Shown: positions 1 to 64,000 of the stretch, one piece after another
How positions within the stretch are numbered: position 1 is the first letter of the stretch
Layout of the letters: every line of letters begins with the position of its first letter
Origin: a virus
Direction: 5' to 3' (one strand)
Virus record (IMG/VR): IMGVR_UViG_3300037247_000961
Location: 30,431 to 94,430 of that record
DNA: 64,000 bases
Notes under the pieces: model-generated
What the model saw: the letters and a program-made list of their open reading frames with translations, nothing else
Database searches by the model: none
What the model was told of the DNA's origin: nothing
Translations under genes and position numbers: made by a program

Positions 1-435
1 ATCAGCAATTTGAATATCCCTAAAGAATCGTATGGCAGGGAAATTGATTCCAGCTTCCCAAAAATAGTCCAGGTCATAGCTCAAATTCATTCCTACAATG
101 TCACCGTCGAACGTGGCTCCTTGTTCCCGCATGTACCCGAGCACTTGCTCCTTGTCCAAGTTGTCGCCGCCTTCGTGAGCGAAGGGGAGATAGTAGGAAG
201 GCCCATCCTCAATGGCGAAGCTAATGCCCACCATGTAGGCGCCGCGGCGTACCCCAACCCCCAATTCCTTGAGATGGCGGTCGTTGGTTTCACTATCAAT
301 GCCAACGCGCTTTGCGCCCTTCCACGATGGCAAATCGCTCATGGACGGAAGCTTCCAATTGCACTCTGGCTCAATCAAAGGCAACTGCAGAGGCTTAAGC
401 TGCATCCCAATGCGGCCATCGAGGACGTCAGGCAT
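1..435 (-). CDS. polA: Family A DNA polymerase, N-terminal 3'-5' exonuclease part (runs off the window edge; absent from the ORF track)
   Basis: Manual translation from ATG at 435: MPDVLDGRIGMQLKPLQLPL...KRVGIDSETND (ExoI DxE)...YYLPFAHEGGDNLD...VGMNLSYDLDY (ExoII NxxYD)...RDIQIAD; open to base 1. Confidence 0.85.
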   Translation of the reverse strand, partial: MPDVLDGRIGMQLKPLQLPLIEPECNWKLPSMSDLPSWKGAKRVGIDSETNDRHLKELGVGVRRGAYMVGISFAIEDGPSYYLPFAHEGGDNLDKEQVLGYMREQGATFDGDIVGMNLSYDLDYFWEAGINFPAIRFFRDIQIAD

Positions 436-451
436 AATGGTTCCTCTCGGG

Positions 452-940
452 TTATGCGTCCACAATGCGAATAGATCGAGGTTGATCCGGCGTGTAAGTG
501 ATAAAACCACGCTCAGTCAGACGTCTGACGAAATTAGTGACGCATCCCACGTATTTTAATCCAAGACCCTTGGCAATCTCAGCGTAACTTGGCGAATAGC
601 CATTGATATTCCGGTAATTGATAATGAATGCTAGGGCCTTCTTTTGTCGTTTCGTAATTCCACCGTTCCGTCGCGAATCAGGATGGCGCATATCATAGGC
701 CATCCTGGAGCACTCAATGCAGTAGTTAGTTGAAACCGTCCGCTTCGCCATATGACCATACAAGCAAGGATCACCGGTAGAATACTGCTTCAATCCACGG
801 TCGCGGGCCTCTTTCCGGCAAGTTGCCGCACGCTTCCGATGGTCACGGGCTTCCTTCCAACGATTTAACTCATGTTTTTGATGCACTTTCTTTATGTTGG
901 TTAGCCCTTGGGCGTATTCGACGGAAGTGTTTTTGCTCAT
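452..940 (-). CDS. Zn-ribbon plus LexA-type winged-helix DNA-binding protein, no peptidase domain
   Basis: YSTGDPCLYGH..R....YCIEC motif, then TKRQKKALAFIINY...GYSPSYAEIAKGLG...LTERGFI....PRSIRI, the LexA N-terminal domain pattern. Confidence 0.75.
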   Translation of the reverse strand: MSKNTSVEYAQGLTNIKKVHQKHELNRWKEARDHRKRAATCRKEARDRGLKQYSTGDPCLYGHMAKRTVSTNYCIECSRMAYDMRHPDSRRNGGITKRQKKALAFIINYRNINGYSPSYAEIAKGLGLKYVGCVTNFVRRLTERGFITYTPDQPRSIRIVDA

Positions 941-1185
941 TGCTGTCCCTTTTCATACTTGACAAGGACGTCCTCGATCTGGGCAGCAAACTTCGTAGCC
1001 ACATTACGCCGATCTGCCGGCGTCGGACAGGTATTGAAAATCACCATACCGAACCAACGCGCAATGGCCAAGAACATCACCTCGATTGAGACGGGTCCGA
1101 AGATTTCGTGGAACGTTTCAATGACTTGTGTGGTGCGCGCCTCAAGAATTTTCTCGGCTCGCGCAGCTTCGGGAGTTAGTGCCAC
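937..1185 (-). CDS. hypothetical protein
   Basis: Tightly packed minus-strand ORF overlapping both neighbours. Confidence 0.6.
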   Translation of the reverse strand: MALTPEAARAEKILEARTTQVIETFHEIFGPVSIEVMFLAIARWFGMVIFNTCPTPADRRNVATKFAAQIEDVLVKYEKGQQ

Positions 1186-1454
1186 GCTTTTTCTTTCCTT
1201 GCTATTGCATCGTCGTGAAGAATTTTGGTGATTGCCGCTCGACGAATGTTTTCGGCCAAGGACTCCGTATGCTTCTGGATATTGCTCGGTTTACCATCAG
1301 CGATAGATGCCACAAGCTGACCCGCCAAGTTACACACCACAGTTAATGCCGACTCAACATCGGACTCGCCGATTTGCTCCATAATTATGTTGGTCAGCCG
1401 CGTCACCTCATCTTGTAGGGGCGCGGCAATTGGTGGAATGGGAGGTTTAGCCAC
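1176..1454 (-). CDS. hypothetical protein
   Basis: Operon-like packing. Confidence 0.6.
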   Translation of the reverse strand: MAKPPIPPIAAPLQDEVTRLTNIIMEQIGESDVESALTVVCNLAGQLVASIADGKPSNIQKHTESLAENIRRAAITKILHDDAIARKEKAWH

Positions 1455-1635
1455 GAGATTCCATCTCCTTGATAATACTCAATTCGGCCTCTCTAATTGC
1501 CTTAGCAACACGGCGCTCAACTTCACCATAGATCGGAGGCATTAGTTGATGCAACGCCGCTCGGGCACGGTCAATCGGGTCCATACGCTTGTCGCTTAGT
1601 GGACTCTCCCACCAGCGTTCGGCCCCTTCTGTCAT
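1447..1635 (-). CDS. hypothetical protein
   Basis: Operon-like packing. Confidence 0.55.
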   Translation of the reverse strand: MTEGAERWWESPLSDKRMDPIDRARAALHQLMPPIYGEVERRVAKAIREAELSIIKEMESRG

Positions 1636-2045
1636 ATGCCGGCGCTATCATCATTGATCAAAGATTGAATCGCCGCGCGGCAACCAAACAAGTCTTCAAC
1701 ACACGACCAACGAGAAATCACGGTTACCGCAAACTCCTCCGTTTTGTCCAAGTCCTGCATGACACTGAAATACTGTATATCGCTAAGCGATGCACATCCC
1801 TTGGGTACGCGGCGATGGTTCTTGTGCAAATCGATCAACTTATCCACAAAATGGATTGCTTTCTCCAAGTCCATCATGCCGTTGCCCTTATCGCGCCATC
1901 GGCACATATACTTGATGATGCACATTTCCAGCCCACCAAGGCCATGCTTTTCCGTAAAATCCCAGACCTGATACCCCGCTAGATAATGATCCCCGCCAAT
2001 TTGCATAGCGTTTGGATTGGCCCCGCGCCCTTCATCCTGGCTCAT
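1632..2045 (-). CDS. DUF3310 family protein
   Basis: QIGGDHY...IKYMCRWRDKGN..DLEKAIHF signature. Confidence 0.8.
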   Translation of the reverse strand: MSQDEGRGANPNAMQIGGDHYLAGYQVWDFTEKHGLGGLEMCIIKYMCRWRDKGNGMMDLEKAIHFVDKLIDLHKNHRRVPKGCASLSDIQYFSVMQDLDKTEEFAVTVISRWSCVEDLFGCRAAIQSLINDDSAGI

Positions 2046-2059
2046 TGATGGACTCCTGG

Positions 2060-2593
2060 TTAGTTCCGGTTTTCAGGCAGCCGCGTCCATTTGTACTTGG
2101 CATAAAACTTGATGCACGGCTCGGGAAAGTTCAAAGCTCGACGCTCAATGGATTGTGTTAAGTATAGCAGACTTTTTTCACAATGTCGATTCCCAAATGC
2201 AATTTGCTCCTGGCACCACACCCAAGACTCCAGAAGATCGATGGCGTTAAGCCAGTGGAAATCTTCATCCGTGAGAGATTCAAATCCTTCATACATCCCC
2301 CACGTTTGAAGCGCAGCCATGTTGGCTTGATCGTAGGCTTCAAAAAGAGATTCATGGTACTGAGGCGCAGGCCGCGGCATATCGCCAACCCATCGCTCAG
2401 CTCCATCGTGCCAAAGCAAAGCCTTGATCAAAGGGACTGAGGGACTTGGGTGCAAGACGAGCAACATGCTCACTGCGTCATAGCTATGCTTGCCCACGGT
2501 GTATTCGCCCATGTGGGGCACGACATGGAACCGCCGAACGTTGCCGGCTTCCCTGGTAGCCTTGACGCGGTCTACCTCGCTAAGTTCGATCAT
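2060..2593 (-). CDS. HD-domain deoxynucleotide phosphohydrolase (YfbR-like)
   Basis: VRRFH...TVGKHS...ALLWHDGAERWVGDMP...AIDLLE; adjacent to the TS homologue. Confidence 0.8.
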   Translation of the reverse strand: MIELSEVDRVKATREAGNVRRFHVVPHMGEYTVGKHSYDAVSMLLVLHPSPSVPLIKALLWHDGAERWVGDMPRPAPQYHESLFEAYDQANMAALQTWGMYEGFESLTDEDFHWLNAIDLLESWVWCQEQIAFGNRHCEKSLLYLTQSIERRALNFPEPCIKFYAKYKWTRLPENRN

Positions 2594-3602
2594 CGATTCT
2601 CCTTAAAAGCCATTCGTTCGCGGCACCTTGCCAATCGGAGGCCCGTACTAGTGATACAGTATCCAGCGCCTTTCGGGCGCCGTCCATATTGAGGCCGGCT
2701 GTCGATTTGTATTGATCCCAAACTTGCCACATGGGCGCCGCCACGTGCCGGAAGAAAGGATCACGCATTCCCATGACCGGCCCTTCATCGAGGAACATGG
2801 ACAACTCTCCAAGCCAGGCATCCGAATCGATGGTCGCAATAGGGACAAGGACCGCTAGAGGAGGATAAGGATTGCTTGGAGGAAGCTTGTGAAATGAGTT
2901 CTTGATTAAATCCAATACCTTGGTTTCCGCCCCAAGGCAATTGGCTACAATTGTCATGCGCCCAATAGGGACACTGATCGCCTTAGCAATGAACTCTTGC
3001 ATCATGGAAAACACGATAGCGTCCAGACGCATGTCGAAGATATCGGCGTCCCTGTATACCACCATCATATCCAACCGTTGAGCGTGGTTGATGCTTAGAT
3101 ATAGATGCGTCGCTGCAGGTAGATTCCGGCTTGTACTGCCGAAGTCCTCCCCAGCATCCCACAACGAGATCACTGCAGCCTTGTGCCCAGGGTTGTTACG
3201 GAGCATATGAACCACGGATTTCAGTTGATCAATAGTGCCAGCCTGGTAATCCATGCCAGGATCGAAGTGCGCCCGCATGCGTTGTCCATATGCCCCATGA
3301 AGTATCTTACCATCATCACTCGTGCCCCCTTGATAGCCATCGAACTTAGCCAGAAACGTAACGTCATTGCGGCCACCGAGCACCCATAGACTTGTGAACA
3401 GTGCGACGAACGGATTCAGGTCATACTCAGTCCCACGTGACAATCGCTCCATGGGCTCCGTCATCATGAGGGCCACGGGACTGGTTATCTCGGTCATGTG
3501 CCTCTTGGGCTGTCCCTCATCGAAAAGCAATTCCAGACCCTGGGGTATGACCTCGTGCATGTTGCGGCCATAGATCATTTGCATTATTGACGCTCCTTCC
3601 AT
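2580..3602 (-). CDS. Thymidylate synthase / dNMP hydroxymethylase family protein with a degenerate active site
   Basis: NPF....W.L.GRND, SDDG....GAYG.R.R, DQL, AVISLWD motifs; PAAT in place of PCxx and RDAD in place of RSxD. Confidence 0.8.
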   Translation of the reverse strand: MEGASIMQMIYGRNMHEVIPQGLELLFDEGQPKRHMTEITSPVALMMTEPMERLSRGTEYDLNPFVALFTSLWVLGGRNDVTFLAKFDGYQGGTSDDGKILHGAYGQRMRAHFDPGMDYQAGTIDQLKSVVHMLRNNPGHKAAVISLWDAGEDFGSTSRNLPAATHLYLSINHAQRLDMMVVYRDADIFDMRLDAIVFSMMQEFIAKAISVPIGRMTIVANCLGAETKVLDLIKNSFHKLPPSNPYPPLAVLVPIATIDSDAWLGELSMFLDEGPVMGMRDPFFRHVAAPMWQVWDQYKSTAGLNMDGARKALDTVSLVRASDWQGAANEWLLRRIDDRT

Positions 3603-3605
3603 TCT

Positions 3606-3893
3606 TCAAACTTCCGTGGATTGCTCAGCGGCTTCCATTTCCACCACCTCAGCGAGCATCGTCTGCAACAGAACCACCTCAGCACGGTCACCGCGGTCCA
3701 AAGGATAGCCGGCCTTTTCCAACAACGACCAGTGATCAAGCTTGGCCACGATCCTTTCGTGCAGGCCCCTGCGTTTGATAGCATCAACACTGGATTGGTG
3801 TTTGGCCCGCGCATCTTCGCGGAGTTCGACTTGCTCGTCGGTCAATTCCGGGAATACCTCGTCCGGGCTAATCGATTCTTTTGGTCTATCCAT
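3606..3893 (-). CDS. hypothetical protein
   Basis: ORF in operon. Confidence 0.6.
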   Translation of the reverse strand: MDRPKESISPDEVFPELTDEQVELREDARAKHQSSVDAIKRRGLHERIVAKLDHWSLLEKAGYPLDRGDRAEVVLLQTMLAEVVEMEAAEQSTEV

Positions 3894-4152
3894 TGGAACT
3901 TCCTACCTCAAGCTGCCCATGCTCGACCAACTCCGCGCGGATGATGTCGCGCAGTTCCAATAGGTGCGCCAGTTGCTCGCGCTCGTTATCGGCAAACTCG
4001 AAGCCATCCTTGCCTGCCCATGCTTTTCGTTCCCAGTCATGCATCGAGGCGATCTTGTTCAACACGCGCTCGTATGCCAAGCGGCGATGGACGGCGCGGA
4101 CGCCGTCCATGTGCTTTTGATGAATCAACATGCGGTCGGATAGCTTTGTCAT
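3886..4152 (-). CDS. hypothetical protein
   Basis: ORF in operon. Confidence 0.6.
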   Translation of the reverse strand: MTKLSDRMLIHQKHMDGVRAVHRRLAYERVLNKIASMHDWERKAWAGKDGFEFADNEREQLAHLLELRDIIRAELVEHGQLEVGSSNG

Positions 4153-4724
4153 GAAGCGATCTGGTACACGTTGCCACGGCCCTCGACCCGGCTCTTGGTC
4201 ACCGGCAAGCCAAGGCGCTTCTTCACATCCCGACTGATGGCCCCGCGTGCCGTGTGATTAAGCCAGTTCAATGCCTCGGCAATCTCCTTGATCGATGCGC
4301 CCTCGGGCCGCTTGAGCAAGGCGATAAGAGCCGCTTGCTTAGAGCCGTCACGCACCTTGCTCTTAGGCTCCTTACCCAAGGGCGCCAAAGGCTCCTTGCC
4401 GGTGGTAGGCACCACCGGCGCTGCCCCCGGTACTGGTTCCGGCATAGGCAGGCCTTTCATCGAGTCCGGCAGATCGTCGTTGAACTCCTCCATATCGTCG
4501 AAGGCGACATCGTACTTGAGCAGCAAGTCGATCACTGCTTTGATGCCCTTGGCCTTGTTCTGGAACATCTTGATGCGACGGCCCAAATCCAAATTGGAAA
4601 CGAGAAGGTTGCGCAACTCGACCAGCTTCTCCGCGGCCAAAGTGTCCAGAAAGATAGCATCTTCTGGGGCACCCACGCTGCCCTCAACGATGTACTTCTT
4701 ACCTAAGAATTCGACGGTTTTCAT
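4149..4724 (-). CDS. DUF3489-domain winged-helix protein
   Basis: C-terminal RDGSKQAALIALLKRPEGASIKEI...W..HT.RGAIS..KKRLGL; SD AAGGAG before ATG 4724. Confidence 0.75.
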   Translation of the reverse strand: MKTVEFLGKKYIVEGSVGAPEDAIFLDTLAAEKLVELRNLLVSNLDLGRRIKMFQNKAKGIKAVIDLLLKYDVAFDDMEEFNDDLPDSMKGLPMPEPVPGAAPVVPTTGKEPLAPLGKEPKSKVRDGSKQAALIALLKRPEGASIKEIAEALNWLNHTARGAISRDVKKRLGLPVTKSRVEGRGNVYQIAS

Positions 4725-4770
4725 GGCTTCTGCTCCTTGACCAGAAAGGGTTGAATCAATGATGTTATCC

Positions 4771-4799
4771 ATTATCCCATCGCCATCAAGAAATGTCAA
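4771..4799 (-). promoter_or_regulatory. sigma70-type promoter TTGACA-N17-GATAAT
   Basis: Near-consensus hexamers with a 17-nt spacer upstream of the DUF3489/TS/HD/polA run. Confidence 0.7.
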
Positions 4800-4822
4800 C
4801 ACCTTATTTTAAGGTGAAATCT

Positions 4823-5053
4823 TCACCTTCCCGGACAAATTTCAAATTCGCCTAATTGCATGCCGGCCTTACACCAACGAGCCCAATCGAGCATGGACTG
4901 GCGTTCGTCATATGCCAACCGTCCCCGCTTCCAACTCAGGTCCGTAAACTGCCTAATGATCTGCGTATCATTTTCCTCGGCAAACAGGATTCCATGATAG
5001 GCCAGCGTAACCCCTATGATGATAACTGACGCAGCTTGACTCATCAATCGCAT
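4823..5053 (-). CDS. hypothetical protein
   Basis: Short ORF with hydrophobic N-terminus following the RNR gene. Confidence 0.45.
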   Translation of the reverse strand: MRLMSQAASVIIIGVTLAYHGILFAEENDTQIIRQFTDLSWKRGRLAYDERQSMLDWARWCKAGMQLGEFEICPGR

Positions 5054-6861
5054 TCTTTGCGCCCCGTAACTTCATCGATGTGGCACATGGTGGTTGCCAC
5101 CAAGTCCGTTGGGCTGGGCAACGAATCATCCCCTTTCACAGTAAAAATGCCAGTGCGCATCCCGTCAATGCGAAATGTGGTCAACCCCTTTGCCCCACGG
5201 CGCCAGGCCTCGGTGTACAGTTCCTTGAACTCATCCCACTTCACAGAGCCAGGTACATTGCAAGTTTTAGATACGGCACTGTCAATGTGGGTTTGCGCCG
5301 TACAAAGGACGTCAAGATGCTCTTGTACCGTAACGAACTCGCTGATCTTGCCGCGAACCCCAAACACGCGAAGGCCATAATCTTCAACGTCCTCGTGAAT
5401 AACTCCCTCCGCCGTATTGATCTCACGATTAAAGGAATAGGCAAAAACTGGCTCCAAGCCACTCGACACGTTGTCAGCACAAAGGCTAATTGTGCCAGTT
5501 GGCGCAATGCTTGTGAGATGGCTATTGCGAATGCCGTAGCGCGCAATCCCTTCCCGGACATCATCGTCGAGCGTAGCTATAAATGCGCCCGACAAATATG
5601 AATCTTTGTCAAATAGCTTAAATGACCCTTTCTCACGGGCTAAATCAATCGATGCCAAATAGCATTCCCGAGTTAGCCGTTGCAGAATCATGTTTTCCAA
5701 TCGAAGGAAATCCGGCGAACCATAGCCACCTGGAATCATGGCCTCGATACAGTTGGCCATTCCAGTTACACCAATCCCCATACGACGCTTCCTCTGGGCT
5801 TCCTTCTTTTGTTCATATGTAGGATATTTGGCCTGGTCAATCACATTATCCATGGCACGGACGACACAGGGAATGTCTTTACCAAAACGATCCCAATCGA
5901 ATATGCGACGCATCCCTTCCGTCTTGACATATTTGACAAGATTCATGCTGCCCAAGAGGCAAGCACCGTGAGGCGGAAGTGGTTGCTCAGCACAGGGATT
6001 CGTCGCCGCGATTTTTTCGCAATACCATAAATTATTCATGCGATTGATCGTATCAATGAACAACACCCCAGGTTCACCCCAATCCCAGGTTGAACGCATG
6101 ACCATTTCCCAAAGCGCACATGGATCGATGTGGCGGTATACCCGACCATCAAACCGCAACGGGAAGGGTTTGCCCTCGGCAAGACACTCCATGAACTCAT
6201 CAGTCACCGCAATGGACATATTGAACGCGGTTAAAGGCAATGTTTTTTGCAGCGCCTTCCATGCCCGCAGGCGGACGTTGGGGTCTTTGATCTGTTCAAC
6301 CAACTCCCAAAGCACGCGCTGCTCTGGCGACGGGTGCTTGGCATTGATAAACATTTCGATGTCCGGGTGATCAATTCTCAGAACTGCCATTTGTGCGCCG
6401 CGTCTATGGCCGGCGGAGGCAATCGTCTTACACAGGCTGTTATGGATCGACATGAATGAGACTGGCCCAGACGCATAAGTATGCTGTGTTCTGATCAAAT
6501 CCTTATAAGGACGCAACGTTGAAAAGTCGTAACCAATACCCCCTCCCATGCGCATCGTCGCCGCAGCCTCGGCCAACCGACCCATGATGGAACCGTTGCC
6601 ATCGACCATGCTGTCCTCGATAATGCCAGACACAAAACAATTGTATGGTGTCACTTCCCAAAGCGCGCCAACTGCGGCCTGTATTCGACCAGCGGGGAGG
6701 AAGAATTGATTGAGAAGGAGTTGGCTAAAATGTTTAAAATGGTCGTCGTCGTCTTTGAGCGCGGCGGCAACTCGGTAGCCATAATCCCGAAACGTCTCTT
6801 GTGGTCCACGGTACTTTTCACCGTGCATAGCATCACTGAATGCGAGTTGTGGGCCTTGCAT
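5044..6861 (-). CDS. nrdJ: Class II (adenosylcobalamin-dependent) ribonucleotide reductase
   Basis: FLPAGRI, NCFV, GGGIGYDFS, RRGAQM, TNPCAEQPL, CLLGS, IAPTGTIS, DSAVSKT; no beta-subunit gene in the window. Confidence 0.9.
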   Translation of the reverse strand: MQGPQLAFSDAMHGEKYRGPQETFRDYGYRVAAALKDDDDHFKHFSQLLLNQFFLPAGRIQAAVGALWEVTPYNCFVSGIIEDSMVDGNGSIMGRLAEAAATMRMGGGIGYDFSTLRPYKDLIRTQHTYASGPVSFMSIHNSLCKTIASAGHRRGAQMAVLRIDHPDIEMFINAKHPSPEQRVLWELVEQIKDPNVRLRAWKALQKTLPLTAFNMSIAVTDEFMECLAEGKPFPLRFDGRVYRHIDPCALWEMVMRSTWDWGEPGVLFIDTINRMNNLWYCEKIAATNPCAEQPLPPHGACLLGSMNLVKYVKTEGMRRIFDWDRFGKDIPCVVRAMDNVIDQAKYPTYEQKKEAQRKRRMGIGVTGMANCIEAMIPGGYGSPDFLRLENMILQRLTRECYLASIDLAREKGSFKLFDKDSYLSGAFIATLDDDVREGIARYGIRNSHLTSIAPTGTISLCADNVSSGLEPVFAYSFNREINTAEGVIHEDVEDYGLRVFGVRGKISEFVTVQEHLDVLCTAQTHIDSAVSKTCNVPGSVKWDEFKELYTEAWRRGAKGLTTFRIDGMRTGIFTVKGDDSLPSPTDLVATTMCHIDEVTGRKECD

Positions 6862-6879
6862 TGAATTCTCCCTCCGGCG

Positions 6880-7140
6880 CTATTTCGTGCTCAACTGTTC
6901 AACAACGCGCTGGACCGTCTCCAGATCTTTGGACCGGCGTTCTTGCATGCGCCAGACTTGACTGGCTTGGAGTGCTCGCAGAAGTCTTTCACAGGGCTCC
7001 ACGAAGGCATCGTCACCTATGCGACTTTCACAGATAGATATCGCATCGATCTTCGCCCACTGCGTCAACGTTTGCTCGTCCGCTTTCGCAATCAGCGGAA
7101 CAGCAACCGCCAAAAAGAAAATTAGGTGTTTCATGTTCAA
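6880..7140 (-). CDS. small exported protein
   Basis: Signal-peptide-like MKHLIFFLAVAVPLIAKA; one Cys pair. Confidence 0.55.
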   Translation of the reverse strand: MNMKHLIFFLAVAVPLIAKADEQTLTQWAKIDAISICESRIGDDAFVEPCERLLRALQASQVWRMQERRSKDLETVQRVVEQLSTK

Positions 7141-7149
7141 GGTTCCTTT

Positions 7150-7225
7150 TGGTAGCGGGGGCCGGATTCGAACCGGCGACCTTCAGAATATGAATCTGAC
7201 GAGCTACCAACTGCTCTACCCCGCA
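7150..7225 (-). tRNA. tRNA-Met(CAT), initiator-like body
   Basis: TGCGGGG TA GAGC AGTTGGTA GCTC G TCAGA TTCATAT TCTGA AGGTC GCCGG TTCGAAT CCGGC CCCCGCT A CCA; full cloverleaf with encoded CCA. Confidence 0.92.
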
Positions 7226-7569
7226 TTAAAATGGTCTTTCCAATGTTCTTTCCGATGGCAATTTGAGCATAACACTTCACATTTTGCAATCTCTTTCAAG
7301 ATTCTAGCCCACGAGATGTCTCGGATCATTTTGCCAGAAATTCCAAATTCCTTCTTGCTTGGGTCTAAATGATGAAAGTCTAAACAAGCGGGATGATCTT
7401 CTGGGCAACGATTGCAAGATAATTGAGCCTTCAATTCTTTAAATCGAATAATCCTCTTTCGTTTATTTTCTGTAGTCCTTGCTCGATGCACCTTCTTATT
7501 TTTTGGATACCAAATCTCCCTCATGTATTTTGCATGGTACTCTTTACGTTTGATAGGGTCTTTAATCAT
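7216..7569 (-). CDS. HNH endonuclease
   Basis: CNRC...CLDFHHLDP..KEF...EIAKCEVLCSNCHRKEH. Confidence 0.85.
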   Translation of the reverse strand: MIKDPIKRKEYHAKYMREIWYPKNKKVHRARTTENKRKRIIRFKELKAQLSCNRCPEDHPACLDFHHLDPSKKEFGISGKMIRDISWARILKEIAKCEVLCSNCHRKEHWKDHFNAG

Positions 7570-7762
7570 AGTGTAGTTTACCCCAACGGCGACGTGCCGT
7601 CAATTAAATTCTGCAACGCCTTCACGGCTTCCGTCGCTTTTTTGTAAGCCTCTCGTGTGTTCACCGGACGATATCGCTTGAGTACGATCTGCACCACTAA
7701 GAAAAAGGATGCTTGGCAAAGCAACTGGTGGGCACGGCCCAATTCAGATTTGATCGGGTAGC

Positions 7763-9046
7763 TCACATCCTCACTACAACAACACGCTCTGCGGCGCGGG
7801 TGATGCCGGTGTAAAGCCATCGCCATTTGTCAGCGCGGAAACAATGGGACTCATCAAACAAAAGCACATCATCCCATTCACTGCCTTGAGCCTTATGAAC
7901 CGTTAAACTATATCCATAATCAAATTCCTCGGCGTTTTTGCGTTCCCACCAAGGCAATGCCTCACCTTGGCCAAGGAAATACTGCGTATGCGCCTCGACC
8001 TCTAGCGGAGGGCCATCATCCTCCGGCCGCAGGATCATGAACACCCGTTCATCCTCGATAAGGCCGACTTCATTCACAAACCAAATGGCCCCATTAAGCA
8101 GGCCGCGGTCATGATTATTGCGAAGACACACCAACTTGTCCCCGGCCACTGGCAATGTGTCCGTGCGGCCATACAGCGCGCGCATACGGCGATTAGATGC
8201 ATGTCGGGTCTTATTTCTGCCTACGAGAATTTGATCTGCCGCTTGAGCATGAGACTCATTTATGTGAACCTTCTCCGCAACTAAGCTGTTCCCATAAGAA
8301 CCAATTGCCAAGTCCTCCTGGTTGCGTACACGAGTCGCCATAGCGATAATAGGGTTGCTTTCGGCTTGGCGATGTATGTCAGTCAGCATGACATCGGGCT
8401 CAATTCCTTCGGTAAAGAATCCTGCACCATAGACCGGCGGCAACTGGGCAGGATCACCCAGAACCAATATCTTGGTCCCAAATGATTCCAAGTCCTCCCC
8501 CATAGGTCCATCCACCATTGACACCTCATCAATGATGACCAGCTTGGCATCCTTAACCACTGATTCTGTGTTCAGTGTGAACATGGGACGGCTTAACGCC
8601 TCTCGCTCGCGCTTGACCTTGGCCACCAAGTCCATCACCCTCGGATGATTCTCTACTTGCTCATCGACTGTAAATTGTGGGGGGCCTCCCTCCAACTCCA
8701 TTTCTGGGGAGGCTCCAATCTCCAACTTCAATTCGGCGCGCAATTCCACTAAGGACCGCTCCAAATCCCGCAATTTTTCTCGGCTCAGTTCCTTGGAATT
8801 GTAGATTATGCTATGGATCGTTGATGCGTCTGGACATCCCTTCTGCCGCAACACATATGCCGCCTTACCTGTATACGCCATGTACAGTACCGTCCCATCG
8901 ATACCTTGGCCGAAATGGCGCGCGAGCGTAGTCTTACCGGTACCGGCGTAACCAAACAGGCGAAAGACTTGCGGCGCCTGAGGATCAGCGAGCCATTGCG
9001 CTACAGCCACAAGGGCAGCGTCTTGTTGGGGACTCCATATAGTCAC
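7763..9046 (-). CDS. RecD/Dda-like SF1B helicase
   Basis: GYAGTGKTT, AYTGKAA, IIDEVSMV, GDPAQLPPV, LTVHKAQGSEW, WLYTGITRA. Confidence 0.9.
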   Translation of the reverse strand: MTIWSPQQDAALVAVAQWLADPQAPQVFRLFGYAGTGKTTLARHFGQGIDGTVLYMAYTGKAAYVLRQKGCPDASTIHSIIYNSKELSREKLRDLERSLVELRAELKLEIGASPEMELEGGPPQFTVDEQVENHPRVMDLVAKVKREREALSRPMFTLNTESVVKDAKLVIIDEVSMVDGPMGEDLESFGTKILVLGDPAQLPPVYGAGFFTEGIEPDVMLTDIHRQAESNPIIAMATRVRNQEDLAIGSYGNSLVAEKVHINESHAQAADQILVGRNKTRHASNRRMRALYGRTDTLPVAGDKLVCLRNNHDRGLLNGAIWFVNEVGLIEDERVFMILRPEDDGPPLEVEAHTQYFLGQGEALPWWERKNAEEFDYGYSLTVHKAQGSEWDDVLLFDESHCFRADKWRWLYTGITRAAERVVVVRM

Positions 9047-9402
9047 GCAGGCACCCGACAGTCTCGCAGGCCTTTAGTCGCGTGAAATTCTAGGAGTCGG
9101 CCCTTGCGAATCGTTGACGCAATGATACGGCGATAATCTTGTCCACGCTTACCAAAGGACGACGTCTCCTTGCGGTACTTGCGCTTGATGGCTTGTTGGA
9201 GAAGATAGTCACGGCGCCGATGCTCATTGCCCCATTCACGAGCGACACAAGGCATCATGCCTTTGCCCAATAAGATTGCCTCGATCTCGCCGCCCTTGGC
9301 CTCCTCACACATGGCATTGATGAAATCGTGAAGTTGCCGGCGCGTATTCACGTCGCGGCGCTTGAAATTCTTGATGATCTTATCGTTTTGTTGGTCAGCC
9401 AT
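9043..9402 (-). CDS. hypothetical basic protein
   Basis: Start MADQQND abuts the upstream gene; ends FHATKG motif. Confidence 0.55.
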   Translation of the reverse strand: MADQQNDKIIKNFKRRDVNTRRQLHDFINAMCEEAKGGEIEAILLGKGMMPCVAREWGNEHRRRDYLLQQAIKRKYRKETSSFGKRGQDYRRIIASTIRKGRLLEFHATKGLRDCRVPA

Positions 9403-9916
9403 GTTGCACCTTCGCTTTTTCGCGCGCCACATCCAGCTTCCGCGTATGGTACTCGATGTCTTTTTGGGCACGTCGAATACATCCTCGATGGTAGGTGGCA
9501 TTCCAAGCCCACGACTTGGTGTCTTTTTCCTTGCAGGCGATCCGTTCCAATTCCTGTTTGCTCGCCTCGTCAGCCAGTATCTGCGCCATTTCCAATGCCG
9601 CTTCTTCGGTTAACCAAAGTCGATCTTCCTCCACGATGTACGACGACGGAATGCGGTACTCGGTTTTGGTGGATGTAACGTCCATGCCGGTGATTTTTGT
9701 TTTTTCCGCCCTCGGGGTGCGCTCATAGGTTCTGATGCGCCCACGGGAGAATTGCTCATACCCGATATGACAGTTTTGGCAATCGATGGTTACTTCCGTT
9801 CCATCACCCATGATACAGCGGATATAGCCACTACCCACACAATCCGGACACTCCACGGATGTTTCGACGGTGTCAAATCGCGCCCACCAAACCTCTTGCC
9901 CGATTTCATAGTTCAT
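9395..9916 (-). CDS. hypothetical protein with CxxC..CxxC Zn finger
   Basis: ECPDCVGSG...DCQNC. Confidence 0.65.
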   Translation of the reverse strand: MNYEIGQEVWWARFDTVETSVECPDCVGSGYIRCIMGDGTEVTIDCQNCHIGYEQFSRGRIRTYERTPRAEKTKITGMDVTSTKTEYRIPSSYIVEEDRLWLTEEAALEMAQILADEASKQELERIACKEKDTKSWAWNATYHRGCIRRAQKDIEYHTRKLDVAREKAKVQHG

Positions 9917-9954
9917 GGCTCAGTGCCCCTGATTTATGCAGTACCTTAAAGGAA

Positions 9955-9994
9955 ACGCGGGCCGGCTTAGGAGGGAGCAGAAGCCGGCCCGCGT
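9955..9994 (-). terminator. probable intrinsic terminator
   Basis: 14-bp perfect stem ACGCGGGCCGGCTT/AAGCCGGCCCGCGT followed by TTCCTTT, after the SSB-like gene. Confidence 0.6.
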
Positions 9995-10020
9995 GCGCGC
10001 TGTGTCTAGGCTTAGCAGAC

Positions 10021-10893
10021 CTAGAACGGCGCGTCTTCTCCGTCACCCCCGTCTGCCGCGGGGTCTCCTCCCTTGCCTGAGGCGGCATGCTGCGACGCGA
10101 AGTCGGCTTTGGCCATTCCGCTCACGACCATGTCGCGAAAGTCACGGGCCTCGTTCAACAGTTCCTTGTTCTCGACCGGGTTGATGAGGCTTCCCTTCCA
10201 TGTTGCACCGAGCGGATCAATGCGGAAGTTGAAGAAGGTACCGCTGTCATTCTTCTGCTTCACCGTGCGCAGGATTGCACGATTTGCGAACATCGGGGGC
10301 TTGCCCTTCAGCGTGTACATCGCCGTGATCCAGTCCCGATAGGGCTTGATCTTGGTCGACGTGAAGCTCACCACACCGAATCCGACCGTCGAAATACCGT
10401 CCTCGTCCAGGAAGAGCCCATAGACGTAGAAGGTTTGGACCAAGTCGTTCATTGCGCCAGACTTTGCATCCGACCGCGAGTCGGGGCAATGCAACTTGCC
10501 GAAAGGCTTGCCGTCATTGTCCTCAATGGCCTTTTCGACCACATCGCCGTTGGGATCGTGCATGCCAACCATGCCGCCGCCAGCGTCACGCGGCACCCAC
10601 TCCACATAGACCTGTTCCTTGTGGACGGGGATGAAGGCGACGCCATCGGCCGTGGGGCCTTCGCCATCCCACATTTGCTTGGTCACGGTATTGAACAACA
10701 TGCCACTTTCGGCGCCGACTGGATCTTTGTCGACGACCTGGGGGCTGTTGCTTTGCAGGATGGCCAGGAACGGCACGGACAGGTCTTTGCTCTGCGTGCC
10801 TTCGAAGCCGGCACCCGAGTCATCACCATAATCATAACTCGTGGCTGGAACGCCCGCGGGTGTGGCCACAGCCACCTCTTTCGATTCACTCAT
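10021..10893 (-). CDS. putative single-stranded DNA-binding protein
   Basis: DLSVPFLAILQSNSPQV, YVEWVPRD..GG motif; acidic tail ending GDGEDAPF; replication module position. Confidence 0.65.
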   Translation of the reverse strand: MSESKEVAVATPAGVPATSYDYGDDSGAGFEGTQSKDLSVPFLAILQSNSPQVVDKDPVGAESGMLFNTVTKQMWDGEGPTADGVAFIPVHKEQVYVEWVPRDAGGGMVGMHDPNGDVVEKAIEDNDGKPFGKLHCPDSRSDAKSGAMNDLVQTFYVYGLFLDEDGISTVGFGVVSFTSTKIKPYRDWITAMYTLKGKPPMFANRAILRTVKQKNDSGTFFNFRIDPLGATWKGSLINPVENKELLNEARDFRDMVVSGMAKADFASQHAASGKGGDPAADGGDGEDAPF

Positions 10894-11138
10894 CTTCGTT
10901 CTCCAGTTCTCGGTTCATAGTTCATAGATTGCAGCCCATCACACTCACCACTTCGCAGGTGACGCGGTGCGCCCCTCTAAGGACGCTGGGGGTTTCATTT
11001 ATAAAGGCATTGAACCCCTAAGCTCTAGCCTATACAATATGCGCCGGCCGGGGCGTGACTCCTAGCACAGCATCCGCTTTCCCTTATCCAATATGGGCGT
11101 CTTAATTCAACAGGCTGATTAGACCTATTGGTATCCGG

Positions 11139-11351
11139 TTATGTGACCGGCTCCTTATGACACCTCGGCGCATGTAGAATATCAGACCAATTCCACAGTC
11201 CAGTTGTATGCTCATCTGGCGCAGGCTCTATCACATGGAGCATCTGGGATAAGTGATAATGCAATCGATCATCGATGTAACTATCACAATCTCTCGGCTC
11301 AGACTTTGCACCGCAGACTAACGTCCCGTCGCATCGCCATCTAAGGCTCAC
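11139..11351 (-). CDS. hypothetical protein
   Basis: ATGA overlap with the upstream gene. Confidence 0.5.
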   Translation of the reverse strand: MSLRWRCDGTLVCGAKSEPRDCDSYIDDRLHYHLSQMLHVIEPAPDEHTTGLWNWSDILHAPRCHKEPVT

Positions 11352-11917
11352 GCCTTCACCTTAACATCGGTGAAGCGTTGACGATAGGCGCCGAAGGTAT
11401 CCAGCGGAATTGCAATGCCATCCGCAAGCGCCCCTTTGATGAAGGCGCGAAGGGTGTTGGTGTGAACGCCACGCACCAATTTGAGATTGAGAGGCTTCTT
11501 GCGCTGCGCACAGTCCCGCATGAACTTACGTGCCCAAGCCTCTTGGTCCTTATTGAAGTCGATGGTCACTGTGCGCTTGATCAGATTGGCGTTGCCATTG
11601 TCCTCAAGCCAGGCATGAGCCTTTTCCTCATTGCCCTTGGGGATGGACCCACGAATCACTTCCTTGAGATTGATAATGATGCCACCGGGGGTGATCACCT
11701 TGGACTTGTCAAGCTGGGCCTCCTCCAAAAGGTTCGGCAACTTGGTTTCCTTAACCAACGTCACCGCGGCCTTAGCCTCGCCCAATTGGGCCTCCAGCGC
11801 AGAAACACGAGCCTCCGCATCAAGCTGCTCTTGGGCAAGGCCTTCGATCCGGCTCATCAAATTGCCGCCGGGCTCGTTAGTCTCCCAAGCACTGTAATCG
11901 TGTTCTTTGTCCATCAT
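11348..11917 (-). CDS. conserved phage replication-module protein
   Basis: Coiled coil then AHAWLEDNG..LIK...VHTNTLRAF; typical neighbour of the SSB-like gene. Confidence 0.65.
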   Translation of the reverse strand: MMDKEHDYSAWETNEPGGNLMSRIEGLAQEQLDAEARVSALEAQLGEAKAAVTLVKETKLPNLLEEAQLDKSKVITPGGIIINLKEVIRGSIPKGNEEKAHAWLEDNGNANLIKRTVTIDFNKDQEAWARKFMRDCAQRKKPLNLKLVRGVHTNTLRAFIKGALADGIAIPLDTFGAYRQRFTDVKVKA

Positions 11918-11933
11918 CGATGCTCCCTTCCCG

Positions 11934-12287
11934 TTAAATAATGTTAGCTTCGTCCCTCGCCATGTCCTCAAGATGAGCCTGCAAGGCCTCTGGGATATCG
12001 TCCCACGTGATGCCATCTGGGCCAATCACTTCCAAGTCCTCGACCTCGCCGCCCTCTGCCGGGTAGCCAGGATCGCCATTGCTCAAATACCAGACTGCCG
12101 GATAGTAATCCGTGATCTTGGCGCTTACATCAAGCATCAACGTCGGATAGTTGCCGTCCGCATCGGGCTTAAGCAACTCATACTCATATTCAAAATTGAC
12201 GTCGGTTCCACGGATCACTGAATCGCTCCTCAAGCCATGATCAAGTTTAAACAGTGTGGCGTCAAAAGTCAATTCATTTAAATCCAT
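11934..12287 (-). CDS. hypothetical acidic protein
   Basis: GDPGYPAEGGE motif; overlaps the helicase end. Confidence 0.6.
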   Translation of the reverse strand: MDLNELTFDATLFKLDHGLRSDSVIRGTDVNFEYEYELLKPDADGNYPTLMLDVSAKITDYYPAVWYLSNGDPGYPAEGGEVEDLEVIGPDGITWDDIPEALQAHLEDMARDEANII

Positions 12288-13759
12288 TCGCGCAGCATGT
12301 CTCCGGTCAATCGAGATGCAATATCATATTTACCTCGGAGATTTTCAACGATGTGCATATCGACCGTATCGTGGGCAAGCACATCGGCATACAGCACACC
12401 AAATCCATATTCACCGTGATCCACTCCATCTTGTCCAATGCGATGATTACGATCTTCAGATTGCATGCGGTCGCGGTATTTGAACGAATTGGAATAATAC
12501 ATCGTCGTCTTTGCCGCATTGATCGTGATACCTCGGGAGCCTTTGCTCGGGTTGCCCACAAACCAGTCCGCGTCGCCTGCATTGAATGCTAATTTAGACC
12601 GTTCGCATTCATCATCATCCAATGTGCCGTCATAGCGCACGGCCCTTGGGCCAAGGGCGTCCATAATTTGATCAATATCGCGAGTGAAGCGGGACCAAAC
12701 AATGGCCGGGTGATTTAGCTTCTCCAAAAACGCCAACGAGCAATCCAATCGAGGATTCTTGACGTCGCACAGTTCAACCGGCTCCTCGGCATCCGTCACC
12801 ATATACCCACACGTGATTTGCTGAAGCCGCAGCAAACGGGTCAGGGCCAAGTTGCCATCAACGATACGGCCATCCTGCAATTCGATCTCGAACTCGTCCC
12901 GCATCTTGTCGTAATACGCTTGTTGCTTCGGCGTCATGTCGAACCATCGTTTAGTGTACAGCTTATCAGGTAAATCCAGAACGTCGGTTTTCAACAGGCG
13001 ATCACTCACCGATGCAAGTATCTCGGCCAACTCATCGATGTTCTTATAGCGCAGCAATTTGTCATATCCGGGATCGTAGCCGTGAAGCGCCTCACAATCC
13101 GCAGCCGTGAACCATTCTGCATAATGCTGTTTGAATGAGCGAAAGTTTTCCATTCCAAGGCGGCGCCAGATTCCTTCATCAAGGAACCGTAACTGCGAAT
13201 AAATATCAAAGGGCTTGTCTGCCGGGGTGCCGGTCAAGATGCGCTTATACGCGGGATAAGCGCCCGAGGCTACTACGGAGCGCGTCCGCTTGGCGCTTGG
13301 CGTCCTGATATCATCAGACTCGTCCAATGTCATGAACACCTTGCGACGTTTTAAGAATCGCCAGACGGCTTTCTTCCCTTTGGCCGTCATGAATCCATCA
13401 TAACTGATGCAAAAGAAAGCCAAGCCCTGGAACTTGATCAGATTATTAAACGCCGCAGCATGCCATTTGGTGTTAGCCCGTTTGGTTTGCCAAAGGAAGA
13501 TCATCATTTTCTTCATGACCGCATCAGGCATGTGCTTCGGCAATTCGTCCGTGACCCAGTTTCGCTCGACACCCCCCGGAGCCACGATCAGCGCCCCGTC
13601 GATCTGCCCGCCTATGAATAAATAGGCAATGGAGTCAATGATTGGTTTGCTTTTTCCCGTGCCCTGTTCCCAGAGAATACCGTGGAACGGCAGTTCCCGC
13701 GTTTCCTTAAAGATGCGGTCTTGATGATCAAATGGATCAGTTTTGTATTGGTATGCCAT
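12278..13759 (-). CDS. SNF2-family helicase
   Basis: EQGTGKS, LDESDDI, ILTGTP, RLQQI, QSEDRNHRIGQ. Confidence 0.9.
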   Translation of the reverse strand: MAYQYKTDPFDHQDRIFKETRELPFHGILWEQGTGKSKPIIDSIAYLFIGGQIDGALIVAPGGVERNWVTDELPKHMPDAVMKKMMIFLWQTKRANTKWHAAAFNNLIKFQGLAFFCISYDGFMTAKGKKAVWRFLKRRKVFMTLDESDDIRTPSAKRTRSVVASGAYPAYKRILTGTPADKPFDIYSQLRFLDEGIWRRLGMENFRSFKQHYAEWFTAADCEALHGYDPGYDKLLRYKNIDELAEILASVSDRLLKTDVLDLPDKLYTKRWFDMTPKQQAYYDKMRDEFEIELQDGRIVDGNLALTRLLRLQQITCGYMVTDAEEPVELCDVKNPRLDCSLAFLEKLNHPAIVWSRFTRDIDQIMDALGPRAVRYDGTLDDDECERSKLAFNAGDADWFVGNPSKGSRGITINAAKTTMYYSNSFKYRDRMQSEDRNHRIGQDGVDHGEYGFGVLYADVLAHDTVDMHIVENLRGKYDIASRLTGDMLREWI

Positions 13760-13792
13760 GGGAACTCCTCAGGCCCAAGGGGGACATAACTT

Positions 13793-14056
13793 GAGAGACT
13801 TGCGACTTTGGCTTTTCGTACTTGTTGGACCCTCTAAGTTACTATACTTTCTTATCTTTCTTTCAGAAAGAGAGAGAAGAGATACTTATATACTTCTTTC
13901 AAAACGTTGCGGTAAAAACTTTCTTTCCCCGCAACCCCAAAAAGGCCTCTGAAAGTTGAAAAGTATGTCTTTCTCAGATTCACTCTTTTGGGCCAGGGAC
14001 TTACCCCGAGTATCCTGGGAAATCCCTACCTCTGAAAGTATAGTCTCAAGTCTCTC
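13793..14056. repeat. Non-coding region bounded by inverted repeats; candidate replication origin
   Basis: GAGAGACTTGCGACT (13793-13807) vs AGTCTCAAGTCTCTC (14042-14056), 14/15 match; ACTATACTTTC (13841-13851) vs GAAAGTATAGT (14034-14044); AT-rich core. Confidence 0.55.
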
Positions 14057-14057
14057 C

Positions 14058-14852
14058 TTAGGTCATTTCGTAGTGAGGCGCGTCAATGAAGGCCGGCTTG
14101 TCCCTGGCCCGCTTGCGCTCCGCATAGGCCTGTACCAGCTTTTCAGGGGCCTGGAGGGGGGTCTCGTTATAGAGGGGTACCCAAGCGCCCCCCCAACGTA
14201 ATAGGCCCCCACAGGCGAACGAGGCCCGCCGTACGGCCTCCATGATCTTGTAGCAGGCCAGTAATTCCCATCGGGCACGTCCATTGATCCATGGAACCAG
14301 GTCCACGGCATGGCTAAAGCCATCGCTCTGAATCAGGTGCTTGGACTTCATGGTCTGGGATACCCTGGTACGTACGTATTCTGCCTGTTCCTCGCGAGTG
14401 CGCACGCCATCGGTCACAGTGAAATCTTGTGCCGTGATTCCGATGGCATGGTGAACGATCCTCACAAGATCAGGATGAACGCCTTCCAGGTTTTTGAGGC
14501 TGCTTTTGCCCAGCTTGTAGGAGCCAATCTCCACGTCGTCCAGCAACGGGTCTGTTGCCTCTTGCTTCGCACCGTGTGGGCGTGTGGGCGCCTTGGGCGC
14601 GCGGGCTGGCGCACCATGGTCCTCCATGCAATGGACCGCGATGCCTGCCATCTTTCGCATCACGTCGAGGGCTTTGGTGTCGCCGGGGTTGAGGGTCCAG
14701 TCCCGAATCAGTTGGGCCTGATAATGTGCCATCATTGTGGTATAATCGCCCACGGAATGAGGCTCGGGAGTCGGCTCCATTCGGTTGGGGCCGAGGCTGT
14801 CCTGGTAACGGCGCTCGCCGTCGATCAGGTTGTAAACATCTTTGCGTTTCAT
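14058..14852 (-). CDS. Endolysin, peptidase M15 (L-Ala-D-Glu) with an extra N-terminal helical domain
   Basis: SLKNLEGVHPDL, DFTVTDGVRT..EQ, SKHL....HAVDL, RWGG.W, FIDAPHYE. Confidence 0.88.
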   Translation of the reverse strand: MKRKDVYNLIDGERRYQDSLGPNRMEPTPEPHSVGDYTTMMAHYQAQLIRDWTLNPGDTKALDVMRKMAGIAVHCMEDHGAPARAPKAPTRPHGAKQEATDPLLDDVEIGSYKLGKSSLKNLEGVHPDLVRIVHHAIGITAQDFTVTDGVRTREEQAEYVRTRVSQTMKSKHLIQSDGFSHAVDLVPWINGRARWELLACYKIMEAVRRASFACGGLLRWGGAWVPLYNETPLQAPEKLVQAYAERKRARDKPAFIDAPHYEMT

Positions 14853-14912
14853 GATTGGTTCCTAATTATGAGGGTGAAGCGGGGCTGTTACATAACAGCA
14901 CCGCTGCAAAGG

Positions 14913-15224
14913 TTACTTTGCGTCGACCAGTTTTGGCAAACTAGTCACCAATTTGTTCTCCGGCCTATAGGTATCAACCGTTTGGCCTTGATTGTTTAGG
15001 ACGTAGCAGTATCCCGTCAACAGGTAAGTTGATGAGATATCTGTATCCGGGAACGTGCATTCGGCCACACATACAGTCCACACTTTTCCCTTTGGTGTTT
15101 CGCTGAGGTTGAACAGTCCGCATTCATATTTTGTTGCAAGGATGCGGCAAAACTTGATCTCTTTGATGCCACCGATGATTCGATAATTCTTGTCCTTGCC
15201 CGACATGATTTTCAAGGTCAACAT
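14913..15224 (-). CDS. hypothetical protein
   Basis: MLTLKI...YVLNNQGQTVD; SD AGGAG. Confidence 0.6.
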   Translation of the reverse strand: MLTLKIMSGKDKNYRIIGGIKEIKFCRILATKYECGLFNLSETPKGKVWTVCVAECTFPDTDISSTYLLTGYCYVLNNQGQTVDTYRPENKLVTSLPKLVDAK

Positions 15225-15299
15225 GACCTATCTCCTTCTACTTCTACTGATTGCGCTACGTCAACTCACGACGCGCCTCGCGCTTAGCGGCGCCGCTTC

Positions 15300-16940
15300 T
15301 TACGCTCTCCATCTCCCATTCCACATTGTGTATATGGCTCGTTTGCCTGTGCAATAGGTCACGATATGGGAAGGTGACCACGACGACGGCCCTTTATTAT
15401 ACCCTTGATCCATATCGCCACTCAAGCCTGAAGTATAAGTGCCCTCCAGAATTCCGGCGGAGTGTTCGTGGGCTCGATTAGCCTTGCGTCCCATGCGCGC
15501 CATATTAGAAGCACTTCCGCGGCTACCGTTAGGCCCAAGATGTCCGTGCATTCCGTGCTCGATGTCGAGCAACACAAAACTCTCATCCTCGTTCAGGAAT
15601 CGAATTGGCACAGCGCTTCCATCTTGCATCGTGTCGAATTCTCGGAGTATTGCCCAACGGAGTAGATTGTGAGGTTCATCCGGATTATCCCGAATCGCAC
15701 GGTAAACCTCAATCTGGGCTTCCAAGAAGTAAATGGCATTGACAGGATCATTCTTATAATCACCGATACGTAGCCACTCTTTGAAAAACCCATCGTGGTT
15801 TGAATTCACTACTACAGTCTGGCACCACTCCCGGCTTGATTCTTTCAGGAATCGTGCCACATTATTGACTTCTGTCTGAACAGAGTCGTGGCCCTGGATA
15901 TAAGCCAAAAAACGGTCATGAATCAGATGCTTCTTGAGTGTGTGACCATTGCGCGCCCGGAAGTCCATAACGTCGTGCATCATTTGATACTCTGGGCGCA
16001 GGACATCCATCATGCCCCCCTTGCCCCATGCCAACTCTGCAACTTCGGGGTCAAGTGTAGCTTCATGGATATCGCCCCATGTAATTGACTTGGCGCGGTG
16101 CCTATGGGTAATTTTGATGCCATCGATTTTCAGGTCCATGTCGCAGATGACACCCTTGTTCGTGGAAATCAACTGGCGCACAAACCAATCACCTCGGCAA
16201 TTTACTTCGACGATTAGGCCTCCATATACGTGATGGAAATCCGCCTTGAGGCCTGCCTTCTTGGCGATATAGTTCCGCTTGGTCACGGTGCCCGTCGTAT
16301 AGGTGAACTTCGTCGGTTCATTCTTGCCACTAGCAACCGATGACATGTGCATCTTGACGTGGGGGAAAATCGAACTATGCCTTCCGGTGTAAACCTCAAG
16401 TCCTTGTAACGGCTTTACCGCGGTCGGTTCGATGTTCATTTCCCCGCAGAAGATTAGTCCCGGGGCCAGCTCAACTTGGTCATCGCAGATGTAAGGCTCA
16501 ATGATAGGATCATACCAGACAGGTGCAAGGTCGGACGCTGTTGGTTCTTGGCCCCGCTTGACGGCCTTATTACCGAAACGTGCCTTGTTATAGGTGAACG
16601 TCGCCACCATCAACCTCGACGTCTCGACGCGCTTTTCTTTGCGCTTGGAATAGGTTATCAAAGAATCCCAGGCTTTCGAAAAAACTTTGGTGTTATTCTG
16701 AGCGGAAGTTAAAATGTAACGATTGATTTTGCCTTTTGAGGGCAACGGGAGGGAGGTTTGCTCGAACGGCGCAACGCGGCCCGCGAACAAGGGCTTGTCG
16801 TCATAGATACCAGCGGCTCTGATGCAGTCCCGAATCGTGCCGCGGACGTGACCGGTTTCCAATGCCGTGCCATATATCGTTCCGATGCGTTGATAAACTT
16901 CGACGATGCGCGCAGATTGCGCGTCTGTCAATGCGGCCAT
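15300..16940 (-). CDS. T5 A1-like protein (HTH plus metallophosphoesterase-like nuclease)
   Basis: RYILTSAQNNT, TTGTVT..NY..KAG.KA.FHH, GDIH, HD..D, SNHD, HGH.GPNGSRGS, H.HS motifs. Confidence 0.7.
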   Translation of the reverse strand: MAALTDAQSARIVEVYQRIGTIYGTALETGHVRGTIRDCIRAAGIYDDKPLFAGRVAPFEQTSLPLPSKGKINRYILTSAQNNTKVFSKAWDSLITYSKRKEKRVETSRLMVATFTYNKARFGNKAVKRGQEPTASDLAPVWYDPIIEPYICDDQVELAPGLIFCGEMNIEPTAVKPLQGLEVYTGRHSSIFPHVKMHMSSVASGKNEPTKFTYTTGTVTKRNYIAKKAGLKADFHHVYGGLIVEVNCRGDWFVRQLISTNKGVICDMDLKIDGIKITHRHRAKSITWGDIHEATLDPEVAELAWGKGGMMDVLRPEYQMMHDVMDFRARNGHTLKKHLIHDRFLAYIQGHDSVQTEVNNVARFLKESSREWCQTVVVNSNHDGFFKEWLRIGDYKNDPVNAIYFLEAQIEVYRAIRDNPDEPHNLLRWAILREFDTMQDGSAVPIRFLNEDESFVLLDIEHGMHGHLGPNGSRGSASNMARMGRKANRAHEHSAGILEGTYTSGLSGDMDQGYNKGPSSWSPSHIVTYCTGKRAIYTMWNGRWRA

Positions 16941-16953
16941 CCTTAACCCCTTC

Positions 16954-17220
16954 TTAGAATCCGAATTTGGATTTAATGCCGAGACCTATCGCCGTCGCTG
17001 TAACGCCGATGATAATAACGACGATGGTCATTAAGCTTTTGTCTTGTATGCGCTCAATACGCAAACGCCACTCTCTTAAGTGTAGCATATCCTTCTGGAA
17101 TTCTAAAGGATTTTCTGGATCGATGCCGTGAGAAATAAGCGTCCGTTCCACGGCCTGGCAAGCAGCATCGTAGGCGATCTCACGCAAAAGGGCTTCGACT
17201 TCGGGAGTTACGTCCTTCAT
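16954..17220 (-). CDS. membrane protein with a C-terminal TM helix (holin/XhlA-like)
   Basis: FQKDMLHLREWR then hydrophobic LMTIVVIIIGVTATAIGLG. Confidence 0.6.
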   Translation of the reverse strand: MKDVTPEVEALLREIAYDAACQAVERTLISHGIDPENPLEFQKDMLHLREWRLRIERIQDKSLMTIVVIIIGVTATAIGLGIKSKFGF

Positions 17221-17873
17221 GGTACGACCCTTATATACTTGGCGACACTGTGACGAGACACGGGGCCAGGCCAGCCTCCACTGTTGATCTTAACCTGGTT
17301 CTTCGGGTGATCAAAGCCAGGAATCGGAGGCCAAAAGGGGGCAAAGTCATAGCGATTCGTAAAGCGGAAAACAGGGCAAGCGATGCTCGCTATAGCTTCA
17401 TCGCTCAAACATTTGGGGGCACCATAGGTGATAAGCCCAGCCAACTTATGATCATCAATCCCGCCTGAGGCAACCCATGAGGCATAAAGTGTTGCAAGGC
17501 AACCACCCATGGAATGACCAGTGACGATTAATGGAATCGGAGTTGGAATACGCTCTGCAAAATCTCTGGCAGGCCCACGGATATAGGAGAAGTGTCGAGC
17601 ATAGCCACTGTGGGCTTTACCTTTTCCAATCCAGTCCCTTGGGACACCGAAATTGGAAATAAGGTCTCGAAGTTTTGCTCGTGATACCTCGGTGCCTCGG
17701 AATACGAGATATGCGTGTGTAGGCCCAAGGACGAGCATGCCCTGTGAGCCCATGATATCGAAGGGCTCACAAACCATGTCCATATCCATGGTATCCAAGC
17801 CAAGATTGACGTGGGGCCATTCTTCATAGATTAAGCCTGAGAGAATGGCCCCAGTCTTGAAGTTTGTCATCAC
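17217..17873 (-). CDS. Class 3 lipase (alpha/beta hydrolase)
   Basis: VFRGT, AHSGY, VTGHSMGG nucleophile elbow, TYGAPK, NRYDFAP, terminal HS...Y. Confidence 0.88.
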   Translation of the reverse strand: MMTNFKTGAILSGLIYEEWPHVNLGLDTMDMDMVCEPFDIMGSQGMLVLGPTHAYLVFRGTEVSRAKLRDLISNFGVPRDWIGKGKAHSGYARHFSYIRGPARDFAERIPTPIPLIVTGHSMGGCLATLYASWVASGGIDDHKLAGLITYGAPKCLSDEAIASIACPVFRFTNRYDFAPFWPPIPGFDHPKNQVKINSGGWPGPVSRHSVAKYIRVVP

Positions 17874-18685
17874 ACTATGGGCCTTCCAATGCCCTTGCGC
17901 TCATTCGGCGCAACGCCGTCGCGCGTGATGATGTCATACTCGGCCATCCACACAGCCCAATCGCCCGCGCTGCCGCCATCACCCGGGTATATTAAGTCTA
18001 ATTCCCCGGTCTGTGTGCCGCCGTAGGGTCCAGTGCCACCCCCGCCGCTGATGAATCCTGGCATAGGTAACATAGTTTCCGTGGAAGACAATGTCGGTCC
18101 GCCGGTTAGAGCGCGCAAAGTATTACGGTTCATTGCCGTTCGATCCTCGCAAGCTTTCCAAGCGGCGACCTTTTGCATTTCGCCGGCTTCAACCGCCGTA
18201 AGGACTCGATTGATATCCTTCATGACCGCATGCCCCTTGACCGTCAAGACCATAATCCGCTTGGCCACGTTCAAGAAGTTCGTCACGGTTGGTCCGCCAA
18301 GCAAGATTTGGGATAATCGGGACTTGTCCACGTCTTTCAAAACGGCCGCAAACAGTAGGGCCACATCGGCAGTGTCCGTTTCGATCCAGAACGGATCGGT
18401 CATGCGCGCCTTGTCAATGGCGCCCTGCAACAATGCCAAATGCCCGAGTGCTCGTACGGCTTCGGCGCCCCCGGCCTGTTGGGCCAAGTCCGTCATCACT
18501 TCGACCGCGCCGGCTGCAAGCCAGCACACCCGGAGATCTCGGTTCTCATTGCTCACGTCGACGACGGCACCTGCCACTTGTTGCCCAAGAGAACCGAGCG
18601 GTATTTTGCCATCGTTTGGAACAATGCTACAGGCCCCAAGGGCCAGCATGCAAAGTCCGATGAAAAGTGCCTTGAATGTATTCAT
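17870..18685 (-). CDS. lipoprotein
   Basis: Lipobox LALGA-C after the signal peptide; helical body; Gly-rich tail. Confidence 0.7.
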   Translation of the reverse strand: MNTFKALFIGLCMLALGACSIVPNDGKIPLGSLGQQVAGAVVDVSNENRDLRVCWLAAGAVEVMTDLAQQAGGAEAVRALGHLALLQGAIDKARMTDPFWIETDTADVALLFAAVLKDVDKSRLSQILLGGPTVTNFLNVAKRIMVLTVKGHAVMKDINRVLTAVEAGEMQKVAAWKACEDRTAMNRNTLRALTGGPTLSSTETMLPMPGFISGGGGTGPYGGTQTGELDLIYPGDGGSAGDWAVWMAEYDIITRDGVAPNERKGIGRPIV

Positions 18686-18954
18686 GATTTTGTCTCCTTG
18701 TCGGATTGAGGTGCGCGTTCCCCTGTATCGAATGCAGGGTGTTGCACAATTGGCGCCTTTGTCGTAAAGCGCCGGATTACGTTGACCAATGCCGTGGAAA
18801 CCACGCCAAAGGCTGCTGTGAGGGCCGCATACTTGATCTCTGACAAGTCAGGCGGAACGAACTGCCACGATTCGCCGTAGGTCATCCAGATCGTTGAAAT
18901 CGCCAGCCCGACACTGCCGGGGGCAATCTGATCTTGTAATTGTTCCTTGTTCAT
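18682..18954 (-). CDS. holin-like two-TM protein
   Basis: Two hydrophobic segments and a charged C-terminus. Confidence 0.55.
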   Translation of the reverse strand: MNKEQLQDQIAPGSVGLAISTIWMTYGESWQFVPPDLSEIKYAALTAAFGVVSTALVNVIRRFTTKAPIVQHPAFDTGERAPQSDKETKS

Positions 18955-19478
18955 TTCAATTTCCTCCACCAGAAGTCGTGGCCAGGCCATTCTTCTGAAA
19001 TCCATATGTAGTTGCCGCGCTGGCGCTTACGCCAGAGGCTCTCGGTACGGTTGTCCAGGATCACTGCGTCGCCATCGTCTAGATACACCAAGAGGACGCA
19101 ATGGTAAACTTGGCTCAACCCAATTTGGCAAATAGCCAGGCGCAACGCCCCGCGGGGGTAGCCCCGCGCCACAAGAGCTTGTAACTTATGGACGGCATAG
19201 TCGTCACAATCCCCAACACGGAATCCGTTGACCAATTTCCACGGCCCCCAGACGTCCTTGCCCGGGTCATCTGCCACATACATGGCAGACCGGTTGACTT
19301 GCTCAGTTACCTCGGCCAATGCCCACTTCAAATGGGATGAATTGGCCAACCCATCCGGGCGCACCTTCCACATTGAAAGATGTTGGTAGCGAGGCAGCTT
19401 CATCATTTCGCGATAACCTTTCGGCGCCCATGCGAAGATGGGCGTCGCGATGCCAATGGCCTGTGCTAACGATGGCAT
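18951..19478 (-). CDS. Transglutaminase-like cysteine protease (BTLCP/peptidase C93, LapG-like)
   Basis: VN....Y..D...DVW, GDCDDYA..K, HCVLLV, ILDN Cys-His-Asp triad. Confidence 0.85.
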   Translation of the reverse strand: MPSLAQAIGIATPIFAWAPKGYREMMKLPRYQHLSMWKVRPDGLANSSHLKWALAEVTEQVNRSAMYVADDPGKDVWGPWKLVNGFRVGDCDDYAVHKLQALVARGYPRGALRLAICQIGLSQVYHCVLLVYLDDGDAVILDNRTESLWRKRQRGNYIWISEEWPGHDFWWRKLK

Positions 19479-19544
19479 GATGTATTCCTATTCCCTAGCT
19501 ACTTTAGAAGTTTACACGTCCCACGGCTAGAACGCAAGCCTTAT

Positions 19545-20267
19545 TTAGCTCGCAGCCTTCCGCGTGTACTCGATCCAAGCCGCCCGGAGCCTCACGGCGT
19601 CGGTTCCATGTGCGCCGGGCACCAGGGATATGTTGAAATATCCTAAAGGCCCACCAGAGATGTCGGCGTTGGCTATCGTGACGATCAACTCCGCCGCTGT
19701 CACAGACAGCGCCGCCGTGGGGCCACCCATCTCCGTGTCGCCGGTCTTGTCGAAGACTTGCACGTCGACCGTCGGCGTGTCCGCCCCACCGCTCATGTCC
19801 ATAATGAGGTGGATCGTCACATCCACCGTCTCGTCAAGGTCGGGCGGCATGGGGAACGTCGGGAACTGTACCTCGTCCACGTTGCCGAGCGGCCAGTTGA
19901 CGACGAGGGCCTTGTCGGTGGCCAGATTAACCCGCTTCAAAGACGGCGTGGTGTCGGCTGCAAGTATGCCGCCCGAACCTTTGGCGGCGCCGTCGGCCGC
20001 GTCGCCGATTTCGTTAGCGGTATCCACTCCAATCTCTCGGAGGGATGTGATGTCGAGTGCTTGGAACCCCTTGCCAGCTATGAGCGTCCGAAGTTCCGCC
20101 ATGGTGAACTTCGCGCTCGTCCCACCATCATTGGTATAGCCCTCGTCGCCGTCGGTGAGCGTGGCGGAGGGGAGCGCAGACAGTTTCGTATCTACCGCGT
20201 AAAGGGGGTACGGCGCAGTCGCCACGAGGGCGAGCAGGAGCGCCGCAGTGCAGAGTCTCTTGAGCAT
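19545..20267 (-). CDS. fibre-associated beta-sandwich protein with an N-terminal signal peptide
   Basis: MLKRLCTAALLLALVATAPYPLYA-VDTKLSAL...; last gene of the tail-fibre cluster. Confidence 0.6.
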   Translation of the reverse strand: MLKRLCTAALLLALVATAPYPLYAVDTKLSALPSATLTDGDEGYTNDGGTSAKFTMAELRTLIAGKGFQALDITSLREIGVDTANEIGDAADGAAKGSGGILAADTTPSLKRVNLATDKALVVNWPLGNVDEVQFPTFPMPPDLDETVDVTIHLIMDMSGGADTPTVDVQVFDKTGDTEMGGPTAALSVTAAELIVTIANADISGGPLGYFNISLVPGAHGTDAVRLRAAWIEYTRKAAS

Positions 20268-20279
20268 TGGTCTCGTCTC

Positions 20280-21029
20280 CTAGTCTGAAGGTGAAGTTAT
20301 TGAATCTGTCACCGCGCCAGAACCACCTTCCATTGTGAAGTTCTGTGCGGTTCCTTTATTCGTCCCAGCGTTCCATACCGCAGCATCTCCTTGGAAAAAG
20401 ATAACTGGGCCAGTAGCTGTGGGTAATTCTCCATTGTTACCAAGAAATACCGGCTTCCCCGCAACGCTCCTGAATAGGAGGCGATTTGCTGCCATACTCA
20501 AGTCGATATATTGGTTGGGCGCGAACCAGAAGTCTGCAAGGTTTTCTTTTAAATTGTTCAGGTCAGTTCCCTCTTGCGAGCCCACAGCATGATTTGTTCG
20601 TTGAAAGATGATGTTATCATTCACATAAGTTGTCCACGTTGCATCACTGACGCCATCAACATACAAATGCCTTTTACCTGTATCAGTAAGGTCGAAACTG
20701 ATTATGAAATGGTGCCAAGATGTTGTATCAGTAATAGCTGTGGTAGTTTGTGCATCTATTCTACTTCCGCTAGAGACAACTCTTATTTGGTCACTCGACC
20801 AGCGTATTTCTAATCGTGCCCCTTGGTTGTGGTAGAATCTCCCAGCAGTCCCTGAAGCTGGCCTCCTAAACCAGAAGGAACAAGTAAACAATTTACCGTC
20901 GCCCATATTAGGGCCGGTGAGAGAGCCGTTGCTCTCTACCCTGTCTTGATCAAACTTCACGCCAGTCGTGATGTAACCTGCTGGCGCAGCCTCACGACTC
21001 ATGGCAACTCTAAGTGCTGATGCAAACAT
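20280..21029 (-). CDS. LamG/concanavalin A-like lectin domain protein (receptor-binding candidate)
   Basis: FTCSFWF, WHHFIISFD, HLYVDGV. Confidence 0.75.
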   Translation of the reverse strand: MFASALRVAMSREAAPAGYITTGVKFDQDRVESNGSLTGPNMGDGKLFTCSFWFRRPASGTAGRFYHNQGARLEIRWSSDQIRVVSSGSRIDAQTTTAITDTTSWHHFIISFDLTDTGKRHLYVDGVSDATWTTYVNDNIIFQRTNHAVGSQEGTDLNNLKENLADFWFAPNQYIDLSMAANRLLFRSVAGKPVFLGNNGELPTATGPVIFFQGDAAVWNAGTNKGTAQNFTMEGGSGAVTDSITSPSD

Positions 21030-21865
21030 TATGTGAAGTCCAATCCACCGAGGAAACCGTCCCAGGTACTACCGCCGTCAAGTGTGATGAAGGAAAGCCA
21101 GTCAACATCGTTCGCCCCCACACTCAATGACGGCACTATTCCTCCTGCCCATGCGACTTCCGCAGGGAATGTCGAGGTCCATCCTCCTGTTCCATCTTGG
21201 ACAACCCTCAAGGAGAAACTTCCTGCGCTACCACTCGCAGGAGGATTGCTAAAGACATAGGTAGTGTCCTCTGTAAGAGTAACATCAAACACATTACCAT
21301 TTTCAAGATCGAGTGTCAGCGTTCCTGCTACACTTGAAGGACTTGTAAAGGTCTCCCCGTAATCTTTCAACTCCGCCTGCGTAATCTTCTTGTCGACCCA
21401 GTCGAAGTTCCCGGTCGCCGGGACCGAGCCGTCCGCCTTGAGGGCGCCCGTCTCCAGCGCGTCGTCCGCGACTATGGTGATCTCTATGCCCCTCACGTGG
21501 ATCGTCTTGGTGGCACCAGATGCTATATCAACCGGTGGAGTCGCGCCCGTGACTGTATCAATCGTGGTCGCCTGGGTCGAGGCGTTCTCGAAGGCGACCC
21601 GTATGTTCCCGTCCGGCACGATGATGGTGGTCGCTGCGCCGGGCGAACCCGTCAGACGGATCAGACCGTTCTCCAAGTAAAGGTCGAGGTTCGCCTGGGG
21701 TGTGTCCAAGTTGAACGTGCCGCCCGCTCCGACGGCGAGGACCGAGGTCTTGTTTTGGGAATTGTCCAGCAACGCATCCAGGAGATTGGAGGTGACCTCC
21801 TTATCGTCCTGGCCCTCTGTGACTGTCCCGCCATCCGTATGCGCGCCTCTGTTTGGAAGTACCAT
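21029..21865 (-). CDS. tail fibre protein (paralogue 2)
   Basis: TLDLENGNVFDVTLTEDT..NPP...QDGTGGW...W.GG..P C-terminal module. Confidence 0.7.
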   Translation of the reverse strand: MVLPNRGAHTDGGTVTEGQDDKEVTSNLLDALLDNSQNKTSVLAVGAGGTFNLDTPQANLDLYLENGLIRLTGSPGAATTIIVPDGNIRVAFENASTQATTIDTVTGATPPVDIASGATKTIHVRGIEITIVADDALETGALKADGSVPATGNFDWVDKKITQAELKDYGETFTSPSSVAGTLTLDLENGNVFDVTLTEDTTYVFSNPPASGSAGSFSLRVVQDGTGGWTSTFPAEVAWAGGIVPSLSVGANDVDWLSFITLDGGSTWDGFLGGLDFT

Positions 21866-21874
21866 TATTTTTCC

Positions 21875-22777
21875 CTACTTCATATCAAGGCCAAGGACAA
21901 AAGCATCCCACGTCGTTCCGACATCTACAGTCACGAATGAATAGATATCCTTAGCATCCGGGTCCAACGTTTGACCTTCTGTGGAGGTTAATTCAAGAAG
22001 CAGCACACCAGTTCCATCTTCGAGTAACAAACTGTCCACTCCGTTCTCTAGCAGTAGCTTATCAGAGAATTTACCCCATGAAACGGAAGCGGGCCATGTA
22101 ATTGTCCAACCTCCTGTGCCATCTTGTTTCGCGAAGAGTGTGAAGGAACCAGAGCTACTTGGAGGATTACTAATAGTGAGCGTTGTTACGTCTTCCGTGA
22201 GGGTAACTTCAAATACATTTCCGAGAGATAAGTCTAGGACGAGTGTTCCACTCGAACTCGACGGCGCAGTTCTCGTAAGTGCTGTATCCTTAAACTCGGG
22301 TCGGGCGATCTGGAAATCGGCCAGGTCTATGTCGCCGGTCGGGTCCACCTGCCCGGAATGCAGGAGGGCTCCAACCTGAAGGCCCACGATGCCCAGGACC
22401 GTAAAGTCTGTGCCGCGCAATTGCAGCAGCACTGTCGTCCCCGACGTGACCGAGGGGGGTGATGCTGCCCCCGTGGCGCTCTCAATCGTCGCCGTCTGAC
22501 TGGTAGCGTTCTCGAACTCCATCTGCTTGTTGCCGTCGGCCATCTCTATCGTGAAGCCGGCCCCCGGTGTCCCGGTCAGGCGCACAAGCTGCGCGGCATA
22601 CCGCTGAGTGACGGTAAGGACGATGGTGCCCCCGGCCGTGCAGTCGACGTCAATGACGTCATTGTTGCTCCATCCAAGGAGTCTGTCGCGCACGTTCGAG
22701 ATGATCTCGCGCCACAGACCCGTCGCAGGCATATCGACCGCGCCATCTGGGTGGGGAGATAGGTTCGGGAGCCCCAT
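21875..22777 (-). CDS. tail fibre protein (paralogue 1)
   Basis: Same architecture as 21029-21865 plus an LLLENG/LLLEDG insert. Confidence 0.7.
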   Translation of the reverse strand: MGLPNLSPHPDGAVDMPATGLWREIISNVRDRLLGWSNNDVIDVDCTAGGTIVLTVTQRYAAQLVRLTGTPGAGFTIEMADGNKQMEFENATSQTATIESATGAASPPSVTSGTTVLLQLRGTDFTVLGIVGLQVGALLHSGQVDPTGDIDLADFQIARPEFKDTALTRTAPSSSSGTLVLDLSLGNVFEVTLTEDVTTLTISNPPSSSGSFTLFAKQDGTGGWTITWPASVSWGKFSDKLLLENGVDSLLLEDGTGVLLLELTSTEGQTLDPDAKDIYSFVTVDVGTTWDAFVLGLDMK

Positions 22778-22778
22778 T

Positions 22779-25700
22779 CTAGCCCCCGATCAACGTCTGT
22801 TCAATCGAGAAGCCCCGGCCAACTCCGCCCAGGCTGATGGGGTAAATCTTGAACGTGACCGTTGTCTGAGGTGATCCAAAGTCCACACTCTGATCTGCAT
22901 CGTCATAGAAAAATTGATGGCTTGCGCCGGTAACAACCGAGCCGTTTGCCGATGCCGTTGACGTGTAAGTGGCCAGGACCGTACCCCCAGGGCCGCTCAG
23001 TATATCGACCTCATAATCAAAGGTGCCAGGAGCAGCGAGTCCTTGTAGGTTGCGCCATCGTCCGTTAATGCGATTGCGCCACGTCCAGTTAACAGTCCAG
23101 TCGTTTGCGGTGATTGAACCATTTACATGTACGGGTGCCCATGTCCACTGGGACTTACCAAGCACCGTTCGAATCTTTCGCAGCGCCTCGCTCAATGACC
23201 CGCCTCGGGTGACGCCTTTGTAAAAGAACGGATCTCCCTGATCAGACAAGTCCATTGCTTTACGGATGAGCGTATCCGCGGAAATCACAATCACACGTTC
23301 CTCGGCGATGTGGTTATCTATCTCGCCTTCTGTGCCGCCTCGGCCGCGTAACAAGGTTGAAACAGTAAAGGAGCTATTCCCATTATCAACCGAGGTAACA
23401 TAGCACAAAAGCTCGTTTCCTACAAGCAAAAGTCCAGCACCGTCCAAGGCAAGAGCCTCGGTCGTTGATGGCAAAGTACCACGCGACATTGTGATAGTGA
23501 TTGATGTATCCCGGTCCCATACCCCAGGGTCTGCGTCAGCCGGGATAGTTGTCGTGAAGCCATGATCAACCGCACGGGAGCCAGGGATAAAGGCGAATGG
23601 CGCATAATCCATACCATCAAGGGATCGAAAGATTTCTTCACCTTTCCATCCAGTAGAATTATTGAACGGTCCACCGCCAACATACACCCCAAAGCCGTCA
23701 TCCTGGTCACGGAGCAATGAGATATCCAGGATAAAGAATTGAGACGCTGCAGTGTTGCTGATCGTCTGCCCCGGGATCTCGCCACTGAATCCAGTGGCCA
23801 CACTGACCAAGTCTCGCGGGTCATCTGCCGATCCTCGAATCTCAAGCACGTTGTTTGCGCCTTGGTCAATTTGCCCAATGACCATTTGATGTGAAAGGCC
23901 TTCAGCCTGGACCGTAATTACATCAGCCGGACTTAGCTTGAGCCATTTCTGGGATGTGCGGATTACGACTGGGAGTCGCTTGTTCCAAATCTGGTAAAGC
24001 AACGTCTCAAGTCTCTTGGCTGCATCGGTGTCCGAGATAAAAGTACCGGGGAAAGATAGGAACCGGCGTCGCCTGGAATTGGTTGTTGTCCTCGGCCACT
24101 TCGCGACTTGAATCTGGGCTTGATATTCCCGTTTTTCACCTGCCGATTCCATCTCAAGGACTTCAGGCAATTCAATTTCGCTGATAATTTCCTCAACTAA
24201 CTTGTCCACTTCAACCCGCACATCTCCATCATCCCCAGCAGCCAAATCATCCTCGGGGATGGTGGCAATGGAAGCTGTGCCCAATAGTGGAAACTTTATT
24301 TTGAAATCCTCGCTAATGGGATTGAAGAAGAAGAAACGTCGCAATGGGTCGATTGCTGTATTCGCTGCTACGCGCTGCGCTATAAGGTAACCGTGAAGTT
24401 GCTGCGTTAAGTTGGAAGTAACAAATTGGGGAAGCTTGAGGCCAATGCGCAAACAGATGAAGTCCACAATCTCCTTAACGGTGATAGGGTCGCCAGTCTT
24501 GCGGTCAAAGTACAACCAATGAATCTCAAGGCTTACGTCCTCTCGTTTCATCATGGCATTGCGGCTTTCGTCCATCATGCCACGATGAATCGCGCTACTT
24601 GGTAGGCCCCAATCACCGGCAGGTGACCATATTCGCGGTTCAGCCGACATGGAATGGACGTTGTATTCCTGGAAACCACCAAGCGTGGCCCCCACTTGGA
24701 TGTACATGGTCCCGTCGCTGTTTGGTCCATTCCAAAACACAGAATCGTTTTTGTCGCCACCGGCATAGGTGAACGAGTCATCCCTGGCATCAATAACATG
24801 ACTATCCAAACCCCAACGCACCATTCCATTAGTCACATTTCCAAGGATCAAGCTATTTGTGACAGGATCATATGTCATTAGGTCGAAGGTTTCACCTGTG
24901 ATTGTGTAAGTCTCAATCGGCTGACCTGAGCCAGGATTGATTCGGTTTAGTTCAGTGTCCGCTCCATTTTCAGCAGCCGTCCACAAAAAACGCTCACCAT
25001 CAACCACTATAGTATCTATATGCTTAAGCGGACTGTAGAAATTGATGCACCCTCCACCGCGCTCAAGCAAATTGTCTATTGCAAAGACCCCAGTTTCCGC
25101 CGTAGCACTAAGCGTATCACGTTGACAATAGATCATCTCCCCAATGAGATTACCCTCAGGCGACCTTATACCACCAAAAACACGGGCCTTAGACCAGTTG
25201 AGACTTCCCAAGATTTTAGCATCCGTGAATGGATCTCGAAGCTGCGCACTTTCTAGAAGTTGATTCAAAGTTTCCCCACTGACCTTTGTGATCCGCCCAC
25301 CCTTCTGTTCTGGATCACCAAAGCCATCTCGGATGCGATAGAAATTTCCTTCACCATCGACGCACGGGAACTGAGGCTCACCGCCTCCAAAGCCCCCTTT
25401 TTTCAAAATCTGTTGATTGGCATTGCTAATGCGTGTTTGTTCACTTGTAAGAAAGGACTGTTTACCGGGCTGCCATTCCCACTCACTGTTTCCACCAGGC
25501 GCACCGGTTAATGTGGTGATTGGAAGAATCTCGGTTGCCTTCATCGCAATGAGTACTGTGATCTGCGGAGGCAATCCCCCGGAATCATCCAACGGGTAGT
25601 TTTGGAAGAAGGCACCAACGATCCCACGATAAGCCGGCGTAGCATTTACACCCTTGTCAGCTTGCTCGGTCGGATCGGGAAGCTGCGTCTCTGTGCCAAG

Positions 25701-26258
25701 ATACAGGCGAATCGCATTAACACCTGGTGCACGTTCGAGTCGCGCTAAATCAATGATAGGTTCGGTCGTATTTGTTGCATCATAGATTAAAACACGATTC
25801 ATCCAAATCTTGAGGATTGCATCGGCAGGGCCTTCACAGAAATTGGCCCGGAATGAGCCGGTATAGGTATAGGAGCGAGACGTCTGGGTTGGGCCCATCT
25901 TGCCACCCAATTCCTCAGTGATCTCGTGTTCAACAAACCCCGGATAATAGGATATAATGCCGCCAACCACAAATTGGCCGAAACCAATTGGAATCGGGGT
26001 GCCATATGCAGCCACCATTCTTTTGTTGGGGTCTAGACGCGAGCCCACAATGTCGGGCAGTATTTGTGGAAACAGGATATTTCCTAACAGCGTTCCGCCT
26101 ATGAAACCTGCCTGTGCGCCGAACGCGGCTGCACCAAAAGGACCACCAATGGCGAATCCTATGGCAGCACCAGCCAGTCCCAGTCCCAATCGGCCAATAG
26201 TACTAGAGTCCCCAGACTCATCTGACCATATATCCCTGAGGACATTGAGGATATTCAT
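22779..26258 (-). CDS. central tail fibre / host-specificity protein (GTA gp15-like)
   Basis: YGTPIP..FG, LKIWMN, RLYLGTETQLPDP, PAYRG, LLRGRGGT, W.WRNR. Confidence 0.85.
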   Translation of the reverse strand: MNILNVLRDIWSDESGDSSTIGRLGLGLAGAAIGFAIGGPFGAAAFGAQAGFIGGTLLGNILFPQILPDIVGSRLDPNKRMVAAYGTPIPIGFGQFVVGGIISYYPGFVEHEITEELGGKMGPTQTSRSYTYTGSFRANFCEGPADAILKIWMNRVLIYDATNTTEPIIDLARLERAPGVNAIRLYLGTETQLPDPTEQADKGVNATPAYRGIVGAFFQNYPLDDSGGLPPQITVLIAMKATEILPITTLTGAPGGNSEWEWQPGKQSFLTSEQTRISNANQQILKKGGFGGGEPQFPCVDGEGNFYRIRDGFGDPEQKGGRITKVSGETLNQLLESAQLRDPFTDAKILGSLNWSKARVFGGIRSPEGNLIGEMIYCQRDTLSATAETGVFAIDNLLERGGGCINFYSPLKHIDTIVVDGERFLWTAAENGADTELNRINPGSGQPIETYTITGETFDLMTYDPVTNSLILGNVTNGMVRWGLDSHVIDARDDSFTYAGGDKNDSVFWNGPNSDGTMYIQVGATLGGFQEYNVHSMSAEPRIWSPAGDWGLPSSAIHRGMMDESRNAMMKREDVSLEIHWLYFDRKTGDPITVKEIVDFICLRIGLKLPQFVTSNLTQQLHGYLIAQRVAANTAIDPLRRFFFFNPISEDFKIKFPLLGTASIATIPEDDLAAGDDGDVRVEVDKLVEEIISEIELPEVLEMESAGEKREYQAQIQVAKWPRTTTNSRRRRFLSFPGTFISDTDAAKRLETLLYQIWNKRLPVVIRTSQKWLKLSPADVITVQAEGLSHQMVIGQIDQGANNVLEIRGSADDPRDLVSVATGFSGEIPGQTISNTAASQFFILDISLLRDQDDGFGVYVGGGPFNNSTGWKGEEIFRSLDGMDYAPFAFIPGSRAVDHGFTTTIPADADPGVWDRDTSITITMSRGTLPSTTEALALDGAGLLLVGNELLCYVTSVDNGNSSFTVSTLLRGRGGTEGEIDNHIAEERVIVISADTLIRKAMDLSDQGDPFFYKGVTRGGSLSEALRKIRTVLGKSQWTWAPVHVNGSITANDWTVNWTWRNRINGRWRNLQGLAAPGTFDYEVDILSGPGGTVLATYTSTASANGSVVTGASHQFFYDDADQSVDFGSPQTTVTFKIYPISLGGVGRGFSIEQTLIGG

Positions 26259-26692
26259 CGGTCCAAATCCTCAATGCGGAATGCCATCGTTGGAATCCAG
26301 CCAGCCGGGAGGCTGGTTTTCATCATTCTCCTAGCATCGCGATCAGCGTGGAAAAATTGCAAGGGCTTGAGGCTGGCAATGAGGGCAATGTGGTCTGGCC
26401 GACCATTGAGGCGGAACAGTAACATGTCGCCTGGGATGGCATCTTGCACCATAATAGGCACCATATGCTCTTGCATCGCATCGACCATCATGCGCGGAGT
26501 TAAGGGCCTTGGGAGCATAGCCAGTGGTGTTCCAAGCGCCACAAGTTCATTATATCCACCCATCTCACGTGCCACGCCGATAGGATAACCGATGCAGTTC
26601 GCACCTTCACGTGTCGAACCAACTTTGCGCCACGGCACCTCGTCATCAACCCATAATTGGGCAATGCGAAGAAATTCATTACGCGCCGGCAA
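26255..26692 (-). CDS. NlpC/P60 tail-tip peptidase (GTA gp14-like)
   Basis: PW...G....GANCIG, PGDMLLF, HIAL, FFHA. Confidence 0.8.
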   Translation of the reverse strand: MPARNEFLRIAQLWVDDEVPWRKVGSTREGANCIGYPIGVAREMGGYNELVALGTPLAMLPRPLTPRMMVDAMQEHMVPIMVQDAIPGDMLLFRLNGRPDHIALIASLKPLQFFHADRDARRMMKTSLPAGWIPTMAFRIEDLDR

Positions 26693-27785
26693 CGGGGGGT
26701 CTCACAATTTTGTTAGTGCCTGGCACGTGAGGCCAACCACGGTAATTGTTGATGTTGAAGAATCCTCCGCTACATCGGCCAATGCTCTTATCGCAGCCTG
26801 CGCTTAGGTTGAGATCTTCTCCAACTGTAATGGTGAAAGGTAAGGGCCGAGCAAAAAGGATTGTACCTGTGGCTAAATCCCAGTCTTTGACCGCGGATCG
26901 CAACGCGAGGTTAGTGTTGGGGCCATCGATAAACTTGGCAGTGCCCTCACGCAAATGAATGTCTGGGGCATCCGCCGCTGGGCTCATTGTGATTGTAATC
27001 TCACTCTGATCCACCACAGTCGCCACGGTCCCGACCAAACGGTTAGCGTGCATCGTGGTCCACTCAACGCCGCCCGTCTCCGTAGTCACGTTGCCAATGG
27101 TCAAATCCCACGTTGGCTCACTTGCATCGGTTGTACCTCCCTTGGTGCAACGAAAGATTCGATTCTTATCGGACGCACCTGTTGGACTTACATAATCTCC
27201 GATGCTGGCGTCGGCAGTATTAGTTTCGGTAACGGCCGTTGTTCCCTGCCAATTGGTTGGAACTTCAATCACCTTGCACTTACTATCGAATAGGTCTACA
27301 GGGCACTCCTCAACGACAATATCGCCAATCTCATTCAGGAATAATTCAAGCAGATCGCGGAATTCTGCAACAAACAAATTGTCGTGGATGCTGATACGTC
27401 CAAGGAAACCGGTTTGGAGTTTGATCTCTTTATGTGTGAGGTTTTTCCAATTGACTTGGAAAATCCATACCTGAGCAAAGTCGTAGCGCTCCGCGCGAAT
27501 ATCTTCCTTGGTGATAGTGGTGCTTTCAATGATGCCTTGGATTTCCATATTGCCGACTTTGAAATCGGCCGTACTCTCCAGGGCAGTGCGATTGAAGCCG
27601 GTATCTGACTTATAAATGAGCAAGCCGTCACTTTCACCATCGTCGACAAGGTCAAACGGCACATCAATATCAAGTGATGTGGCAGCAATGATAACACCAT
27701 CGGTGCGCTTGAGTTTCCAACACGTCGTCATCGACGTGGTGATCCCTTGCATGTGGGTATCAAGCGTCGAATCGATTACCTTCAT
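26679..27785 (-). CDS. baseplate hub protein (DUF2163/BR0599, GTA gp13-like) with an inserted domain
   Basis: CWKLKRTDG, C...LFD..C, AGCDKS...C...F.NINNYRGWPHVPG. Confidence 0.85.
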   Translation of the reverse strand: MKVIDSTLDTHMQGITTSMTTCWKLKRTDGVIIAATSLDIDVPFDLVDDGESDGLLIYKSDTGFNRTALESTADFKVGNMEIQGIIESTTITKEDIRAERYDFAQVWIFQVNWKNLTHKEIKLQTGFLGRISIHDNLFVAEFRDLLELFLNEIGDIVVEECPVDLFDSKCKVIEVPTNWQGTTAVTETNTADASIGDYVSPTGASDKNRIFRCTKGGTTDASEPTWDLTIGNVTTETGGVEWTTMHANRLVGTVATVVDQSEITITMSPAADAPDIHLREGTAKFIDGPNTNLALRSAVKDWDLATGTILFARPLPFTITVGEDLNLSAGCDKSIGRCSGGFFNINNYRGWPHVPGTNKIVRPPVAGA

Positions 27786-28657
27786 TGTTTTTCTTCCACG
27801 AGCGGGATATTTTGCCAGGAGCCCCGCCGGAACATGAGCAAGTTGAGTTTCAATTTGTCCGTATCGAATCGCATTGGAATATCGAACTCAAGGGCCACCT
27901 GAATATCGACACCCACGGCCGGCCAAAATCCGGCGAGCCATGTAATGATACCCGTGGTAAGATTGACGGTGTAATGTGTGTTTTCGGTCTGGACGACATT
28001 GTCCTTGAGCACAATAACGCGGCCACTGACAAGGTGTGTGATTGGACGGTCATAGTTGATACCACCATCACTGTACCGTTTGAAAATTGAATCTGTCTCA
28101 CGGAGCAACGTAATTGTGACGCTGGCTCCGGCACCCTCATTCACAATACCACTGGGCACTGTAATAGTGCCGGCCGATGTGGTACTGATTAGGAAAGTAC
28201 CATCGTTGCTTGCGCTCCCGGAAATCTCGATGTAGTCAGCCGCAAGGAATTTCTCTAGGTCGTTCCCGCTGTCCGAAATAGTGTCTGTCGCTGTAAATGA
28301 GATCGTCGAAGCCGTAAGTGTGATCGACGTGCCACCGGTTGCAACGGACTGATTATCTGTTGTGGGATTCTGCCAATCCCCGATCTTGAAGTCCGACCAA
28401 TCCTTGAATCGAAACGTGTGGGCTTTACCCTCGCGCGTGTAGAAAAAGGCCAAAAGGCTGTCGATGGTTGCCTCAAGGATGACACTGTCTTGATCCATCA
28501 GGCCATAGCCAATATCGAATTCAGCGCGTGTCCGCGCCCAATCAATATTGCGTTGCTCTTTACCTGAGCCCAACGGAGTAACAGTTGTTTTGAATCCTGG
28601 CCCGCCAAGCGCGCCGCGTTCTACGTCAACTGGAAGCCTGGTATCATGGAACGCCAT
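27782..28657 (-). CDS. distal tail protein (DUF2460/TIGR02217, GTA gp12-like) with an insertion
   Basis: MAFHDTRLP...GGPGFKT...SGKEQRN..W, FRFKDWSD, EFDIPMRFDTD. Confidence 0.88.
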   Translation of the reverse strand: MAFHDTRLPVDVERGALGGPGFKTTVTPLGSGKEQRNIDWARTRAEFDIGYGLMDQDSVILEATIDSLLAFFYTREGKAHTFRFKDWSDFKIGDWQNPTTDNQSVATGGTSITLTASTISFTATDTISDSGNDLEKFLAADYIEISGSASNDGTFLISTTSAGTITVPSGIVNEGAGASVTITLLRETDSIFKRYSDGGINYDRPITHLVSGRVIVLKDNVVQTENTHYTVNLTTGIITWLAGFWPAVGVDIQVALEFDIPMRFDTDKLKLNLLMFRRGSWQNIPLVEEKQ

Positions 28658-31600
28658 TAACCTCTCCCTCGCGCAGCGGCAATCCCACTGCCTGCTTGGC
28701 CCATGATCTGATGGCGACTGCGGTTAAACCCGCCGACGTCCGGCGATTCAATGTTCCAAATTTGTGTGATGTTTCCACCTTCCTGTCGCGCTTGCTCTGG
28801 CGTTCGTACAGACACTTCTTCGCCGCGGGTTGCCTTGAATTGAACTAATGTTCTATCTATGCCGCCTGGCCCTCCAACGGTGAAGTCTCCGCCATGTCGG
28901 AAGGATGGGCCTAGGGGGAGCAGAGCCGCGCTGGCCCCGGCGCTGCCGGCGCCGGTCAGTGGAGCAGCGCCGCCTCCTAAACTAAACAGGCTCTCTAAGA
29001 AGCCCCCACCCCCTCCACTTGCAGCAATGGTTTGAAGGGATAAGGCTGCGGCTTCGGCTGCAACGGCAAGCGTTGTTAATGATGTTGTCGCGGTTACCGT
29101 TGCCGCTGTCTCGGTTGCGGTGCCAATCGCGGCCTCTAAGGTGCCCTTTACCAGATCCGTACCAAGAGCCGTTGCCGCTGGCAGTGCCGCGCTTGTTACA
29201 TTCTCAATTGCCGGTGCGGCGTTTGTTAAAGCCTGCGTAACGGTATCTGCCGCTGTGCCTATTGCGGTCAACGCAGGGTCGACGCTAAATCCGCGACCTC
29301 CAGGATCTGAACCTGCTGGTGGTAAAGTGTCCTCAGACCCGAAGAACTTATTGAACAATCCCTGTAAACCCTTGGTCGGATCTTCATCACCGATACCAGT
29401 TTTGCCTAAGCCAAGTAAGTTGGCCAATGGATTGACGATGGCCCCCTGGATTGCCAAACGGGCCAGATCTGAAATGATGCTATTGATGAGGCTGGCAAAA
29501 TCCAATTTGCCCGTGGTGACGAATTCGGCCAATGCATCACCGGCACCACGGAAAGCATTCGTGAGCACAGATTCAATCCTTGACGCAAGGTCTTCCGAGT
29601 CACGTCCCATCTTGAGGAACGAGCGCTCGATGCCGGATACAAGGTCTGTTTGTTGATCAAGGAACGCAATGCGCGCGTCGCGCATGGCCTGCGTCCGTTC
29701 CTTCTCGGAAAGTGCAGCCGTGGCCATTGAACCATTTAGCGCATCGATAGCATGCTTATAATCTTGTACCGGCCCAAGGATATCCTCGATCACTTCACGC
29801 TGATCTCGGAGCGCCTGATTCTCACGTGCCAAATTCTCGATGAGTAGTTTATGTGCGGGCTGGAGTGCGTCATCGGCAGCAGCCTTGGCATCAAGCAGCA
29901 CTTGTTGAATCTCGCGTTCGCGGTTAGACACCTTGAGCAGGTCCGCTTCTTGAATTAAGGCTTGCCTAAGTTCCTCTAACTTTGGCGGAAGCGCCTTTGG
30001 GTCACGCCCCGAACCATCGTCGACGACTAACCCCTTTCCGGCTTGAACGCCACGAAGCCTTTGTAATGCTGCGTCCAGATTCTCCACGTGGGCAGTCAAA
30101 GTTTTCACGGCTTCGGAACCAGGAGCCAAAAATTCCGTGATTAGAAGCTGGTCCGAAATCCGAGTTTTCAATTCCTCAATGGTATCGATGAAGGCGGTAA
30201 ATTCATCGCCGGTCAATTTCCCATTCTTCGTGGCTTTTTTCAAAGCCCCTGCAATTTCCCCAATCTCTTCCGAAAAGCCTTGGATTGCATCGGTTGGAAT
30301 CACAATATCCTTGAAGAAACCTACAATTTGCTCCTTCATCTTCTCAAAAGTTTCCGCGATGTCTTCACCATTTGCCTTAGCGATAGCGGCCAAAATGGCA
30401 AATGCAGCAATTGCTGCCGCAGCCATTGCCGGAATAATGCGTGCACTAAGCAAAGTCATCGTAACAACCAACTTTTTAAGTTGACTGATGAGGATGGCAA
30501 TGGCTCCAACGACGAGCCGTCCCAAGATCACAGTGCCCATGATGGTTAGGGCCTTCGCCAACATGTCCGCATTATTGGCAACGATGCGCAAGAACTGCGC
30601 AGTCTTTTCGAGCAACGTACGTAACCCGGATGTTCCCCCCTCGTCTCCCAGTTCAAGGATCACACCTTCAAAGGCAGACTTCACACGTAGCAAAGCGCCA
30701 TTAAGGTTATCATCCATGACCTCGGCCATCTCTTCAGCAGTGCCAGCGGCTTCCCGATTCAGTCGGGCCAGTTCCTTGAGACGTGGCAAACTATCAATCA
30801 GGATTAGGAGATTATTCGCTTGTCGTATACCGACCAATTCATATGCTTGTGTCAATCCAATGTTGGCCGCACGGAGCGTCTCAAGAACTGGAATAAGCCC
30901 GCGGGATTCGATGTTGACGTCTTTTAGGCTCAGATCAACGGCCTTAAGAGATTTCTTGGCAGCACCTGCACCAGCGAGCAATTTGATGAAGGATGTACGC
31001 AAGCCTGAGCCGGCTCGCGTACCCTGAATAGCAGCGTCAGACAGTACACCAATCGCAGCCGCGGTCGTCTCAACGGAAACACCCAAGGCAGCCGCGGCCG
31101 GCGCCGCAAAGGACATAGCGTCACCAAGCTGTTCGACATTGGTATTAGACTTAGATGACGTTTTCGCGAGCACATCAATAACACGATTCATGGAATTGGC
31201 TTCCAATCGGAAACCCTTTAAGACGTTGGATGCAATATCTGCAGCCCGCGCCACATCAATCAATCCAACTTGCGCAAGGTTGAGTGTGCCCTGAATTGTT
31301 TGCAAAACCTGATTTGCATCGAAGCCCGTACGGGCAAGAAATACCATTCCCTCCGCTGCCTGTGTCGCGCTGAACCGGGTTTCAATACCAAGTTTCTTTG
31401 CTCGATTACGAAGCGCATCGAAGGCGGCACCTGTCTCCCCCGTGATAGCCTTAATCGTCGACATGGACTGCGAGAAATCCGCAAGCGTACGAATGGTACT
31501 GCGTAGAATCAGCGCCCCGCCGAGCGCGCCCAGAGCGGAGCGGAGGAGCGACACTCCACCCTGAGCGGCTCGTGACGCAGTCCCGATCTTCGCGATATTA

Positions 31601-31659
31601 CGCGAAACGCGCCGGGAACCGCGTTCACTGACGACAATGTCCAGACGCTCTACGGCGAT
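28657..31659 (-). CDS. tape measure protein (start probably upstream of the tracked GTG 31554)
   Basis: TP901-type core (TRFSATQAAEG..FLARTG, SNTNVEQLGDAM, MDDNLNG) and lambda-like C-terminus (FVTTGKLDFASL, GGPGGID). Confidence 0.9.
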   Translation of the reverse strand: MAVERLDIVVSERGSRRVSRNIAKIGTASRAAQGGVSLLRSALGALGGALILRSTIRTLADFSQSMSTIKAITGETGAAFDALRNRAKKLGIETRFSATQAAEGMVFLARTGFDANQVLQTIQGTLNLAQVGLIDVARAADIASNVLKGFRLEANSMNRVIDVLAKTSSKSNTNVEQLGDAMSFAAPAAAALGVSVETTAAAIGVLSDAAIQGTRAGSGLRTSFIKLLAGAGAAKKSLKAVDLSLKDVNIESRGLIPVLETLRAANIGLTQAYELVGIRQANNLLILIDSLPRLKELARLNREAAGTAEEMAEVMDDNLNGALLRVKSAFEGVILELGDEGGTSGLRTLLEKTAQFLRIVANNADMLAKALTIMGTVILGRLVVGAIAILISQLKKLVVTMTLLSARIIPAMAAAAIAAFAILAAIAKANGEDIAETFEKMKEQIVGFFKDIVIPTDAIQGFSEEIGEIAGALKKATKNGKLTGDEFTAFIDTIEELKTRISDQLLITEFLAPGSEAVKTLTAHVENLDAALQRLRGVQAGKGLVVDDGSGRDPKALPPKLEELRQALIQEADLLKVSNREREIQQVLLDAKAAADDALQPAHKLLIENLARENQALRDQREVIEDILGPVQDYKHAIDALNGSMATAALSEKERTQAMRDARIAFLDQQTDLVSGIERSFLKMGRDSEDLASRIESVLTNAFRGAGDALAEFVTTGKLDFASLINSIISDLARLAIQGAIVNPLANLLGLGKTGIGDEDPTKGLQGLFNKFFGSEDTLPPAGSDPGGRGFSVDPALTAIGTAADTVTQALTNAAPAIENVTSAALPAATALGTDLVKGTLEAAIGTATETAATVTATTSLTTLAVAAEAAALSLQTIAASGGGGGFLESLFSLGGGAAPLTGAGSAGASAALLPLGPSFRHGGDFTVGGPGGIDRTLVQFKATRGEEVSVRTPEQARQEGGNITQIWNIESPDVGGFNRSRHQIMGQAGSGIAAARGRG

Positions 31660-31693
31660 GGCACACCTGCCTTTCGATTAGAGGGTTCGGCCA

Positions 31694-32101
31694 TTACTTA
31701 AAAACCCTCGTCTTAGCAAGTACCGCAACTGCTGCCAATACAGCAAGTTGAACAAATCCAGCCGGTGCCTGAGACGATGACCCCTCATTCAATTCGTTAA
31801 TGTAAGGAACATTATTCGACAAAATAATGTCCACACGCTTTTCGCGTGCCCGAATCAGTGTATTGTTCCGTGCAATAGTGGCTGCTCCGTCTATGTCCTC
31901 GGCATCAATCTCCTTTGTGATTGGTGCGACTAACCCAATTTGCCAATTCGCGCGTGCGTGTCCTGTCTTGACCGGGGTCTCTAGTATTACAACCTGGTTA
32001 ATAACTAGCGCTGCGGACTTGACAGCGTCCGACGCGCCCGACTCAACTTGCCGAGCGCGTCGTCGAATCCGTCTTGCAAAAATCTCTGGACTCGCCATCA
32101 A
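31694..32101 (-). CDS. HK97 gp10-like neck/tail completion protein
   Basis: TPVKTGHARANW, NNVPYI..LN.GSSSQAPAGFV. Confidence 0.85.
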   Translation of the reverse strand: MMASPEIFARRIRRRARQVESGASDAVKSAALVINQVVILETPVKTGHARANWQIGLVAPITKEIDAEDIDGAATIARNNTLIRAREKRVDIILSNNVPYINELNEGSSSQAPAGFVQLAVLAAVAVLAKTRVFK

Positions 32102-32439
32102 CCGTTGCCTTTATTCTTCTCACGGTGCCATTCCACATACCAAGCATCAAGTGCTTGAACGCAGTAAATCAGGTCTATCCGCTGATCTCCAATTACTCCA
32201 ATTCGGTCGCAGTAATCATAGATCGTTAACCACGGAATCCGCCCCATCGACATGCTGTTGAGGCGGCTTGAGTCTAAATCCATGAAGGCTTGCATATACA
32301 AGCCCAACCCCATATCAAGCTCCGGCGCGTCGCGGATGCTGTTCGGATAAGGTTGTTTCGTCTGCAAGCAAGCCCTCAAGATTGCCTGTTCATGCGGTCC
32401 TTGCTCCAGTGTGTACTGGAGGACCGCGATTAGTTTCCC
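32098..32439 (-). CDS. tail assembly chaperone, -1 frameshift extension (gpT-like)
   Basis: Frame opens at the slippery site; APEL..GL..Y..AF.DL...R...GRIPW..I..Y. Confidence 0.75.
   Translation of the reverse strand, partial: GKLIAVLQYTLEQGPHEQAILRACLQTKQPYPNSIRDAPELDMGLGLYMQAFMDLDSSRLNSMSMGRIPWLTIYDYCDRIGVIGDQRIDLIYCVQALDAWYVEWHREKNKGNG
32394..32439 (-). promoter_or_regulatory. programmed -1 frameshift signal GGGAAAC plus stimulatory hairpin
   Basis: G GGA AAC TAA at the chaperone end; 5 nt later GCGGTC-CTCCAGT-ACAC-ACTGGAG-CAAG-GACCGC. Confidence 0.8.
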
Positions 32440-32879
32440 GTGTCTGCCTCCTGATACTGAATCAGGTACAGTGCCAGCTTCTCCGCATCTTCCTTGAACC
32501 ACATGAACAATTCCGGCAAATCGATCATCGCCTGGACCACGTTGTCACGGGTGAATGGAACCAGCTTGATGGGGTCACCCGCCTTCTTGGACTTGGCCTC
32601 GATGCCAATTTCCCATTCGCCCTTGGCATTTTTGGTTTCCCAATGGAGGACGATTGAATCAGCATAAACCTCGCGCAGGATCTCGATGGCCACGTCATTA
32701 TCCATGGTCCCGGTTTTCCTAGCACGTTCATGTGGCTTCGCCCGAGCGTCCAAAAGCCTTTCATATTTCTTGTTAGACCCGCCAGCACGGGCCAATGTGA
32801 CACGGAACGAACCGTAATTGATCTCCACGCCCTTGGTCTCAAGGGCTTTGTCGGTTTCGAGTTGTTCATACATGCTCAT
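32430..32879 (-). CDS. tail assembly chaperone (gpG-like)
   Basis: MSMYEQLETD...ARAGGSNKKY...LPELF; SD GAGGAG; lies between tube and tape measure. Confidence 0.8.
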   Translation of the reverse strand: MSMYEQLETDKALETKGVEINYGSFRVTLARAGGSNKKYERLLDARAKPHERARKTGTMDNDVAIEILREVYADSIVLHWETKNAKGEWEIGIEAKSKKAGDPIKLVPFTRDNVVQAMIDLPELFMWFKEDAEKLALYLIQYQEADTGN

Positions 32880-32994
32880 GGTGTTGCTCCTCTGCAATTG
32901 GGGTTGACGCGAGGGCCATGTGACCCTCGCGTTTAGTGCCATCCCGATTAGGTGTCCAAGGAATCGGGCCACAATGGCCCGATTCATGGCCCGT

Positions 32995-34866
32995 TTAGAT
33001 GTCCGCGGAATCGGGAAGGAAGTCGAAGAACACGAACATCGCGACATAATCGAGGGTAGAATCGATTATCGCCGCAGTGGCCGCGGTCATATCCAACGGC
33101 AACGTGATTGCTTGGTCTTGCACAACGTTCAATCGCGCATCGCCCAAAGTGATCAGCGGCAAATCAAGCACGAAGCCCGCTTTGCTCCCTGCTACACCCT
33201 TGACACATGCGAAGTCGAGGGTCACATTGGCATTGTCCTTGACCGCTTCAATCGACGCCACACTGGCGAAGTACGCAGTAATCGACCCGCCGATGTTCAG
33301 CGTGCCATGACTAATCTCGAAAGAGCCCAACGTGCCAACGGCTTTGTTCGGAGTCAGGTTTTCGTTGAACGTGATTTCGAGGTTCTGTGCGAAAGCGAAC
33401 AGTGGAGTCGGCGCCTCGGTGCCGTCCACGTGTACCGCCAGCCGAATGCGACTAAAGTCGGACGAAGTGTTGAAAGCGTCCGATTCAACTACGGCCGGGC
33501 GCGTCCCGGTCTTGAGCGCAGTCGGCCCGTCAACCGTTGAACTGTCGCCGGCGATGAACGAAAGGTTGGCCATTAGCTTGCTCGCCGAAGGAATCGTAAG
33601 CGATGCCTCGCTTGGCACTGCGCCCTCGATATATTCGGCCTGAATCTCAGACGATTGAGCGTCATCGGGTTTGCCGAGTTGCCGCTCTAGCTGGTAGGTG
33701 CGCCGGAAAATGAGGTTGCTAGCATCGTTCTCATTCTTGAGCACACGGCCAAGGTAGATTTCGATGGTCTCATCACCGCCGGTCTCTGTGACCATTGCCA
33801 AATCAGACTTATCGAATTCCAACCGTGCCGCAACAACCGTGCGTACCCGCTTGAAACCGTTGTTTGCCGCGGTATCGAATAGGCTTGCCGCAAGCTCCCC
33901 ACCGATGTAGACCCACTCACCTGGGATTACGCCCAAATCGGTGAAGTCCGTTGTGGTGGAGGTAAGTGCCGGGAATGTACTGGCCACGTCCACATCAATG
34001 TCATTGGCGTCGCACTGGAAGCCAACTGTGGTCAACGTCGCTGCGGCATTCGGAGTTGCATCCAGCACCAAGTTTTCTACGACGGTGATGATGTTATCTG
34101 CAACGGAGGAAACGACAAAGTTGCCATTGTTCCCAGCGTCGTCGTTACCCTGCATGCGAACGATATCGCCTGCACCCCAGACCAAGCCATTACCATAGGT
34201 CAGGGTCAAAGTGAGAGCATCGTCACCTGAGCCAGTGATCTTCGTGGTAGCAGCCCCCGCGCTGGTATCCGTGTCGGTGCGGCCTTCAAGGCCACCCGAG
34301 AAGCCGGTGAAGGTCAAAGCCACGGTATCCACAAGGCCACCAGTCTGTCCGGTCACCAAGAACCGAGCCAAAACCGTCGCATTCGCGTCAGTGACTTCGA
34401 CGAGATCACCGTCCGCGTAGCCAGTGCCCGCCACCACCACGACAGCGGAGAGCGCCACGCGACTGTCAACGGTGATTGTGTCGGTCGCCGTGGTAATGCC
34501 GGTGATCGAATAATCCTCGAACCCGCCGGTTATACCCGCCCGCCGGGGCTGACGGTCGTCTCCGACGTCATTCTTGCGCCGGAAGTCGGCAAACATGACA
34601 CCTTCCCACAAGTCTTGCAGGCTGGTTTGCGTCACGTCAAAGGTGTAGCCGCCGGATGCGTCCAGGTCCGTGACCAGACCCTTCTTCGGCATACGGCTCG
34701 CGTTGATGGGGTTACGAGCAGTCGTTACGATGCTTCCACCGAAATCGTCGTACTCGTTGGGCTCCATCGGCAGCCAGATCGGCGTGCCAGGGAGCACCTT
34801 GAAGCTCAGTTCCTCTGCGACTCTCAAACCAGTCGCGTTGGAATCGATTTTGTTGACAGCCGCCAT
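32995..34866 (-). CDS. major tail tube protein with inserted domains
   Basis: NKIDSNATGL, EPNEYDDFGG, ARNPIN.SR..KG, AFNTSSDFSRI, GSITAYF. Confidence 0.8.
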   Translation of the reverse strand: MAAVNKIDSNATGLRVAEELSFKVLPGTPIWLPMEPNEYDDFGGSIVTTARNPINASRMPKKGLVTDLDASGGYTFDVTQTSLQDLWEGVMFADFRRKNDVGDDRQPRRAGITGGFEDYSITGITTATDTITVDSRVALSAVVVVAGTGYADGDLVEVTDANATVLARFLVTGQTGGLVDTVALTFTGFSGGLEGRTDTDTSAGAATTKITGSGDDALTLTLTYGNGLVWGAGDIVRMQGNDDAGNNGNFVVSSVADNIITVVENLVLDATPNAAATLTTVGFQCDANDIDVDVASTFPALTSTTTDFTDLGVIPGEWVYIGGELAASLFDTAANNGFKRVRTVVAARLEFDKSDLAMVTETGGDETIEIYLGRVLKNENDASNLIFRRTYQLERQLGKPDDAQSSEIQAEYIEGAVPSEASLTIPSASKLMANLSFIAGDSSTVDGPTALKTGTRPAVVESDAFNTSSDFSRIRLAVHVDGTEAPTPLFAFAQNLEITFNENLTPNKAVGTLGSFEISHGTLNIGGSITAYFASVASIEAVKDNANVTLDFACVKGVAGSKAGFVLDLPLITLGDARLNVVQDQAITLPLDMTAATAAIIDSTLDYVAMFVFFDFLPDSADI

Positions 34867-34877
34867 GGCAATGTCTC

Positions 34878-35297
34878 CTATTTGATCTCGTCGTACACGA
34901 ATTCAACGACGACATTGAACTGATACCACTCGTCACTCGGTCCAACCTCGACGATACGAACATTGCGAAACCACACGGCAGAGGCGGTTGCCTTGCCTTC
35001 GAATGCATCCGCAACAGTTTTCCCGAGGGACCGAGCCAACGATAGGCCGTTGCCGTTCGGAATAAATATCGACACAATCATAATCCCGTGCCGAATGTAT
35101 TTTATTTTATTCAGCGCACCTGTAAGACTCTGTCCGCCTCCTGGGGCATGCCGAATTGAAGGTCGCGCCCATGCTGCTTGGGCAGTAGGAACCGCGCCCC
35201 TCACGTTCTCATAGACTGCTATCAGGCTCGTGGTATCCCATGCCGTTTTGAAGAAGGCCAACATCTCGTCCGAAGCCGTCTCTTGCGTTGCAGCCAT
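34878..35297 (-). CDS. tail terminator protein
   Basis: WARPSIRH, VWFRNV, WYQFNVVVEF.YDE; synteny. Confidence 0.75.
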   Translation of the reverse strand: MAATQETASDEMLAFFKTAWDTTSLIAVYENVRGAVPTAQAAWARPSIRHAPGGGQSLTGALNKIKYIRHGIMIVSIFIPNGNGLSLARSLGKTVADAFEGKATASAVWFRNVRIVEVGPSDEWYQFNVVVEFVYDEIK

Positions 35298-35686
35298 TAG
35301 CGGCCAACCGCCACATATGCCAGAGCATTTACAGTGCCTGGCTTGAACACTTCAACGTGACCGATCTTCCAATAAATGATTCCGTCAAGCACCTCTTGAA
35401 ATTCTTCAACATTGACCGTGCCCGGAATCACCAACATGATCTGCTCGGCGCGAGGCACAAGATCCGTGGACTCGAACGAGATGCCCAACTCGGCCAGGCT
35501 AGACGGGTTGAAAAACAGCGCATCAAGCGTGGCCGTTGCAGCGGGCGTCGTACGTGCGTCTGTTGGACCTTCCCACGGCTGATTCGCATCGGCCAATGTG
35601 GCATTGTGCTTTATGAAAACCACCTCCCGCCCATTTTCTTTCACAAGCGCCGCCGCTGTTGCAAGGATGGGGGTCAGGTCAACCAC
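35297..35686 (-). CDS. head closure / head-tail joining protein
   Basis: A..LV..NGR.V, PWEGP, KPG; synteny. Confidence 0.7.
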   Translation of the reverse strand: MVDLTPILATAAALVKENGREVVFIKHNATLADANQPWEGPTDARTTPAATATLDALFFNPSSLAELGISFESTDLVPRAEQIMLVIPGTVNVEEFQEVLDGIIYWKIGHVEVFKPGTVNALAYVAVGR

Positions 35687-36590
35687 GAATAACCCTTCCG
35701 CCTGGAATGAGATATCCCACCAGCAAACGATCCGCGGCGGGATACGGCTTAATCAATTGCGCCAATGAACCTGCATCCGAAAAGCGAGTCTCCGTTTCGA
35801 TTGGTCCCACCTTCACTCGTGATCCCACAACAATTTGCCCTGTTGCATCAACGGTTGGATCTGGACTCAACTTGGTTCCAGCCACAGTGCGTACTGCATA
35901 CTCGGCCGTCGCCTGCAACAGCTTTGTGGGCATGCCCAGCACCTGCAAGCCTTCCCGGTCAAACAGGTTAACACGGGGGAAGCTTAGCCACTGAGGCTCA
36001 CCGGTATCCGACCCCCCGGCAAGCGTAGCACTGGCCCATGATGCCGCAGTAACGGTCTCTGTGGTGCCGACGTCGTTGCCAGGGGTGCCCTTGGCTACGG
36101 CTACGGCGATCATGCGGTCGCCTATGCCTTCCCCCGCCGTAATAGTGGTATGTGCCACGGTGCCTAGGCCTACGGTATCCCCCAGCTTGTCCGCCGTGGC
36201 CGCAATAGCATCGATCAGATTGATGATGGATGCTTCCACACTGGCACCGATCAAGACGCTATTTGCGCCGCCGAGCGTGGTGTTGTAGGTGTACACGATT
36301 CCGTCGATTGTGACTGTTTCTGTGTTTAAAGGTTGACCGGTAAACGTCAACGTCCCGCGCGCAACGGAGATATTCTGAAACTGGCGCCGCCCGAGGAATC
36401 GCTGACCAAACCGAGTCTCGATGTAATCGGTCGCAGCAATTACGGAGGCGTCCTTCTCCGAACCAGAGAATCCGCTCCAACCACTCTCATCGACGCGATT
36501 CCGTTCTACTAGGTAAGCATTCACCAACGCACTTGTCGTATGGGCATTGGCTCCCGATACCCCAGTCCCATCTTCCAAGATCAATGTCAC
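35679..36590 (-). CDS. head-tail adaptor (DnaT-like) with an inserted domain
   Basis: ILEDGTGVSGAN, ATDYIE.RF..G, Q.LSFPR, KVGPIE, PYPAADRLL. Confidence 0.8.
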   Translation of the reverse strand: MTLILEDGTGVSGANAHTTSALVNAYLVERNRVDESGWSGFSGSEKDASVIAATDYIETRFGQRFLGRRQFQNISVARGTLTFTGQPLNTETVTIDGIVYTYNTTLGGANSVLIGASVEASIINLIDAIAATADKLGDTVGLGTVAHTTITAGEGIGDRMIAVAVAKGTPGNDVGTTETVTAASWASATLAGGSDTGEPQWLSFPRVNLFDREGLQVLGMPTKLLQATAEYAVRTVAGTKLSPDPTVDATGQIVVGSRVKVGPIETETRFSDAGSLAQLIKPYPAADRLLVGYLIPGGRVIRG

Positions 36591-36602
36591 AATTCTGCTC
36601 CT

Positions 36603-36971
36603 TTAGACCTTGGTGATGTCCTGGACGATGAGGCACTTGCCGATAATCAATGTTGCTTTGCCTCCACCAGCATCGATTTGCTCGATATCATAAAAATAGG
36701 TATCAGGCGCGATATCAGTGTCAGTTATAGTCGGCGCAAAAGAAATCTGTCCGTTAACGGCATCAACGAGCACTCCAGCGATTGTAAATTGCTGATTATC
36801 CGTATTCGCAGGGTCTTTCTCACTGTTGACGGTCAACTTAAACGAGAAACCCGAAACGTCAATGGCGATTCCGGCACTGTCCTGTCGGACGAAGCCCTTG
36901 GCATTGCTGTCACCCCGACCCCAGCAAATCGTCTTAGTGGCGTCCTTGGTCTGGTCAATTGCACAAGCCAT
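36603..36971 (-). CDS. BppU N-terminal-like Ig-fold virion protein
   Basis: RGDS...IDVSGFSFKLTV...GQISFAP...YFYDIEQ...G. Confidence 0.65.
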   Translation of the reverse strand: MACAIDQTKDATKTICWGRGDSNAKGFVRQDSAGIAIDVSGFSFKLTVNSEKDPANTDNQQFTIAGVLVDAVNGQISFAPTITDTDIAPDTYFYDIEQIDAGGGKATLIIGKCLIVQDITKV

Positions 36972-36972
36972 G

Positions 36973-39900
36973 TTAAATCCCCGTATCCCCTCCAGCCCTC
37001 ACGATGATGTCCGAAATGCCCGCCAGCACAATGCCCGCCGGGGACGGAACGCCAATGTCAGGATCATCAAGCAGTGCGATGAACTCCGCCACGAATAATG
37101 GACCAGCGAGAACCACAACCCCGGTTCCAGCCTGGGCCAAGGCGGCAAGGGTCTGAACGCCAGCCCCAATAAAGACTTGAACACCGTCTCCGTTCTGTAC
37201 GAAATCGGCTAAAGTCTGGGCACTGATACCCTCGAAGCTTATACCACCAATGCCGCTTTGAGTCAAGCTTGAAAGGGTCTGACTACTTGCGGCGATGAAG
37301 ATTTCAACCCCCATTCCCGCCTGAGCATAGTTAGATAGAATCGATGCACCAGCACCAACTGGTGCCATCACTCCAACACCGTTTTGAATAATATCCTGAA
37401 GGACTGAGGCGCCTGTTCCGATGATGATTTCACTACCGGAAGCGGCCTGTAACAATTCAGCAATAGTCTGGGCTCCAATCCCAGAAGGTATCATCACTAC
37501 ATCGCCAGCCTGTATAAATTCCGCCAATGTCTGCACAGACGCTGCAATGAAGAATATTTGCCCAGTGGCCGCTTGCGTGATTTGTGCCAGAGTCAACTCG
37601 CCCGTGACGGACGGGATCATCAAGGCAACACCAAATTGGAGATAGTCCAAAAGTAATTGGCTCCCGGCCACTGTAAAGATTTCTGCGGCGGAAGCTGTTT
37701 GTAAGAAATTGGTTAATGTTTGAGCGCCCACGGCCGTTGGCACCATATGGACAGCCCCGGATTGAAGGTAATCGCCCAAGGTCTGTGCGCCTGCAAGAGT
37801 AATCGTTTGGGAATGAGTCACATCACCGGATTGTAAATAGTCCGGGAGAATCAAGGTTCCAGTTCCGTCAGGGTGTATCAATCCTACGCCGGCCTGTTGC
37901 AATTCGGCCAATGTCAAGGCACTGGCCACTGCAAAAATTTGCGCGGCTGTAGCGGCTTGAAGGAAGTCAGCCAGGATTTGCCCGCCTATGCTAGATGGGA
38001 GCATTAAGGTCACACCGGCTTGTTGTAGTTCTGCCAATGTCAAATCGCCGGTCACTGTGAAGATTTCACTGGCCACGCCGGCCTGGAGGTAATCAAGCAA
38101 TATTTGAGCGCCGACTGGTAAGAAAATTTGCGCAGCGCCCCCAGCCTGTTGCAATTCAGCTAATGTCAAGGCACCTACTGAGGATATCGCCAAAGAATGA
38201 GTCACATCACCGAATTGCAAATAGTCCGGTAAGATTAAGACCCCAGTTCCCTTTGGATGCATCAGACCCACGCCGGCCTGCAAGTAATCCTCCAACGTCT
38301 GACCACCGTCCACGGTGAAGATTTCACTGGCTGTAGCGGCTTGGAGGAAATCAGCCAGAACTTGGACACCCGTGCCGGCTGGAATCATCACAGTCACGCC
38401 GGCCTGTTGCAATTCGGCCAATGTTAGATCGCCGGTCACTGTGAAGATTTCACTCACTGATCCTGTCTGGAGGTAGTTCGCCAACGCTTGCGCTCCGTCC
38501 GGTATAAAGATTTGCACGGCAACCCCGGCCTGTTGCAATTCGTCCAATGTCAAGGCCCCAGCTACCGATGGGAGCATTATGCCATTGCCGCTCTGCAAAA
38601 AGTCGAACAGGCTTTGGGCACCTGTTGCAATGAAGATTTGCACCGCGGAACCAGATTGTAGAAAGTCCGCCAAGACCTGAACGCCCGATATAGAATGCGG
38701 ATGCGCACCGACCCCGGCTTGAAGGTAGTCGTCTAGTGTTTGGTCCCCCGCTGCCGTGAAGGTTTCGAGCGATGTCGCCGCACCGGACTGGAGGTAGTCC
38801 GCAACCACTTGGGCTCCGGTCACCGTGAAGATTTGAACGGGCGAACCGGCCTGGAGGTAGTCTGCCAGCACCTGAGCGCCAACAATGTCCGGGTGCATGT
38901 GGGCTTGACCAGCCTGGAGGTAGTTGGTCAAAAGCTGAATGGCGGTTGCAATGAAGATTTGATTTGCCGCGCCTGCCTGGAGGTAGTCTCCCAGTGTTTG
39001 AGAGCCGTCTGCGGAATGAGGGTGCAAGCCTTGGCCCGCTTGTGTGTAATCGGGAAGCGTTTGGGCTCCGGCGCCACTCGGTGGTACCGCTCCCAGCACG
39101 ATCACCCCGTACTTAGTCGTTCCAGCATCGTCGTAGACATAGAGAAGATCACTGGTGCCTACCCGACAGTTTATACGGTTGACCGTGACGGCATCGAGTT
39201 CTTCGTTGTCCGTTCCGCTTCCGCCGTCCACGTCATCGTAGTGGTACAGGTCTTGATCTACGCCGGCCGCCCCGCCAGCGGAATAAAGCAGATGCACATC
39301 TGTTGTGCCTTCAAGGGCTAGGCAGAACGGTGCGAATGGTGCCGCAGTCCTACCGTTACCAAAAACAAATTGTTGCCCAGTTCCTGTAGTTACCTCTATC
39401 TCTACTCGCGCGGCTTCGGCAGATGTTAATGGTACACCAAAACCATATATTTTAACCTCAAGTGCCTGTACCTTAGCCCACGTCCACCCACCAGACGGTG
39501 TGGCAAAATTAAAATATTCCCCCCAATCAGCGGTGTCCGGACTAGCAGACGGACCATTCAAATCCTCTCCTAATCCGTCTGTGAAAATATTACCCTTAAC
39601 TATATCCAAAGCGCCTATCGACGCACCAAATATCCTTGCTCGAATTGATTTAATACTGTCGCCCGAAGCCGGGGCGGTTGTTCCTTCTCCGAAAAGGAAA
39701 TTAGAACCAAGCCCTCCAAGTGTTGTTGTTGTCGCAAGTGTCGATGTTGAACCGTCAAAAGCATTTGCATCATCGGTCCAAACTCCATCAGTATCCGTAG
39801 GCCCGCCATCAGACGCATCAAAATAATATGTTGCTGTTGCTATATCGAGACTAACGGTCGGGCTCACACCGCTTGTCCAACTGGCAATAGTAATTCTATC

Positions 39901-40590
39901 GTCGCTATCGATGTAAGGAACGTAGATTTTGTTGGCGCTGTCGATGACGCCAAGGGCGACCAATAGAGTTGCAGTATCAACCTCCGCATCGACCTCGACC
40001 GCGCTGGCAATGGTGTCGTCCGAGGCGATGCTTTTCAGGTCAACATCGTCATTCGTCAGGTCGCCGTAAATCCAGGAAATCCGGTCCGAACTGTCCGGCC
40101 CAACAACAGAAACACCAGCATAGTCCGTGCTCGCTGTGCCTGCTGTGGCTTCGCCCTCGTTGATCCAACCCCCGCCCTGCTCGGTGAACACTCGCAGGGT
40201 TTCATCAGTCCCGTCGTTATACGCAGCAGCAAGAACTACATCGCCGTCACTTCGCAACGCAAGACTTACAGCAGGTTCTGCTGGTGCATTCTCAAAATTC
40301 GTATCCCCCGCAACTGCAACTTCCTCGTCTACCGTCGTCCAAGCATCCGTGCCAGGATCGAACACATGGTAGGCCACACGGCCCCCCCGTTGTTGTGTAC
40401 CGATATGAAAATCGCCACCGAATTCGTATGCCCAATAAGAAACAATCTCATTCGCTGTGCCCAAAGTATATCGAGGAGAATTTGCACTATCTTGACTATC
40501 CCAATCCCCATCAGCAGGATCAGCCACAGTAGTCTTAACTACATGAAGCTGTAGGAAATCCGTTGTGGTGAGGACAATATACTTTGCCAT
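36973..40590 (-). CDS. 1205-aa virion-like protein: beta-rich N-terminal half plus 31 tandem 21-aa repeats
   Basis: Repeat consensus xxxGxQTLxDYLQxGxxxxIF/MxP. Confidence 0.8.
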   Translation of the reverse strand: MAKYIVLTTTDFLQLHVVKTTVADPADGDWDSQDSANSPRYTLGTANEIVSYWAYEFGGDFHIGTQQRGGRVAYHVFDPGTDAWTTVDEEVAVAGDTNFENAPAEPAVSLALRSDGDVVLAAAYNDGTDETLRVFTEQGGGWINEGEATAGTASTDYAGVSVVGPDSSDRISWIYGDLTNDDVDLKSIASDDTIASAVEVDAEVDTATLLVALGVIDSANKIYVPYIDSDDRITIASWTSGVSPTVSLDIATATYYFDASDGGPTDTDGVWTDDANAFDGSTSTLATTTTLGGLGSNFLFGEGTTAPASGDSIKSIRARIFGASIGALDIVKGNIFTDGLGEDLNGPSASPDTADWGEYFNFATPSGGWTWAKVQALEVKIYGFGVPLTSAEAARVEIEVTTGTGQQFVFGNGRTAAPFAPFCLALEGTTDVHLLYSAGGAAGVDQDLYHYDDVDGGSGTDNEELDAVTVNRINCRVGTSDLLYVYDDAGTTKYGVIVLGAVPPSGAGAQTLPDYTQAGQGLHPHSADGSQTLGDYLQAGAANQIFIATAIQLLTNYLQAGQAHMHPDIVGAQVLADYLQAGSPVQIFTVTGAQVVADYLQSGAATSLETFTAAGDQTLDDYLQAGVGAHPHSISGVQVLADFLQSGSAVQIFIATGAQSLFDFLQSGNGIMLPSVAGALTLDELQQAGVAVQIFIPDGAQALANYLQTGSVSEIFTVTGDLTLAELQQAGVTVMIPAGTGVQVLADFLQAATASEIFTVDGGQTLEDYLQAGVGLMHPKGTGVLILPDYLQFGDVTHSLAISSVGALTLAELQQAGGAAQIFLPVGAQILLDYLQAGVASEIFTVTGDLTLAELQQAGVTLMLPSSIGGQILADFLQAATAAQIFAVASALTLAELQQAGVGLIHPDGTGTLILPDYLQSGDVTHSQTITLAGAQTLGDYLQSGAVHMVPTAVGAQTLTNFLQTASAAEIFTVAGSQLLLDYLQFGVALMIPSVTGELTLAQITQAATGQIFFIAASVQTLAEFIQAGDVVMIPSGIGAQTIAELLQAASGSEIIIGTGASVLQDIIQNGVGVMAPVGAGASILSNYAQAGMGVEIFIAASSQTLSSLTQSGIGGISFEGISAQTLADFVQNGDGVQVFIGAGVQTLAALAQAGTGVVVLAGPLFVAEFIALLDDPDIGVPSPAGIVLAGISDIIVRAGGDTGI
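37108..39078 (-). repeat. coding tandem repeat, 31 units of 63 bp (three of 69 bp)
   Basis: 657 aa = 28x21 + 3x23; recurring DNA words such as GGCCTGTTGCAATTCGGCCAATGT and CGGTCACTGTGAAGATTTCACT. Confidence 0.85.
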
Positions 40591-41936
40591 CAGATTTCAA
40601 ACGGTCCCGCGAAGAAGTTTTGGGTACCAAGTATTCCGTCAGAAAGTGCGGTGAAGGTTTCGCTGGGTTTTTCGTTGGTCTCAATAGCCCAACCCATAAT
40701 AATATCGGCAGAGCCGTTGACGGTATTGATAGTAGTGGTGAACCCGCCACTATCAAAACTTAAATGGGAGTGGTCTTGCTCCACTGTTGCTGTATCGTCA
40801 TCACGGAAGTCGATAACCCGACTGCGGAACAGATTGGCGGTGTCGGTAGTCACCGTGTTATAGGCATTGTAGAAGGAGTGACAGGTTTCCTCACCGCTGC
40901 CAGCGTTGGAGCTTATCCCCATCGGCCCAGCGGTAGCGTCCGAGGCAATAGTGCCACCAACCGAACGATCACTTATGGTACTCAAGCCCGTAAGTCCTAG
41001 TCCAACATACTGCGGTATGAAGCTCAAACTGAGAGAGGGCGACCAAGTTGCACCGCTCGTTGGTAGTGTTGTGTCGAAGACTGCCGCGCTTCGGTCACTC
41101 AAGTCTAAGGCGAGAGAATAGACCTCCATCCCCGCACCAGCACCATTGTCGCGCGTAGTGACTTCCCAAGTATCTGTTGTGTGTTCTAAATCTGTGACTT
41201 CCAAGCCCCAATCTTCACCACCAGCTTCTGTGATGATATTGAGCACTCGGTCATTGGTAATTTCTGCGTGTGGTGCGCCCTCAGTCGCATTATGATCGCT
41301 CGCCCAGCCAATCGACCGCTGCGAGAACGTCCAGCCGCCCCCATCACTCCCCGTCGCGTGGCAGACTCCGAAGGAGTTGTTGATTCCCGAACTGGCGCTG
41401 TCCTCGCCAGAAATATCCGAGCCGATGAAGAAGATCAGCTTGTCGTTGCCGTCCGTGAAGCCAGAGTGGGAGATGGTGGCCGTGCCATCGGCAGAGGAGT
41501 TGATTGCGGAGCTTTGTAGAGAGACGGCAAGATCGGCCCCGCCAAACATAATGACGGTGGCGAAGGAAACAAAAGTCCCAAGAGAATTAGTTAGCCTTAC
41601 ACCATCTGTTATTGCACTTGCAGTACCCCGTTTTCTTACTGTACCACTTGCAAGAAAGAGATAATAAGAGTAAGTATTTGATTTATAAGCATCACAATCT
41701 ACTTTGCTGGAACTATTATCATCTTGGTGAGCAATACAATAATCACTGGTGAAATCACTAAATCCAATAGATGCTATTGACTCATCAAAAACTGAAGTAT
41801 CATTAGTAATATCAAGTGTAGCAATAATGATGCAGGCTTCCGGCGTTCCAAAGCCCACCTTCGTAAAATCAGCTGTCCCTGTAGAACTTTCTGCTAGTGC
41901 CCTACCAACAACCGCAATCTTGACATCACCCGCCAT
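40590..41936 (-). CDS. acidic Ser/Thr/Gly-rich beta-structured virion-like protein
   Basis: Start MAGDVKIA; composition; 1-nt stop/start overlap with the repeat gene. Confidence 0.7.
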   Translation of the reverse strand: MAGDVKIAVVGRALAESSTGTADFTKVGFGTPEACIIIATLDITNDTSVFDESIASIGFSDFTSDYCIAHQDDNSSSKVDCDAYKSNTYSYYLFLASGTVRKRGTASAITDGVRLTNSLGTFVSFATVIMFGGADLAVSLQSSAINSSADGTATISHSGFTDGNDKLIFFIGSDISGEDSASSGINNSFGVCHATGSDGGGWTFSQRSIGWASDHNATEGAPHAEITNDRVLNIITEAGGEDWGLEVTDLEHTTDTWEVTTRDNGAGAGMEVYSLALDLSDRSAAVFDTTLPTSGATWSPSLSLSFIPQYVGLGLTGLSTISDRSVGGTIASDATAGPMGISSNAGSGEETCHSFYNAYNTVTTDTANLFRSRVIDFRDDDTATVEQDHSHLSFDSGGFTTTINTVNGSADIIMGWAIETNEKPSETFTALSDGILGTQNFFAGPFEI

Positions 41937-42474
41937 GACTGATCTCCTTCGAAGCCTTAGCGTAGGAGGACAGCCCCAACTGCCCGAGGATGCGATCAAC
42001 AATAGCGTCGTGGCCGCTCGGGAGCCTTTCAAACCTCACCGGGCCAGCTTGCAAGTCGTCGATGATTTCTTGGGAGCCACAGGCGCCGACAATCAAGGTA
42101 TCGTCGTCATCGTCCAGCACGACGCAGTGCATTTTACTGTCCTTGACGGCCCGCATGATTGCGGCTTGGCCCTTCTTTGAGAGTGCTGCTTTGGGTGTTA
42201 GAGATTTAGCGACCAGAACATGCCCATACTGACACCACCTACGATCCATCAGCACGCCGCAGCTATCGGGTCGGTCTCGGTTTTCCAGGTCTGAGCCAAT
42301 GCCGCGTATCCAGGAGCAGTTGTATTCCGCACACATCTTTGGCCGATCCGCGTAGATCGTGCAGCGAAAGCCAAGTTTGCAAAGATGCTGGCAAGGAATA
42401 CGCGCAGGCTTGTCGATCTCCTTAACGGAAGGCCAGCGGCAACAAGCCGAGCATGTGCCGCACTTCCGAGGCAT
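41926..42474 (-). CDS. YkgJ-like Cys-cluster (CxxCxxCC) protein
   Basis: CGTCSACC...CQHL....CTIYADRPKMC..YNC.W. Confidence 0.75.
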   Translation of the reverse strand: MPRKCGTCSACCRWPSVKEIDKPARIPCQHLCKLGFRCTIYADRPKMCAEYNCSWIRGIGSDLENRDRPDSCGVLMDRRWCQYGHVLVAKSLTPKAALSKKGQAAIMRAVKDSKMHCVVLDDDDDTLIVGACGSQEIIDDLQAGPVRFERLPSGHDAIVDRILGQLGLSSYAKASKEISHGG

Positions 42475-42698
42475 CAAACATTCTCCTGCCACTCGACACA
42501 GCCAAAATCTTGCTTTGTAAAGAAGCTCCCCTCACCGCTATCTCGCCCGCCAGCACGAGCGCGGATAACAGTCTCCCAGACAGGGACCTCGTTATCAATC
42601 CCTGCCTCGCCAAGTAAGGAACAGTGGCCCCATCCAGGCAAAGACTCGCTGTCTAGGCTGTCCCAGAACTTACATGAATTACAATGTAACTGTCTCAT
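42474..42698 (-). CDS. small Cys-rich protein
   Basis: CNSCKFW...GHC...TKQDFGCVEW; TAATG coupling. Confidence 0.65.
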   Translation of the reverse strand: MRQLHCNSCKFWDSLDSESLPGWGHCSLLGEAGIDNEVPVWETVIRARAGGRDSGEGSFFTKQDFGCVEWQENV

Positions 42699-42859
42699 TA
42701 GCTCGCCGCTTCTGCCAGGCACTCTTGATCTTCGCCGTTAAAATCGGCACCGCCGAACATGATGACAATACACTCCCTTGGTGTGCCAAAGTTCGTCTTG
42801 GTAAAATCCGTAGACAGCCTGACGCCATCGGTAATCTCTGTGGGATGATCTTTTTCCAT
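42698..42859 (-). CDS. 53-aa ORF built from motifs of the 40590-41936 protein (absent from the ORF track)
   Basis: SD GAGGTG; MEKDHPTEITDGVRLSTDFTKTNFGTPRECIVIMFGGADFNGEDQECLAEAAS. Confidence 0.55.
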   Translation of the reverse strand: MEKDHPTEITDGVRLSTDFTKTNFGTPRECIVIMFGGADFNGEDQECLAEAAS

Positions 42860-42901
42860 GGTTCAACTCACCTCTTTGGCGTTCGCTTGTATCATAAGTA
42901 G

Positions 42902-44167
42902 TCACGCAGGAACTCCACCAATACGGTACATGGTGAAGATTATCGACGGCGTTCTCGGGACTGCGGGCGGTATGACCACCGCGTCAGTGTTCTTCAACCC
43001 CATGCCTATAGCAGAGTTACTTACCCTCTGCATCATTCGTATCTTATCCCCGACACCTAGCTGAATAGTGATCGAGAGGATAACAACATCCGTAATATCA
43101 GAATCCTTGATGGTCAACTTGATGTTCGAGTTGGCCTCGTCTGCGAAACCAGAACCCCTGTCTACTTGCAGGAACAGGTCAAAGTCCGTCTTGACCGAAC
43201 CCGAATCCTTCCCTACTTGAGGCTGGGGCGACACAAAGTACACTCCAGCCGTATCAATCGTGATTTCCCCTGGGTTCACCGTTGTCGAGTGAATAAGCCC
43301 GTTGATGGCATCCTGAACATTGTAGGTAATCACCGTTGGGTCCGTGTCCCCCGGAACCTGATCCACTGAACTGCTGAGCTGCGCATAGATCGTCTCGTCT
43401 ACGATAACGGAAGCATGAAGCTCGTTCACCCCCGTCACGTTATTTGCGTCATCAACGATGACACCAGAACCTTGCAAGTTCTTACCGCTAACTCCATTAA
43501 AGCGAGTGATGGTGTTATCCACAGACGAGGCGGGACCGGACGCATCGCCGCCTCCCTGAGCCTGCCACACGACTCCGTTGAAGAACTCGACTTGATCCGT
43601 GTCGATGTTGTAGATCACCATTCTGGCAACAGGCGTCAGAGCGTCTCGCTGGACAGTCGTAAGCTGATTAAGCAGGAGAGCCTTGTCCGTGGCCTTTAAG
43701 TCGATAGAAGCATCTGCCGCTGGGGCCGTCAGCGCACCAACGCTTAATTGCTTCTGAACCGCCACATCTTGGTTGAACGTCCACGCCTTGGTGGTGTTTA
43801 GCCACAGGATGGTCTTATCGCTGCCTGTATCCCCAAAAAGGACTATCCCACCCCCATCGGCTGTAATGTCAGTTGGTGTACCAACGTTATCGAGTACAAG
43901 ATTTTTATTTGAAACATTAAGGGCGCCCTCTACATCAAGTGTCGCCTGGAAGATCGCGTCATTCTCGACGAGCAAGCCGCCACTCAGAATTGTATCACCC
44001 GCAACAAGCAAGTTGCCGAAAACACTTAGTGTCTCGAATTGAGGGCTGTCTATGGTCCTAAGGGCTTGACCAAACTCTACCCCCTTCTCAGTAGAGTCTA
44101 CTTGAACTACTTCTCCGCCATGCCCAGCGTATAGAGCGGCAGGGGTCAAAAACTCAACAGCAGCCAT
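42902..44167 (-). CDS. fibre protein with a C1q/BclA-like C-terminal domain
   Basis: ADGGGI, LTTVQRDAL...IYN.D...FNG..W, GEITIDTAGVY...QLGVGDKI. Confidence 0.65.
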   Translation of the reverse strand: MAAVEFLTPAALYAGHGGEVVQVDSTEKGVEFGQALRTIDSPQFETLSVFGNLLVAGDTILSGGLLVENDAIFQATLDVEGALNVSNKNLVLDNVGTPTDITADGGGIVLFGDTGSDKTILWLNTTKAWTFNQDVAVQKQLSVGALTAPAADASIDLKATDKALLLNQLTTVQRDALTPVARMVIYNIDTDQVEFFNGVVWQAQGGGDASGPASSVDNTITRFNGVSGKNLQGSGVIVDDANNVTGVNELHASVIVDETIYAQLSSSVDQVPGDTDPTVITYNVQDAINGLIHSTTVNPGEITIDTAGVYFVSPQPQVGKDSGSVKTDFDLFLQVDRGSGFADEANSNIKLTIKDSDITDVVILSITIQLGVGDKIRMMQRVSNSAIGMGLKNTDAVVIPPAVPRTPSIIFTMYRIGGVPA

Positions 44168-44207
44168 AATGTTTCTCCTAGTTAACGATGCAAATGCATT
44201 TCTATCC

Positions 44208-44528
44208 CTAACTCGCCGCTTCAGCAAGCCGTGCGTTCACTTCGATATTGGTGGCATAGAACGTCACGTCCCGATCACCAATCAGCATCAGGATATTGTC
44301 CAGCGTCTTCCGGAGCCGCAGCTTCTTGGCGTTGGTGTTGGCCGAATCATAATGCATCTTGAGTACATCTAATTCGGCCTCGTCCTCTGGCTCCAGTTTG
44401 AACTGAGCGATGATCGTGACACGAGAGAATCCCGTCGCGCCATCGGCCCATTCGCTGAGCGCCGCCTGGAATCCATGGGCGTTAATGCGTGGGCTTTCGA
44501 TGCCACGCAGACGATCCAATAGGCTCAT
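44208..44528 (-). CDS. hypothetical protein
   Basis: SD GGAGG; helical. Confidence 0.6.
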   Translation of the reverse strand: MSLLDRLRGIESPRINAHGFQAALSEWADGATGFSRVTIIAQFKLEPEDEAELDVLKMHYDSANTNAKKLRLRKTLDNILMLIGDRDVTFYATNIEVNARLAEAAS

Positions 44529-44544
44529 GCCATTACCTCCGTAT

Positions 44545-45543
44545 TTACGTCGCCGTTGGACCCTGAGGCTGTGTAATGGTCCAGGCAGTGAAGCTCACCG
44601 TTGCACCCGACACAATGGCCACGGTATTGAAGATGAAGTCCGCGGACGCCGTGCCAGCCTCACCATCGATGTGGCTATTGAGAACCGTGTCAGCCACATT
44701 GGACGAGGAGCCTCGGCAGTAAAGGACGGTACCCGTATTGTCGGCCGACGCATCGTCTGTGATCGCAGCGGCAGTGGCCAGGGCACCAGGAGTGTCGTCG
44801 GTGGAGGCACCGAACGCGGTCGTAGAGCAAGTGGCAGAGAACAGAATCGTGCCAACGTCAGCCGCGTCCGGATCGACGGGCTGTGCACCGGTCCATCCCT
44901 GGATGACACCGCCGAGTGACCCTTCATCCATGAGATCCACCGAAGCGTCAATGCCCGCCTGAGCGAAGGCGATAGACACGTTCGTGTTCAACGCGAACAT
45001 TTCGTCAATGCCAAGATGTAGCTGTTCATCCGGCCAGAATGTATCCTCGGGCGGAAGCGGGTCGGCGCCCTTGCCCACCTTGCCACGCTCGCGGACATTG
45101 CCCGCTGCACGTTCCTCTGCCTCGCCCGCGTACAACGGCCACCGGGCATCCTTCATGCCGTGACGCGTCACACGCGTACCGACCTTGGTCTGACCAACGA
45201 CGGAGGTTCCGATCTTGCCGGGAATGTGATTGCCGTCTGGATCGATGGCCAACTTGTCGGCGAGGATCTTTTCGAATGTCTTCTGAGAGCGCGGAATGAA
45301 CCGTTCCATCGCCTCCTTCTCGAACTCGGCTAGGCTATCTGGACCGAGACGTGCCTTGAACTTGGGAAGGAGATACTCGAATTCATCCTTGTAATCGGCC
45401 CGCTCCAGACTCTGCATGGCCCATTCGCGACCATAGATAGCTATTTCAGAATCCTTGTTCGAGAACCTGCTGGGCAGGCCAAAGTGCGAGGCCCAGACCT
45501 TTGCTGCTTCGTCAAGAGTCGCAGTGTCAAGATTACGTGCCAT
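44545..45543 (-). CDS. virion structural protein: charged N-terminal region plus a conserved C-terminal beta domain of about 150 aa
   Basis: C-terminus WTGAQP..PD...GT.L...AFG...AITDD.SAD.TGT...R...DG..GT..AD...NT..IVSG.TV....TIT.P; own leader and SD. Confidence 0.7.
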   Translation of the reverse strand: MARNLDTATLDEAAKVWASHFGLPSRFSNKDSEIAIYGREWAMQSLERADYKDEFEYLLPKFKARLGPDSLAEFEKEAMERFIPRSQKTFEKILADKLAIDPDGNHIPGKIGTSVVGQTKVGTRVTRHGMKDARWPLYAGEAEERAAGNVRERGKVGKGADPLPPEDTFWPDEQLHLGIDEMFALNTNVSIAFAQAGIDASVDLMDEGSLGGVIQGWTGAQPVDPDAADVGTILFSATCSTTAFGASTDDTPGALATAAAITDDASADNTGTVLYCRGSSSNVADTVLNSHIDGEAGTASADFIFNTVAIVSGATVSFTAWTITQPQGPTAT

Positions 45544-45677
45544 GATTTTGTTTCCTTGTTAACGCGGGTTGAGAATCACCGCCCGCGCCATGGCGAGCAA
45601 GAGACGGAAAAAGGGTAAAATTTGCATCTTTTTATGATGGGCACGTTACCACACTTCGGCCCAAAGATGCAAGCGAA

Positions 45678-46982
45678 TTAAGTCAATTCTCGCCAGGACA
45701 TTGAGCCCTCAACATTTGCGGCTGTCACTCCACCAATGGGCCGAACACACAATACAATTGTGTCCAAAGTTCCATCGATGGCAGATCCTAGAACCAGTGC
45801 ACTTGGCATAACGCCACTATCCGATCCTCCATCTTTTCCAGACTCAAGATAGCCCCCAGCAAGTTCATCCCCACCAGTCACTGCATTCGCAGTAACGCCA
45901 AGGGCGGTTTGGACAGCGGAATTAGATAAATCACCGTAGGTAAATGTTCCAGCAACCGTTGGATTAAATAGCAAGATCCATTCAAGAAATTCAGAATTAG
46001 ACTGAGTCTGCATCGCCATTCTGAGCATCTTAATAGTGGTGCCAATGAAATCCGCCTTGAGCCGAATGCCGACAACTGCATAGATGGTATTCTCCACCGC
46101 TGTTACGACCGCTGCCCCAGCCGTAGACTTGTAACGAACGATGCCGATGTCATCTGTTCCTCCCTCAGCGACCACGCTAGCACAGATGACTCGCATCGAG
46201 CAGACACCTGAATCGGCCGTCGTGGTAATTGCATATCTGAGCGGAAGATTTGGGGTACTAGCCCAAGGAATGATACCTGTGTTAGCAACTTCAGTTTTGT
46301 GGACGTAAACAATAGACCCGTCAATCTCGAAACCAAAGCGAACACGTCCAGCAGAGAGCCATTGAAAATCGATGACAAATATTTGCGACTTGGTTATATC
46401 CAGGATCACGCCAGAGGGATTGAATACATCGTCATCACCATCCATGGTGTCTATGTTCCATGCGGCTTGGGCCACAGAGGAATCTACCACGGACCCATTA
46501 TCCTTGGATCTAGTGACGATGTTTATAGTTCCAGCGTTACTTTCGAAGAAGGCCCCATTATCATCATCGAACATGCCAAGTTGTCGCACGCATCCAGTCT
46601 TTATTCCACTGGCAAGTTCAAGGACAGTAGACATAAGAATCAATTGAGATTTACCCGGCTGGTAATTGAACCTGCGAAAAGTTTGCCTTATTCGAGTTCC
46701 AGCTGTAGCATCCGTGCTTGTCCAATCAATATAAGGCTTGTCCACGGTCGGTCCTGCAACCGCCATTGTGCCTGTTAGCACTTCGTCCCAGAATAAAGGC
46801 TGGTTGCTCCCGTGGAGTAGTTTACTGTCAAATTCGGTAAAGGGTTGCGAGACCCGAAATCTTCCAAAGGCATCAACTGACGGCCCATCATCGGAACTGA
46901 CTAGGACTCTTTGAAGCTTTTTGCCTCCATCATCTCTGGAGGCATAAACTTCACCGGTACCATATGCGGGTCCAATAGACAT
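45678..46982 (-). CDS. virion-like lectin-fold protein
   Basis: VDAFGRFRVSQP...FD, RQT...YQPGKS, IDFQWL..GRVRFG, W.E end. Confidence 0.7.
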   Translation of the reverse strand: MSIGPAYGTGEVYASRDDGGKKLQRVLVSSDDGPSVDAFGRFRVSQPFTEFDSKLLHGSNQPLFWDEVLTGTMAVAGPTVDKPYIDWTSTDATAGTRIRQTFRRFNYQPGKSQLILMSTVLELASGIKTGCVRQLGMFDDDNGAFFESNAGTINIVTRSKDNGSVVDSSVAQAAWNIDTMDGDDDVFNPSGVILDITKSQIFVIDFQWLSAGRVRFGFEIDGSIVYVHKTEVANTGIIPWASTPNLPLRYAITTTADSGVCSMRVICASVVAEGGTDDIGIVRYKSTAGAAVVTAVENTIYAVVGIRLKADFIGTTIKMLRMAMQTQSNSEFLEWILLFNPTVAGTFTYGDLSNSAVQTALGVTANAVTGGDELAGGYLESGKDGGSDSGVMPSALVLGSAIDGTLDTIVLCVRPIGGVTAANVEGSMSWRELT

Positions 46983-46983
46983 A

Positions 46984-47352
46984 TTATGTTTCGTTACACG
47001 TCACAACTAATTTATAGTAAACTGTTCCTGTGACGCCTGCGGGCGTCGCTCTTACGGATTGAGTGTTGGCTGCCCAAGTGACGGTCGACGGAGCACTCGC
47101 TGTTATTAGATTGTTAAGCGGCGGCTCAAAGACCGGAGCGGTGTTGACCGTTTGGATCTCGATCAGTACTGTGCCGGCTGAAGGGACAACAGGAATAGTG
47201 CCGGCTGCGTCACTGAAGAATTGCACTCCAGCAAAGCAATGCGGCTTAGTGATATCGAGTTCGCCCAGGGTAATGATTGACCCAACTGCAAACACCGCGC
47301 TCTCAATGAACGCAACCGTCTTATTTGCACCACGACGTGCTCCACCTGCCAT
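46984..47352 (-). CDS. small beta-rich virion-like protein
   Basis: Packing and composition. Confidence 0.6.
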   Translation of the reverse strand: MAGGARRGANKTVAFIESAVFAVGSIITLGELDITKPHCFAGVQFFSDAAGTIPVVPSAGTVLIEIQTVNTAPVFEPPLNNLITASAPSTVTWAANTQSVRATPAGVTGTVYYKLVVTCNET

Positions 47353-48002
47353 TACACAAAGTGCCTTGGCACCTGTCCCACATAAATGGATAACGGTTCG
47401 ATCACCGTGAATCCATCCGGGGCGATCTGAGATCCTGCTGGTACATCCACGACCACTGTACCCTGTACGGCAGCCGCGAAACTGCCATTGCTATCCTCCG
47501 CCCAGGCCTTGGCGGCACCGAAGGTATCGGAGGATGCCACAGCCCGCGCAAGTTCTTGGCCGTTGCCCCACATACGCACGCGACCATCTCCGGGCCGTAT
47601 GGCAACGACCAAATCCATCAACAGCCCAACAGGCAACTCGACGGTATTGTCAAAGAGTGCTGTGGCCCCGTTAACCGTTCCATCTTCACCGGCATGGAAG
47701 CCAATAGTCTGATCACCGACCCACAAGGCGGCACCGATATCAGCACCGCTAAACTCAAACACCAGGCCTTTATGGACCCCGGCATTGGCTGTAATCTCAA
47801 TGGCTGTACGGAATGTGATCGGAGACGTCCGTGAAGGGAAGATGGCACCTGTATCAATGTCCGCGACGGCCATAACGGTGCCACCGAAGATTTGATGCGT
47901 GCGGAACATCTCCGGGATACCAGCCAAAGACTGGCGCCGCCGGACGGCATGGTGGAAAACGACCCGACCTAAACCGTCATCCTGATGCTGTGCAAGGTGC
48001 AT
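47352..48002 (-). CDS. virion-like protein
   Basis: Beta-rich; follows the conserved head-region gene. Confidence 0.6.
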   Translation of the reverse strand: MHLAQHQDDGLGRVVFHHAVRRRQSLAGIPEMFRTHQIFGGTVMAVADIDTGAIFPSRTSPITFRTAIEITANAGVHKGLVFEFSGADIGAALWVGDQTIGFHAGEDGTVNGATALFDNTVELPVGLLMDLVVAIRPGDGRVRMWGNGQELARAVASSDTFGAAKAWAEDSNGSFAAAVQGTVVVDVPAGSQIAPDGFTVIEPLSIYVGQVPRHFV

Positions 48003-48011
48003 GATGCACGC

Positions 48012-48794
48012 TTACCCCCGATGCTGGGGCCTCTGAGTACCACGCGGAGGCTTGCGGCCTAGGAAGGCTTTATCGATAGGCGAACGCACCTCCAGCATCT
48101 TTGCAACGTCACTGGGTTTAGCGCCGGAATTACCCATGAACTTACTGGCGCGCATGGCACGGTTATAACGCAGCTTATTCTGCATCGCGATATAGTCCCG
48201 AATGCCAGCCGTGGCAGCATGAGGATTGGCAACGGTAAGGGCGTCGATCTTTGAGCATATCTCGTTGACCTTATCGCTGGAAATCTTCATCGCCTTGTCC
48301 GCGGCCTCTTTCACGCGGTCAGCATCGAGCATGGCTTCTTCATGAACCGCAAGTGAAGCCTGAAGGGCCTGCATCTCGGTCAATACCGGCGCTACGGCCT
48401 TTTCCGGGGCCTGTGTGGCGATCTCGGGAGCGACTGGTGTCACCGTAACCGTTTCACCTTGAGTCGCCTCCATGGCCACGACATCCGGTTCTACGGCATC
48501 GACCATCACATCGAATTCGCCGCCGGCCTGGACGTCTATTACCGCCTCGGAGGCTTCGGGGGCTTGTTCGGACTCGGAAAGTGCTTCGACATCATTGTCC
48601 TCCGTTGAATCGATGGCCTTGTACTCTTGGACCGATGCACGTGAGAAATCGGGCGCGGCATTGGTGACCTGTGTCCGGGACAAATCCGGCATCTGGGTCA
48701 ATTTCTGCAACACGTCCATACGAGGCATGCCATCGCCGGTCCAATGACTGTCATTGGCAGGGTCCAGCTTTGCCAGGGCTTCTTTGATATTCAT
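48012..48794 (-). CDS. conserved head-region protein
   Basis: IKEALAKLDPANDSHWT.DG.P...R..VTNAAP.FSR N-terminus; RSPID.A..RK C-terminus. Confidence 0.7.
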   Translation of the reverse strand: MNIKEALAKLDPANDSHWTGDGMPRMDVLQKLTQMPDLSRTQVTNAAPDFSRASVQEYKAIDSTEDNDVEALSESEQAPEASEAVIDVQAGGEFDVMVDAVEPDVVAMEATQGETVTVTPVAPEIATQAPEKAVAPVLTEMQALQASLAVHEEAMLDADRVKEAADKAMKISSDKVNEICSKIDALTVANPHAATAGIRDYIAMQNKLRYNRAMRASKFMGNSGAKPSDVAKMLEVRSPIDKAFLGRKPPRGTQRPQHRG

Positions 48795-48905
48795 TTACCG
48801 CTCCTCGGTTTATAGAAAAGGGGTTGCGCCCTACATAGGCTGTGGCCAATCAGGAATAGCCAGCCACCACAACCCTCAAATAACGTCGCGATCCGCGCCG
48901 CCTCC

Positions 48906-49379
48906 TTACTCGGAGGCCGCAAGGGCGTCCGCGATAGCCTTCGCCAGCAATGCGACAAACGCATCAGCCTGAACGCCCGACTTGGCACTCAACGCAGAGA
49001 CCTCGTCGATGTTCCAGACGCGATCCGTTGCAATGTCCCGGTGACTGGTGTGCTGCTTGTTCAGGGCATCGGCATTGGCTGCCATATTCGTCAGCAATTG
49101 AACCTGGACCGTCCGGAGATTGCCCAAATGATCCTGTGCCGCCTGCGCGGCACGCTGCATTTCGATGCCGACGAAATCGAACGTGCGCTTGGTGTTGGCA
49201 TTCCACGAACGGGTCTGATCCAGAATCGCCGCCATGGTGGCTTCATCCGCTCCCACGTCGGTAATTTGGTCTTGCCGCGCAACAACCGAATCCCGCTCGA
49301 AGTCCGAAACCGTTCGCCGTGCTCCAATGCCCGATGCCGCTTCCGACGTCGCGCTCTCAGATACTGAGTCTTTCGCCAT
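48906..49379 (-). CDS. Ala/Gln-rich helical protein of unknown function
   Basis: SD GGAG, own leader hairpin; no Cys, Pro or Tyr. Confidence 0.65.
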   Translation of the reverse strand: MAKDSVSESATSEAASGIGARRTVSDFERDSVVARQDQITDVGADEATMAAILDQTRSWNANTKRTFDFVGIEMQRAAQAAQDHLGNLRTVQVQLLTNMAANADALNKQHTSHRDIATDRVWNIDEVSALSAKSGVQADAFVALLAKAIADALAASE

Positions 49380-49454
49380 AGTTGTTCTCCATTTATTGAA
49401 ATTACTCGTCACTAATCCACTTAGTAACGAGATCGTGAAACCGAACGCGCCTGC

Positions 49455-49991
49455 TTAGTCGTTGCCAAGCACGATGTATGAGATGTACAGTTCGCCGTCG
49501 ATGGTAAGCACGCTGTCGTCGCCGGTGATGTCTGCAGCGTCGACCAAGATATTAAGGTTCAGTTCGAGCGAGCCGTCCGTATTGTCGTACATGACACCGG
49601 CTTCGCCATCTGTGCTAACACTGCGTGTGCGAGGAGAAACTTCAGCCGTCGCAGCAGCGATATCTACGACCTTGATGATATCTTCCATCGTGGTCGCGAT
49701 GGGATCGGTATCATCGGTGCTCGGCGTTGTGCCGACACCATAATTGCCCTCCCACGTATCGACGAGATCGCCGTCTGAGCCGGAACCAGCGAACGTGAAG
49801 TATGAAGCCGCACCGAGGAACAGGATATTGCCCTCGGGGAAATCGCCAACAACGAGAGTGGCCCAGGCCGGTTGTCCGCCTGTATCCTCGGTCAAAGTGA
49901 CTGTCTTGGCCTTGACCACGAACACATCACGCACAATAGGCGCAACAGACTTGTTCGCGGCATCGTGGGAGCGAGGCAATCCTTTTGCCAT
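49455..49991 (-). CDS. probable capsid decoration / minor capsid protein
   Basis: MAKGLPRS...PEGNILFLGA...DNTDGSLELNLN; immediately after the MCP. Confidence 0.65.
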   Translation of the reverse strand: MAKGLPRSHDAANKSVAPIVRDVFVVKAKTVTLTEDTGGQPAWATLVVGDFPEGNILFLGAASYFTFAGSGSDGDLVDTWEGNYGVGTTPSTDDTDPIATTMEDIIKVVDIAAATAEVSPRTRSVSTDGEAGVMYDNTDGSLELNLNILVDAADITGDDSVLTIDGELYISYIVLGND

Positions 49992-50070
49992 TTGTCTTTT
50001 CCTTATGGTTAGAGGTTGAGGCGAGAGAGGGGCAGCCTAGACCGCCGCCTCCCGAGGCCCCGACTTAAAC

Positions 50071-51108
50071 CTATGCTTCCCGAGAAACCAATCTTGCGAA
50101 CTTGATCATCTTCCGCTCGGGGTACACCCGATTCCAGGAAGTGGCCACGTTCAGTTGATTGGCACCTGTGCCGTTGCCCGGCCCACCGTTCGGGGCCGTG
50201 CCTGTGTAGGCATGCCCGACCGGGTGAAGCGACCATTGCTGACGGGAGTAAAGAATCTCCTGCCCGCCGCCGTTACCGGCGCCCGCGGCGCGGACGATCT
50301 CGGTCGGCACCTTCGGGGGACTAGAGCCAAGCCGCAAGAAGCCGGCACCAAACAGCCACGAGTCGTAAACATTCGAGGCGTTGGGCATGCCGTCATCGAT
50401 CAACACCGACCGGCCAAGGAACGTGGGGATGTTGACCACACCGTTCGAGTCCGGAATGAAGTCGATCAGGTTGTTCTTCTGCATGCGGTTGTACACGACC
50501 GAATGAACCATGATCGCGACCAGGTCTTCCATCGAGTCGCCCATCGTAACGGCGGTGTCGAGGAACGCCTCGGCCGAGAAATTGGTCACGCCATCGACGA
50601 AGCTGGAACCAGAGATGTCGTTCTGGTAATCGCCAGAGTCGTTGGCAACGTTGTCCTTGATCACACCGTTCACGGTAGCGAGGACAATCGTTTGAAGGCG
50701 CCGGGTCCAATAGAAACCGACCCTGCCGATAATGGCATCGAGCGGATCTTCACCGGCCAGTACCGCGGACAGATCGGCACTCGACCAGGACTGGTTACGG
50801 TTCAAGCGAACCGCGATCTCTTGGTCGGTCTCGATTTTCTGCGGATTAGGAGAATCCGTTCCACCGGAGAAGCCAGCGGACGTCGAGGTATCAGTTGACA
50901 CCCGATCCGCGTCGCTATCCAGATCACGGAATGACGGAACGTTGAAGGTGAGGCCCCCGCCGGCCAGCATCTCGTCAATGGCAGGATCGCGCACCGCAAC
51001 ACCTGAAGTGATGATGCGAGCCTTCTCCTCCGTCAACTGCTGAACGTAAGGGGTGAAGATTTCCGGCACTATGACGTCGGAAACTTGGGTGATGGGACCA
51101 GCGGCCAT
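50071..51108 (-). CDS. major capsid protein
   Basis: T.VSDVIVPEIFTPY, GG.TFNVPSF.DL, MGD, MVHSVVY..M.K.NLIDFIP, HPVG, W.RV. Confidence 0.9.
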   Translation of the reverse strand: MAAGPITQVSDVIVPEIFTPYVQQLTEEKARIITSGVAVRDPAIDEMLAGGGLTFNVPSFRDLDSDADRVSTDTSTSAGFSGGTDSPNPQKIETDQEIAVRLNRNQSWSSADLSAVLAGEDPLDAIIGRVGFYWTRRLQTIVLATVNGVIKDNVANDSGDYQNDISGSSFVDGVTNFSAEAFLDTAVTMGDSMEDLVAIMVHSVVYNRMQKNNLIDFIPDSNGVVNIPTFLGRSVLIDDGMPNASNVYDSWLFGAGFLRLGSSPPKVPTEIVRAAGAGNGGGQEILYSRQQWSLHPVGHAYTGTAPNGGPGNGTGANQLNVATSWNRVYPERKMIKFARLVSREA

Positions 51109-51320
51109 GGGAAAATCTCCTTTGCAGGCTGGCTATGGGATAAACCATCGCCGAGCACCATGGCCGGGTCTGGAGGGATTGGAGGCAAAATCAGACTGGC
51201 CCATGGCCATCTGATTTCGCACCTTATATACACGATCTTGCATCAAGATGCAAGTCTTTTCTAGAACAAAAAGGGAATTGGGTAATATTCTTGCGTTTTT
51301 ACATCATTGGTCGATTTTGG

Positions 51321-51349
51321 TTGACTTGGAGCGATGGAAGGCTTATTTT
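51321..51349 (+). promoter_or_regulatory. sigma70-like promoter TTGACT-N17-TATTTT for the antisense island
   Basis: Hexamer spacing; direct repeat TTTTTACATCAT at 51296 and 51346; SD GAGGAGG downstream. Confidence 0.55.
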
Positions 51350-51373
51350 TACATCATACCGAGGAGGAACCCA

Positions 51374-51898
51374 ATGACCTTTACCGCCCCCACCACATAC
51401 GCCGAGGCCAAGGCCCTGATGGGCAAGGACGTTGAGACCCCCATCGGCACGCTGCACTGCACAGGCGCCGGGCTGCACGGAGTCGCCGGCACACCCACGG
51501 AGGAATACAGCATCAATTTCCACAACGCCAAAGGCAACGTCGCGATCTCTTGGTCAAGCATCGATGGCTGGGTCACCCTGGCCGAGCAGAAGGCGCGGAC
51601 CTGGAAGATCGGATACGACCGGCTGAGCACCGCAGCCCACAAGTTGCTTGACCTGGTCCTGGGCACCGAGCTTAAGGATATCCCGGTAGAGCGCCGCGCC
51701 AATGTTGACAAGCTCTTGCGGATCGCAAAGCGCCGGTTGATTAAGGCCGGCAAAATGACCCTCAAGACCTGCGCGCGCTGCGGCGGAGGAGGCAAGTTTA
51801 GCTACAACGAGATCGACGGGGACATGTGCTACGGCTGCGGCGGAAGCGGCAAGGTGCTTCCTACCACGACCGACGCCCTGCGCGTAGCGCGCAAGTAA
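51374..51898 (+). CDS. hypothetical protein with a DnaJ-type Zn finger
   Basis: CARCGGGG...CYGCGGSG; strong SD. Confidence 0.75.
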   Translation: MTFTAPTTYAEAKALMGKDVETPIGTLHCTGAGLHGVAGTPTEEYSINFHNAKGNVAISWSSIDGWVTLAEQKARTWKIGYDRLSTAAHKLLDLVLGTELKDIPVERRANVDKLLRIAKRRLIKAGKMTLKTCARCGGGGKFSYNEIDGDMCYGCGGSGKVLPTTTDALRVARK

Positions 51899-51911
51899 GG
51901 AAAAGGCAATC

Positions 51912-52085
51912 ATGATAACACCTATGAAACCCAACCGCGCATTTGAGGTTGCCAACTCGGGAGCAAAAACGGAAGCTCAGCGGGTGCAAGCAATTAAGGC
52001 GCTCAAACTGTTTGCTCGCCAAGCGCCGGAAGCAGCAGAAATCGCACAGGAAGCTTGGCGTAAACTTGCAAGGAGACTGCCATGA
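51912..52085 (+). CDS. 57-aa hypothetical protein
   Basis: MITPMKPNRAF...RRLP; ATGA-coupled to the next ORF. Confidence 0.5.
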   Translation: MITPMKPNRAFEVANSGAKTEAQRVQAIKALKLFARQAPEAAEIAQEAWRKLARRLP

Positions 52086-52243
52086 AGCTAAACAAAGAAC
52101 GGAAATCGCGTCTAATCGACGACCTGATCCAGGTAGCCTTGGATATTTTGCATCACGATATTGACATAAATGACGACGCGGGCAAGTGGGAAATTGAAAG
52201 ATTGCAAGAAGAATTCGGCGTAATCTTAGACGGCATGGAATAA
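52082..52243 (+). CDS. 53-aa acidic hypothetical protein
   Basis: SD AGGAG; MKLNKERKSRLIDD...DGME. Confidence 0.55.
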   Translation: MKLNKERKSRLIDDLIQVALDILHHDIDINDDAGKWEIERLQEEFGVILDGME

Positions 52244-52291
52244 AGGTTGGAGGACAGACCAATGACCTCTACCATCAAGGGAGATAATCAA

Positions 52292-52459
52292 ATGCCCTGG
52301 TACATCATAACGGACTACCAAGACAACGGCGCTGTAGCGCAGCGCCAATACATCGAAGCCAAGAACCGCAAAGAGGCACGAGTGAAGGCCGGCGAAATGC
52401 CGACCCTCAATCGCGTAACGGAAAAAGCGCGACTCGACAAAGACGGACGACTCGTTTAG
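52292..52459 (+). CDS. 55-aa hypothetical protein
   Basis: SD GGGAG; YIEAKNRKEA motif; stop overlaps the scaffold stop. Confidence 0.55.
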   Translation: MPWYIITDYQDNGAVAQRQYIEAKNRKEARVKAGEMPTLNRVTEKARLDKDGRLV

Positions 52460-53301
52460 GCCTTAGCCTTCGGCGCCGGCTGTCTCCCGCCGATGGATGT
52501 ACCGGCCGATGCTGCCATCCGTTCGGCCTTGGGCCTATCCTCGCGGATGGCCTTGCCCTGCTCCGTAAGGTTCCAATGCTCCTTTGACCACGGATTCTTG
52601 GCGAAGCCCGCCCCGCCAGTGCCACCGCCGGCACCGCCGCCCGTGGATGCCGGCCACCAATGCGGACGCTTCTCCTGCATCTCGGACAGCCAGATATCAG
52701 GGGCAATGCCCGGGGTCACACCGACCTGGTCACGGGTCAACACGAGGCCTTCGTCATTGATCTCGAACTGGCGCTCGGCATACATCAACACGTCGTCGAT
52801 TGCCGTATCGATGACCTTGGAAGCTGTAGCCGCCGTGCGCACTGCATCGCCGATGGTGCGAATGGTGTTCGCCTGCTCGAAGCCCAGGATCTTCTCGTCC
52901 TTCTCTTCCCCGGCCTTTTTCAGATCCAAGTTCTCACGGTCAGAAGTCACCTTGGCCGCAACAATGCGAGCCTCGGCCGCGGCCTTGACCCCCGCTTCGA
53001 ACTTCTCTTTGCCGTCTTTGCCGCCTTCGCCGGCCTCGGCCGCTGCACGCAACTCGGTCAGTTCGGCCAAGTCCGCATCGACCTTTTCCTTATCCATCTC
53101 GGCCCAAACGGCGACCTTCTTCTTGGACTCCTTGTGATCGGTGCGCTCCTTGCCGAGAGCAACGTTCAACTTGTCGACATCGGCCTTGGTGACAAGGCCA
53201 TTGATGCCGGTAAGCTGCCACTTGCCCTCGACCTCGGTGTAGAGTTCGATATGCGCCTCGGGAACGTCCTCTTTCTTTTCGTACATTAGTTCGAGTGCCA
53301 T
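52456..53301 (-). CDS. capsid scaffolding protein
   Basis: LY.E..GKW.L, L.KER..HK, PHWWPAS.GGGA.G, NPWSKEHWNLTEQG. Confidence 0.85.
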   Translation of the reverse strand: MALELMYEKKEDVPEAHIELYTEVEGKWQLTGINGLVTKADVDKLNVALGKERTDHKESKKKVAVWAEMDKEKVDADLAELTELRAAAEAGEGGKDGKEKFEAGVKAAAEARIVAAKVTSDRENLDLKKAGEEKDEKILGFEQANTIRTIGDAVRTAATASKVIDTAIDDVLMYAERQFEINDEGLVLTRDQVGVTPGIAPDIWLSEMQEKRPHWWPASTGGGAGGGTGGAGFAKNPWSKEHWNLTEQGKAIREDRPKAERMAASAGTSIGGRQPAPKAKA

Positions 53302-53387
53302 GACTCTCTCCTTTTTTGACCCGGCCACGCCGAATCAGTTGCGCGCCTCATAGGCGCAAGGAACTGTGCATCATGCACAGTTCCAAA

Positions 53388-53684
53388 TTAGATGCGTTTC
53401 CCCCAGTTGCCAGGGCCTTCGCCCTCGCAAACACTGGTCACCCACAACGAGTCATTGCCGTCAAGGATCACTTGGCCATTGACGCAAGTGCTTGACCACA
53501 CCCTGGTAACAATCATTGGCACCGGCACACCCATGTAAACCTTATTTCCAAAGTGCGCTTGATACCCATCCTTGCGGACTCGCATCATATCCCGATTATG
53601 GGAAGCATGTTCATACCGTCGATTGATGCTTGCCGCATCATCGTCCGACAATTGGTACAGAACGGTATCACCTAATTGAATCAT
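53388..53684 (-). CDS. hypothetical phage protein
   Basis: G..V.Y.L...DA..IN.R...PMIVTRVW...VNGQV.LDGND..WVTS. Confidence 0.7.
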   Translation of the reverse strand: MIQLGDTVLYQLSDDDAASINRRYEHASHNRDMMRVRKDGYQAHFGNKVYMGVPVPMIVTRVWSSTCVNGQVILDGNDSLWVTSVCEGEGPGNWGKRI

Positions 53685-53700
53685 CTTTCACTCCTTTTGT

Positions 53701-53775
53701 TGGTGCCGCGCCGAGGAATCGAACCCCGATCTGCCTCCTTACAAGGGAGGGCTCTGCCTGTTGAGCTAACGCGGC
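53701..53775 (-). tRNA. tRNA-Thr(TGT)
   Basis: Acceptor stem GCCGCGT/GCGCGGC, D arm GCTC AACAGGCA GAGC, anticodon loop CTTGTAA, T arm CGGGG TTCGATT CCTCG, 3' ACCA. Confidence 0.9.
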
Positions 53776-53825
53776 ATGTTGCTTTCAGCCTACATGCAAG
53801 CCTTAAATGTCGCCCGAAGGCAACA

Positions 53826-53999
53826 TCAACAAGCATCCGATTTGTTCCGCCGAGCAATCCACTCTTCATACTCGGGGAACTGGCCTCGCTCCGTGAGGCC
53901 TGCGGTCGATCCGATCATGACCGGCTTGCGATAGAGCGGGTCACTGGGATGAATTCGGCCTCGCGTTAATAGTGCCTCGGCCTTTTGTAAATCGCTCAT
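53826..53999 (-). CDS. 57-aa hypothetical protein
   Basis: SD GAGGAG; MSDLQKAEALL...KSDAC. Confidence 0.5.
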   Translation of the reverse strand: MSDLQKAEALLTRGRIHPSDPLYRKPVMIGSTAGLTERGQFPEYEEWIARRNKSDAC

Positions 54000-54024
54000 T
54001 TGATCTCCTCGGTTCGGTATAGTA

Positions 54025-54065
54025 GGAGTGCAGGAATTCTAGAAAACTGTGAATTCCTGCACTCC
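54025..54065. repeat. perfect 15-bp inverted repeat
   Basis: GGAGTGCAGGAATTC-N11-GAATTCCTGCACTCC. Confidence 0.85.
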
Positions 54066-54117
54066 AAGTATAGCGGCCGGCAACCTAGCGCCGACCCCAG
54101 GCCCCAATGGCCACAAG

Positions 54118-54963
54118 TTACGAGATGTCGGCGAGTACCGAGCCGTCGATCTGTGACTGCCAGAACTTGGCAATGTTGTGCGCCGCTGGGTAAACCCGCG
54201 CACCAGTCGCCGTGAGAGACCCAAGGAGCACTTCTTCCATCGCCTCGGCGACAGTCGTAACCGTGCTGACCAGGGTCGTGATGCCCGTGCCCGCGTCGGT
54301 AATGTCCACGGCCGTCCCGGCCTCGGCCAATGCCTTGGTTGTGGCCAAGCTGAACGTGTCGGCACTGAGGCGAATGACCCAGTAATCCGTCCCGGAGGCA
54401 CCATTCTCCAACGTGGCATTATCGGCCACCATCGTGCCGCCCGTGGAGGCCAAAGTGATGGCATCACCAAGCGTGGCATCGAGTGTACGAGCCACGATGC
54501 GCAGGATCGTGGTCGCCGCAACATCGGTGATAACGGCCTTAACGGAATCGTTTCGAGCCGTGTCCAGGTCGTAAGTCGTCGCCGCTGCAAGGATATCCCG
54601 ATTGATCGCCGCCGCGAGATTGGCCATCGACTTGGCCGTGCCTACGGTCGTCGCCGCACCAACATCGATATCTCCGTCCGCCGCCGGAGTAGCGATGTAT
54701 GTATACGCCTTGCCAGCGATGGTAATGGTATCGGTCGCAATGGGACTCGTACACACGAAGAAGGAGAAAGAGTGCACGGCCTCAACGAGACCAGCCGGAG
54801 CATCAGCGACATTGTTCATGACCTTGTACGGACCTGCGCCCGTTTGAAAGCCATGCGCCGTGGCAGTGCAGATATCGGACGCCGCAGCAGTGAAAACGGT
54901 CTTCGGCCCATAGGGGAGTAACGCTCCGCCCTTGGCCGTAATGAATAGTGCTTTGGTAGTCAT
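54118..54963 (-). CDS. Ala/Thr-rich virion (head-associated) protein
   Basis: TAHGFQTG...YWVIRLSADTFSLATT..A.AGTAVDITDAGTG module interrupted by a second module; structured leader. Confidence 0.7.
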   Translation of the reverse strand: MTTKALFITAKGGALLPYGPKTVFTAAASDICTATAHGFQTGAGPYKVMNNVADAPAGLVEAVHSFSFFVCTSPIATDTITIAGKAYTYIATPAADGDIDVGAATTVGTAKSMANLAAAINRDILAAATTYDLDTARNDSVKAVITDVAATTILRIVARTLDATLGDAITLASTGGTMVADNATLENGASGTDYWVIRLSADTFSLATTKALAEAGTAVDITDAGTGITTLVSTVTTVAEAMEEVLLGSLTATGARVYPAAHNIAKFWQSQIDGSVLADIS

Positions 54964-55052
54964 GTCATTAGTCCTTTTCCTGTACAGGTTGGTGGATCAC
55001 ACCATGCGATCCAATATCACCGCCTGTCGATGCATCAACAGACGGCAAATTC

Positions 55053-56276
55053 TTATACCGCAACACCCGCCGCTTTAAACGCGGCCCCGTGCGCAGCGGC
55101 TAATTGCTCAAGGGTGAACAGTTTACCAGTTTGGTCGACGAATTTGTCGAGCGTCAATCCGCCATCCCGGAACAGCTTGCCGCGCGAAACGCCAAGCACG
55201 TCGTTTTGAAACTCGGACGTCTGCCGACCGAGGAATTCCTGATATGTGGTCTTGGCTGGCGCCCGTCCAGTCAAATCCCGCATACGCTTCTGGGCGAATG
55301 AATCAAATGGTCCCTTGTGCCCTCTGGGCAAATTGGCTCGATTGCCTTGTACCTTGAGTCCATTCTGACGGCTATACTCACGGACAAGTCCCTTTTGCGT
55401 AAATTGGCGAATGGGGCGGTTGCCTATGACCTCTGGGGTCAGTACAGCAACGCGCATTGAGCGGCATTGAAAATGAACCGGCGGAATTGGCCCTTTGCCA
55501 ATCTCATAACGATTGCCGTCTAGGCTCATGCAAATATGCGTCGTGCGACTGTCCAATGTTGCAACGTACATTTCCTCTGTGAACAGGTCTTTGTTCTCAA
55601 CGTAATAGAGTCGCTTGGCATGGTTGGCAATGCCGTTGACCGCAGTGCGGGTTACTGCTACAGCCTGTCGCCGTGTGATCTCTGTCACTCCGTTCACACC
55701 GCGAAGGCGCTTTGTGCCCACAATACGGCGGGCGATCTGCGGTCCGGTTTCTCCTTGGACCATTCCGATTCGAATTTGTTGCTCAATGCGGGTCAGGTCT
55801 GCACGTGCAATGGTGTCCGCCCATTGCTTCATCGTCTGACCTTCAAACGGCTTGCTCGTCACAATGGCCTTAAGGAAACTGGTTTGCGGGATCACTGTAT
55901 CCAGGATCACCGGGACACTGCTCTTGAGCAATCCGTCCATGAAGCCCGGCTCCGCTACGGCCAAGTCCTGCATCTCTTTCACCCATAACGCAGTGACTTG
56001 CTTCCACGCTGTAATCCGGGTGCCCCGCAAGACCTTAATCAATCGTTGCATACGGATGACATCGGCCGGGGTATTAAGCCCACGGCGCCCAATTAGGCGA
56101 CTTCTGATCTTGTCCGCCATGTCTTGCTCAGTTGCATCGAGCAGCGCAATGACGCGCTTACTGATCGATCCCGATAGACGCATGAGTCCAATCTGATGCC
56201 GGATCACGGAATCAAAGAATACCTCATTGAACGTGAGAACGCCGCCGGGTAACTGTTTGGTTGGGTCGATGGTCAT
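55053..56276 (-). CDS. head morphogenesis protein (MuF/SPP1 gp7)
   Basis: RTAVN, YVATLDSRTT.IC..LDG, PP.HFQCRS. Confidence 0.9.
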   Translation of the reverse strand: MTIDPTKQLPGGVLTFNEVFFDSVIRHQIGLMRLSGSISKRVIALLDATEQDMADKIRSRLIGRRGLNTPADVIRMQRLIKVLRGTRITAWKQVTALWVKEMQDLAVAEPGFMDGLLKSSVPVILDTVIPQTSFLKAIVTSKPFEGQTMKQWADTIARADLTRIEQQIRIGMVQGETGPQIARRIVGTKRLRGVNGVTEITRRQAVAVTRTAVNGIANHAKRLYYVENKDLFTEEMYVATLDSRTTHICMSLDGNRYEIGKGPIPPVHFQCRSMRVAVLTPEVIGNRPIRQFTQKGLVREYSRQNGLKVQGNRANLPRGHKGPFDSFAQKRMRDLTGRAPAKTTYQEFLGRQTSEFQNDVLGVSRGKLFRDGGLTLDKFVDQTGKLFTLEQLAAAHGAAFKAAGVAV

Positions 56277-56279
56277 TGG

Positions 56280-56741
56280 TTAGATAATGCCCAGTTCGGT
56301 GAGCCACGCGCACGTAGCTCTGGCGTTTATGTGCGTGATCCAAAGACCACCAGCATCGATCCATAACTGCCTGTGCTTTTCATAATCATCGATCAACAGA
56401 TCGCCGGGCTGGCAAAACGTATGCTTATCCTTGGCGCGACACGTAATGATTTCAGTGTCCGGTGTCAAGTGCCGCTTGCACCATTCCCGTTTGTTGTCCT
56501 CTGCCTCTGCCTCGGCTACTGACGACGGGATGCCGGTCAGCACGATGGGCTTGTATGGATACAACCGATCCCAAAGCATGTCTAGGTCCGGCATTTGCGG
56601 GATGGACTGGTAAAAACCCTTATGCTCCCGCACCGCTTTCCAGTCCACTCCTCCTGGCCGCATTGGCACCTTGCCGAAGGTCTTAAGGTAATGCTTATCA
56701 AAGTCGGCCAGCACCCCGTCCATATCGACATAGATTTGCAT
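56280..56741 (-). CDS. HAD-family 5'(3')-deoxyribonucleotidase
   Basis: YVDMDGVLADF, LTG, K..W, LLIDDY...W...GG. Confidence 0.85.
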   Translation of the reverse strand: MQIYVDMDGVLADFDKHYLKTFGKVPMRPGGVDWKAVREHKGFYQSIPQMPDLDMLWDRLYPYKPIVLTGIPSSVAEAEAEDNKREWCKRHLTPDTEIITCRAKDKHTFCQPGDLLIDDYEKHRQLWIDAGGLWITHINARATCAWLTELGII

Positions 56742-57157
56742 TAGGCCTCCTTCTCCAATTCTCGGTCGGTTAATTCAAATTTAGCCTTTTCATCAACCAA
56801 CGGCGACTCACCAGCCTCACGCTTAGCCTTTGCAGATGCCCGCGAAAAGTCGTGCTTGCCACGGACAAGTTGCCATTGACCGAAGATCAATTCGGTCTCG
56901 CCCGTGTGCTTACCGTCCACATTTGGCTTGTATGCCACGGCCCACCCCGTATTGTCGCCCGGCGCATAGATCTCAATGATGGACTTGATTGTCGGTTCGC
57001 CATCGAATAGAATCGTCCAATCAACGCTATGGATATCCTGTGGCATGTTCAAAGGCACACTTACAAACATACCTCGCGCCGCAAGCTTGGCCAATGTGAC
57101 CGGCGACGTTAATACATTATGCATGATAGATTCAGCAACGCTTGGATGATCACTCAT
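56741..57157 (-). CDS. hypothetical protein
   Basis: Operon packing. Confidence 0.55.
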   Translation of the reverse strand: MSDHPSVAESIMHNVLTSPVTLAKLAARGMFVSVPLNMPQDIHSVDWTILFDGEPTIKSIIEIYAPGDNTGWAVAYKPNVDGKHTGETELIFGQWQLVRGKHDFSRASAKAKREAGESPLVDEKAKFELTDRELEKEA

Positions 57158-57416
57158 TGTCCTCGTCTTCCTCTTGGGCCTTAATATAAACGGCGATTTC
57201 CTCATCCGTCATTGGCCGGAAATCACTTATCCCTGCAGTCTCGCCCGCTGTTGAAATCGCAACATCAACCAAGGACGCTGGGATATCCTCCTTTATGGCC
57301 TTCCCACCGCCCACTGAAACAACAGCGTTAATTCCCGCTGCATCGCTTGTCAGGTATACGCTCAAACTTATGCGCATTCCTTCAGGCAACCTTACCATCT
57401 CAACTCTCCTTGTCAT
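57150..57416 (-). CDS. hypothetical protein
   Basis: DFRPMTDEEI..Y acidic end. Confidence 0.55.
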   Translation of the reverse strand: MTRRVEMVRLPEGMRISLSVYLTSDAAGINAVVSVGGGKAIKEDIPASLVDVAISTAGETAGISDFRPMTDEEIAVYIKAQEEDEDNE

Positions 57417-57903
57417 CTCGCCAATTGGCGATTCGCATACGGGCAGTCGCGCCTAGATTGATAAATCGATGCAGCCCATAATCATGGGCCACGATGCGTC
57501 CATTGAATCGCCCGAAATTACTGTACTTCAAGTCGGTGAAGAAGCATGGCATCTTTTCAGGGAAGGCGGACTCTTCCATCGGACGAGTCCGCGCCTGAAT
57601 TAAGACTATACCACATGGGCTTATGTAATGGCAAGGGGCAAACCATTTCAGGGCGTCTTGTTCTGTATATTCTAGGTCGCTCCAGACCTGCCACTCTGCG
57701 ACATTCTGAAACGAGTGGGTGGCGGTTTCGATCTTGACCACGAGCGATGGATCGGTGCCATGTACATACACGCCGCGGCCAATACCTCCACCGAGGAACT
57801 TGCCAGTCATGGTGCGGAAGAAATCAAGGGCAATAGTGCCAGAGAAGTAAGATGCTACTCCCGAGTCCTGCACTGACGGGCGCTTTATTGTGCCGTCACT
57901 CAT
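57400..57903 (-). CDS. minimal protein-kinase-like fold protein
   Basis: LGGGIGRGVY, LVVK, N.AEW, TDLKYSNFG, HDYG. Confidence 0.7.
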   Translation of the reverse strand: MSDGTIKRPSVQDSGVASYFSGTIALDFFRTMTGKFLGGGIGRGVYVHGTDPSLVVKIETATHSFQNVAEWQVWSDLEYTEQDALKWFAPCHYISPCGIVLIQARTRPMEESAFPEKMPCFFTDLKYSNFGRFNGRIVAHDYGLHRFINLGATARMRIANWRDDKES

Positions 57904-59410
57904 CGTCACGTTCCGCCGCAAGGTCCGCCGCGTCTTGTGAACGGTTGAAGTCTGCATCCTTAGCACCTTCGATGAATGTCAAATCGAGTTCCTTTTCCTT
58001 TTCGATCTCTGCCAACTCTTCCTCGAAGTCCATGTCGGTTAGCTCCCGCTCATGCATGCGATCATGGATAGTGCGAAGGCTGAGCGGCGCACCCAACGCC
58101 TTGGCCGTCATCCATTCGTTAAGCGTCTTACCGTCCAAGCTGTCATCAGCAAAGTCCAAATTCGGAGTGACCTTGACCTTACTGTCATCCTGACCGAGCC
58201 AGCGCGCAGCCATCTTGAGCACTTGCTCTAGACCGAAGGCGCCAGCCAGCACAATTTGATTCAGCGTCGCCGTCCGCGCCGCCACACGAATCTTGAGAGC
58301 GTCTCCCGATTCCTTCTCCCGACTCACACTGTCGATTAACTGGCCTCCCTTTTCACTGGCCTGCCGATAATCATTCTCCAAGGCCTCACGCATCTCGGTA
58401 AGGCCTTCACTATTGACACCGATGTACTTGGCATCGTTGCCTGGCCCCGAGGGCAATTCGATGGACGCATTAGCCCCTGTGCGGAAGGTGGTTTCACCAG
58501 GAACGGCTCCCTCACCTCCCGTAGCGCCAAGCGCGCCGATGACAACTAACGTATCTTGTCCTTGCATGAACAGGGCTTGCCGATAATCGGCCTCCCCGCG
58601 ATAGATTGTAAGGGCAAGACGGCCTAGGCCCAAGAGGGGCGGCGCGTCTGGCTCCGGGATGATGTCCTTGGCATTGATAAACACAAACGGAATCTCGTCC
58701 AGCGTTTTACCGCCGATGGATGGAATCACCAAATCCAGCGCATTGAAGTTTGCAGAGTTTTCATCGAACATGCCAGTCGCATACACCCCTGCCGCCTCAT
58801 TGAGCGTAGGGTCACCAAGAATGAGAGCGCGGTACTTCTTTTTGAACTCCCATTCAAAATTGGCGATTCTTTCATGCTCCGACTCATCGAGGATGACCAA
58901 GTTCAGGATTTGCCGAAGGGGCATCCCAACTTTGCCGTCGTCCCAATTCAGGATCGTTGCAGCTTGGTAAGTAGCGATATAAGGCAACGTGCCGACCGGC
59001 GATTGGTCCGCCACATCCAGGAGCAACCCCATGCGTCCAGTGATTAACTGTTGCTCGTTGATACGCTGCAAGAGCATTTCGAGAGACTCGCCGAACAGCG
59101 TCACGCTTTCCAGCATAGGCTCCATCGGCTTTGGCAACTCGATGACCGGTGGCTTGTGATGCATCACACCGAGCATAGCCTCAACCGCGTCCTTGACACT
59201 GTTCGGGAACACAGCACGCTCCCTGTAAGCGTCATATGCCGCCTTGCCTGGCTGGCCTTTATTCATACCGTCCGCCTTTTGACCGGACGTCACTGGAAGG
59301 TAAAGTTGTCCCTGATCCTTGATCTTGCGTTCGCCCTCGTGGACGTCCGCCATCAAGTTCCAATCGGGAAGGGCCTTGGTGTAACTGGGATGTTTTGAAT
59401 CGAGTGCCAT
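57896..59410 (-). CDS. portal protein (DUF4055)
   Basis: HPSY....W, YLP, Y..Y..RA.F, GR.GLL.D, IPFVF, PPL..L, ESGDAL..R. Confidence 0.9.
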   Translation of the reverse strand: MALDSKHPSYTKALPDWNLMADVHEGERKIKDQGQLYLPVTSGQKADGMNKGQPGKAAYDAYRERAVFPNSVKDAVEAMLGVMHHKPPVIELPKPMEPMLESVTLFGESLEMLLQRINEQQLITGRMGLLLDVADQSPVGTLPYIATYQAATILNWDDGKVGMPLRQILNLVILDESEHERIANFEWEFKKKYRALILGDPTLNEAAGVYATGMFDENSANFNALDLVIPSIGGKTLDEIPFVFINAKDIIPEPDAPPLLGLGRLALTIYRGEADYRQALFMQGQDTLVVIGALGATGGEGAVPGETTFRTGANASIELPSGPGNDAKYIGVNSEGLTEMREALENDYRQASEKGGQLIDSVSREKESGDALKIRVAARTATLNQIVLAGAFGLEQVLKMAARWLGQDDSKVKVTPNLDFADDSLDGKTLNEWMTAKALGAPLSLRTIHDRMHERELTDMDFEEELAEIEKEKELDLTFIEGAKDADFNRSQDAADLAAERDDE

Positions 59411-59487
59411 CGTTACCTCGGAATACGGAGATTAAGCATTAATCTACCTAAGTTCATAACACAGTTCTTTAGAAAAGGCAAACAATT

Positions 59488-60138
59488 TTACAGCAAAATA
59501 AGCTGATTGGAATTATGCAAACGCGCTTGTTTGCTCAATCGTTGAGCTTCTTTAAGCCGACGATTGAATTCTGGGTCTTGACGCAGCTTTTTCATCCTTT
59601 GTGACCGTTGTTTCCGAATCTTAGGATCGGCATTGTTCTTTGCAAGAACTTTTTCCATCTTTTCTCGATGACCTGGTTTTGCCCACGCAGCCATACATGC
59701 TTTCCTCTGACTCTCTCGATATTCTTCGGTTCCATTTCTGTAAGCATGATGTTTCTTCACTGCGGATTGAAGATTCGGATGGATTGCTTTACCCCTGTTC
59801 GCTGATCCAATTCGATATCGCACTTCCTCGCTTGGATCACCCCCAGTCGATCCCCCACGAACTGTATTGTACTCCGAAGGACTCCGAGTGCCAAAGGACT
59901 GAATGAAATAATCCTCTAAGGCAAATATTAAATCTCTTGGGCCAACTAGCAAAGTCCTAACAGTAAAGTTTTCGGCCCCGTACTTACGCATAGCATTTTG
60001 AAGATATGATCCATCACCGCGCGGATTGGTCCGTTTGGAATCAGACACATGACCACTGAAGCGGCGAGCAATGGTGTTTTTTGTAGCCCCAATATATTGT
60101 TTCCCCTCTGGGCCTGTAATGATGTAAAGTTCTGCCAT
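59488..60138 (-). mobile_element. free-standing GIY-YIG homing endonuclease
   Basis: LYIIT....KQYIGAT....RF..H, A.RKYG.ENF, E..FI, YN..RGG; basic NUMOD-like tail; AT-richer than its flanks. Confidence 0.85.
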
Positions 60139-61725
60139 TTAATACATCCCGAGATGGCGACCCGATTTGGCGTATTGCCCAGCAAAGCGTACGCGGTAGC
60201 GCGTTTCATCGCAGACATGGTCCTCGGCATTTTTGTCGACTAGGTCCATGTCCTTTTCATCACGCGGCAGATTCGGCACAGTGCGCATGAACTGAATGCA
60301 CTCCTCACAAACGAACAAACCCGGCAACTCGCGCGGCCGTCCCTTTTTCGGATGCGCATGCTTGATCATCTTGCGCATATGCTCCAGTCCATTCTTGACC
60401 GAGCCAGCCGTCTTATCGGCTCTCGTCCAGGCAATCCCGGAATACATCAAATTACCAATACGTACGGGCCGCGACATGTCAATGGCGATGCTCACCCCAT
60501 TCTCAACATTGTGGATAGCGTTATCCGCTGGGCCTGATTGGACGCGTGCCCTCTTGATCGTACGCAAACCCCACATTAGCTCACGCTCTACAATGCCGGC
60601 TGCCACTTCAACGGCCAGCATGCGCTTGCCTTGGTTCGGGCGCCCTGACCAGCCATACCACTCATGAATGCGAAATAGATCCCCGCGGACCGTGCTGCGC
60701 ATCTTGCCATCCTTGAACAGCAAATCGCTCCCGTTGGACTCAGCCCACCAGCCAACCGAAAAAGGCGCACTCGATCCCCAATCAAAGGATCGGTCGATGC
60801 GCCAACCATTGGGCACCTCGAACGCAGGCACAATGTTATGTGCCGCTACCCACACATCATCGAACATGCCACCGGCCACAATATCCCATGACCCATGGAG
60901 CCATGCTTCAGCCATGGCAGGGTTGTTCGCTGATGCAATAATCGTTTGCTTGTAATTTGGATCTTCCTTGAGCAGAATCTTATTCTCATCAAGGTAACTG
61001 TATATGGAGCAGCGCGATGGATACAAACGACCCTCGGGGTCCGTTGCATCGTCGATGTAAATGGATTTCCACCACTGTCCATATAGGCGGTAGCGCTCTT
61101 TAACCCAATTGTGGCCTGTCCCATAAGGATTCGTCGTTGCGCGAATCATACGAGGCAAGCCGGGCGTCGACGACCGGCAACACGCAAACATCTGCGTAAA
61201 ACAAGAGTCATCGGCCCAGTTACATAGCTCCTCCCAGCCAATGAATGGATACTCATGGCCCAAGAGGGCAAGGGCGTCGGTAGTCCGGTTCATGTGGCGG
61301 AACATGAGCATCTCGCCAGTATCCCACTCCCATTGCATCTTTGTTTTATTGAACTTGGCGCGATTGCCAAATACCTGCCGGAACCACTTCTCCGACTTGG
61401 CTTGGACGTCCGCAAGCTGGGGGTAGGTCTGCCGGAAAATGATGCCACGCCATGCAGCGCCGAAGCCCCTATCTACATATTGGGCATAGCTCATCAATAA
61501 TGCATCGGTTTTACCGCCACCACGCGTGCCATGAATCAAACACTCAAACACGGTACATGCCATGAAGTCGTTTTGTGATCCATCCTGCGGAGCCCAGATG
61601 ATGTCCAGCCCCATATCAGTTTGAATCGGAACGCGCGCCTCTTGCTTAACGGCTTCCTTGTAGCGCGCCGCGTACTCAACCTCCTCCTCATCGGACGGAG
61701 TATGTACGCCTATGGCCTCAGTCAT
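60139..61725 (-). CDS. terL: terminase large subunit
   Basis: PQDGSQ, GTRGGGKT Walker A, GWEEL Walker B, TTNPYG.GHNWVK, FDWGSS.PF, EDHVCDETRY. Confidence 0.92.
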   Translation of the reverse strand: MTEAIGVHTPSDEEEVEYAARYKEAVKQEARVPIQTDMGLDIIWAPQDGSQNDFMACTVFECLIHGTRGGGKTDALLMSYAQYVDRGFGAAWRGIIFRQTYPQLADVQAKSEKWFRQVFGNRAKFNKTKMQWEWDTGEMLMFRHMNRTTDALALLGHEYPFIGWEELCNWADDSCFTQMFACCRSSTPGLPRMIRATTNPYGTGHNWVKERYRLYGQWWKSIYIDDATDPEGRLYPSRCSIYSYLDENKILLKEDPNYKQTIIASANNPAMAEAWLHGSWDIVAGGMFDDVWVAAHNIVPAFEVPNGWRIDRSFDWGSSAPFSVGWWAESNGSDLLFKDGKMRSTVRGDLFRIHEWYGWSGRPNQGKRMLAVEVAAGIVERELMWGLRTIKRARVQSGPADNAIHNVENGVSIAIDMSRPVRIGNLMYSGIAWTRADKTAGSVKNGLEHMRKMIKHAHPKKGRPRELPGLFVCEECIQFMRTVPNLPRDEKDMDLVDKNAEDHVCDETRYRVRFAGQYAKSGRHLGMY

Positions 61726-61933
61726 CGTTCTGGGCTTCCTCAACGACATCGGCAAATGCAGTAAATAGGAGAGCGGCCCGTGCACAATCCGGCCCTATCT
61801 CACCTTCGTCCATCGGGTAGCCGGCTATTTTGGCAAAGATCGAAAACTCCTCCAGCCGCTTGGCCAATGATAGGAACAAGTTGGGATTGGCCATATGGTA
61901 CTCAAAGGTCTGCTCGGGGGTCATGGTAGCCAT
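61718..61933 (-). CDS. hypothetical protein
   Basis: ORF between the PRTase and terL. Confidence 0.5.
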   Translation of the reverse strand: MATMTPEQTFEYHMANPNLFLSLAKRLEEFSIFAKIAGYPMDEGEIGPDCARAALLFTAFADVVEEAQNDD

Positions 61934-62313
61934 GTTCGAAAGACCCTGAATATTGGAATAATCCAATTCGAACAACCCACCACTGAACGATCATAGACGA
62001 CAACCCCAAGTGCATCTCGGCCTTGACGCTGGCGCATCATGCTTTCCCCTGTTGTTAAAACATCATCGACAATCAAAACCTTACCAATCGTGCAAAACTG
62101 CATTAAGGCCTCCGCTAGTTTTAAACCTCCTCGCGGAACACCTTCAACGTGGCCAAAGCAAATATGTGAATCAATGATTTTAGCCAGGGTTTTCCAGTCC
62201 TCATCGATGAAAGCATCGCAGTCAATCTTCCAAGGGAGTTCTTGCCCAGACGAATTTATGAAATCACCGTCTTTGAACAACGCCTTAGAATCCACGTTCC
62301 TCAACCTCCGCAT
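61921..62313 (-). CDS. orotate phosphoribosyltransferase-like type I PRTase
   Basis: F..SSG..L.WKIDCD, GVPRGG, PRPP loop VLIVDDVLTTGES. Confidence 0.8.
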   Translation of the reverse strand: MRRLRNVDSKALFKDGDFINSSGQELPWKIDCDAFIDEDWKTLAKIIDSHICFGHVEGVPRGGLKLAEALMQFCTIGKVLIVDDVLTTGESMMRQRQGRDALGVVVYDRSVVGCSNWIIPIFRVFRTWLP

Positions 62314-62473
62314 CTTCGGCGATGATCTCCATCACCTTTGCCGCATCCCGTAAATCGGTGACGATGCTCGCCGGCCACTTGATCCGCTCGGCGTGGATCG
62401 ATAGCTCCTTGAGCCGGCGTCCCAAAGGCCGACACTCGGCCGCGGACGTGCCTTCAAAGTCCTTACGGGCCAT
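62285..62473 (-). CDS. hypothetical protein
   Basis: SD AGGAGG; packing. Confidence 0.5.
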   Translation of the reverse strand: MARKDFEGTSAAECRPLGRRLKELSIHAERIKWPASIVTDLRDAAKVMEIIAEDAEVEERGF

Positions 62474-62637
62474 CGATCACAAATCCTCCTAACCGTGCAG
62501 CGGTACGCAACCGCCGTCGTACCAGCGCTGCCAGTCTCCGGCCTCAGCGACCTCGACCAAACCCCGGTCGTCGTCGGGGTGCTGATCCTGGAATTTGCGG
62601 AAATCCGCGTCCACGTCGTCCCACCAGTGAGCCATGC

Positions 62638-62919
62638 TCAACTCCGCCCCATTGGATTGCCATGGATATCCGGAAACAGATGGTCGATGCTTCGTGCCGT
62701 TTTGAAATCCGGCATCACGATCAACTCCCGGCCATCGACTAAATTAATGATCCCAGGGCGCTGTCCATGACCACAGCATGAGCCAATGGTTTGCAACCCG
62801 CCACAGTTTAGGGCCTGGACGAGCGGCGCAATACATGGGTCTACCGACGCATGTGTACGACCATCTGATCTTGGCTCGAAGAGCCGTATCTGCGTTGCTT
62901 CAATTCCATGCTCACACAT
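62638..62919 (-). CDS. small protein with a TYW3-like N-terminal motif
   Basis: VDPCIAPLVQALN..G..T.GSCCGH. Confidence 0.6.
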   Translation of the reverse strand: MCEHGIEATQIRLFEPRSDGRTHASVDPCIAPLVQALNCGGLQTIGSCCGHGQRPGIINLVDGRELIVMPDFKTARSIDHLFPDIHGNPMGRS

Positions 62920-62940
62920 TGTTCAAACTCTGATTTTTGC

Positions 62941-63129
62941 TCAATCCAACATCGGTGTGCCATTAAGCGTCTCACACCATCCTAAATCGTAATGAGCCCG
63001 CAAACCAATGAGATCAAAACCATCGACTTTGCAGAACGGGCAAATCACACTTGCGCCATCCAATTCTGCCAATCGTTCAGCGTAAGTCGGCGAAGTTTCA
63101 ATCTCATAATTTAATAAATCACTCATCAT
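62941..63129 (-). CDS. small Zn-finger-like protein
   Basis: CPFC..DGFDLIGL..H....C. Confidence 0.55.
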   Translation of the reverse strand: MMSDLLNYEIETSPTYAERLAELDGASVICPFCKVDGFDLIGLRAHYDLGWCETLNGTPMLD

Positions 63130-63190
63130 GGTTTGTTCTCGGTGTCACGCTCGATCATGTCCGCTTCCATGTCCGGTTGCGTGGTATAAC

Positions 63191-63910
63191 TCAACGAACA
63201 ACAGCCTTGCCAGCCTTACGAGCGGCGACGTCCGCGGCACGGTCGGGCAGCACGACCTCCTTGGCCACATTGGCCGAGGCATCCTCGCCAGGCTTCTCCG
63301 CATCAGCCTGCATAGGATTCTGTCGCTCCTCGTTCTTGCGTGCTTGATCCGCAACCCATTCAGCTGGCGTCATAGCCGCCGGAACCACAAGGACGCCGCC
63401 GCCGCCCGTAAGGTTGACCTCTTGCTTGTCCCTGTATCCTGCATCGATACGCTTTAGCTCCATGGCGATCAAGGGCACAGGGAATTCACGCTTCTCCTCG
63501 TAGACTACACCTTCCTTGGTCGCCCTCATGATGGGATTGCCTTTGAAGGCTAGATCCCCAATCGCATGCTCAACGAACTTATCCCGATACGCCGCCTGAG
63601 CCTCATCATAGGCATGAGCGAAATTTGGGTCGTTTTTGCAATGGAGGGTAACAGTGATGACGCTTACGCCGGCAGCCGTGGCCGCATGCTTCTTGCGATT
63701 ATGCTCAGCGTATTCCGCGAGGAAGATTTCCTTTGCAGCATCGTCGAACTTGATGCTTCCAGCCTGTAGCTTGCGGCGCCAATTCGTTTGATCAGCAACC
63801 GGATTGGCCTTTGGTGCAGGAGATCGCCGCGGCTTGCCCGTGGACGCAGTGATCTCACCTGCCTTGACCTTATGATGCTTCTTCCGAGGTATTTTGGTTG
63901 GCTTGCCCAT
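63191..63910 (-). CDS. terS: terminase small subunit
   Basis: FLAEYAE......AA.AAGVS.......DP.FA....EA...L....LK.....YRD; upstream of terL. Confidence 0.75.
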   Translation of the reverse strand: MGKPTKIPRKKHHKVKAGEITASTGKPRRSPAPKANPVADQTNWRRKLQAGSIKFDDAAKEIFLAEYAEHNRKKHAATAAGVSVITVTLHCKNDPNFAHAYDEAQAAYRDKFVEHAIGDLAFKGNPIMRATKEGVVYEEKREFPVPLIAMELKRIDAGYRDKQEVNLTGGGGVLVVPAAMTPAEWVADQARKNEERQNPMQADAEKPGEDASANVAKEVVLPDRAADVAARKAGKAVVR

Positions 63911-64000
63911 GGCACTCCGCCCGTGGTCAACGTCCATGACGCCGAAAGAGCCATCGCGCGGTTGTCGAGCCATGCTCAGGCGCGCACGCGAGGCTGATGA

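Follow-up and report, generated by a model that had tools for sequence, protein, structure and literature searches.

The window, a 64,000-nucleotide stretch of the complete 94,430-bp genome of an uncultured phage with terminal repeats, carries a gene for a ThyA-fold protein of the MilA/M6 type that is devoid of the catalytic residues (2580..3584 (-); 334 amino acids plus stop codon). The gene for an HD phosphohydrolase (2060..2593 (-)), an orthologue of M6 gp59, overlaps its stop by 14 nt. The HD protein is YfbR-like with a sub-threshold match to PF12917 (19.5 bits, below the 25.9-bit cut-off) and is strongly constrained, with a dN/dS of ~0.10. Relatives L020 and L026 retained the ThyA-fold gene and did not contain the HD gene. 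The DUF3310 gene (1632..2045 (-)), which in the relatives is always found downstream of the ThyA-fold gene, encodes an orthologue of M6 gp61 and is labeled "nucleotide kinase" in PHROGs and GenBank. The 5' part of a family-A DNA polymerase gene (689 amino acids) lies at 1..510 (-) and continues upstream of the window. A gene for the large-subunit barrel of ribonucleotide reductase (5044..6861 (-)) is located between a RecD-like helicase gene and the ThyA-fold gene and occupies the slot where M6 and Sonora hold hypermodification genes. An intact gene of the dCMP-deaminase family with HAE and PCxxC zinc motifs is situated outside the window at genome positions 27157-27603.

The longest open reading frame at the locus spans 2580..3602 (-) and comprises 340 codons. 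Because an ATG at 3584 is preceded by GGAG 8 nt upstream and the same start is shared by the relatives, the 334-residue product is preferred. The reading frame of 340 residues described in the original prediction exists and is intact, but it probably starts six codons further inside. Conservation extends to the ribosome-binding site and to the overlap with the HD gene, and more than 20 diverged sequences on separate contigs have an unbroken reading frame whose length is conserved. The codons AAT CTA CCT GCA GCG ACG CAT at 3105-3125 encode N-L-P-A-A-T-H, confirming the letters on which the claim of a missing catalytic cysteine had been based, and Y-R-D-A-D is encoded at 3042-3056. A single base-call error cannot account for the alanine because GCA and TGY do not agree at any codon position. 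As the pattern is common to 24 other sequences on separate metagenome contigs, chance and assembly error can be excluded.

Assignment to the ThyA superfamily relied on a sequence profile and on a predicted structure. The protein matched PF00303 (thymidylate synthase/dCMP hydroxymethylase) with an E value of 3e-9 and 36.8 bits against a cut-off of 24.3. An AF2 model with a pLDDT of 90 found its best PDB match in MilA (TM 0.72-0.78), and the match probability to MilA and thymidylate synthase chains was 1.0, so that model and profile agree on a predicted ThyA fold. Sequence identity to canonical cellular ThyA was below 20%. The best NCBIfam thymidylate-synthase model, TIGR03283, reached 44.7 of the 174.55 bits required, and the others remained further below their cut-offs. 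A full-length match to PHROG 5131 (residues 7-338, E 1e-60), the alignment with the proteins of M6, Sonora, and CN1, and the tree place the protein in the extended hydroxymethylase subfamily of the M6/MilA type. The proposed homology to the dUMP hydroxymethylase of M6 and YuA is borne out by an identity of ~35% and the same gene order. A C-terminal helical domain (2583..2828 (-)), common to M6-like proteins and MilA, carries a long clade-invariant run around F-L-D-E-G-P-V. An insert of ~10-16 residues after R-x-H-F (3231..3263 (-)) is specific for the clade and varies in length and sequence; AF2 confidence drops there.

The active-site and substrate-binding residues were scored by alignment with M6, Sonora, CN1, and E. 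coli ThyA, and the outcome agreed with a tally of 173 Cys-containing representatives against the 25 members of the Cys-less clade. The former nucleophile loop P156-A157-A158-T159 was located by alignment at 3108..3119 (-). Aligned with its nearest homologues M6, Sonora, and CN1 (L-P-C-N), the protein has A157 (GCA, 3114-3116) in place of Cys146. An HMMER alignment with the L. casei enzyme sets the cysteine on the second alanine instead, and there is no cysteine either way. Within the clade, the A157 position is occupied by A, S, R, P, E, F, T, or K, while A158 and T159 do not vary; most Cys-containing relatives already have a threonine at the T159 position. The possibility that another cysteine serves the active site, raised together with the original prediction, found no support, as no cysteine is conserved anywhere in the protein across the clade. 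C216, the only cysteine of the protein, was considered as a replacement nucleophile and rejected, being present in only 7 of 22 relatives.

The losses were not confined to the nucleophile. Y177-R178-D179-A180-D181 (3042..3056 (-)) are equivalent to Q165-R166-S167-C168-D169. In the clade the tyrosine is fixed and the Arg166 equivalent is kept in 23 of 25 members; the predicted exchange of serine for aspartate holds for this protein at the Ser167 equivalent but not for the clade, where the position is variable. The loop following D169 is shortened. D188 (3021..3023 (-)) corresponds to the pyrimidine-specificity residue Asn177, and the aspartate that had been proposed for this position is invariant in the clade. 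The original prediction had made no mention of several further changes. T64 replaces Glu58 (3393..3395 (-); T, H, N, K, S, or Y in the clade). A four-residue deletion at 3501..3506 (-) has removed the S-R-N-G loop with the phosphate-binding Arg21, which is present in Cys-containing relatives. K135-A136 (3177..3182 (-)) stand for Arg126 and Arg127 and are variable. G218-A219-E220 (2925..2933 (-)) are found where relatives have H-A-Y, such that His207 and Tyr209, the binders of the deoxyribose 3'-OH, are both lost; these positions are variable or gapped across the clade. The equivalents of Tyr94, Arg166, and Asp169 are mostly retained. Of the 5'-phosphate clamp (Arg21, Arg126', Arg127', and Arg166), Arg166 alone is kept. 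E58, R126, R127, C146, R166, S167, D169, H207, and Y209 were each found in at least 164 of the 173 Cys-containing representatives (Glu58 in 171, His207 in all 173, and Tyr209 in 172), whereas in the Cys-less clade the same nine positions vary, R166 excepted. The features by which we would have recognized a working enzyme, namely Cys146, Glu58, a complete phosphate clamp, His207/Tyr209, and an NCBIfam score above cut-off, were missing. The suggestion of a nucleotide or folate binder is weakened, as positions contacting the phosphate, the sugar, and part of the folate are lost or variable.

The Cys-less clade consists of this protein and 24 metagenomic relatives, the 22 closest of which are 48-72% identical to it. 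It was nested among 173 sampled Cys-containing relatives and was monophyletic (SH-aLRT 98) on a long stem (0.39 + 0.56 substitutions per site). The cysteine was also lost independently in other family members (P0078/P0082, P0083, and P0064). Searches of IMG/VR viral contigs with the protein and a clade profile did not uncover close relatives, only ThyA genes of ~24% identity, and scans of viral contigs with the Cys-less representatives P0056 and P0064 gave no match. Close relatives were likewise not found in GTDB genomes or among cultured phages (best match, 36%), and megablast of 20 kb returned no related sequence.

Pairwise dN/dS of the ThyA-fold gene was 0.16-0.28 at dS of 0.7-1.5, values that are approximate as dS is near saturation in many pairs. 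A dN/dS of ~0.2 shows that the gene is not decaying, and neutral decay, which had been named as a possible refutation, is thereby set aside. In most pairs dN/dS was lowest (0.04-0.13) over the former active site and the dimer strands (residues 150-200); the linker formed by residues 231-252 was close to neutral. Among the large genes of the module, the ThyA-fold gene evolves fastest, with 51-67% amino acid identity compared with 81-88% for polymerase and ribonucleotide reductase on the same contigs. Judged from these substitution patterns, the protein is under purifying selection despite the loss of its catalytic residues, as would be expected of a pseudoenzyme. The notion of a pseudoenzyme or of Cys-independent chemistry fits an intact, selected ThyA fold unable to use the canonical cysteine mechanism.

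An active paralogue outside the window, which had been suggested as a partner, does not exist: the complete genome contains a single PF00303 match and neither a second ThyA nor ThyX (PF02511). Genes for dUTPase and uracil-DNA glycosylase (UDG) were not found in the phage genome, and no uracil-glycosylase inhibitor was identified. The 5-hmdU kinase and transferase genes, for which a search had been suggested along with that for a Cys-containing copy, were looked for in the complete genome and not found either, a context that was missing from the original prediction. Profiles for the 5-hmdU DNA kinase (PF18748, HMUDK; PF18723, HMUDK_hel), the amino-acid:DNA transferase (PF18724, ADDT), and Nmad5 (PF18757) matched nothing there at E <= 0.1, and tblastn with the M6 and Sonora hypermodification proteins yielded chance-level matches only. 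One of these, a match of the Sonora ADDT at genome positions 78028-78501 (E 0.005), was dismissed as chance, being supported neither by Pfam on the reading frame nor by PF18724 on the genome. Kinase, transferase, and Nmad5 beside a hydroxymethylase, the arrangement of the 5-hmdU-based thymidine hypermodification system reportedly described by Lee et al. in 2018 and 2021, were thus not encountered. Among Cys-containing family loci with at least 4 kb of upstream sequence, 26 of 27 contained a gene of this hypermodification kit, compared with none of five Cys-less loci and none in the complete genome; the association of kit and cysteine (Fisher p = 6e-6) reflects a single evolutionary event.

We consider it somewhat probable (roughly 55%) that the protein is a relic of a pyrimidine hydroxymethylase that has been retained in a non-catalytic capacity since the loss of the hypermodification pathway. 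This reading draws on the homology and fold, the residue losses, their conservation across the clade, the purifying selection, and the absence of a second synthase and of the kit. The ancestor would have been a phage 5-hydroxymethylase for dUMP or dCMP of the M6/YuA-MilA type. The machinery for covalent catalysis and the nucleotide-monophosphate binding site would have been lost, leaving a folded, probably dimeric, non-catalytic protein, and turnover of dUMP or dCMP with methylene-tetrahydrofolate would have ceased. The phage lineage would have given up its entire kit for 5-hmdU DNA hypermodification along with these functions, while the rest of the ancestral precursor module (HD phosphohydrolase, DUF3310 putative nucleotide kinase, dCMP-family deaminase, and polymerase) was apparently kept and co-transcribed. 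Its retention may reflect a structural or regulatory function, or the binding of a ligand, in the nucleotide/replication module. In the literature covered, every experimentally defined phage activity of the ThyA superfamily retains Cys146 (PMC13326640), as does MilA (PMC5175136). Against this reading, several positions of the former pocket, whose geometry is read from the alignment, are fixed to new or retained residues (A158, T159, Y177, D188, and N154) and dN/dS is lowest there, so that a ligand or substrate could still be bound. In MilA and thymidylate synthase, dimer contacts are made by the same strands; hence, the constraint is not decisive for a ligand.

The fixed residues could also point to a repurposed enzyme in which a remodeled pocket (A158, T159, Y177, D188, and N154, with R178 retained) accepts a different substrate for chemistry that does not proceed via a cysteine adduct. 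Such a substrate, perhaps a nucleoside or a base, either by itself or within DNA, would lack the usual contacts of 5'-phosphate and 3'-OH. The pocket positions are invariant or nearly so in a clade that is otherwise only ~50% identical, the most constrained segment contains them, and the cysteine was lost more than once in the family. Moreover, the superfamily switched cofactor and chemistry on one occasion, in the flavin-linked 5-hodCMP synthases (PMC13326640). However, no candidate for an acid/base or a nucleophile has been gained: T159 is common in Cys-containing relatives, the Glu58 position is variable, and the loop past D169 is shortened. The gene also outpaces every adjoining enzyme gene in evolutionary rate, and the strands under constraint are those of the dimer interface in MilA (PMC5175136). 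We therefore regard a repurposed enzyme as unlikely, though with an appreciable chance of being correct.

A further explanation looks to the nucleotide pool. Once hydroxymethylation had been lost, the deaminase, the YfbR-like HD phosphatase, and the DUF3310 kinase would drive the synthesis of dU-containing or other non-T DNA, and the ThyA-fold protein would act as an accessory, for instance as an inhibitor of the host's thymidylate synthase, dUTPase, or uracil glycosylase or as a regulatory subunit of the HD enzyme or the kinase. A precedent is the roseophage DSS3_VP1, the dU-DNA of which depends on Dcd of the dCMP-deaminase family and an HD dTMP phosphatase of the YfbR family (PMC12697855). 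The phage studied here retains an intact deaminase and a constrained HD protein, the gene of which overlaps the ThyA-fold gene, and has no dUTPase, UDG, ThyA, or ThyX activity of its own. Nevertheless, the specificities of the HD, deaminase, and DUF3310 proteins are only predicted, with the HD protein below the PF12917 cut-off, no DSS3_VP1 record occurred among the 40 HD-protein matches listed or the organism names tallied for that search, and L020 and L026 manage without the HD gene. With less than 20% identity to cellular ThyA, poisoning by heterodimer formation is unlikely, which also weakens the earlier idea of an inhibitor of host ThyA. A uracil-glycosylase inhibitor was not identified, and small phages mostly have no dUTPase or UDG either. 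The prospects of this explanation are accordingly slim. A related proposal has a small chance of being right: the M6-like lineage may have dropped 5-hmdU for another DNA state, likeliest dU in place of dT, which the retained deaminase, HD phosphatase, and DUF3310 kinase would produce, with the ThyA-fold protein as a regulator, an inhibitor, or a Cys-independent enzyme at the thymidylate branch point. If a switch to dU did occur, the cysteine losses in P0078/P0082, P0083, and P0064 would point to a general second function of the family.

That the protein still works as a thymidylate synthase or hydroxymethylase via another nucleophile is very improbable. The fold is intact, the equivalents of Tyr94, Arg166, and Asp169 are mostly kept, and the phage has no other dTMP source of its own; yet neither within the site nor close to it is a Cys, Ser, or alternative nucleophile conserved, Glu58, the Arg21 loop, Arg126/127, Ser167, His207, and Tyr209 are all lost, and every NCBIfam model stays far short of its cut-off. 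It is scarcely credible that the gene is a pseudogene in decay or an artefact of assembly or annotation, for which only its fast evolution and the near-neutral linker (residues 231-252) could be adduced, given a length-conserved frame in more than 20 diverged sequences, a dN/dS of ~0.2, a pLDDT of 90, and the conserved ribosome-binding site and HD-gene overlap.

Nearly all pyrimidine hypermodifications known from phages begin with an enzyme of the ThyA superfamily. No account of a phage thymidylate synthase that lacks the cysteine or is a pseudoenzyme was found in the literature searched. A selected Cys-less clade without Glu58, the phosphate clamp, and the sugar binders would represent either a viral pseudoenzyme of the superfamily or a hidden new activity. 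Such genes carry the label "thymidylate synthase", from which T-modified DNA or an independent supply of dTMP would be wrongly expected; catalytic and stripped cases can be told apart by the residue signature combined with whether a 5-hmdU DNA kinase gene is present. The clade also offers a natural experiment on the fate of a precursor pathway once its DNA-modification system has been lost.

Dead copies of oligomeric enzymes kept under selection are known from the trypanosomatid AdoMetDC prozyme and the inactive deoxyhypusine synthase paralogue. Those proteins pair with an active paralogue, whereas this genome encodes none. T4 gp42 dCMP hydroxymethylase and the 5-hodCMP synthases of RB69 and DLP3 are phage members of the superfamily with aspartate at the specificity position and act on mononucleotides upstream of DNA hypermodification (PMC13326640). 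The present protein differs in every other respect considered: they have kept Cys146 and the nucleotide-binding residues, do without the long C-terminal domain, and occur together with transferases. Over its whole length, the protein most closely matched the structure of MilA, the CMP 5-hydroxymethylase of mildiomycin biosynthesis (PDB 5b6d, 5jnh, 5jp9, and 5b6e), which has the extra C-terminal five-helix domain and aspartate at the Asn177 position. In contrast, MilA is an active enzyme with Cys155, Glu68, His216, and Tyr218 (PMC5175136), and the identity is only 16-19%. The dUMP hydroxymethyltransferases of the M6/YuA type (Mesyanzhinovviridae: M6 gp58, Sonora gp44, and Bordetella CN1) keep S-R-N-G, Glu58, Arg-Arg, P-C-N, R-S-x-D, Asn177, and H-x-Y, residues that are lost here with the exception of Arg166 and Asp169, and their genes adjoin HMUDK, ADDT, Nmad5, PLP, and radical-SAM genes, all absent from this genome. 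The likeness to the M6 type nevertheless extends over the full length (~34-36% identity), includes the C-terminal helical domain, and is matched by the M6 gene order of RecD-like helicase followed by ThyA-fold protein, HD hydrolase, DUF3310, polymerase A, dCMP deaminase, and primase.

The open reading frame that the original prediction had placed at 2580-3602 was present on the minus strand in this longest form. The start, however, is more likely the ATG at 3584, which is preceded by GGAG 8 nt upstream and coincides with the beginning of the database copy and of the relatives, giving a protein of 334 instead of 340 residues (the numbering used here). The loop N-L-P-A-A-T-H (AAT CTA CCT GCA GCG ACG CAT, 3105-3125) and the motif Y-R-D-A-D (3042-3056) were encoded exactly as quoted. 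The protein scored above the cut-off of Pfam PF00303, matched PHROG 5131 ("thymidylate synthase") along its entire length (E 1e-60) and remained below all NCBIfam equivalog cut-offs. The AlphaFold2 model, built on 41 sequences, was confident (pLDDT 90.4, pTM 0.91), and its best solved-structure match was the CMP 5-hydroxymethylase MilA (TM 0.72-0.78, whole length). The likeness to MilA took in the C-terminal helical domain, whereas the next-ranked canonical thymidylate synthases aligned with the core alone. Among cultured phages, the closest proteins (34-36% identity) are the dUMP hydroxymethylase homologues found in Pseudomonas phage M6/YuA, Stenotrophomonas phage Sonora and Bordetella phage CN1. 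By fold and homology, the protein is thus a member of the ThyA superfamily and of its extended M6/MilA-type subfamily.

Residue changes were read from an alignment with these M6-like relatives and E. coli ThyA (ThyA numbering for the reference residues). The nucleophile Cys146 (P-C-N in relatives) is replaced by Ala157 in a P-A-A loop, Glu58 of the acid/base network by Thr64, the substrate contact Ser167 by Asp179 and the pyrimidine specificity residue Asn177 by Asp188, in agreement with the predicted Cys-to-Ala and Ser-to-Asp exchanges and the Asp at the specificity position. Four residues of the phosphate-binding Arg21 loop (S-R-N-G in relatives) are deleted, the Arg126/Arg127 phosphate clamp reads Lys135-Ala136, the loop after Asp169, part of the folate site, is 2 residues shorter, and His207/Tyr209, which bind the deoxyribose 3'-OH, are Gly218/Glu220. 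A HMMER alignment with L. casei TS shifted the loop by one residue, so that Cys fell on the second Ala; neither register contains a Cys. In ThyA-fold enzymes, Cys146 attacks pyrimidine C6. In PMC13326640 and PMC5175136, this Cys is retained throughout the phage branches characterised (dTMP, 5-hmdUMP, 5-hmdCMP and 5-hodCMP synthases) as well as in MilA. Judged from sequence, the protein fails on each catalytic feature of thymidylate synthases and hydroxymethylases that was tested. Canonical nucleoside-monophosphate turnover is not credible, because the protein lacks the nucleophile, Glu58, both residues that bind the sugar and three of the four arginines that bind phosphate.

A search of 5.8 billion proteins yielded 22 close relatives, all of them from metagenomes and 48-72% identical, followed by a gap to ~38% identity, where M6-like proteins start. 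Two deeper clade members (P0056 and P0057) came from a profile search against 1.84 billion representatives, which also revealed a large wider family (896 representatives at E <= 1e-30). Key positions were tallied in 173 Cys-containing family members and 25 members of the Cys-less clade. Among the former, the equivalents of E58, Y94, R126, R127, C146, R166, S167, D169, H207 and Y209 were each conserved in at least 164, and the Asn177 position held Asn in 163 and Asp in 10 (e.g. P0074, P0105, P0165 and P0169), suggesting that the Asp-bearing members are dCMP-directed enzymes. In the clade, the Cys position was occupied by A, S, R, P, E, F, T or K, and the E58, R126/127, S167, H207 and Y209 positions varied. 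R166 was retained in 23 of the 25; A158, T159, Y177 (Q165 position) and D188 (N177 position) were invariant, and N154 (L143 position) nearly so. The clade may have inherited its invariant Asp instead of gaining it anew, since some Asp-bearing Cys-containing members sit near the clade in the tree. No conserved Cys that might substitute in the active site was found: one variable site aside, no clade alignment column was Cys in even one-third of the members, and C216, the sole Cys of the protein, was present in just 7 of the 22 relatives.

In a maximum-likelihood tree (quick search, midpoint root), the 24 clade members sampled formed one branch (SH-aLRT 98) on a long stem (0.39 + 0.56), nested among Cys-containing sequences. 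Cys-less P0078/P0082, P0083 and P0064 of the same M6/MilA-type family (loops P-A-T, P-H-E, P-H-D and P-T-T) branched off in other places or, with weak support, as sister to the main clade; the Cys was therefore probably lost more than once within the family. P0078 looks like an early-stage loss, as it retains Glu58, Arg-Arg, Ser167, Asp169, His207 and Tyr209. Full-text searches, which covered few subscription journals and so do not prove absence, brought up no account of a phage thymidylate-synthase homologue that lacks the Cys or is a pseudoenzyme.

The gene is carried by 16 metagenome loci (SDBS/SDBT/SDBV records, L017-L032, L030 being M6-like), 4 of them with 10-kb flanks. On the flanked contigs, amino acid identity to the window was 51-67% for the ThyA-fold protein and much higher for its neighbors: DNA polymerase 81-87%, ribonucleotide reductase (RNR) 83-88%, RecD-like helicase 76-86%, deaminase 76-90%, HD hydrolase 64-81% and DUF3310 60-71%. 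Nei-Gojobori dN/dS, approximate because dS is near saturation in many pairs, was 0.16-0.28 for the ThyA-fold gene in less saturated pairs (dS 0.7-1.5), ~0.05 for polymerase and RNR, ~0.10 for HD and ~0.19 for DUF3310. These values, together with ORFs that are intact and of unchanging length in all parts of the clade, show purifying selection. Constraint was strongest in residues 150-200, the former active-site strands (0.04-0.13 for the majority of pairs); values were 0.13-0.29 in the C-terminal domain and near neutral in linker 231-252. In MilA, the equivalent strands form the dimer interface, and the C-terminal domain is remote from the active site, its truncation rendering the protein insoluble (PMC5175136). 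The constraint on the strands could thus equally reflect a folded dimer or a ligand pocket. New Cys-independent chemistry or ligand binding in a remodelled pocket, supported by the fixed A158, T159, Y177, D188 and N154 and the recurring Cys losses, is a tentative explanation, one we consider rather unlikely.

The virus record to which the window belongs is 94,430 bp long, has direct terminal repeats and is rated as complete. This genome contained no dUTPase or UDG, and its one PF00303 match and lack of ThyX refute the active paralogue proposed outside the window. Gene order is the same in the window phage, M6, CN1 and Sonora: RecD-like helicase and, further on, ThyA-fold gene, HD hydrolase, DUF3310, small ORFs, family-A polymerase, DNA methylase, dCMP-family deaminase and primase. 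The intact ORF thus stands beside the HD hydrolase and DUF3310 genes as predicted, the former overlapping it by 14 nt. The HD protein is no obligatory partner, because two clade loci (L020 and L026) lack its gene, whereas the ThyA-fold gene is retained there and adjoins DUF3310 directly. The deaminase has intact HAE and PCxxC motifs. Roseophage DSS3_VP1 makes dU-DNA with a deaminase and a YfbR-family HD protein (PMC12697855), and the window phage retains a deaminase and a YfbR-like HD protein, so the ThyA-fold protein might act in a changed nucleotide pool. This role appears doubtful: the HD protein matches PF12917 at a sub-threshold score, and enzyme specificities in the window phage are only putative. 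Residual synthase activity is very unlikely in view of the residue losses, and so, even more, is decay or artefact, the dN/dS and intact ORFs pointing to selection.

Several further genes were recorded. Outside the window, at genome 22481-24045 and 27600-28889 (L044:2481-4045 and 7600-8889 on that genome piece), the replication module includes three genes for N6_N4-type DNA methyltransferases, one of them located between polymerase and deaminase. A 162-aa LexA DNA-binding domain protein (PF01726, E 4e-11; 452-940, minus) is encoded directly upstream of the polymerase in transcription order. Genes for Pam3 gp34-like (PF23977, E 2e-54; 10021-10893, minus) and gp33-like (DUF7307; 11348-12025, minus) homologues, 73-88% conserved in relatives, sit between SNF2 helicase and RecD-like helicase. 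tRNA-Thr (TGT) is located at 53701-53775 (minus), and tRNA-Met (CAT; 7150-7225, minus) overlaps the 3' end of a 117-aa ORF (7216-7569) that looks like a putative HNH endonuclease by its Cys/His pattern.

M6 and Sonora carry thymidine hypermodification genes upstream of the ThyA-fold gene, by Pfam ADDT (PF18724), HMUDK (PF18748), HMUDK_hel (PF18723) and Nmad5 (PF18757) plus a PLP and a radical-SAM enzyme. None of these four families matched the complete genome at E <= 0.1, so that the 5hmdU kinase or transferase genes looked for in the rest of the record were not found. The Sonora amino-acid:DNA transferase gave a weak tblastn match (27% over 206 aa, E 0.005) to a structural-module ORF (window 47598-48071, genome 78028-78501), which was rejected as probably due to chance; the ORF has no Pfam support and the genome no PF18724. 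Where the upstream flank measured 4 kb or more, at least one gene of the hypermodification set, usually the kinase helical-domain protein, occurred in 26 of 27 Cys-containing loci, but in 0 of 5 Cys-less loci and not in the complete genome. Because the Cys-less loci form one clade, the Fisher p of 6e-6 describes one correlated loss and does not amount to repeated evidence.

The most economical reading, to which we assign a probability of roughly 0.55, is that the ancestor was a hydroxymethylase that would have been retained in a non-catalytic role once 5-hmdU hypermodification had been lost from the lineage. Of the pseudoenzyme and the Cys-independent enzyme originally considered, the former is favored by residue losses and selection, and the latter ranks lower. 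The clade, with its putative role, is of interest to the phage DNA modification and pseudoenzyme fields. Between RecD-like helicase and ThyA-fold gene, where M6 and Sonora hold their hypermodification cluster, the window phage instead encodes a 605-aa RNR (5044-6861, minus; barrel domain E 1e-98) and a DUF3489 protein (4149-4802, minus).

Follow-up and report, generated by a model that had tools for sequence, protein, structure and literature searches.

In Agrobacterium phage 7-7-1, the small garland-family dimer gp014 binds the beta-helical and distal domains of the tail fibre gp015 (PMC12796354), whose gene adjoins that of gp014. The garland fold was equated by the authors of the Milano structure with the fold of T4 gp8 and A511 gp105 (PMC10811340). 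Dimers of the T4 gp8, A511 gp105 and 812 gp118 type assemble in many copies into chains, strung along an extended strand that a partner protein supplies (PMC10811340, PMC13433997), and in the arm of Staphylococcus phage 812 there are six segment dimers, with linkers of the scaffold completing continuous seven-stranded sheets (PMC13433997). The neck fibre of cyanophage A-1(L), made of gp82, gp81 and gp80, has no string: its trimers assemble into a chain by themselves (PMC10966104).

Trimeric beta-helices are found in phi29 gp12 and in tailspikes of the 9NA and P22 type, where the helices are irregular in sequence. Coils of right-handed parallel beta-helices span about 18-23 residues and stack with a rise of 4.8 A. 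In K1F endosialidase, a beta-helical stalk comes after a propeller into which another domain is inserted. Tape measure proteins are helical, lie inside the tail tube and are expelled.

Here we describe a locus from a marine siphophage stretch, 64,000 nucleotides long and referred to below as the window, in which a garland-family gene (gene 44545) lies beside a beta-rich fibre gene (gene 36973), as gp014 does beside gp015 in 7-7-1. Garland relatives in that phage and in Milano (gp125/gp127) are many-copy dimers bound to fibres. Unlike them, the 44545 product has an extra 188-aa N-domain, and its partner is a regular 21-aa array in a siphophage, whereas theirs is a myophage baseplate fibre. The first-pass annotation had proposed that the repeat protein is a ruler for copies of the 44545 product, which is the logic of the baseplate arm of phage 812 and Listeria phage A511 with its small dimers on the linkers of a second protein; yet the 812 scaffold interleaves folded bulge, elbow and C-terminal domains with its linkers, whereas here the candidate track is a regular, 31-fold repeat.

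Results

Features of the locus are collected in Table 1.

Table 1. Features of the locus and its surroundings, in window positions
Feature	Position	Strand	Evidence
Tape measure protein of the window	28657-31554
303-aa head-tail adaptor (phrog_477, PF20557)	35679-36590	minus
122-aa protein (phrog_1084, unknown function)	36603-36971	minus
1205-aa fibre protein gene	36973-40590	minus	ORF translation
34-aa C-terminal tail of the 1205-aa protein	36976-37077	minus	family conservation
31-unit array (residues 506-1171)	37078-39075	minus	unit phasing; AlphaFold2 all-beta; VIA-align to parallel beta-helices
Predicted six-bladed sialidase/lectin-like propeller (residues 1-505)	39076-40590	minus	AlphaFold2 of P0005, Foldseek, alignments
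Inserted domain of about 150 aa in the propeller (about residues 250-405)	39376-39843	minus
448-aa protein (conserved, widespread core family)	40590-41936	minus
Putative docking peptide (last 23 residues of the 448-aa protein, ending QNxFxGPFEI)	40593-40661	minus
188-aa Cys-rich protein (phrog_9155; sub-threshold PF03692 CxxCxxCC)	41926-42492	minus
421-aa fibre-like protein (likely start at an internal Met; weak phrog_5621)	42902-44167	minus
106-aa protein (no family match)	44208-44528	minus
332-aa protein (helical N-domain, about 1-188; garland-family beta C-domain, about 189-332)	44545-45543	minus
Leader of gene 44545	45544-45677	minus	134-nt gap, AAGGA Shine-Dalgarno, two hairpins

Repeat array of the 1205-aa protein

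The array consists of 31 in-register units with the consensus GxQxLxxxLQxG; 28 of them have 21 aa and the other three 23 aa. Glutamine at unit position 12 is present in all 28 canonical units and L7 in 27, followed by G3 and G14 (23 units each) and Q5 (20 units). Among its 666 residues are one Lys, no Arg, 31 Asp and 18 Glu, with neither Cys nor Trp, so that the unit count and the composition confirm what had been read at first pass. Two unit types alternate, only loosely, which rules out a strict 42-aa super-repeat, and M-x-P-x-G stands in place of a good strand in about 12 of the 31 units. Tandem Repeats Finder detected no DNA-level tandem repeat in the array; recent expansion is thereby ruled out, and the array is old and maintained at the protein level.

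A search of 1.84 billion proteins gave 217 representatives of the repeat family, in which the best conserved stretch is the last six or so units together with a tail of about 45 aa; the 34-aa tail of Table 1 is part of these 45 residues, which follow the last unit located by the repeat profile. The number of units per protein goes up to 34, with a median of 6 (118 representatives). The array follows unrelated N-domains, namely the propeller, LamG (PF13385) or a domain that reads as beta-helix-like from its sequence, and a near stand-alone array protein is present in two contigs (L011 and L014). No match was obtained in the phage collection of 50,697 records, either by tblastn of the 1205-aa protein or by megablast of the region, in viral contigs searched with the repeat protein singly or as a profile, or in genome contigs searched with the relative P0002. 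The 1205-aa protein had no match among PDB sequences, its repeats could be assigned to none of the Pfam and PHROG families at E<=0.01 (a chance sub-threshold GUN4_N only), and none of nine repeat-family representatives scored above the Pfam cut-offs.

Predicted fold of the repeats

AlphaFold2 gave residues 490-1205 alone as an all-beta, right-handed beta-helix with two strands per 21-aa unit and a rise of 4.8 A per unit, which makes the array about 15 nm long if single-chain. The pLDDT was 59-66 across five models (best 66), and two isolated units in the model of the relative P0005 stayed under 50. For a regular solenoid, we would have expected a higher pLDDT of the repeat model. As far as this low-confidence model goes, the units are too compactly stacked for the one-subunit-per-repeat arrangement on an unfolded ruler that had been suggested, because one 140-aa domain per unit cannot fit on a beta-helix with this rise.

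VIA-align matched the repeat model to phi29 gp12, the 9NA tailspike, PL6 lyases and VacA p55 at Z 18-20, superposing 280-300 residues with an rmsd of about 3 A; pertactin (Z 15.6) and 9rkv_M, a tail fibre chain of 7-7-1 (Z 13.8), scored lower. CsgA (8c50_A) reached Z 17.6 but with an rmsd of 10 A; its curli units are strand-arc-strand with a Q-x-G-x-G arc and Gln/Asn ladders. In the present unit, the invariant Q12 is followed by x-G-x-G. Foldseek with the low-confidence repeat model (pLDDT 66) returned no PDB match at E<=0.001, and the repeats matched no curated beta-helix sequence family (Pfam, PHROG, PDB sequences). The predicted fold aligns with the trimeric tailspike helices (Z about 20), although these are irregular in sequence whereas the present array is regular and has no Pfam or PDB sequence match. 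Conserved hydrophobic residues occur on both faces of the predicted strands, which makes a bare monomeric rod unlikely. A ruler would have in common with tape measures that a polymer takes its length from that of a single protein; unlike the helical tape measures, the repeat region is predicted to be all-beta.

Propeller head and its docking partner

The N-domain of the 1205-aa protein is, as modelled, a sialidase-like six-bladed propeller, an assignment new here. The model was made for P0005, a fused relative that shares 42% identity with the 1205-aa protein over a full-length alignment; the AlphaFold2 model of P0005 is a six-bladed propeller (pLDDT 82.9) whose best Foldseek matches are GH33 sialidases (E 3e-10) and propeller lectins. 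The catalytic set of GH33 sialidases comprises an Arg triad, a Tyr/Glu nucleophile pair and an acid/base Asp. R113 and R170 are the only Arg residues of the propeller conserved across 40 homologues, and no catalytic residues were identified in it. The propeller matched no Pfam sialidase or BNR family, ESM Atlas held no usable match for the N-domain, and BFVD searched with the propeller model returned generic propeller proteins only. The order of propeller head, inserted domain, beta stalk and C-terminal tail is endosialidase-like.

The stop of the 448-aa gene overlaps the start of the 1205-aa gene (TGATG). This split layout recurs: 28 ORFs terminate in the docking peptide, and in 27 of them the propeller ORF comes next, at -11 to +9 nt. 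Other arrangements are three natural fusions, P0008 and ten cis forms. Since the peptide forms the first strands of the propeller in the fused relatives (pLDDT 92-94 in the AlphaFold2 fusion model), the 448-aa and 1205-aa proteins probably plug together, the former docking into the propeller in trans. Against PDB sequences, the 448-aa protein had a marginal match only (E 0.009). Joining of the two products by frameshift or read-through was considered and rejected, as no canonical slippery heptamer is visible at the junction and the same stop/start layout is kept in 27 relatives.

The A-1(L) neck fibre, to which the locus had been likened, does not serve as a model for a string, since it contains none (PMC10966104). 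It is a multi-protein flexible appendage of repeated globular units joined head to tail via short terminal elements, and a 448-aa protein docked by its tail into the propeller would be similar in spirit to these joints; no homology was seen.

Gene 44545 and its leader

The 332-aa protein matches phrog_3758 (E 5e-20). A 16-member profile of its family matched 9rkv_A at E 2.7e-7, covering 130 of the 141 residues of that chain, which by translation is gp014 of 7-7-1. By this sequence match, the C-domain belongs to the garland family as a homologue of gp014; the 44545 family had no sequence match to gp8, gp105 or gp118. Its C-terminal strands are the best conserved part, and the 188-aa N-domain is conserved too.

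A promoter-like motif, a hairpin and a Shine-Dalgarno sequence had been noted in the leader. The last of these (AAGGA) and hairpins are present, but a sigma-70 consensus scan found no promoter, and the leader does not fold better than its shuffles (z -0.85). The 10-mer CTTGCATCTT lies within the leader at 45664-45673; the coding strand of the window carries only two exact copies, one ahead of gene 44545 and one ahead of the major capsid gene, against about 0.1 expected by our estimate.

Other genes of the block

The 122-aa gene begins 1 nt past the repeat-gene stop codon; in four contigs (L002, L003, L004 and L016) it comes after the repeat protein or ends the module, and it was not found in the contigs retrieved with 44545. 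Its product had no match among PDB sequences, and five family members gave only sub-threshold DUF4121 and MtxA_IG-like hits in Pfam at E<=5. The Cys-rich gene recurs upstream of the partner families in three contigs (L017, L025 and L038). For the 421-aa protein there was no match in PDB or Pfam, its C-terminal domain reading as jelly-roll-like from the sequence, and a 434-aa protein likewise had none among PDB sequences. The proteins checked are acidic (pI 4.0-5.6), in line with the earlier description of the block, with the exception of the Cys-rich protein (pI 8.4).

Regarding the neighbours of the repeat gene, the head-tail adaptor was upheld by phrog_477 and PF20557, but a BppU-like Ig protein found no counterpart in Pfam (E<=5) or PDB. 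In the adaptor, an additional stretch of about 120 aa separates the N-terminal from the C-terminal adaptor part. The protein flanks the module, a position that does not imply membership. The same genome slot in Yuavirus, the nearest cultured relatives, holds lysis genes, and the position of the cassette varies among other phages, where it follows the portal, the capsid gene or tail genes. A head or neck location deduced from gene order alone was therefore rejected.

Pairing of the two families

The 44545-family profile retrieved 15 viral contigs, of which 11 were distinct with enough downstream DNA to be assessed. A 21-aa-repeat protein is found just downstream of the 44545 homologue in nine of these 11, whatever its N-domain (eight scored positive, plus L045, whose array starts at the contig end). 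Contigs L002 and L014 also carry a 44545-family gene upstream of the repeat protein. The pairing holds across contigs with unrelated phage backbones and very different surroundings, and the co-occurrence anticipated at first pass, with both products in one system, is borne out by families that are adjacent or nearly so in most assessable contigs. Because they are consistently paired in other phages, the two proteins are likely to form one appendage system, and since the pairing is independent of the N-domain, the partner site should be the repeats or the tail. Exceptions are the 44545 homologues in L044 and L049, with no repeat protein within 3.6-5 kb downstream, and L004, where a propeller module occurs without 44545.

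Discussion

We tentatively read the products of genes 44545 and 36973 as partners in one accessory virion appendage, with the product of gene 40590 as a third piece and the array as a folded rod. The 1205-aa fibre would consist of a glycan-binding-type six-bladed propeller head, a repeat rod and the conserved C-terminal tail. Its 31 repeats would self-fold into a beta-helix with one coil per unit, about 15 nm long if single-chain and probably bundled like tailspikes. Several copies of the 44545 protein would bind the rod, or its conserved last units, via the garland-type C-domain, mirroring 7-7-1, where the homologue gp014 sits on a beta-helical tail fibre encoded alongside; such a contact would either cross-link the fibre or anchor it on the virion. 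In trans, the propeller would take up the C-terminal peptide of the 448-aa protein. What we infer here is the physical binding, the copy numbers, the polarity and where on the virion the appendage sits.

A folded rod with garland-type partners is favoured over a string threaded through them, which we consider possible though doubtful. Such a scaffold-and-segment filament would have an extended array, each unit (or pair of units) lending a beta-strand that bridges dimers of the 44545 C-domain, so that the number of units sets the number of beads and hence a filament length of tens of nm to over 100 nm. The fold relatives of the garland family are strung on extended chains, which favours the string over the rod: the Milano garland is a beads-on-a-string filament of gp8/gp105 fold whose string is unidentified (PMC10811340), and the linkers of the 812 scaffold close the gaps that separate its segment dimers (PMC13433997). 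Moreover, the solid garland homology, the conservation of the C-terminal strands of 44545 and the pairing regardless of N-domain all suit a string; by our estimate, 21 aa would roughly cover a strand and the distance across one small dimer, the AlphaFold2 confidence for the repeats is low, and the 10-mer common to the 44545 and capsid leaders hints at high expression. Against this, the array alone folds as a regular beta-helix in AlphaFold2, the M-x-P-x-G units offer no good strand and the two unit types are not strictly alternating. Both partners are also strongly acidic, with net charges of -48 for the repeats and -15 for the 44545 C-domain; gp013, the candidate string in 7-7-1, is rich in Pro and unlike the 21-aa repeats; and no fused 44545-repeat protein occurs among the 150 repeat-family representatives listed. 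The fuller version, in which one 44545 subunit sits on each unit, the unit count sets the filament length and the pieces are chained by propeller-strand donation, is about as doubtful.

Perhaps the 44545 protein is instead a one-to-one adaptor or assembly factor on the last six or so units and the tail, fixing the fibre to the virion or helping it to fold, while the long array is a spacer. The conservation of this end across the 217 representatives, together with the median of 6 units, would fit, as would a cassette that works in many phage backbones and the conserved N-domain of 188 aa, by which 44545 could attach to the virion. Nonetheless we find this unlikely, as garland-type relatives are many-copy dimers and a leader motif like that of the capsid gene suggests that copies are not few. 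That the 44545 product decorates the capsid or tail and merely travels in one mobile cassette with a free-standing fibre, for which the unpaired cases L044, L049 and L004 would speak, is highly improbable given the tight adjacency of the genes in most contigs despite differing surroundings.

Accessory fibres decide how phages find their hosts, and most of them are unannotated; the repeat protein described here is without a cultured relative, having no match in the phage records searched. A garland-family protein and a 21-aa-repeat protein define a portable cassette, present in many marine phage backbones and linked to the solved assemblies of 7-7-1, Milano and 812. The split and fusion pattern, where the tail of one protein completes the propeller of the next, points to a simple way of chaining fibre modules. 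If the array were indeed a string, it would indicate the type of partner that may be the string in the garlands of Milano and 7-7-1.

Architecture of the repeat protein

The first-pass annotation had described the C-terminal half of the 1205-aa protein as 31 strictly phased units, and this description stands: 28 units of 21 aa and three of 23 aa follow each other in strict register, with GxQxLxxxLQxG as the invariant or near-invariant positions and a more variable remaining half that falls into two main types. The 666 repeat residues include a single Lys and no Arg. No tandem repeat was found in the array at the DNA level, which indicates an old array maintained by selection at the protein level. 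The protein gave no sequence match in Pfam, PHROG or PDB, and no relative was found in cultured phages. Its 24 metagenomic homologues reveal a modular architecture, where the array and a C-terminal tail of ~45 aa sit behind unrelated N-terminal domains: the window's own, a LamG-type domain and one read as beta-helix-like. A search of the whole protein library with the repeat region gave 217 matching representatives, and conservation is highest in the last ~6 units and the tail. In the 118 representatives where the repeat profile detects units, their number has a median of 6 and a maximum of 34, placing the window's array at the long extreme.

Relatives of the N-terminal domain (residues 1-505) are encoded at 34 metagenome loci. 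Modelled on P0005, a natural relative that joins this domain and upstream sequence in one chain, it is confidently predicted as a six-bladed propeller (pLDDT 82.9), with GH33 sialidases and fucose-type propeller lectins as best structural matches; the sialidase catalytic set is not evident in the propeller homologues. The window protein has an inserted domain of ~150 aa, and relatives carry the insert in different loops. In L004, a related siphophage whose major tail protein is 56% identical, this propeller has as its fusion partner an RCC1-repeat propeller and not the 21-aa array (1906-3930).

Pairing with a garland-type protein

[quoted passage not shown] The latter comes from Agrobacterium phage 7-7-1 and is its "garland" protein, gp014, which forms homodimers that attach to the 7-7-1 tail fibres at both the beta-helical and the distal domains (PMC12796354). 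It had been proposed that the repeat protein is a ruler or string for the beta domain of 44545, one unit per repeat, and the co-occurrence of both families was therefore examined both ways, from the propeller loci and from a 44545 profile. Among the contigs retrieved with the 44545 profile, the two are indeed paired in 9 of 11 that are distinct and assessable, loci that are not all phylogenetically independent; the remaining contigs are too short to judge. Four propeller loci have a 44545 homologue upstream (L002, L014, L020 and L027), L002 and L014 having the repeat array as well; L003 has the array, and its contig is cut where the homologue would be expected. No 44545 homologue was found in ~10 array-less propeller loci with enough upstream flank. 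The 44545 profile retrieved 15 viral contigs. A repeat-family protein lies just downstream of 44545 in L040, L042, L043, L046, L047, L050, L051/L052 (apparent duplicates) and L054, from all of which the propeller is absent; in L045 the array begins at the contig end, and in L044 and L049 no repeat protein was found downstream. The place of the pair varies by backbone: behind the portal, behind the capsid gene, or behind tail and lysis genes. Since the pairing holds in contigs without the propeller and in differing backbones, the conserved partner of 44545 is, judging from gene content, the repeat array of the fibre together with its tail.

In L002, the 44545 homologue is separated from the fibre genes by a PF00685 sulfotransferase gene (7638-8480; Pfam E 8.5e-28), and sulfotransferase-like sequences were recognised by eye in L003, L027 and L048.

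Gene 44545 had also been credited with its own promoter-like motif, leader hairpin and Shine-Dalgarno sequence. Its 134-nt leader does have a Shine-Dalgarno sequence and hairpins, yet the hairpins are no better than those of shuffled sequence, and a consensus scan of the leader gave no sigma-70 promoter. The exact 10-mer CTTGCATCTT, a possible late-promoter or regulator site of the phage, occurs just twice on this strand, at 45664-45673 in this leader and at 51245-51254 in the capsid-gene leader; the latter copy is within a palindrome, with TATATA 17 nt later.

Rod or string

We rank first, as a tentative preference, a folded rod formed by the repeats, probably bundled, which would carry garland-type partners. 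In 7-7-1, gp014, the closest sequence relative of 44545, sits on a folded beta-helical fibre whose gene is next to its own. The AlphaFold2 model of residues 490-1205 (17 sequences; mean pLDDT 66) is all-beta, each unit contributing two strands. Foldseek gave only weak solenoid matches; by exhaustive structural alignment, right-handed parallel beta-helices superpose on this low-confidence model (Z 18-20, rmsd ~3 A, 280-300 residues), including the phi29 gp12 appendage, phage tailspikes, PL6 lyases and adhesins, and the 7-7-1 tail fibre reaches Z 13.8. Right-handed parallel beta-helices rise 4.8 A per coil, at which 31 coils would give a rod of ~15 nm.

A different mechanism from that of 7-7-1 gp014 is pointed to by phages Milano and 812. 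[quoted passage not shown] That the array is likewise a string threaded through garland-type partners is possible, if rather unlikely. By our estimate, a 21-aa unit is about long enough to supply one strand and to cross one small dimer; the repeat-fold model is of low confidence, two isolated units in the P0005 model staying below pLDDT 50, and the predicted strands have conserved hydrophobic residues on both of their faces. However, the array alone is predicted to fold as a regular helix, in ~12 of the 31 units a Pro/Gly turn occupies the place of the would-be bridging strand, the unit types alternate loosely, 44545 and the repeat protein are both very acidic, and gp013, the candidate string of 7-7-1, is quite unlike these repeats. 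Because of these points, the folded rod is placed above the string. It is doubtful that 44545 is a one-to-one anchor of the fibre, and very improbable that two genes kept together in differing backbones merely co-travel.

Genomic position of the fibre module

The window covers bases 30431-94430 of the 94,430-bp viral record, which has direct terminal repeats, and the genes of interest are all on its minus strand. PHROG matches in the window follow a typical siphophage gene order, with a major tail protein ~51% identical to that of Pseudomonas Yuavirus phages.

Coordinates of the fibre-module and virion genes in the window
Feature	Position	Strand	Basis or remark
Portal, then scaffold	57896-59410 (portal)		PHROG
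Major capsid protein	50071-51108		PHROG
DUF7265 protein	46984-47352		
434-aa protein	45678-46982		
44545	44545-45543	-	332 aa
Cys-rich protein	41926-42492		phrog_9155; sub-threshold PF03692
448-aa protein	40590-41936	-	
Putative docking peptide	40593-40661	-	C-terminus of 448-aa protein
1205-aa repeat protein	36973-40590	-	
122-aa neighbour	36603-36971	-	
Head-tail adaptor, with head closure and tail terminator	35679-36590 (adaptor)		PHROG
Major tail protein	32995-34866		PHROG
Tape measure	28657-31554		PHROG
Tail tip, gene-transfer-agent type			PHROG

The capsid-to-adaptor interval holds ~13 kb of extra genes, and those discussed here span its lower 9 kb. The fibre module adjoins the neck genes in the window, L003, L004 and L016; the corresponding slot in Yuavirus contains lysis genes, and in other phages the cassette occupies different genome positions. 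For the 122-aa neighbour, earlier labelled BppU-like, no match in Pfam or among PDB sequences was found to support the label. Compared with the 213-aa adaptor of L004 and L020, the 303-aa adaptor of the window has ~120 extra residues between the matching parts, a segment that could be a docking platform. The 434-aa protein has a homologue (32-37% identity) among the virion structural proteins of the marine cyanomyophages (S-RIM) and podophage HMO-2011, and its gene is preceded by that of the DUF7265 protein; this pair suggests a second fibre-like unit, separately acquired, within the same block.

A putative docking peptide and the 448-aa protein

In the propeller loci, 28 ORFs terminate in a conserved peptide ending QNxFxGPFEI, and 27 of these are followed, within -11 to +9 nt, by the start of a propeller ORF whose opening residues resemble the MAKY of the window protein. 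Peptide part and propeller are fused in four proteins, and ten propellers carry the peptide in their own chain; in the P0005 model the short strands that open the propeller domain are those of the peptide (pLDDT 92-94). The window's 448-aa protein ends in this peptide, the TGA of its gene overlapping the ATG of the fibre gene (40588-40590), and we infer that it plugs into the propeller in trans. The split, fused and cis forms resemble a strategy in which fibre proteins are chained through a split domain. The peptide is portable, ending at least four unrelated protein families (loci L002-L035), and the propeller gene that comes next does not itself encode it.

The Cys-rich gene lies directly upstream of 448-aa family or propeller genes, a recurrence seen in L017, L025 and L038, unrelated contigs; its product may help to assemble or modify these fibres. 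In a different phage type, the 448-aa family again follows a Cys-rich phrog_9155 gene, downstream of the capsid gene. Some tails of the family end LLGVG, as do short propeller proteins and one repeat unit, and its core comprises >100 clusters.

The 448-aa family is large, its members being 45-75% identical across ~420 residues with interchangeable C-terminal tails, 3 of 105 carrying the QNxFxGPFEI peptide. With no PHROG match, and hence undescribed, this family is a common structural protein of uncultured phages.
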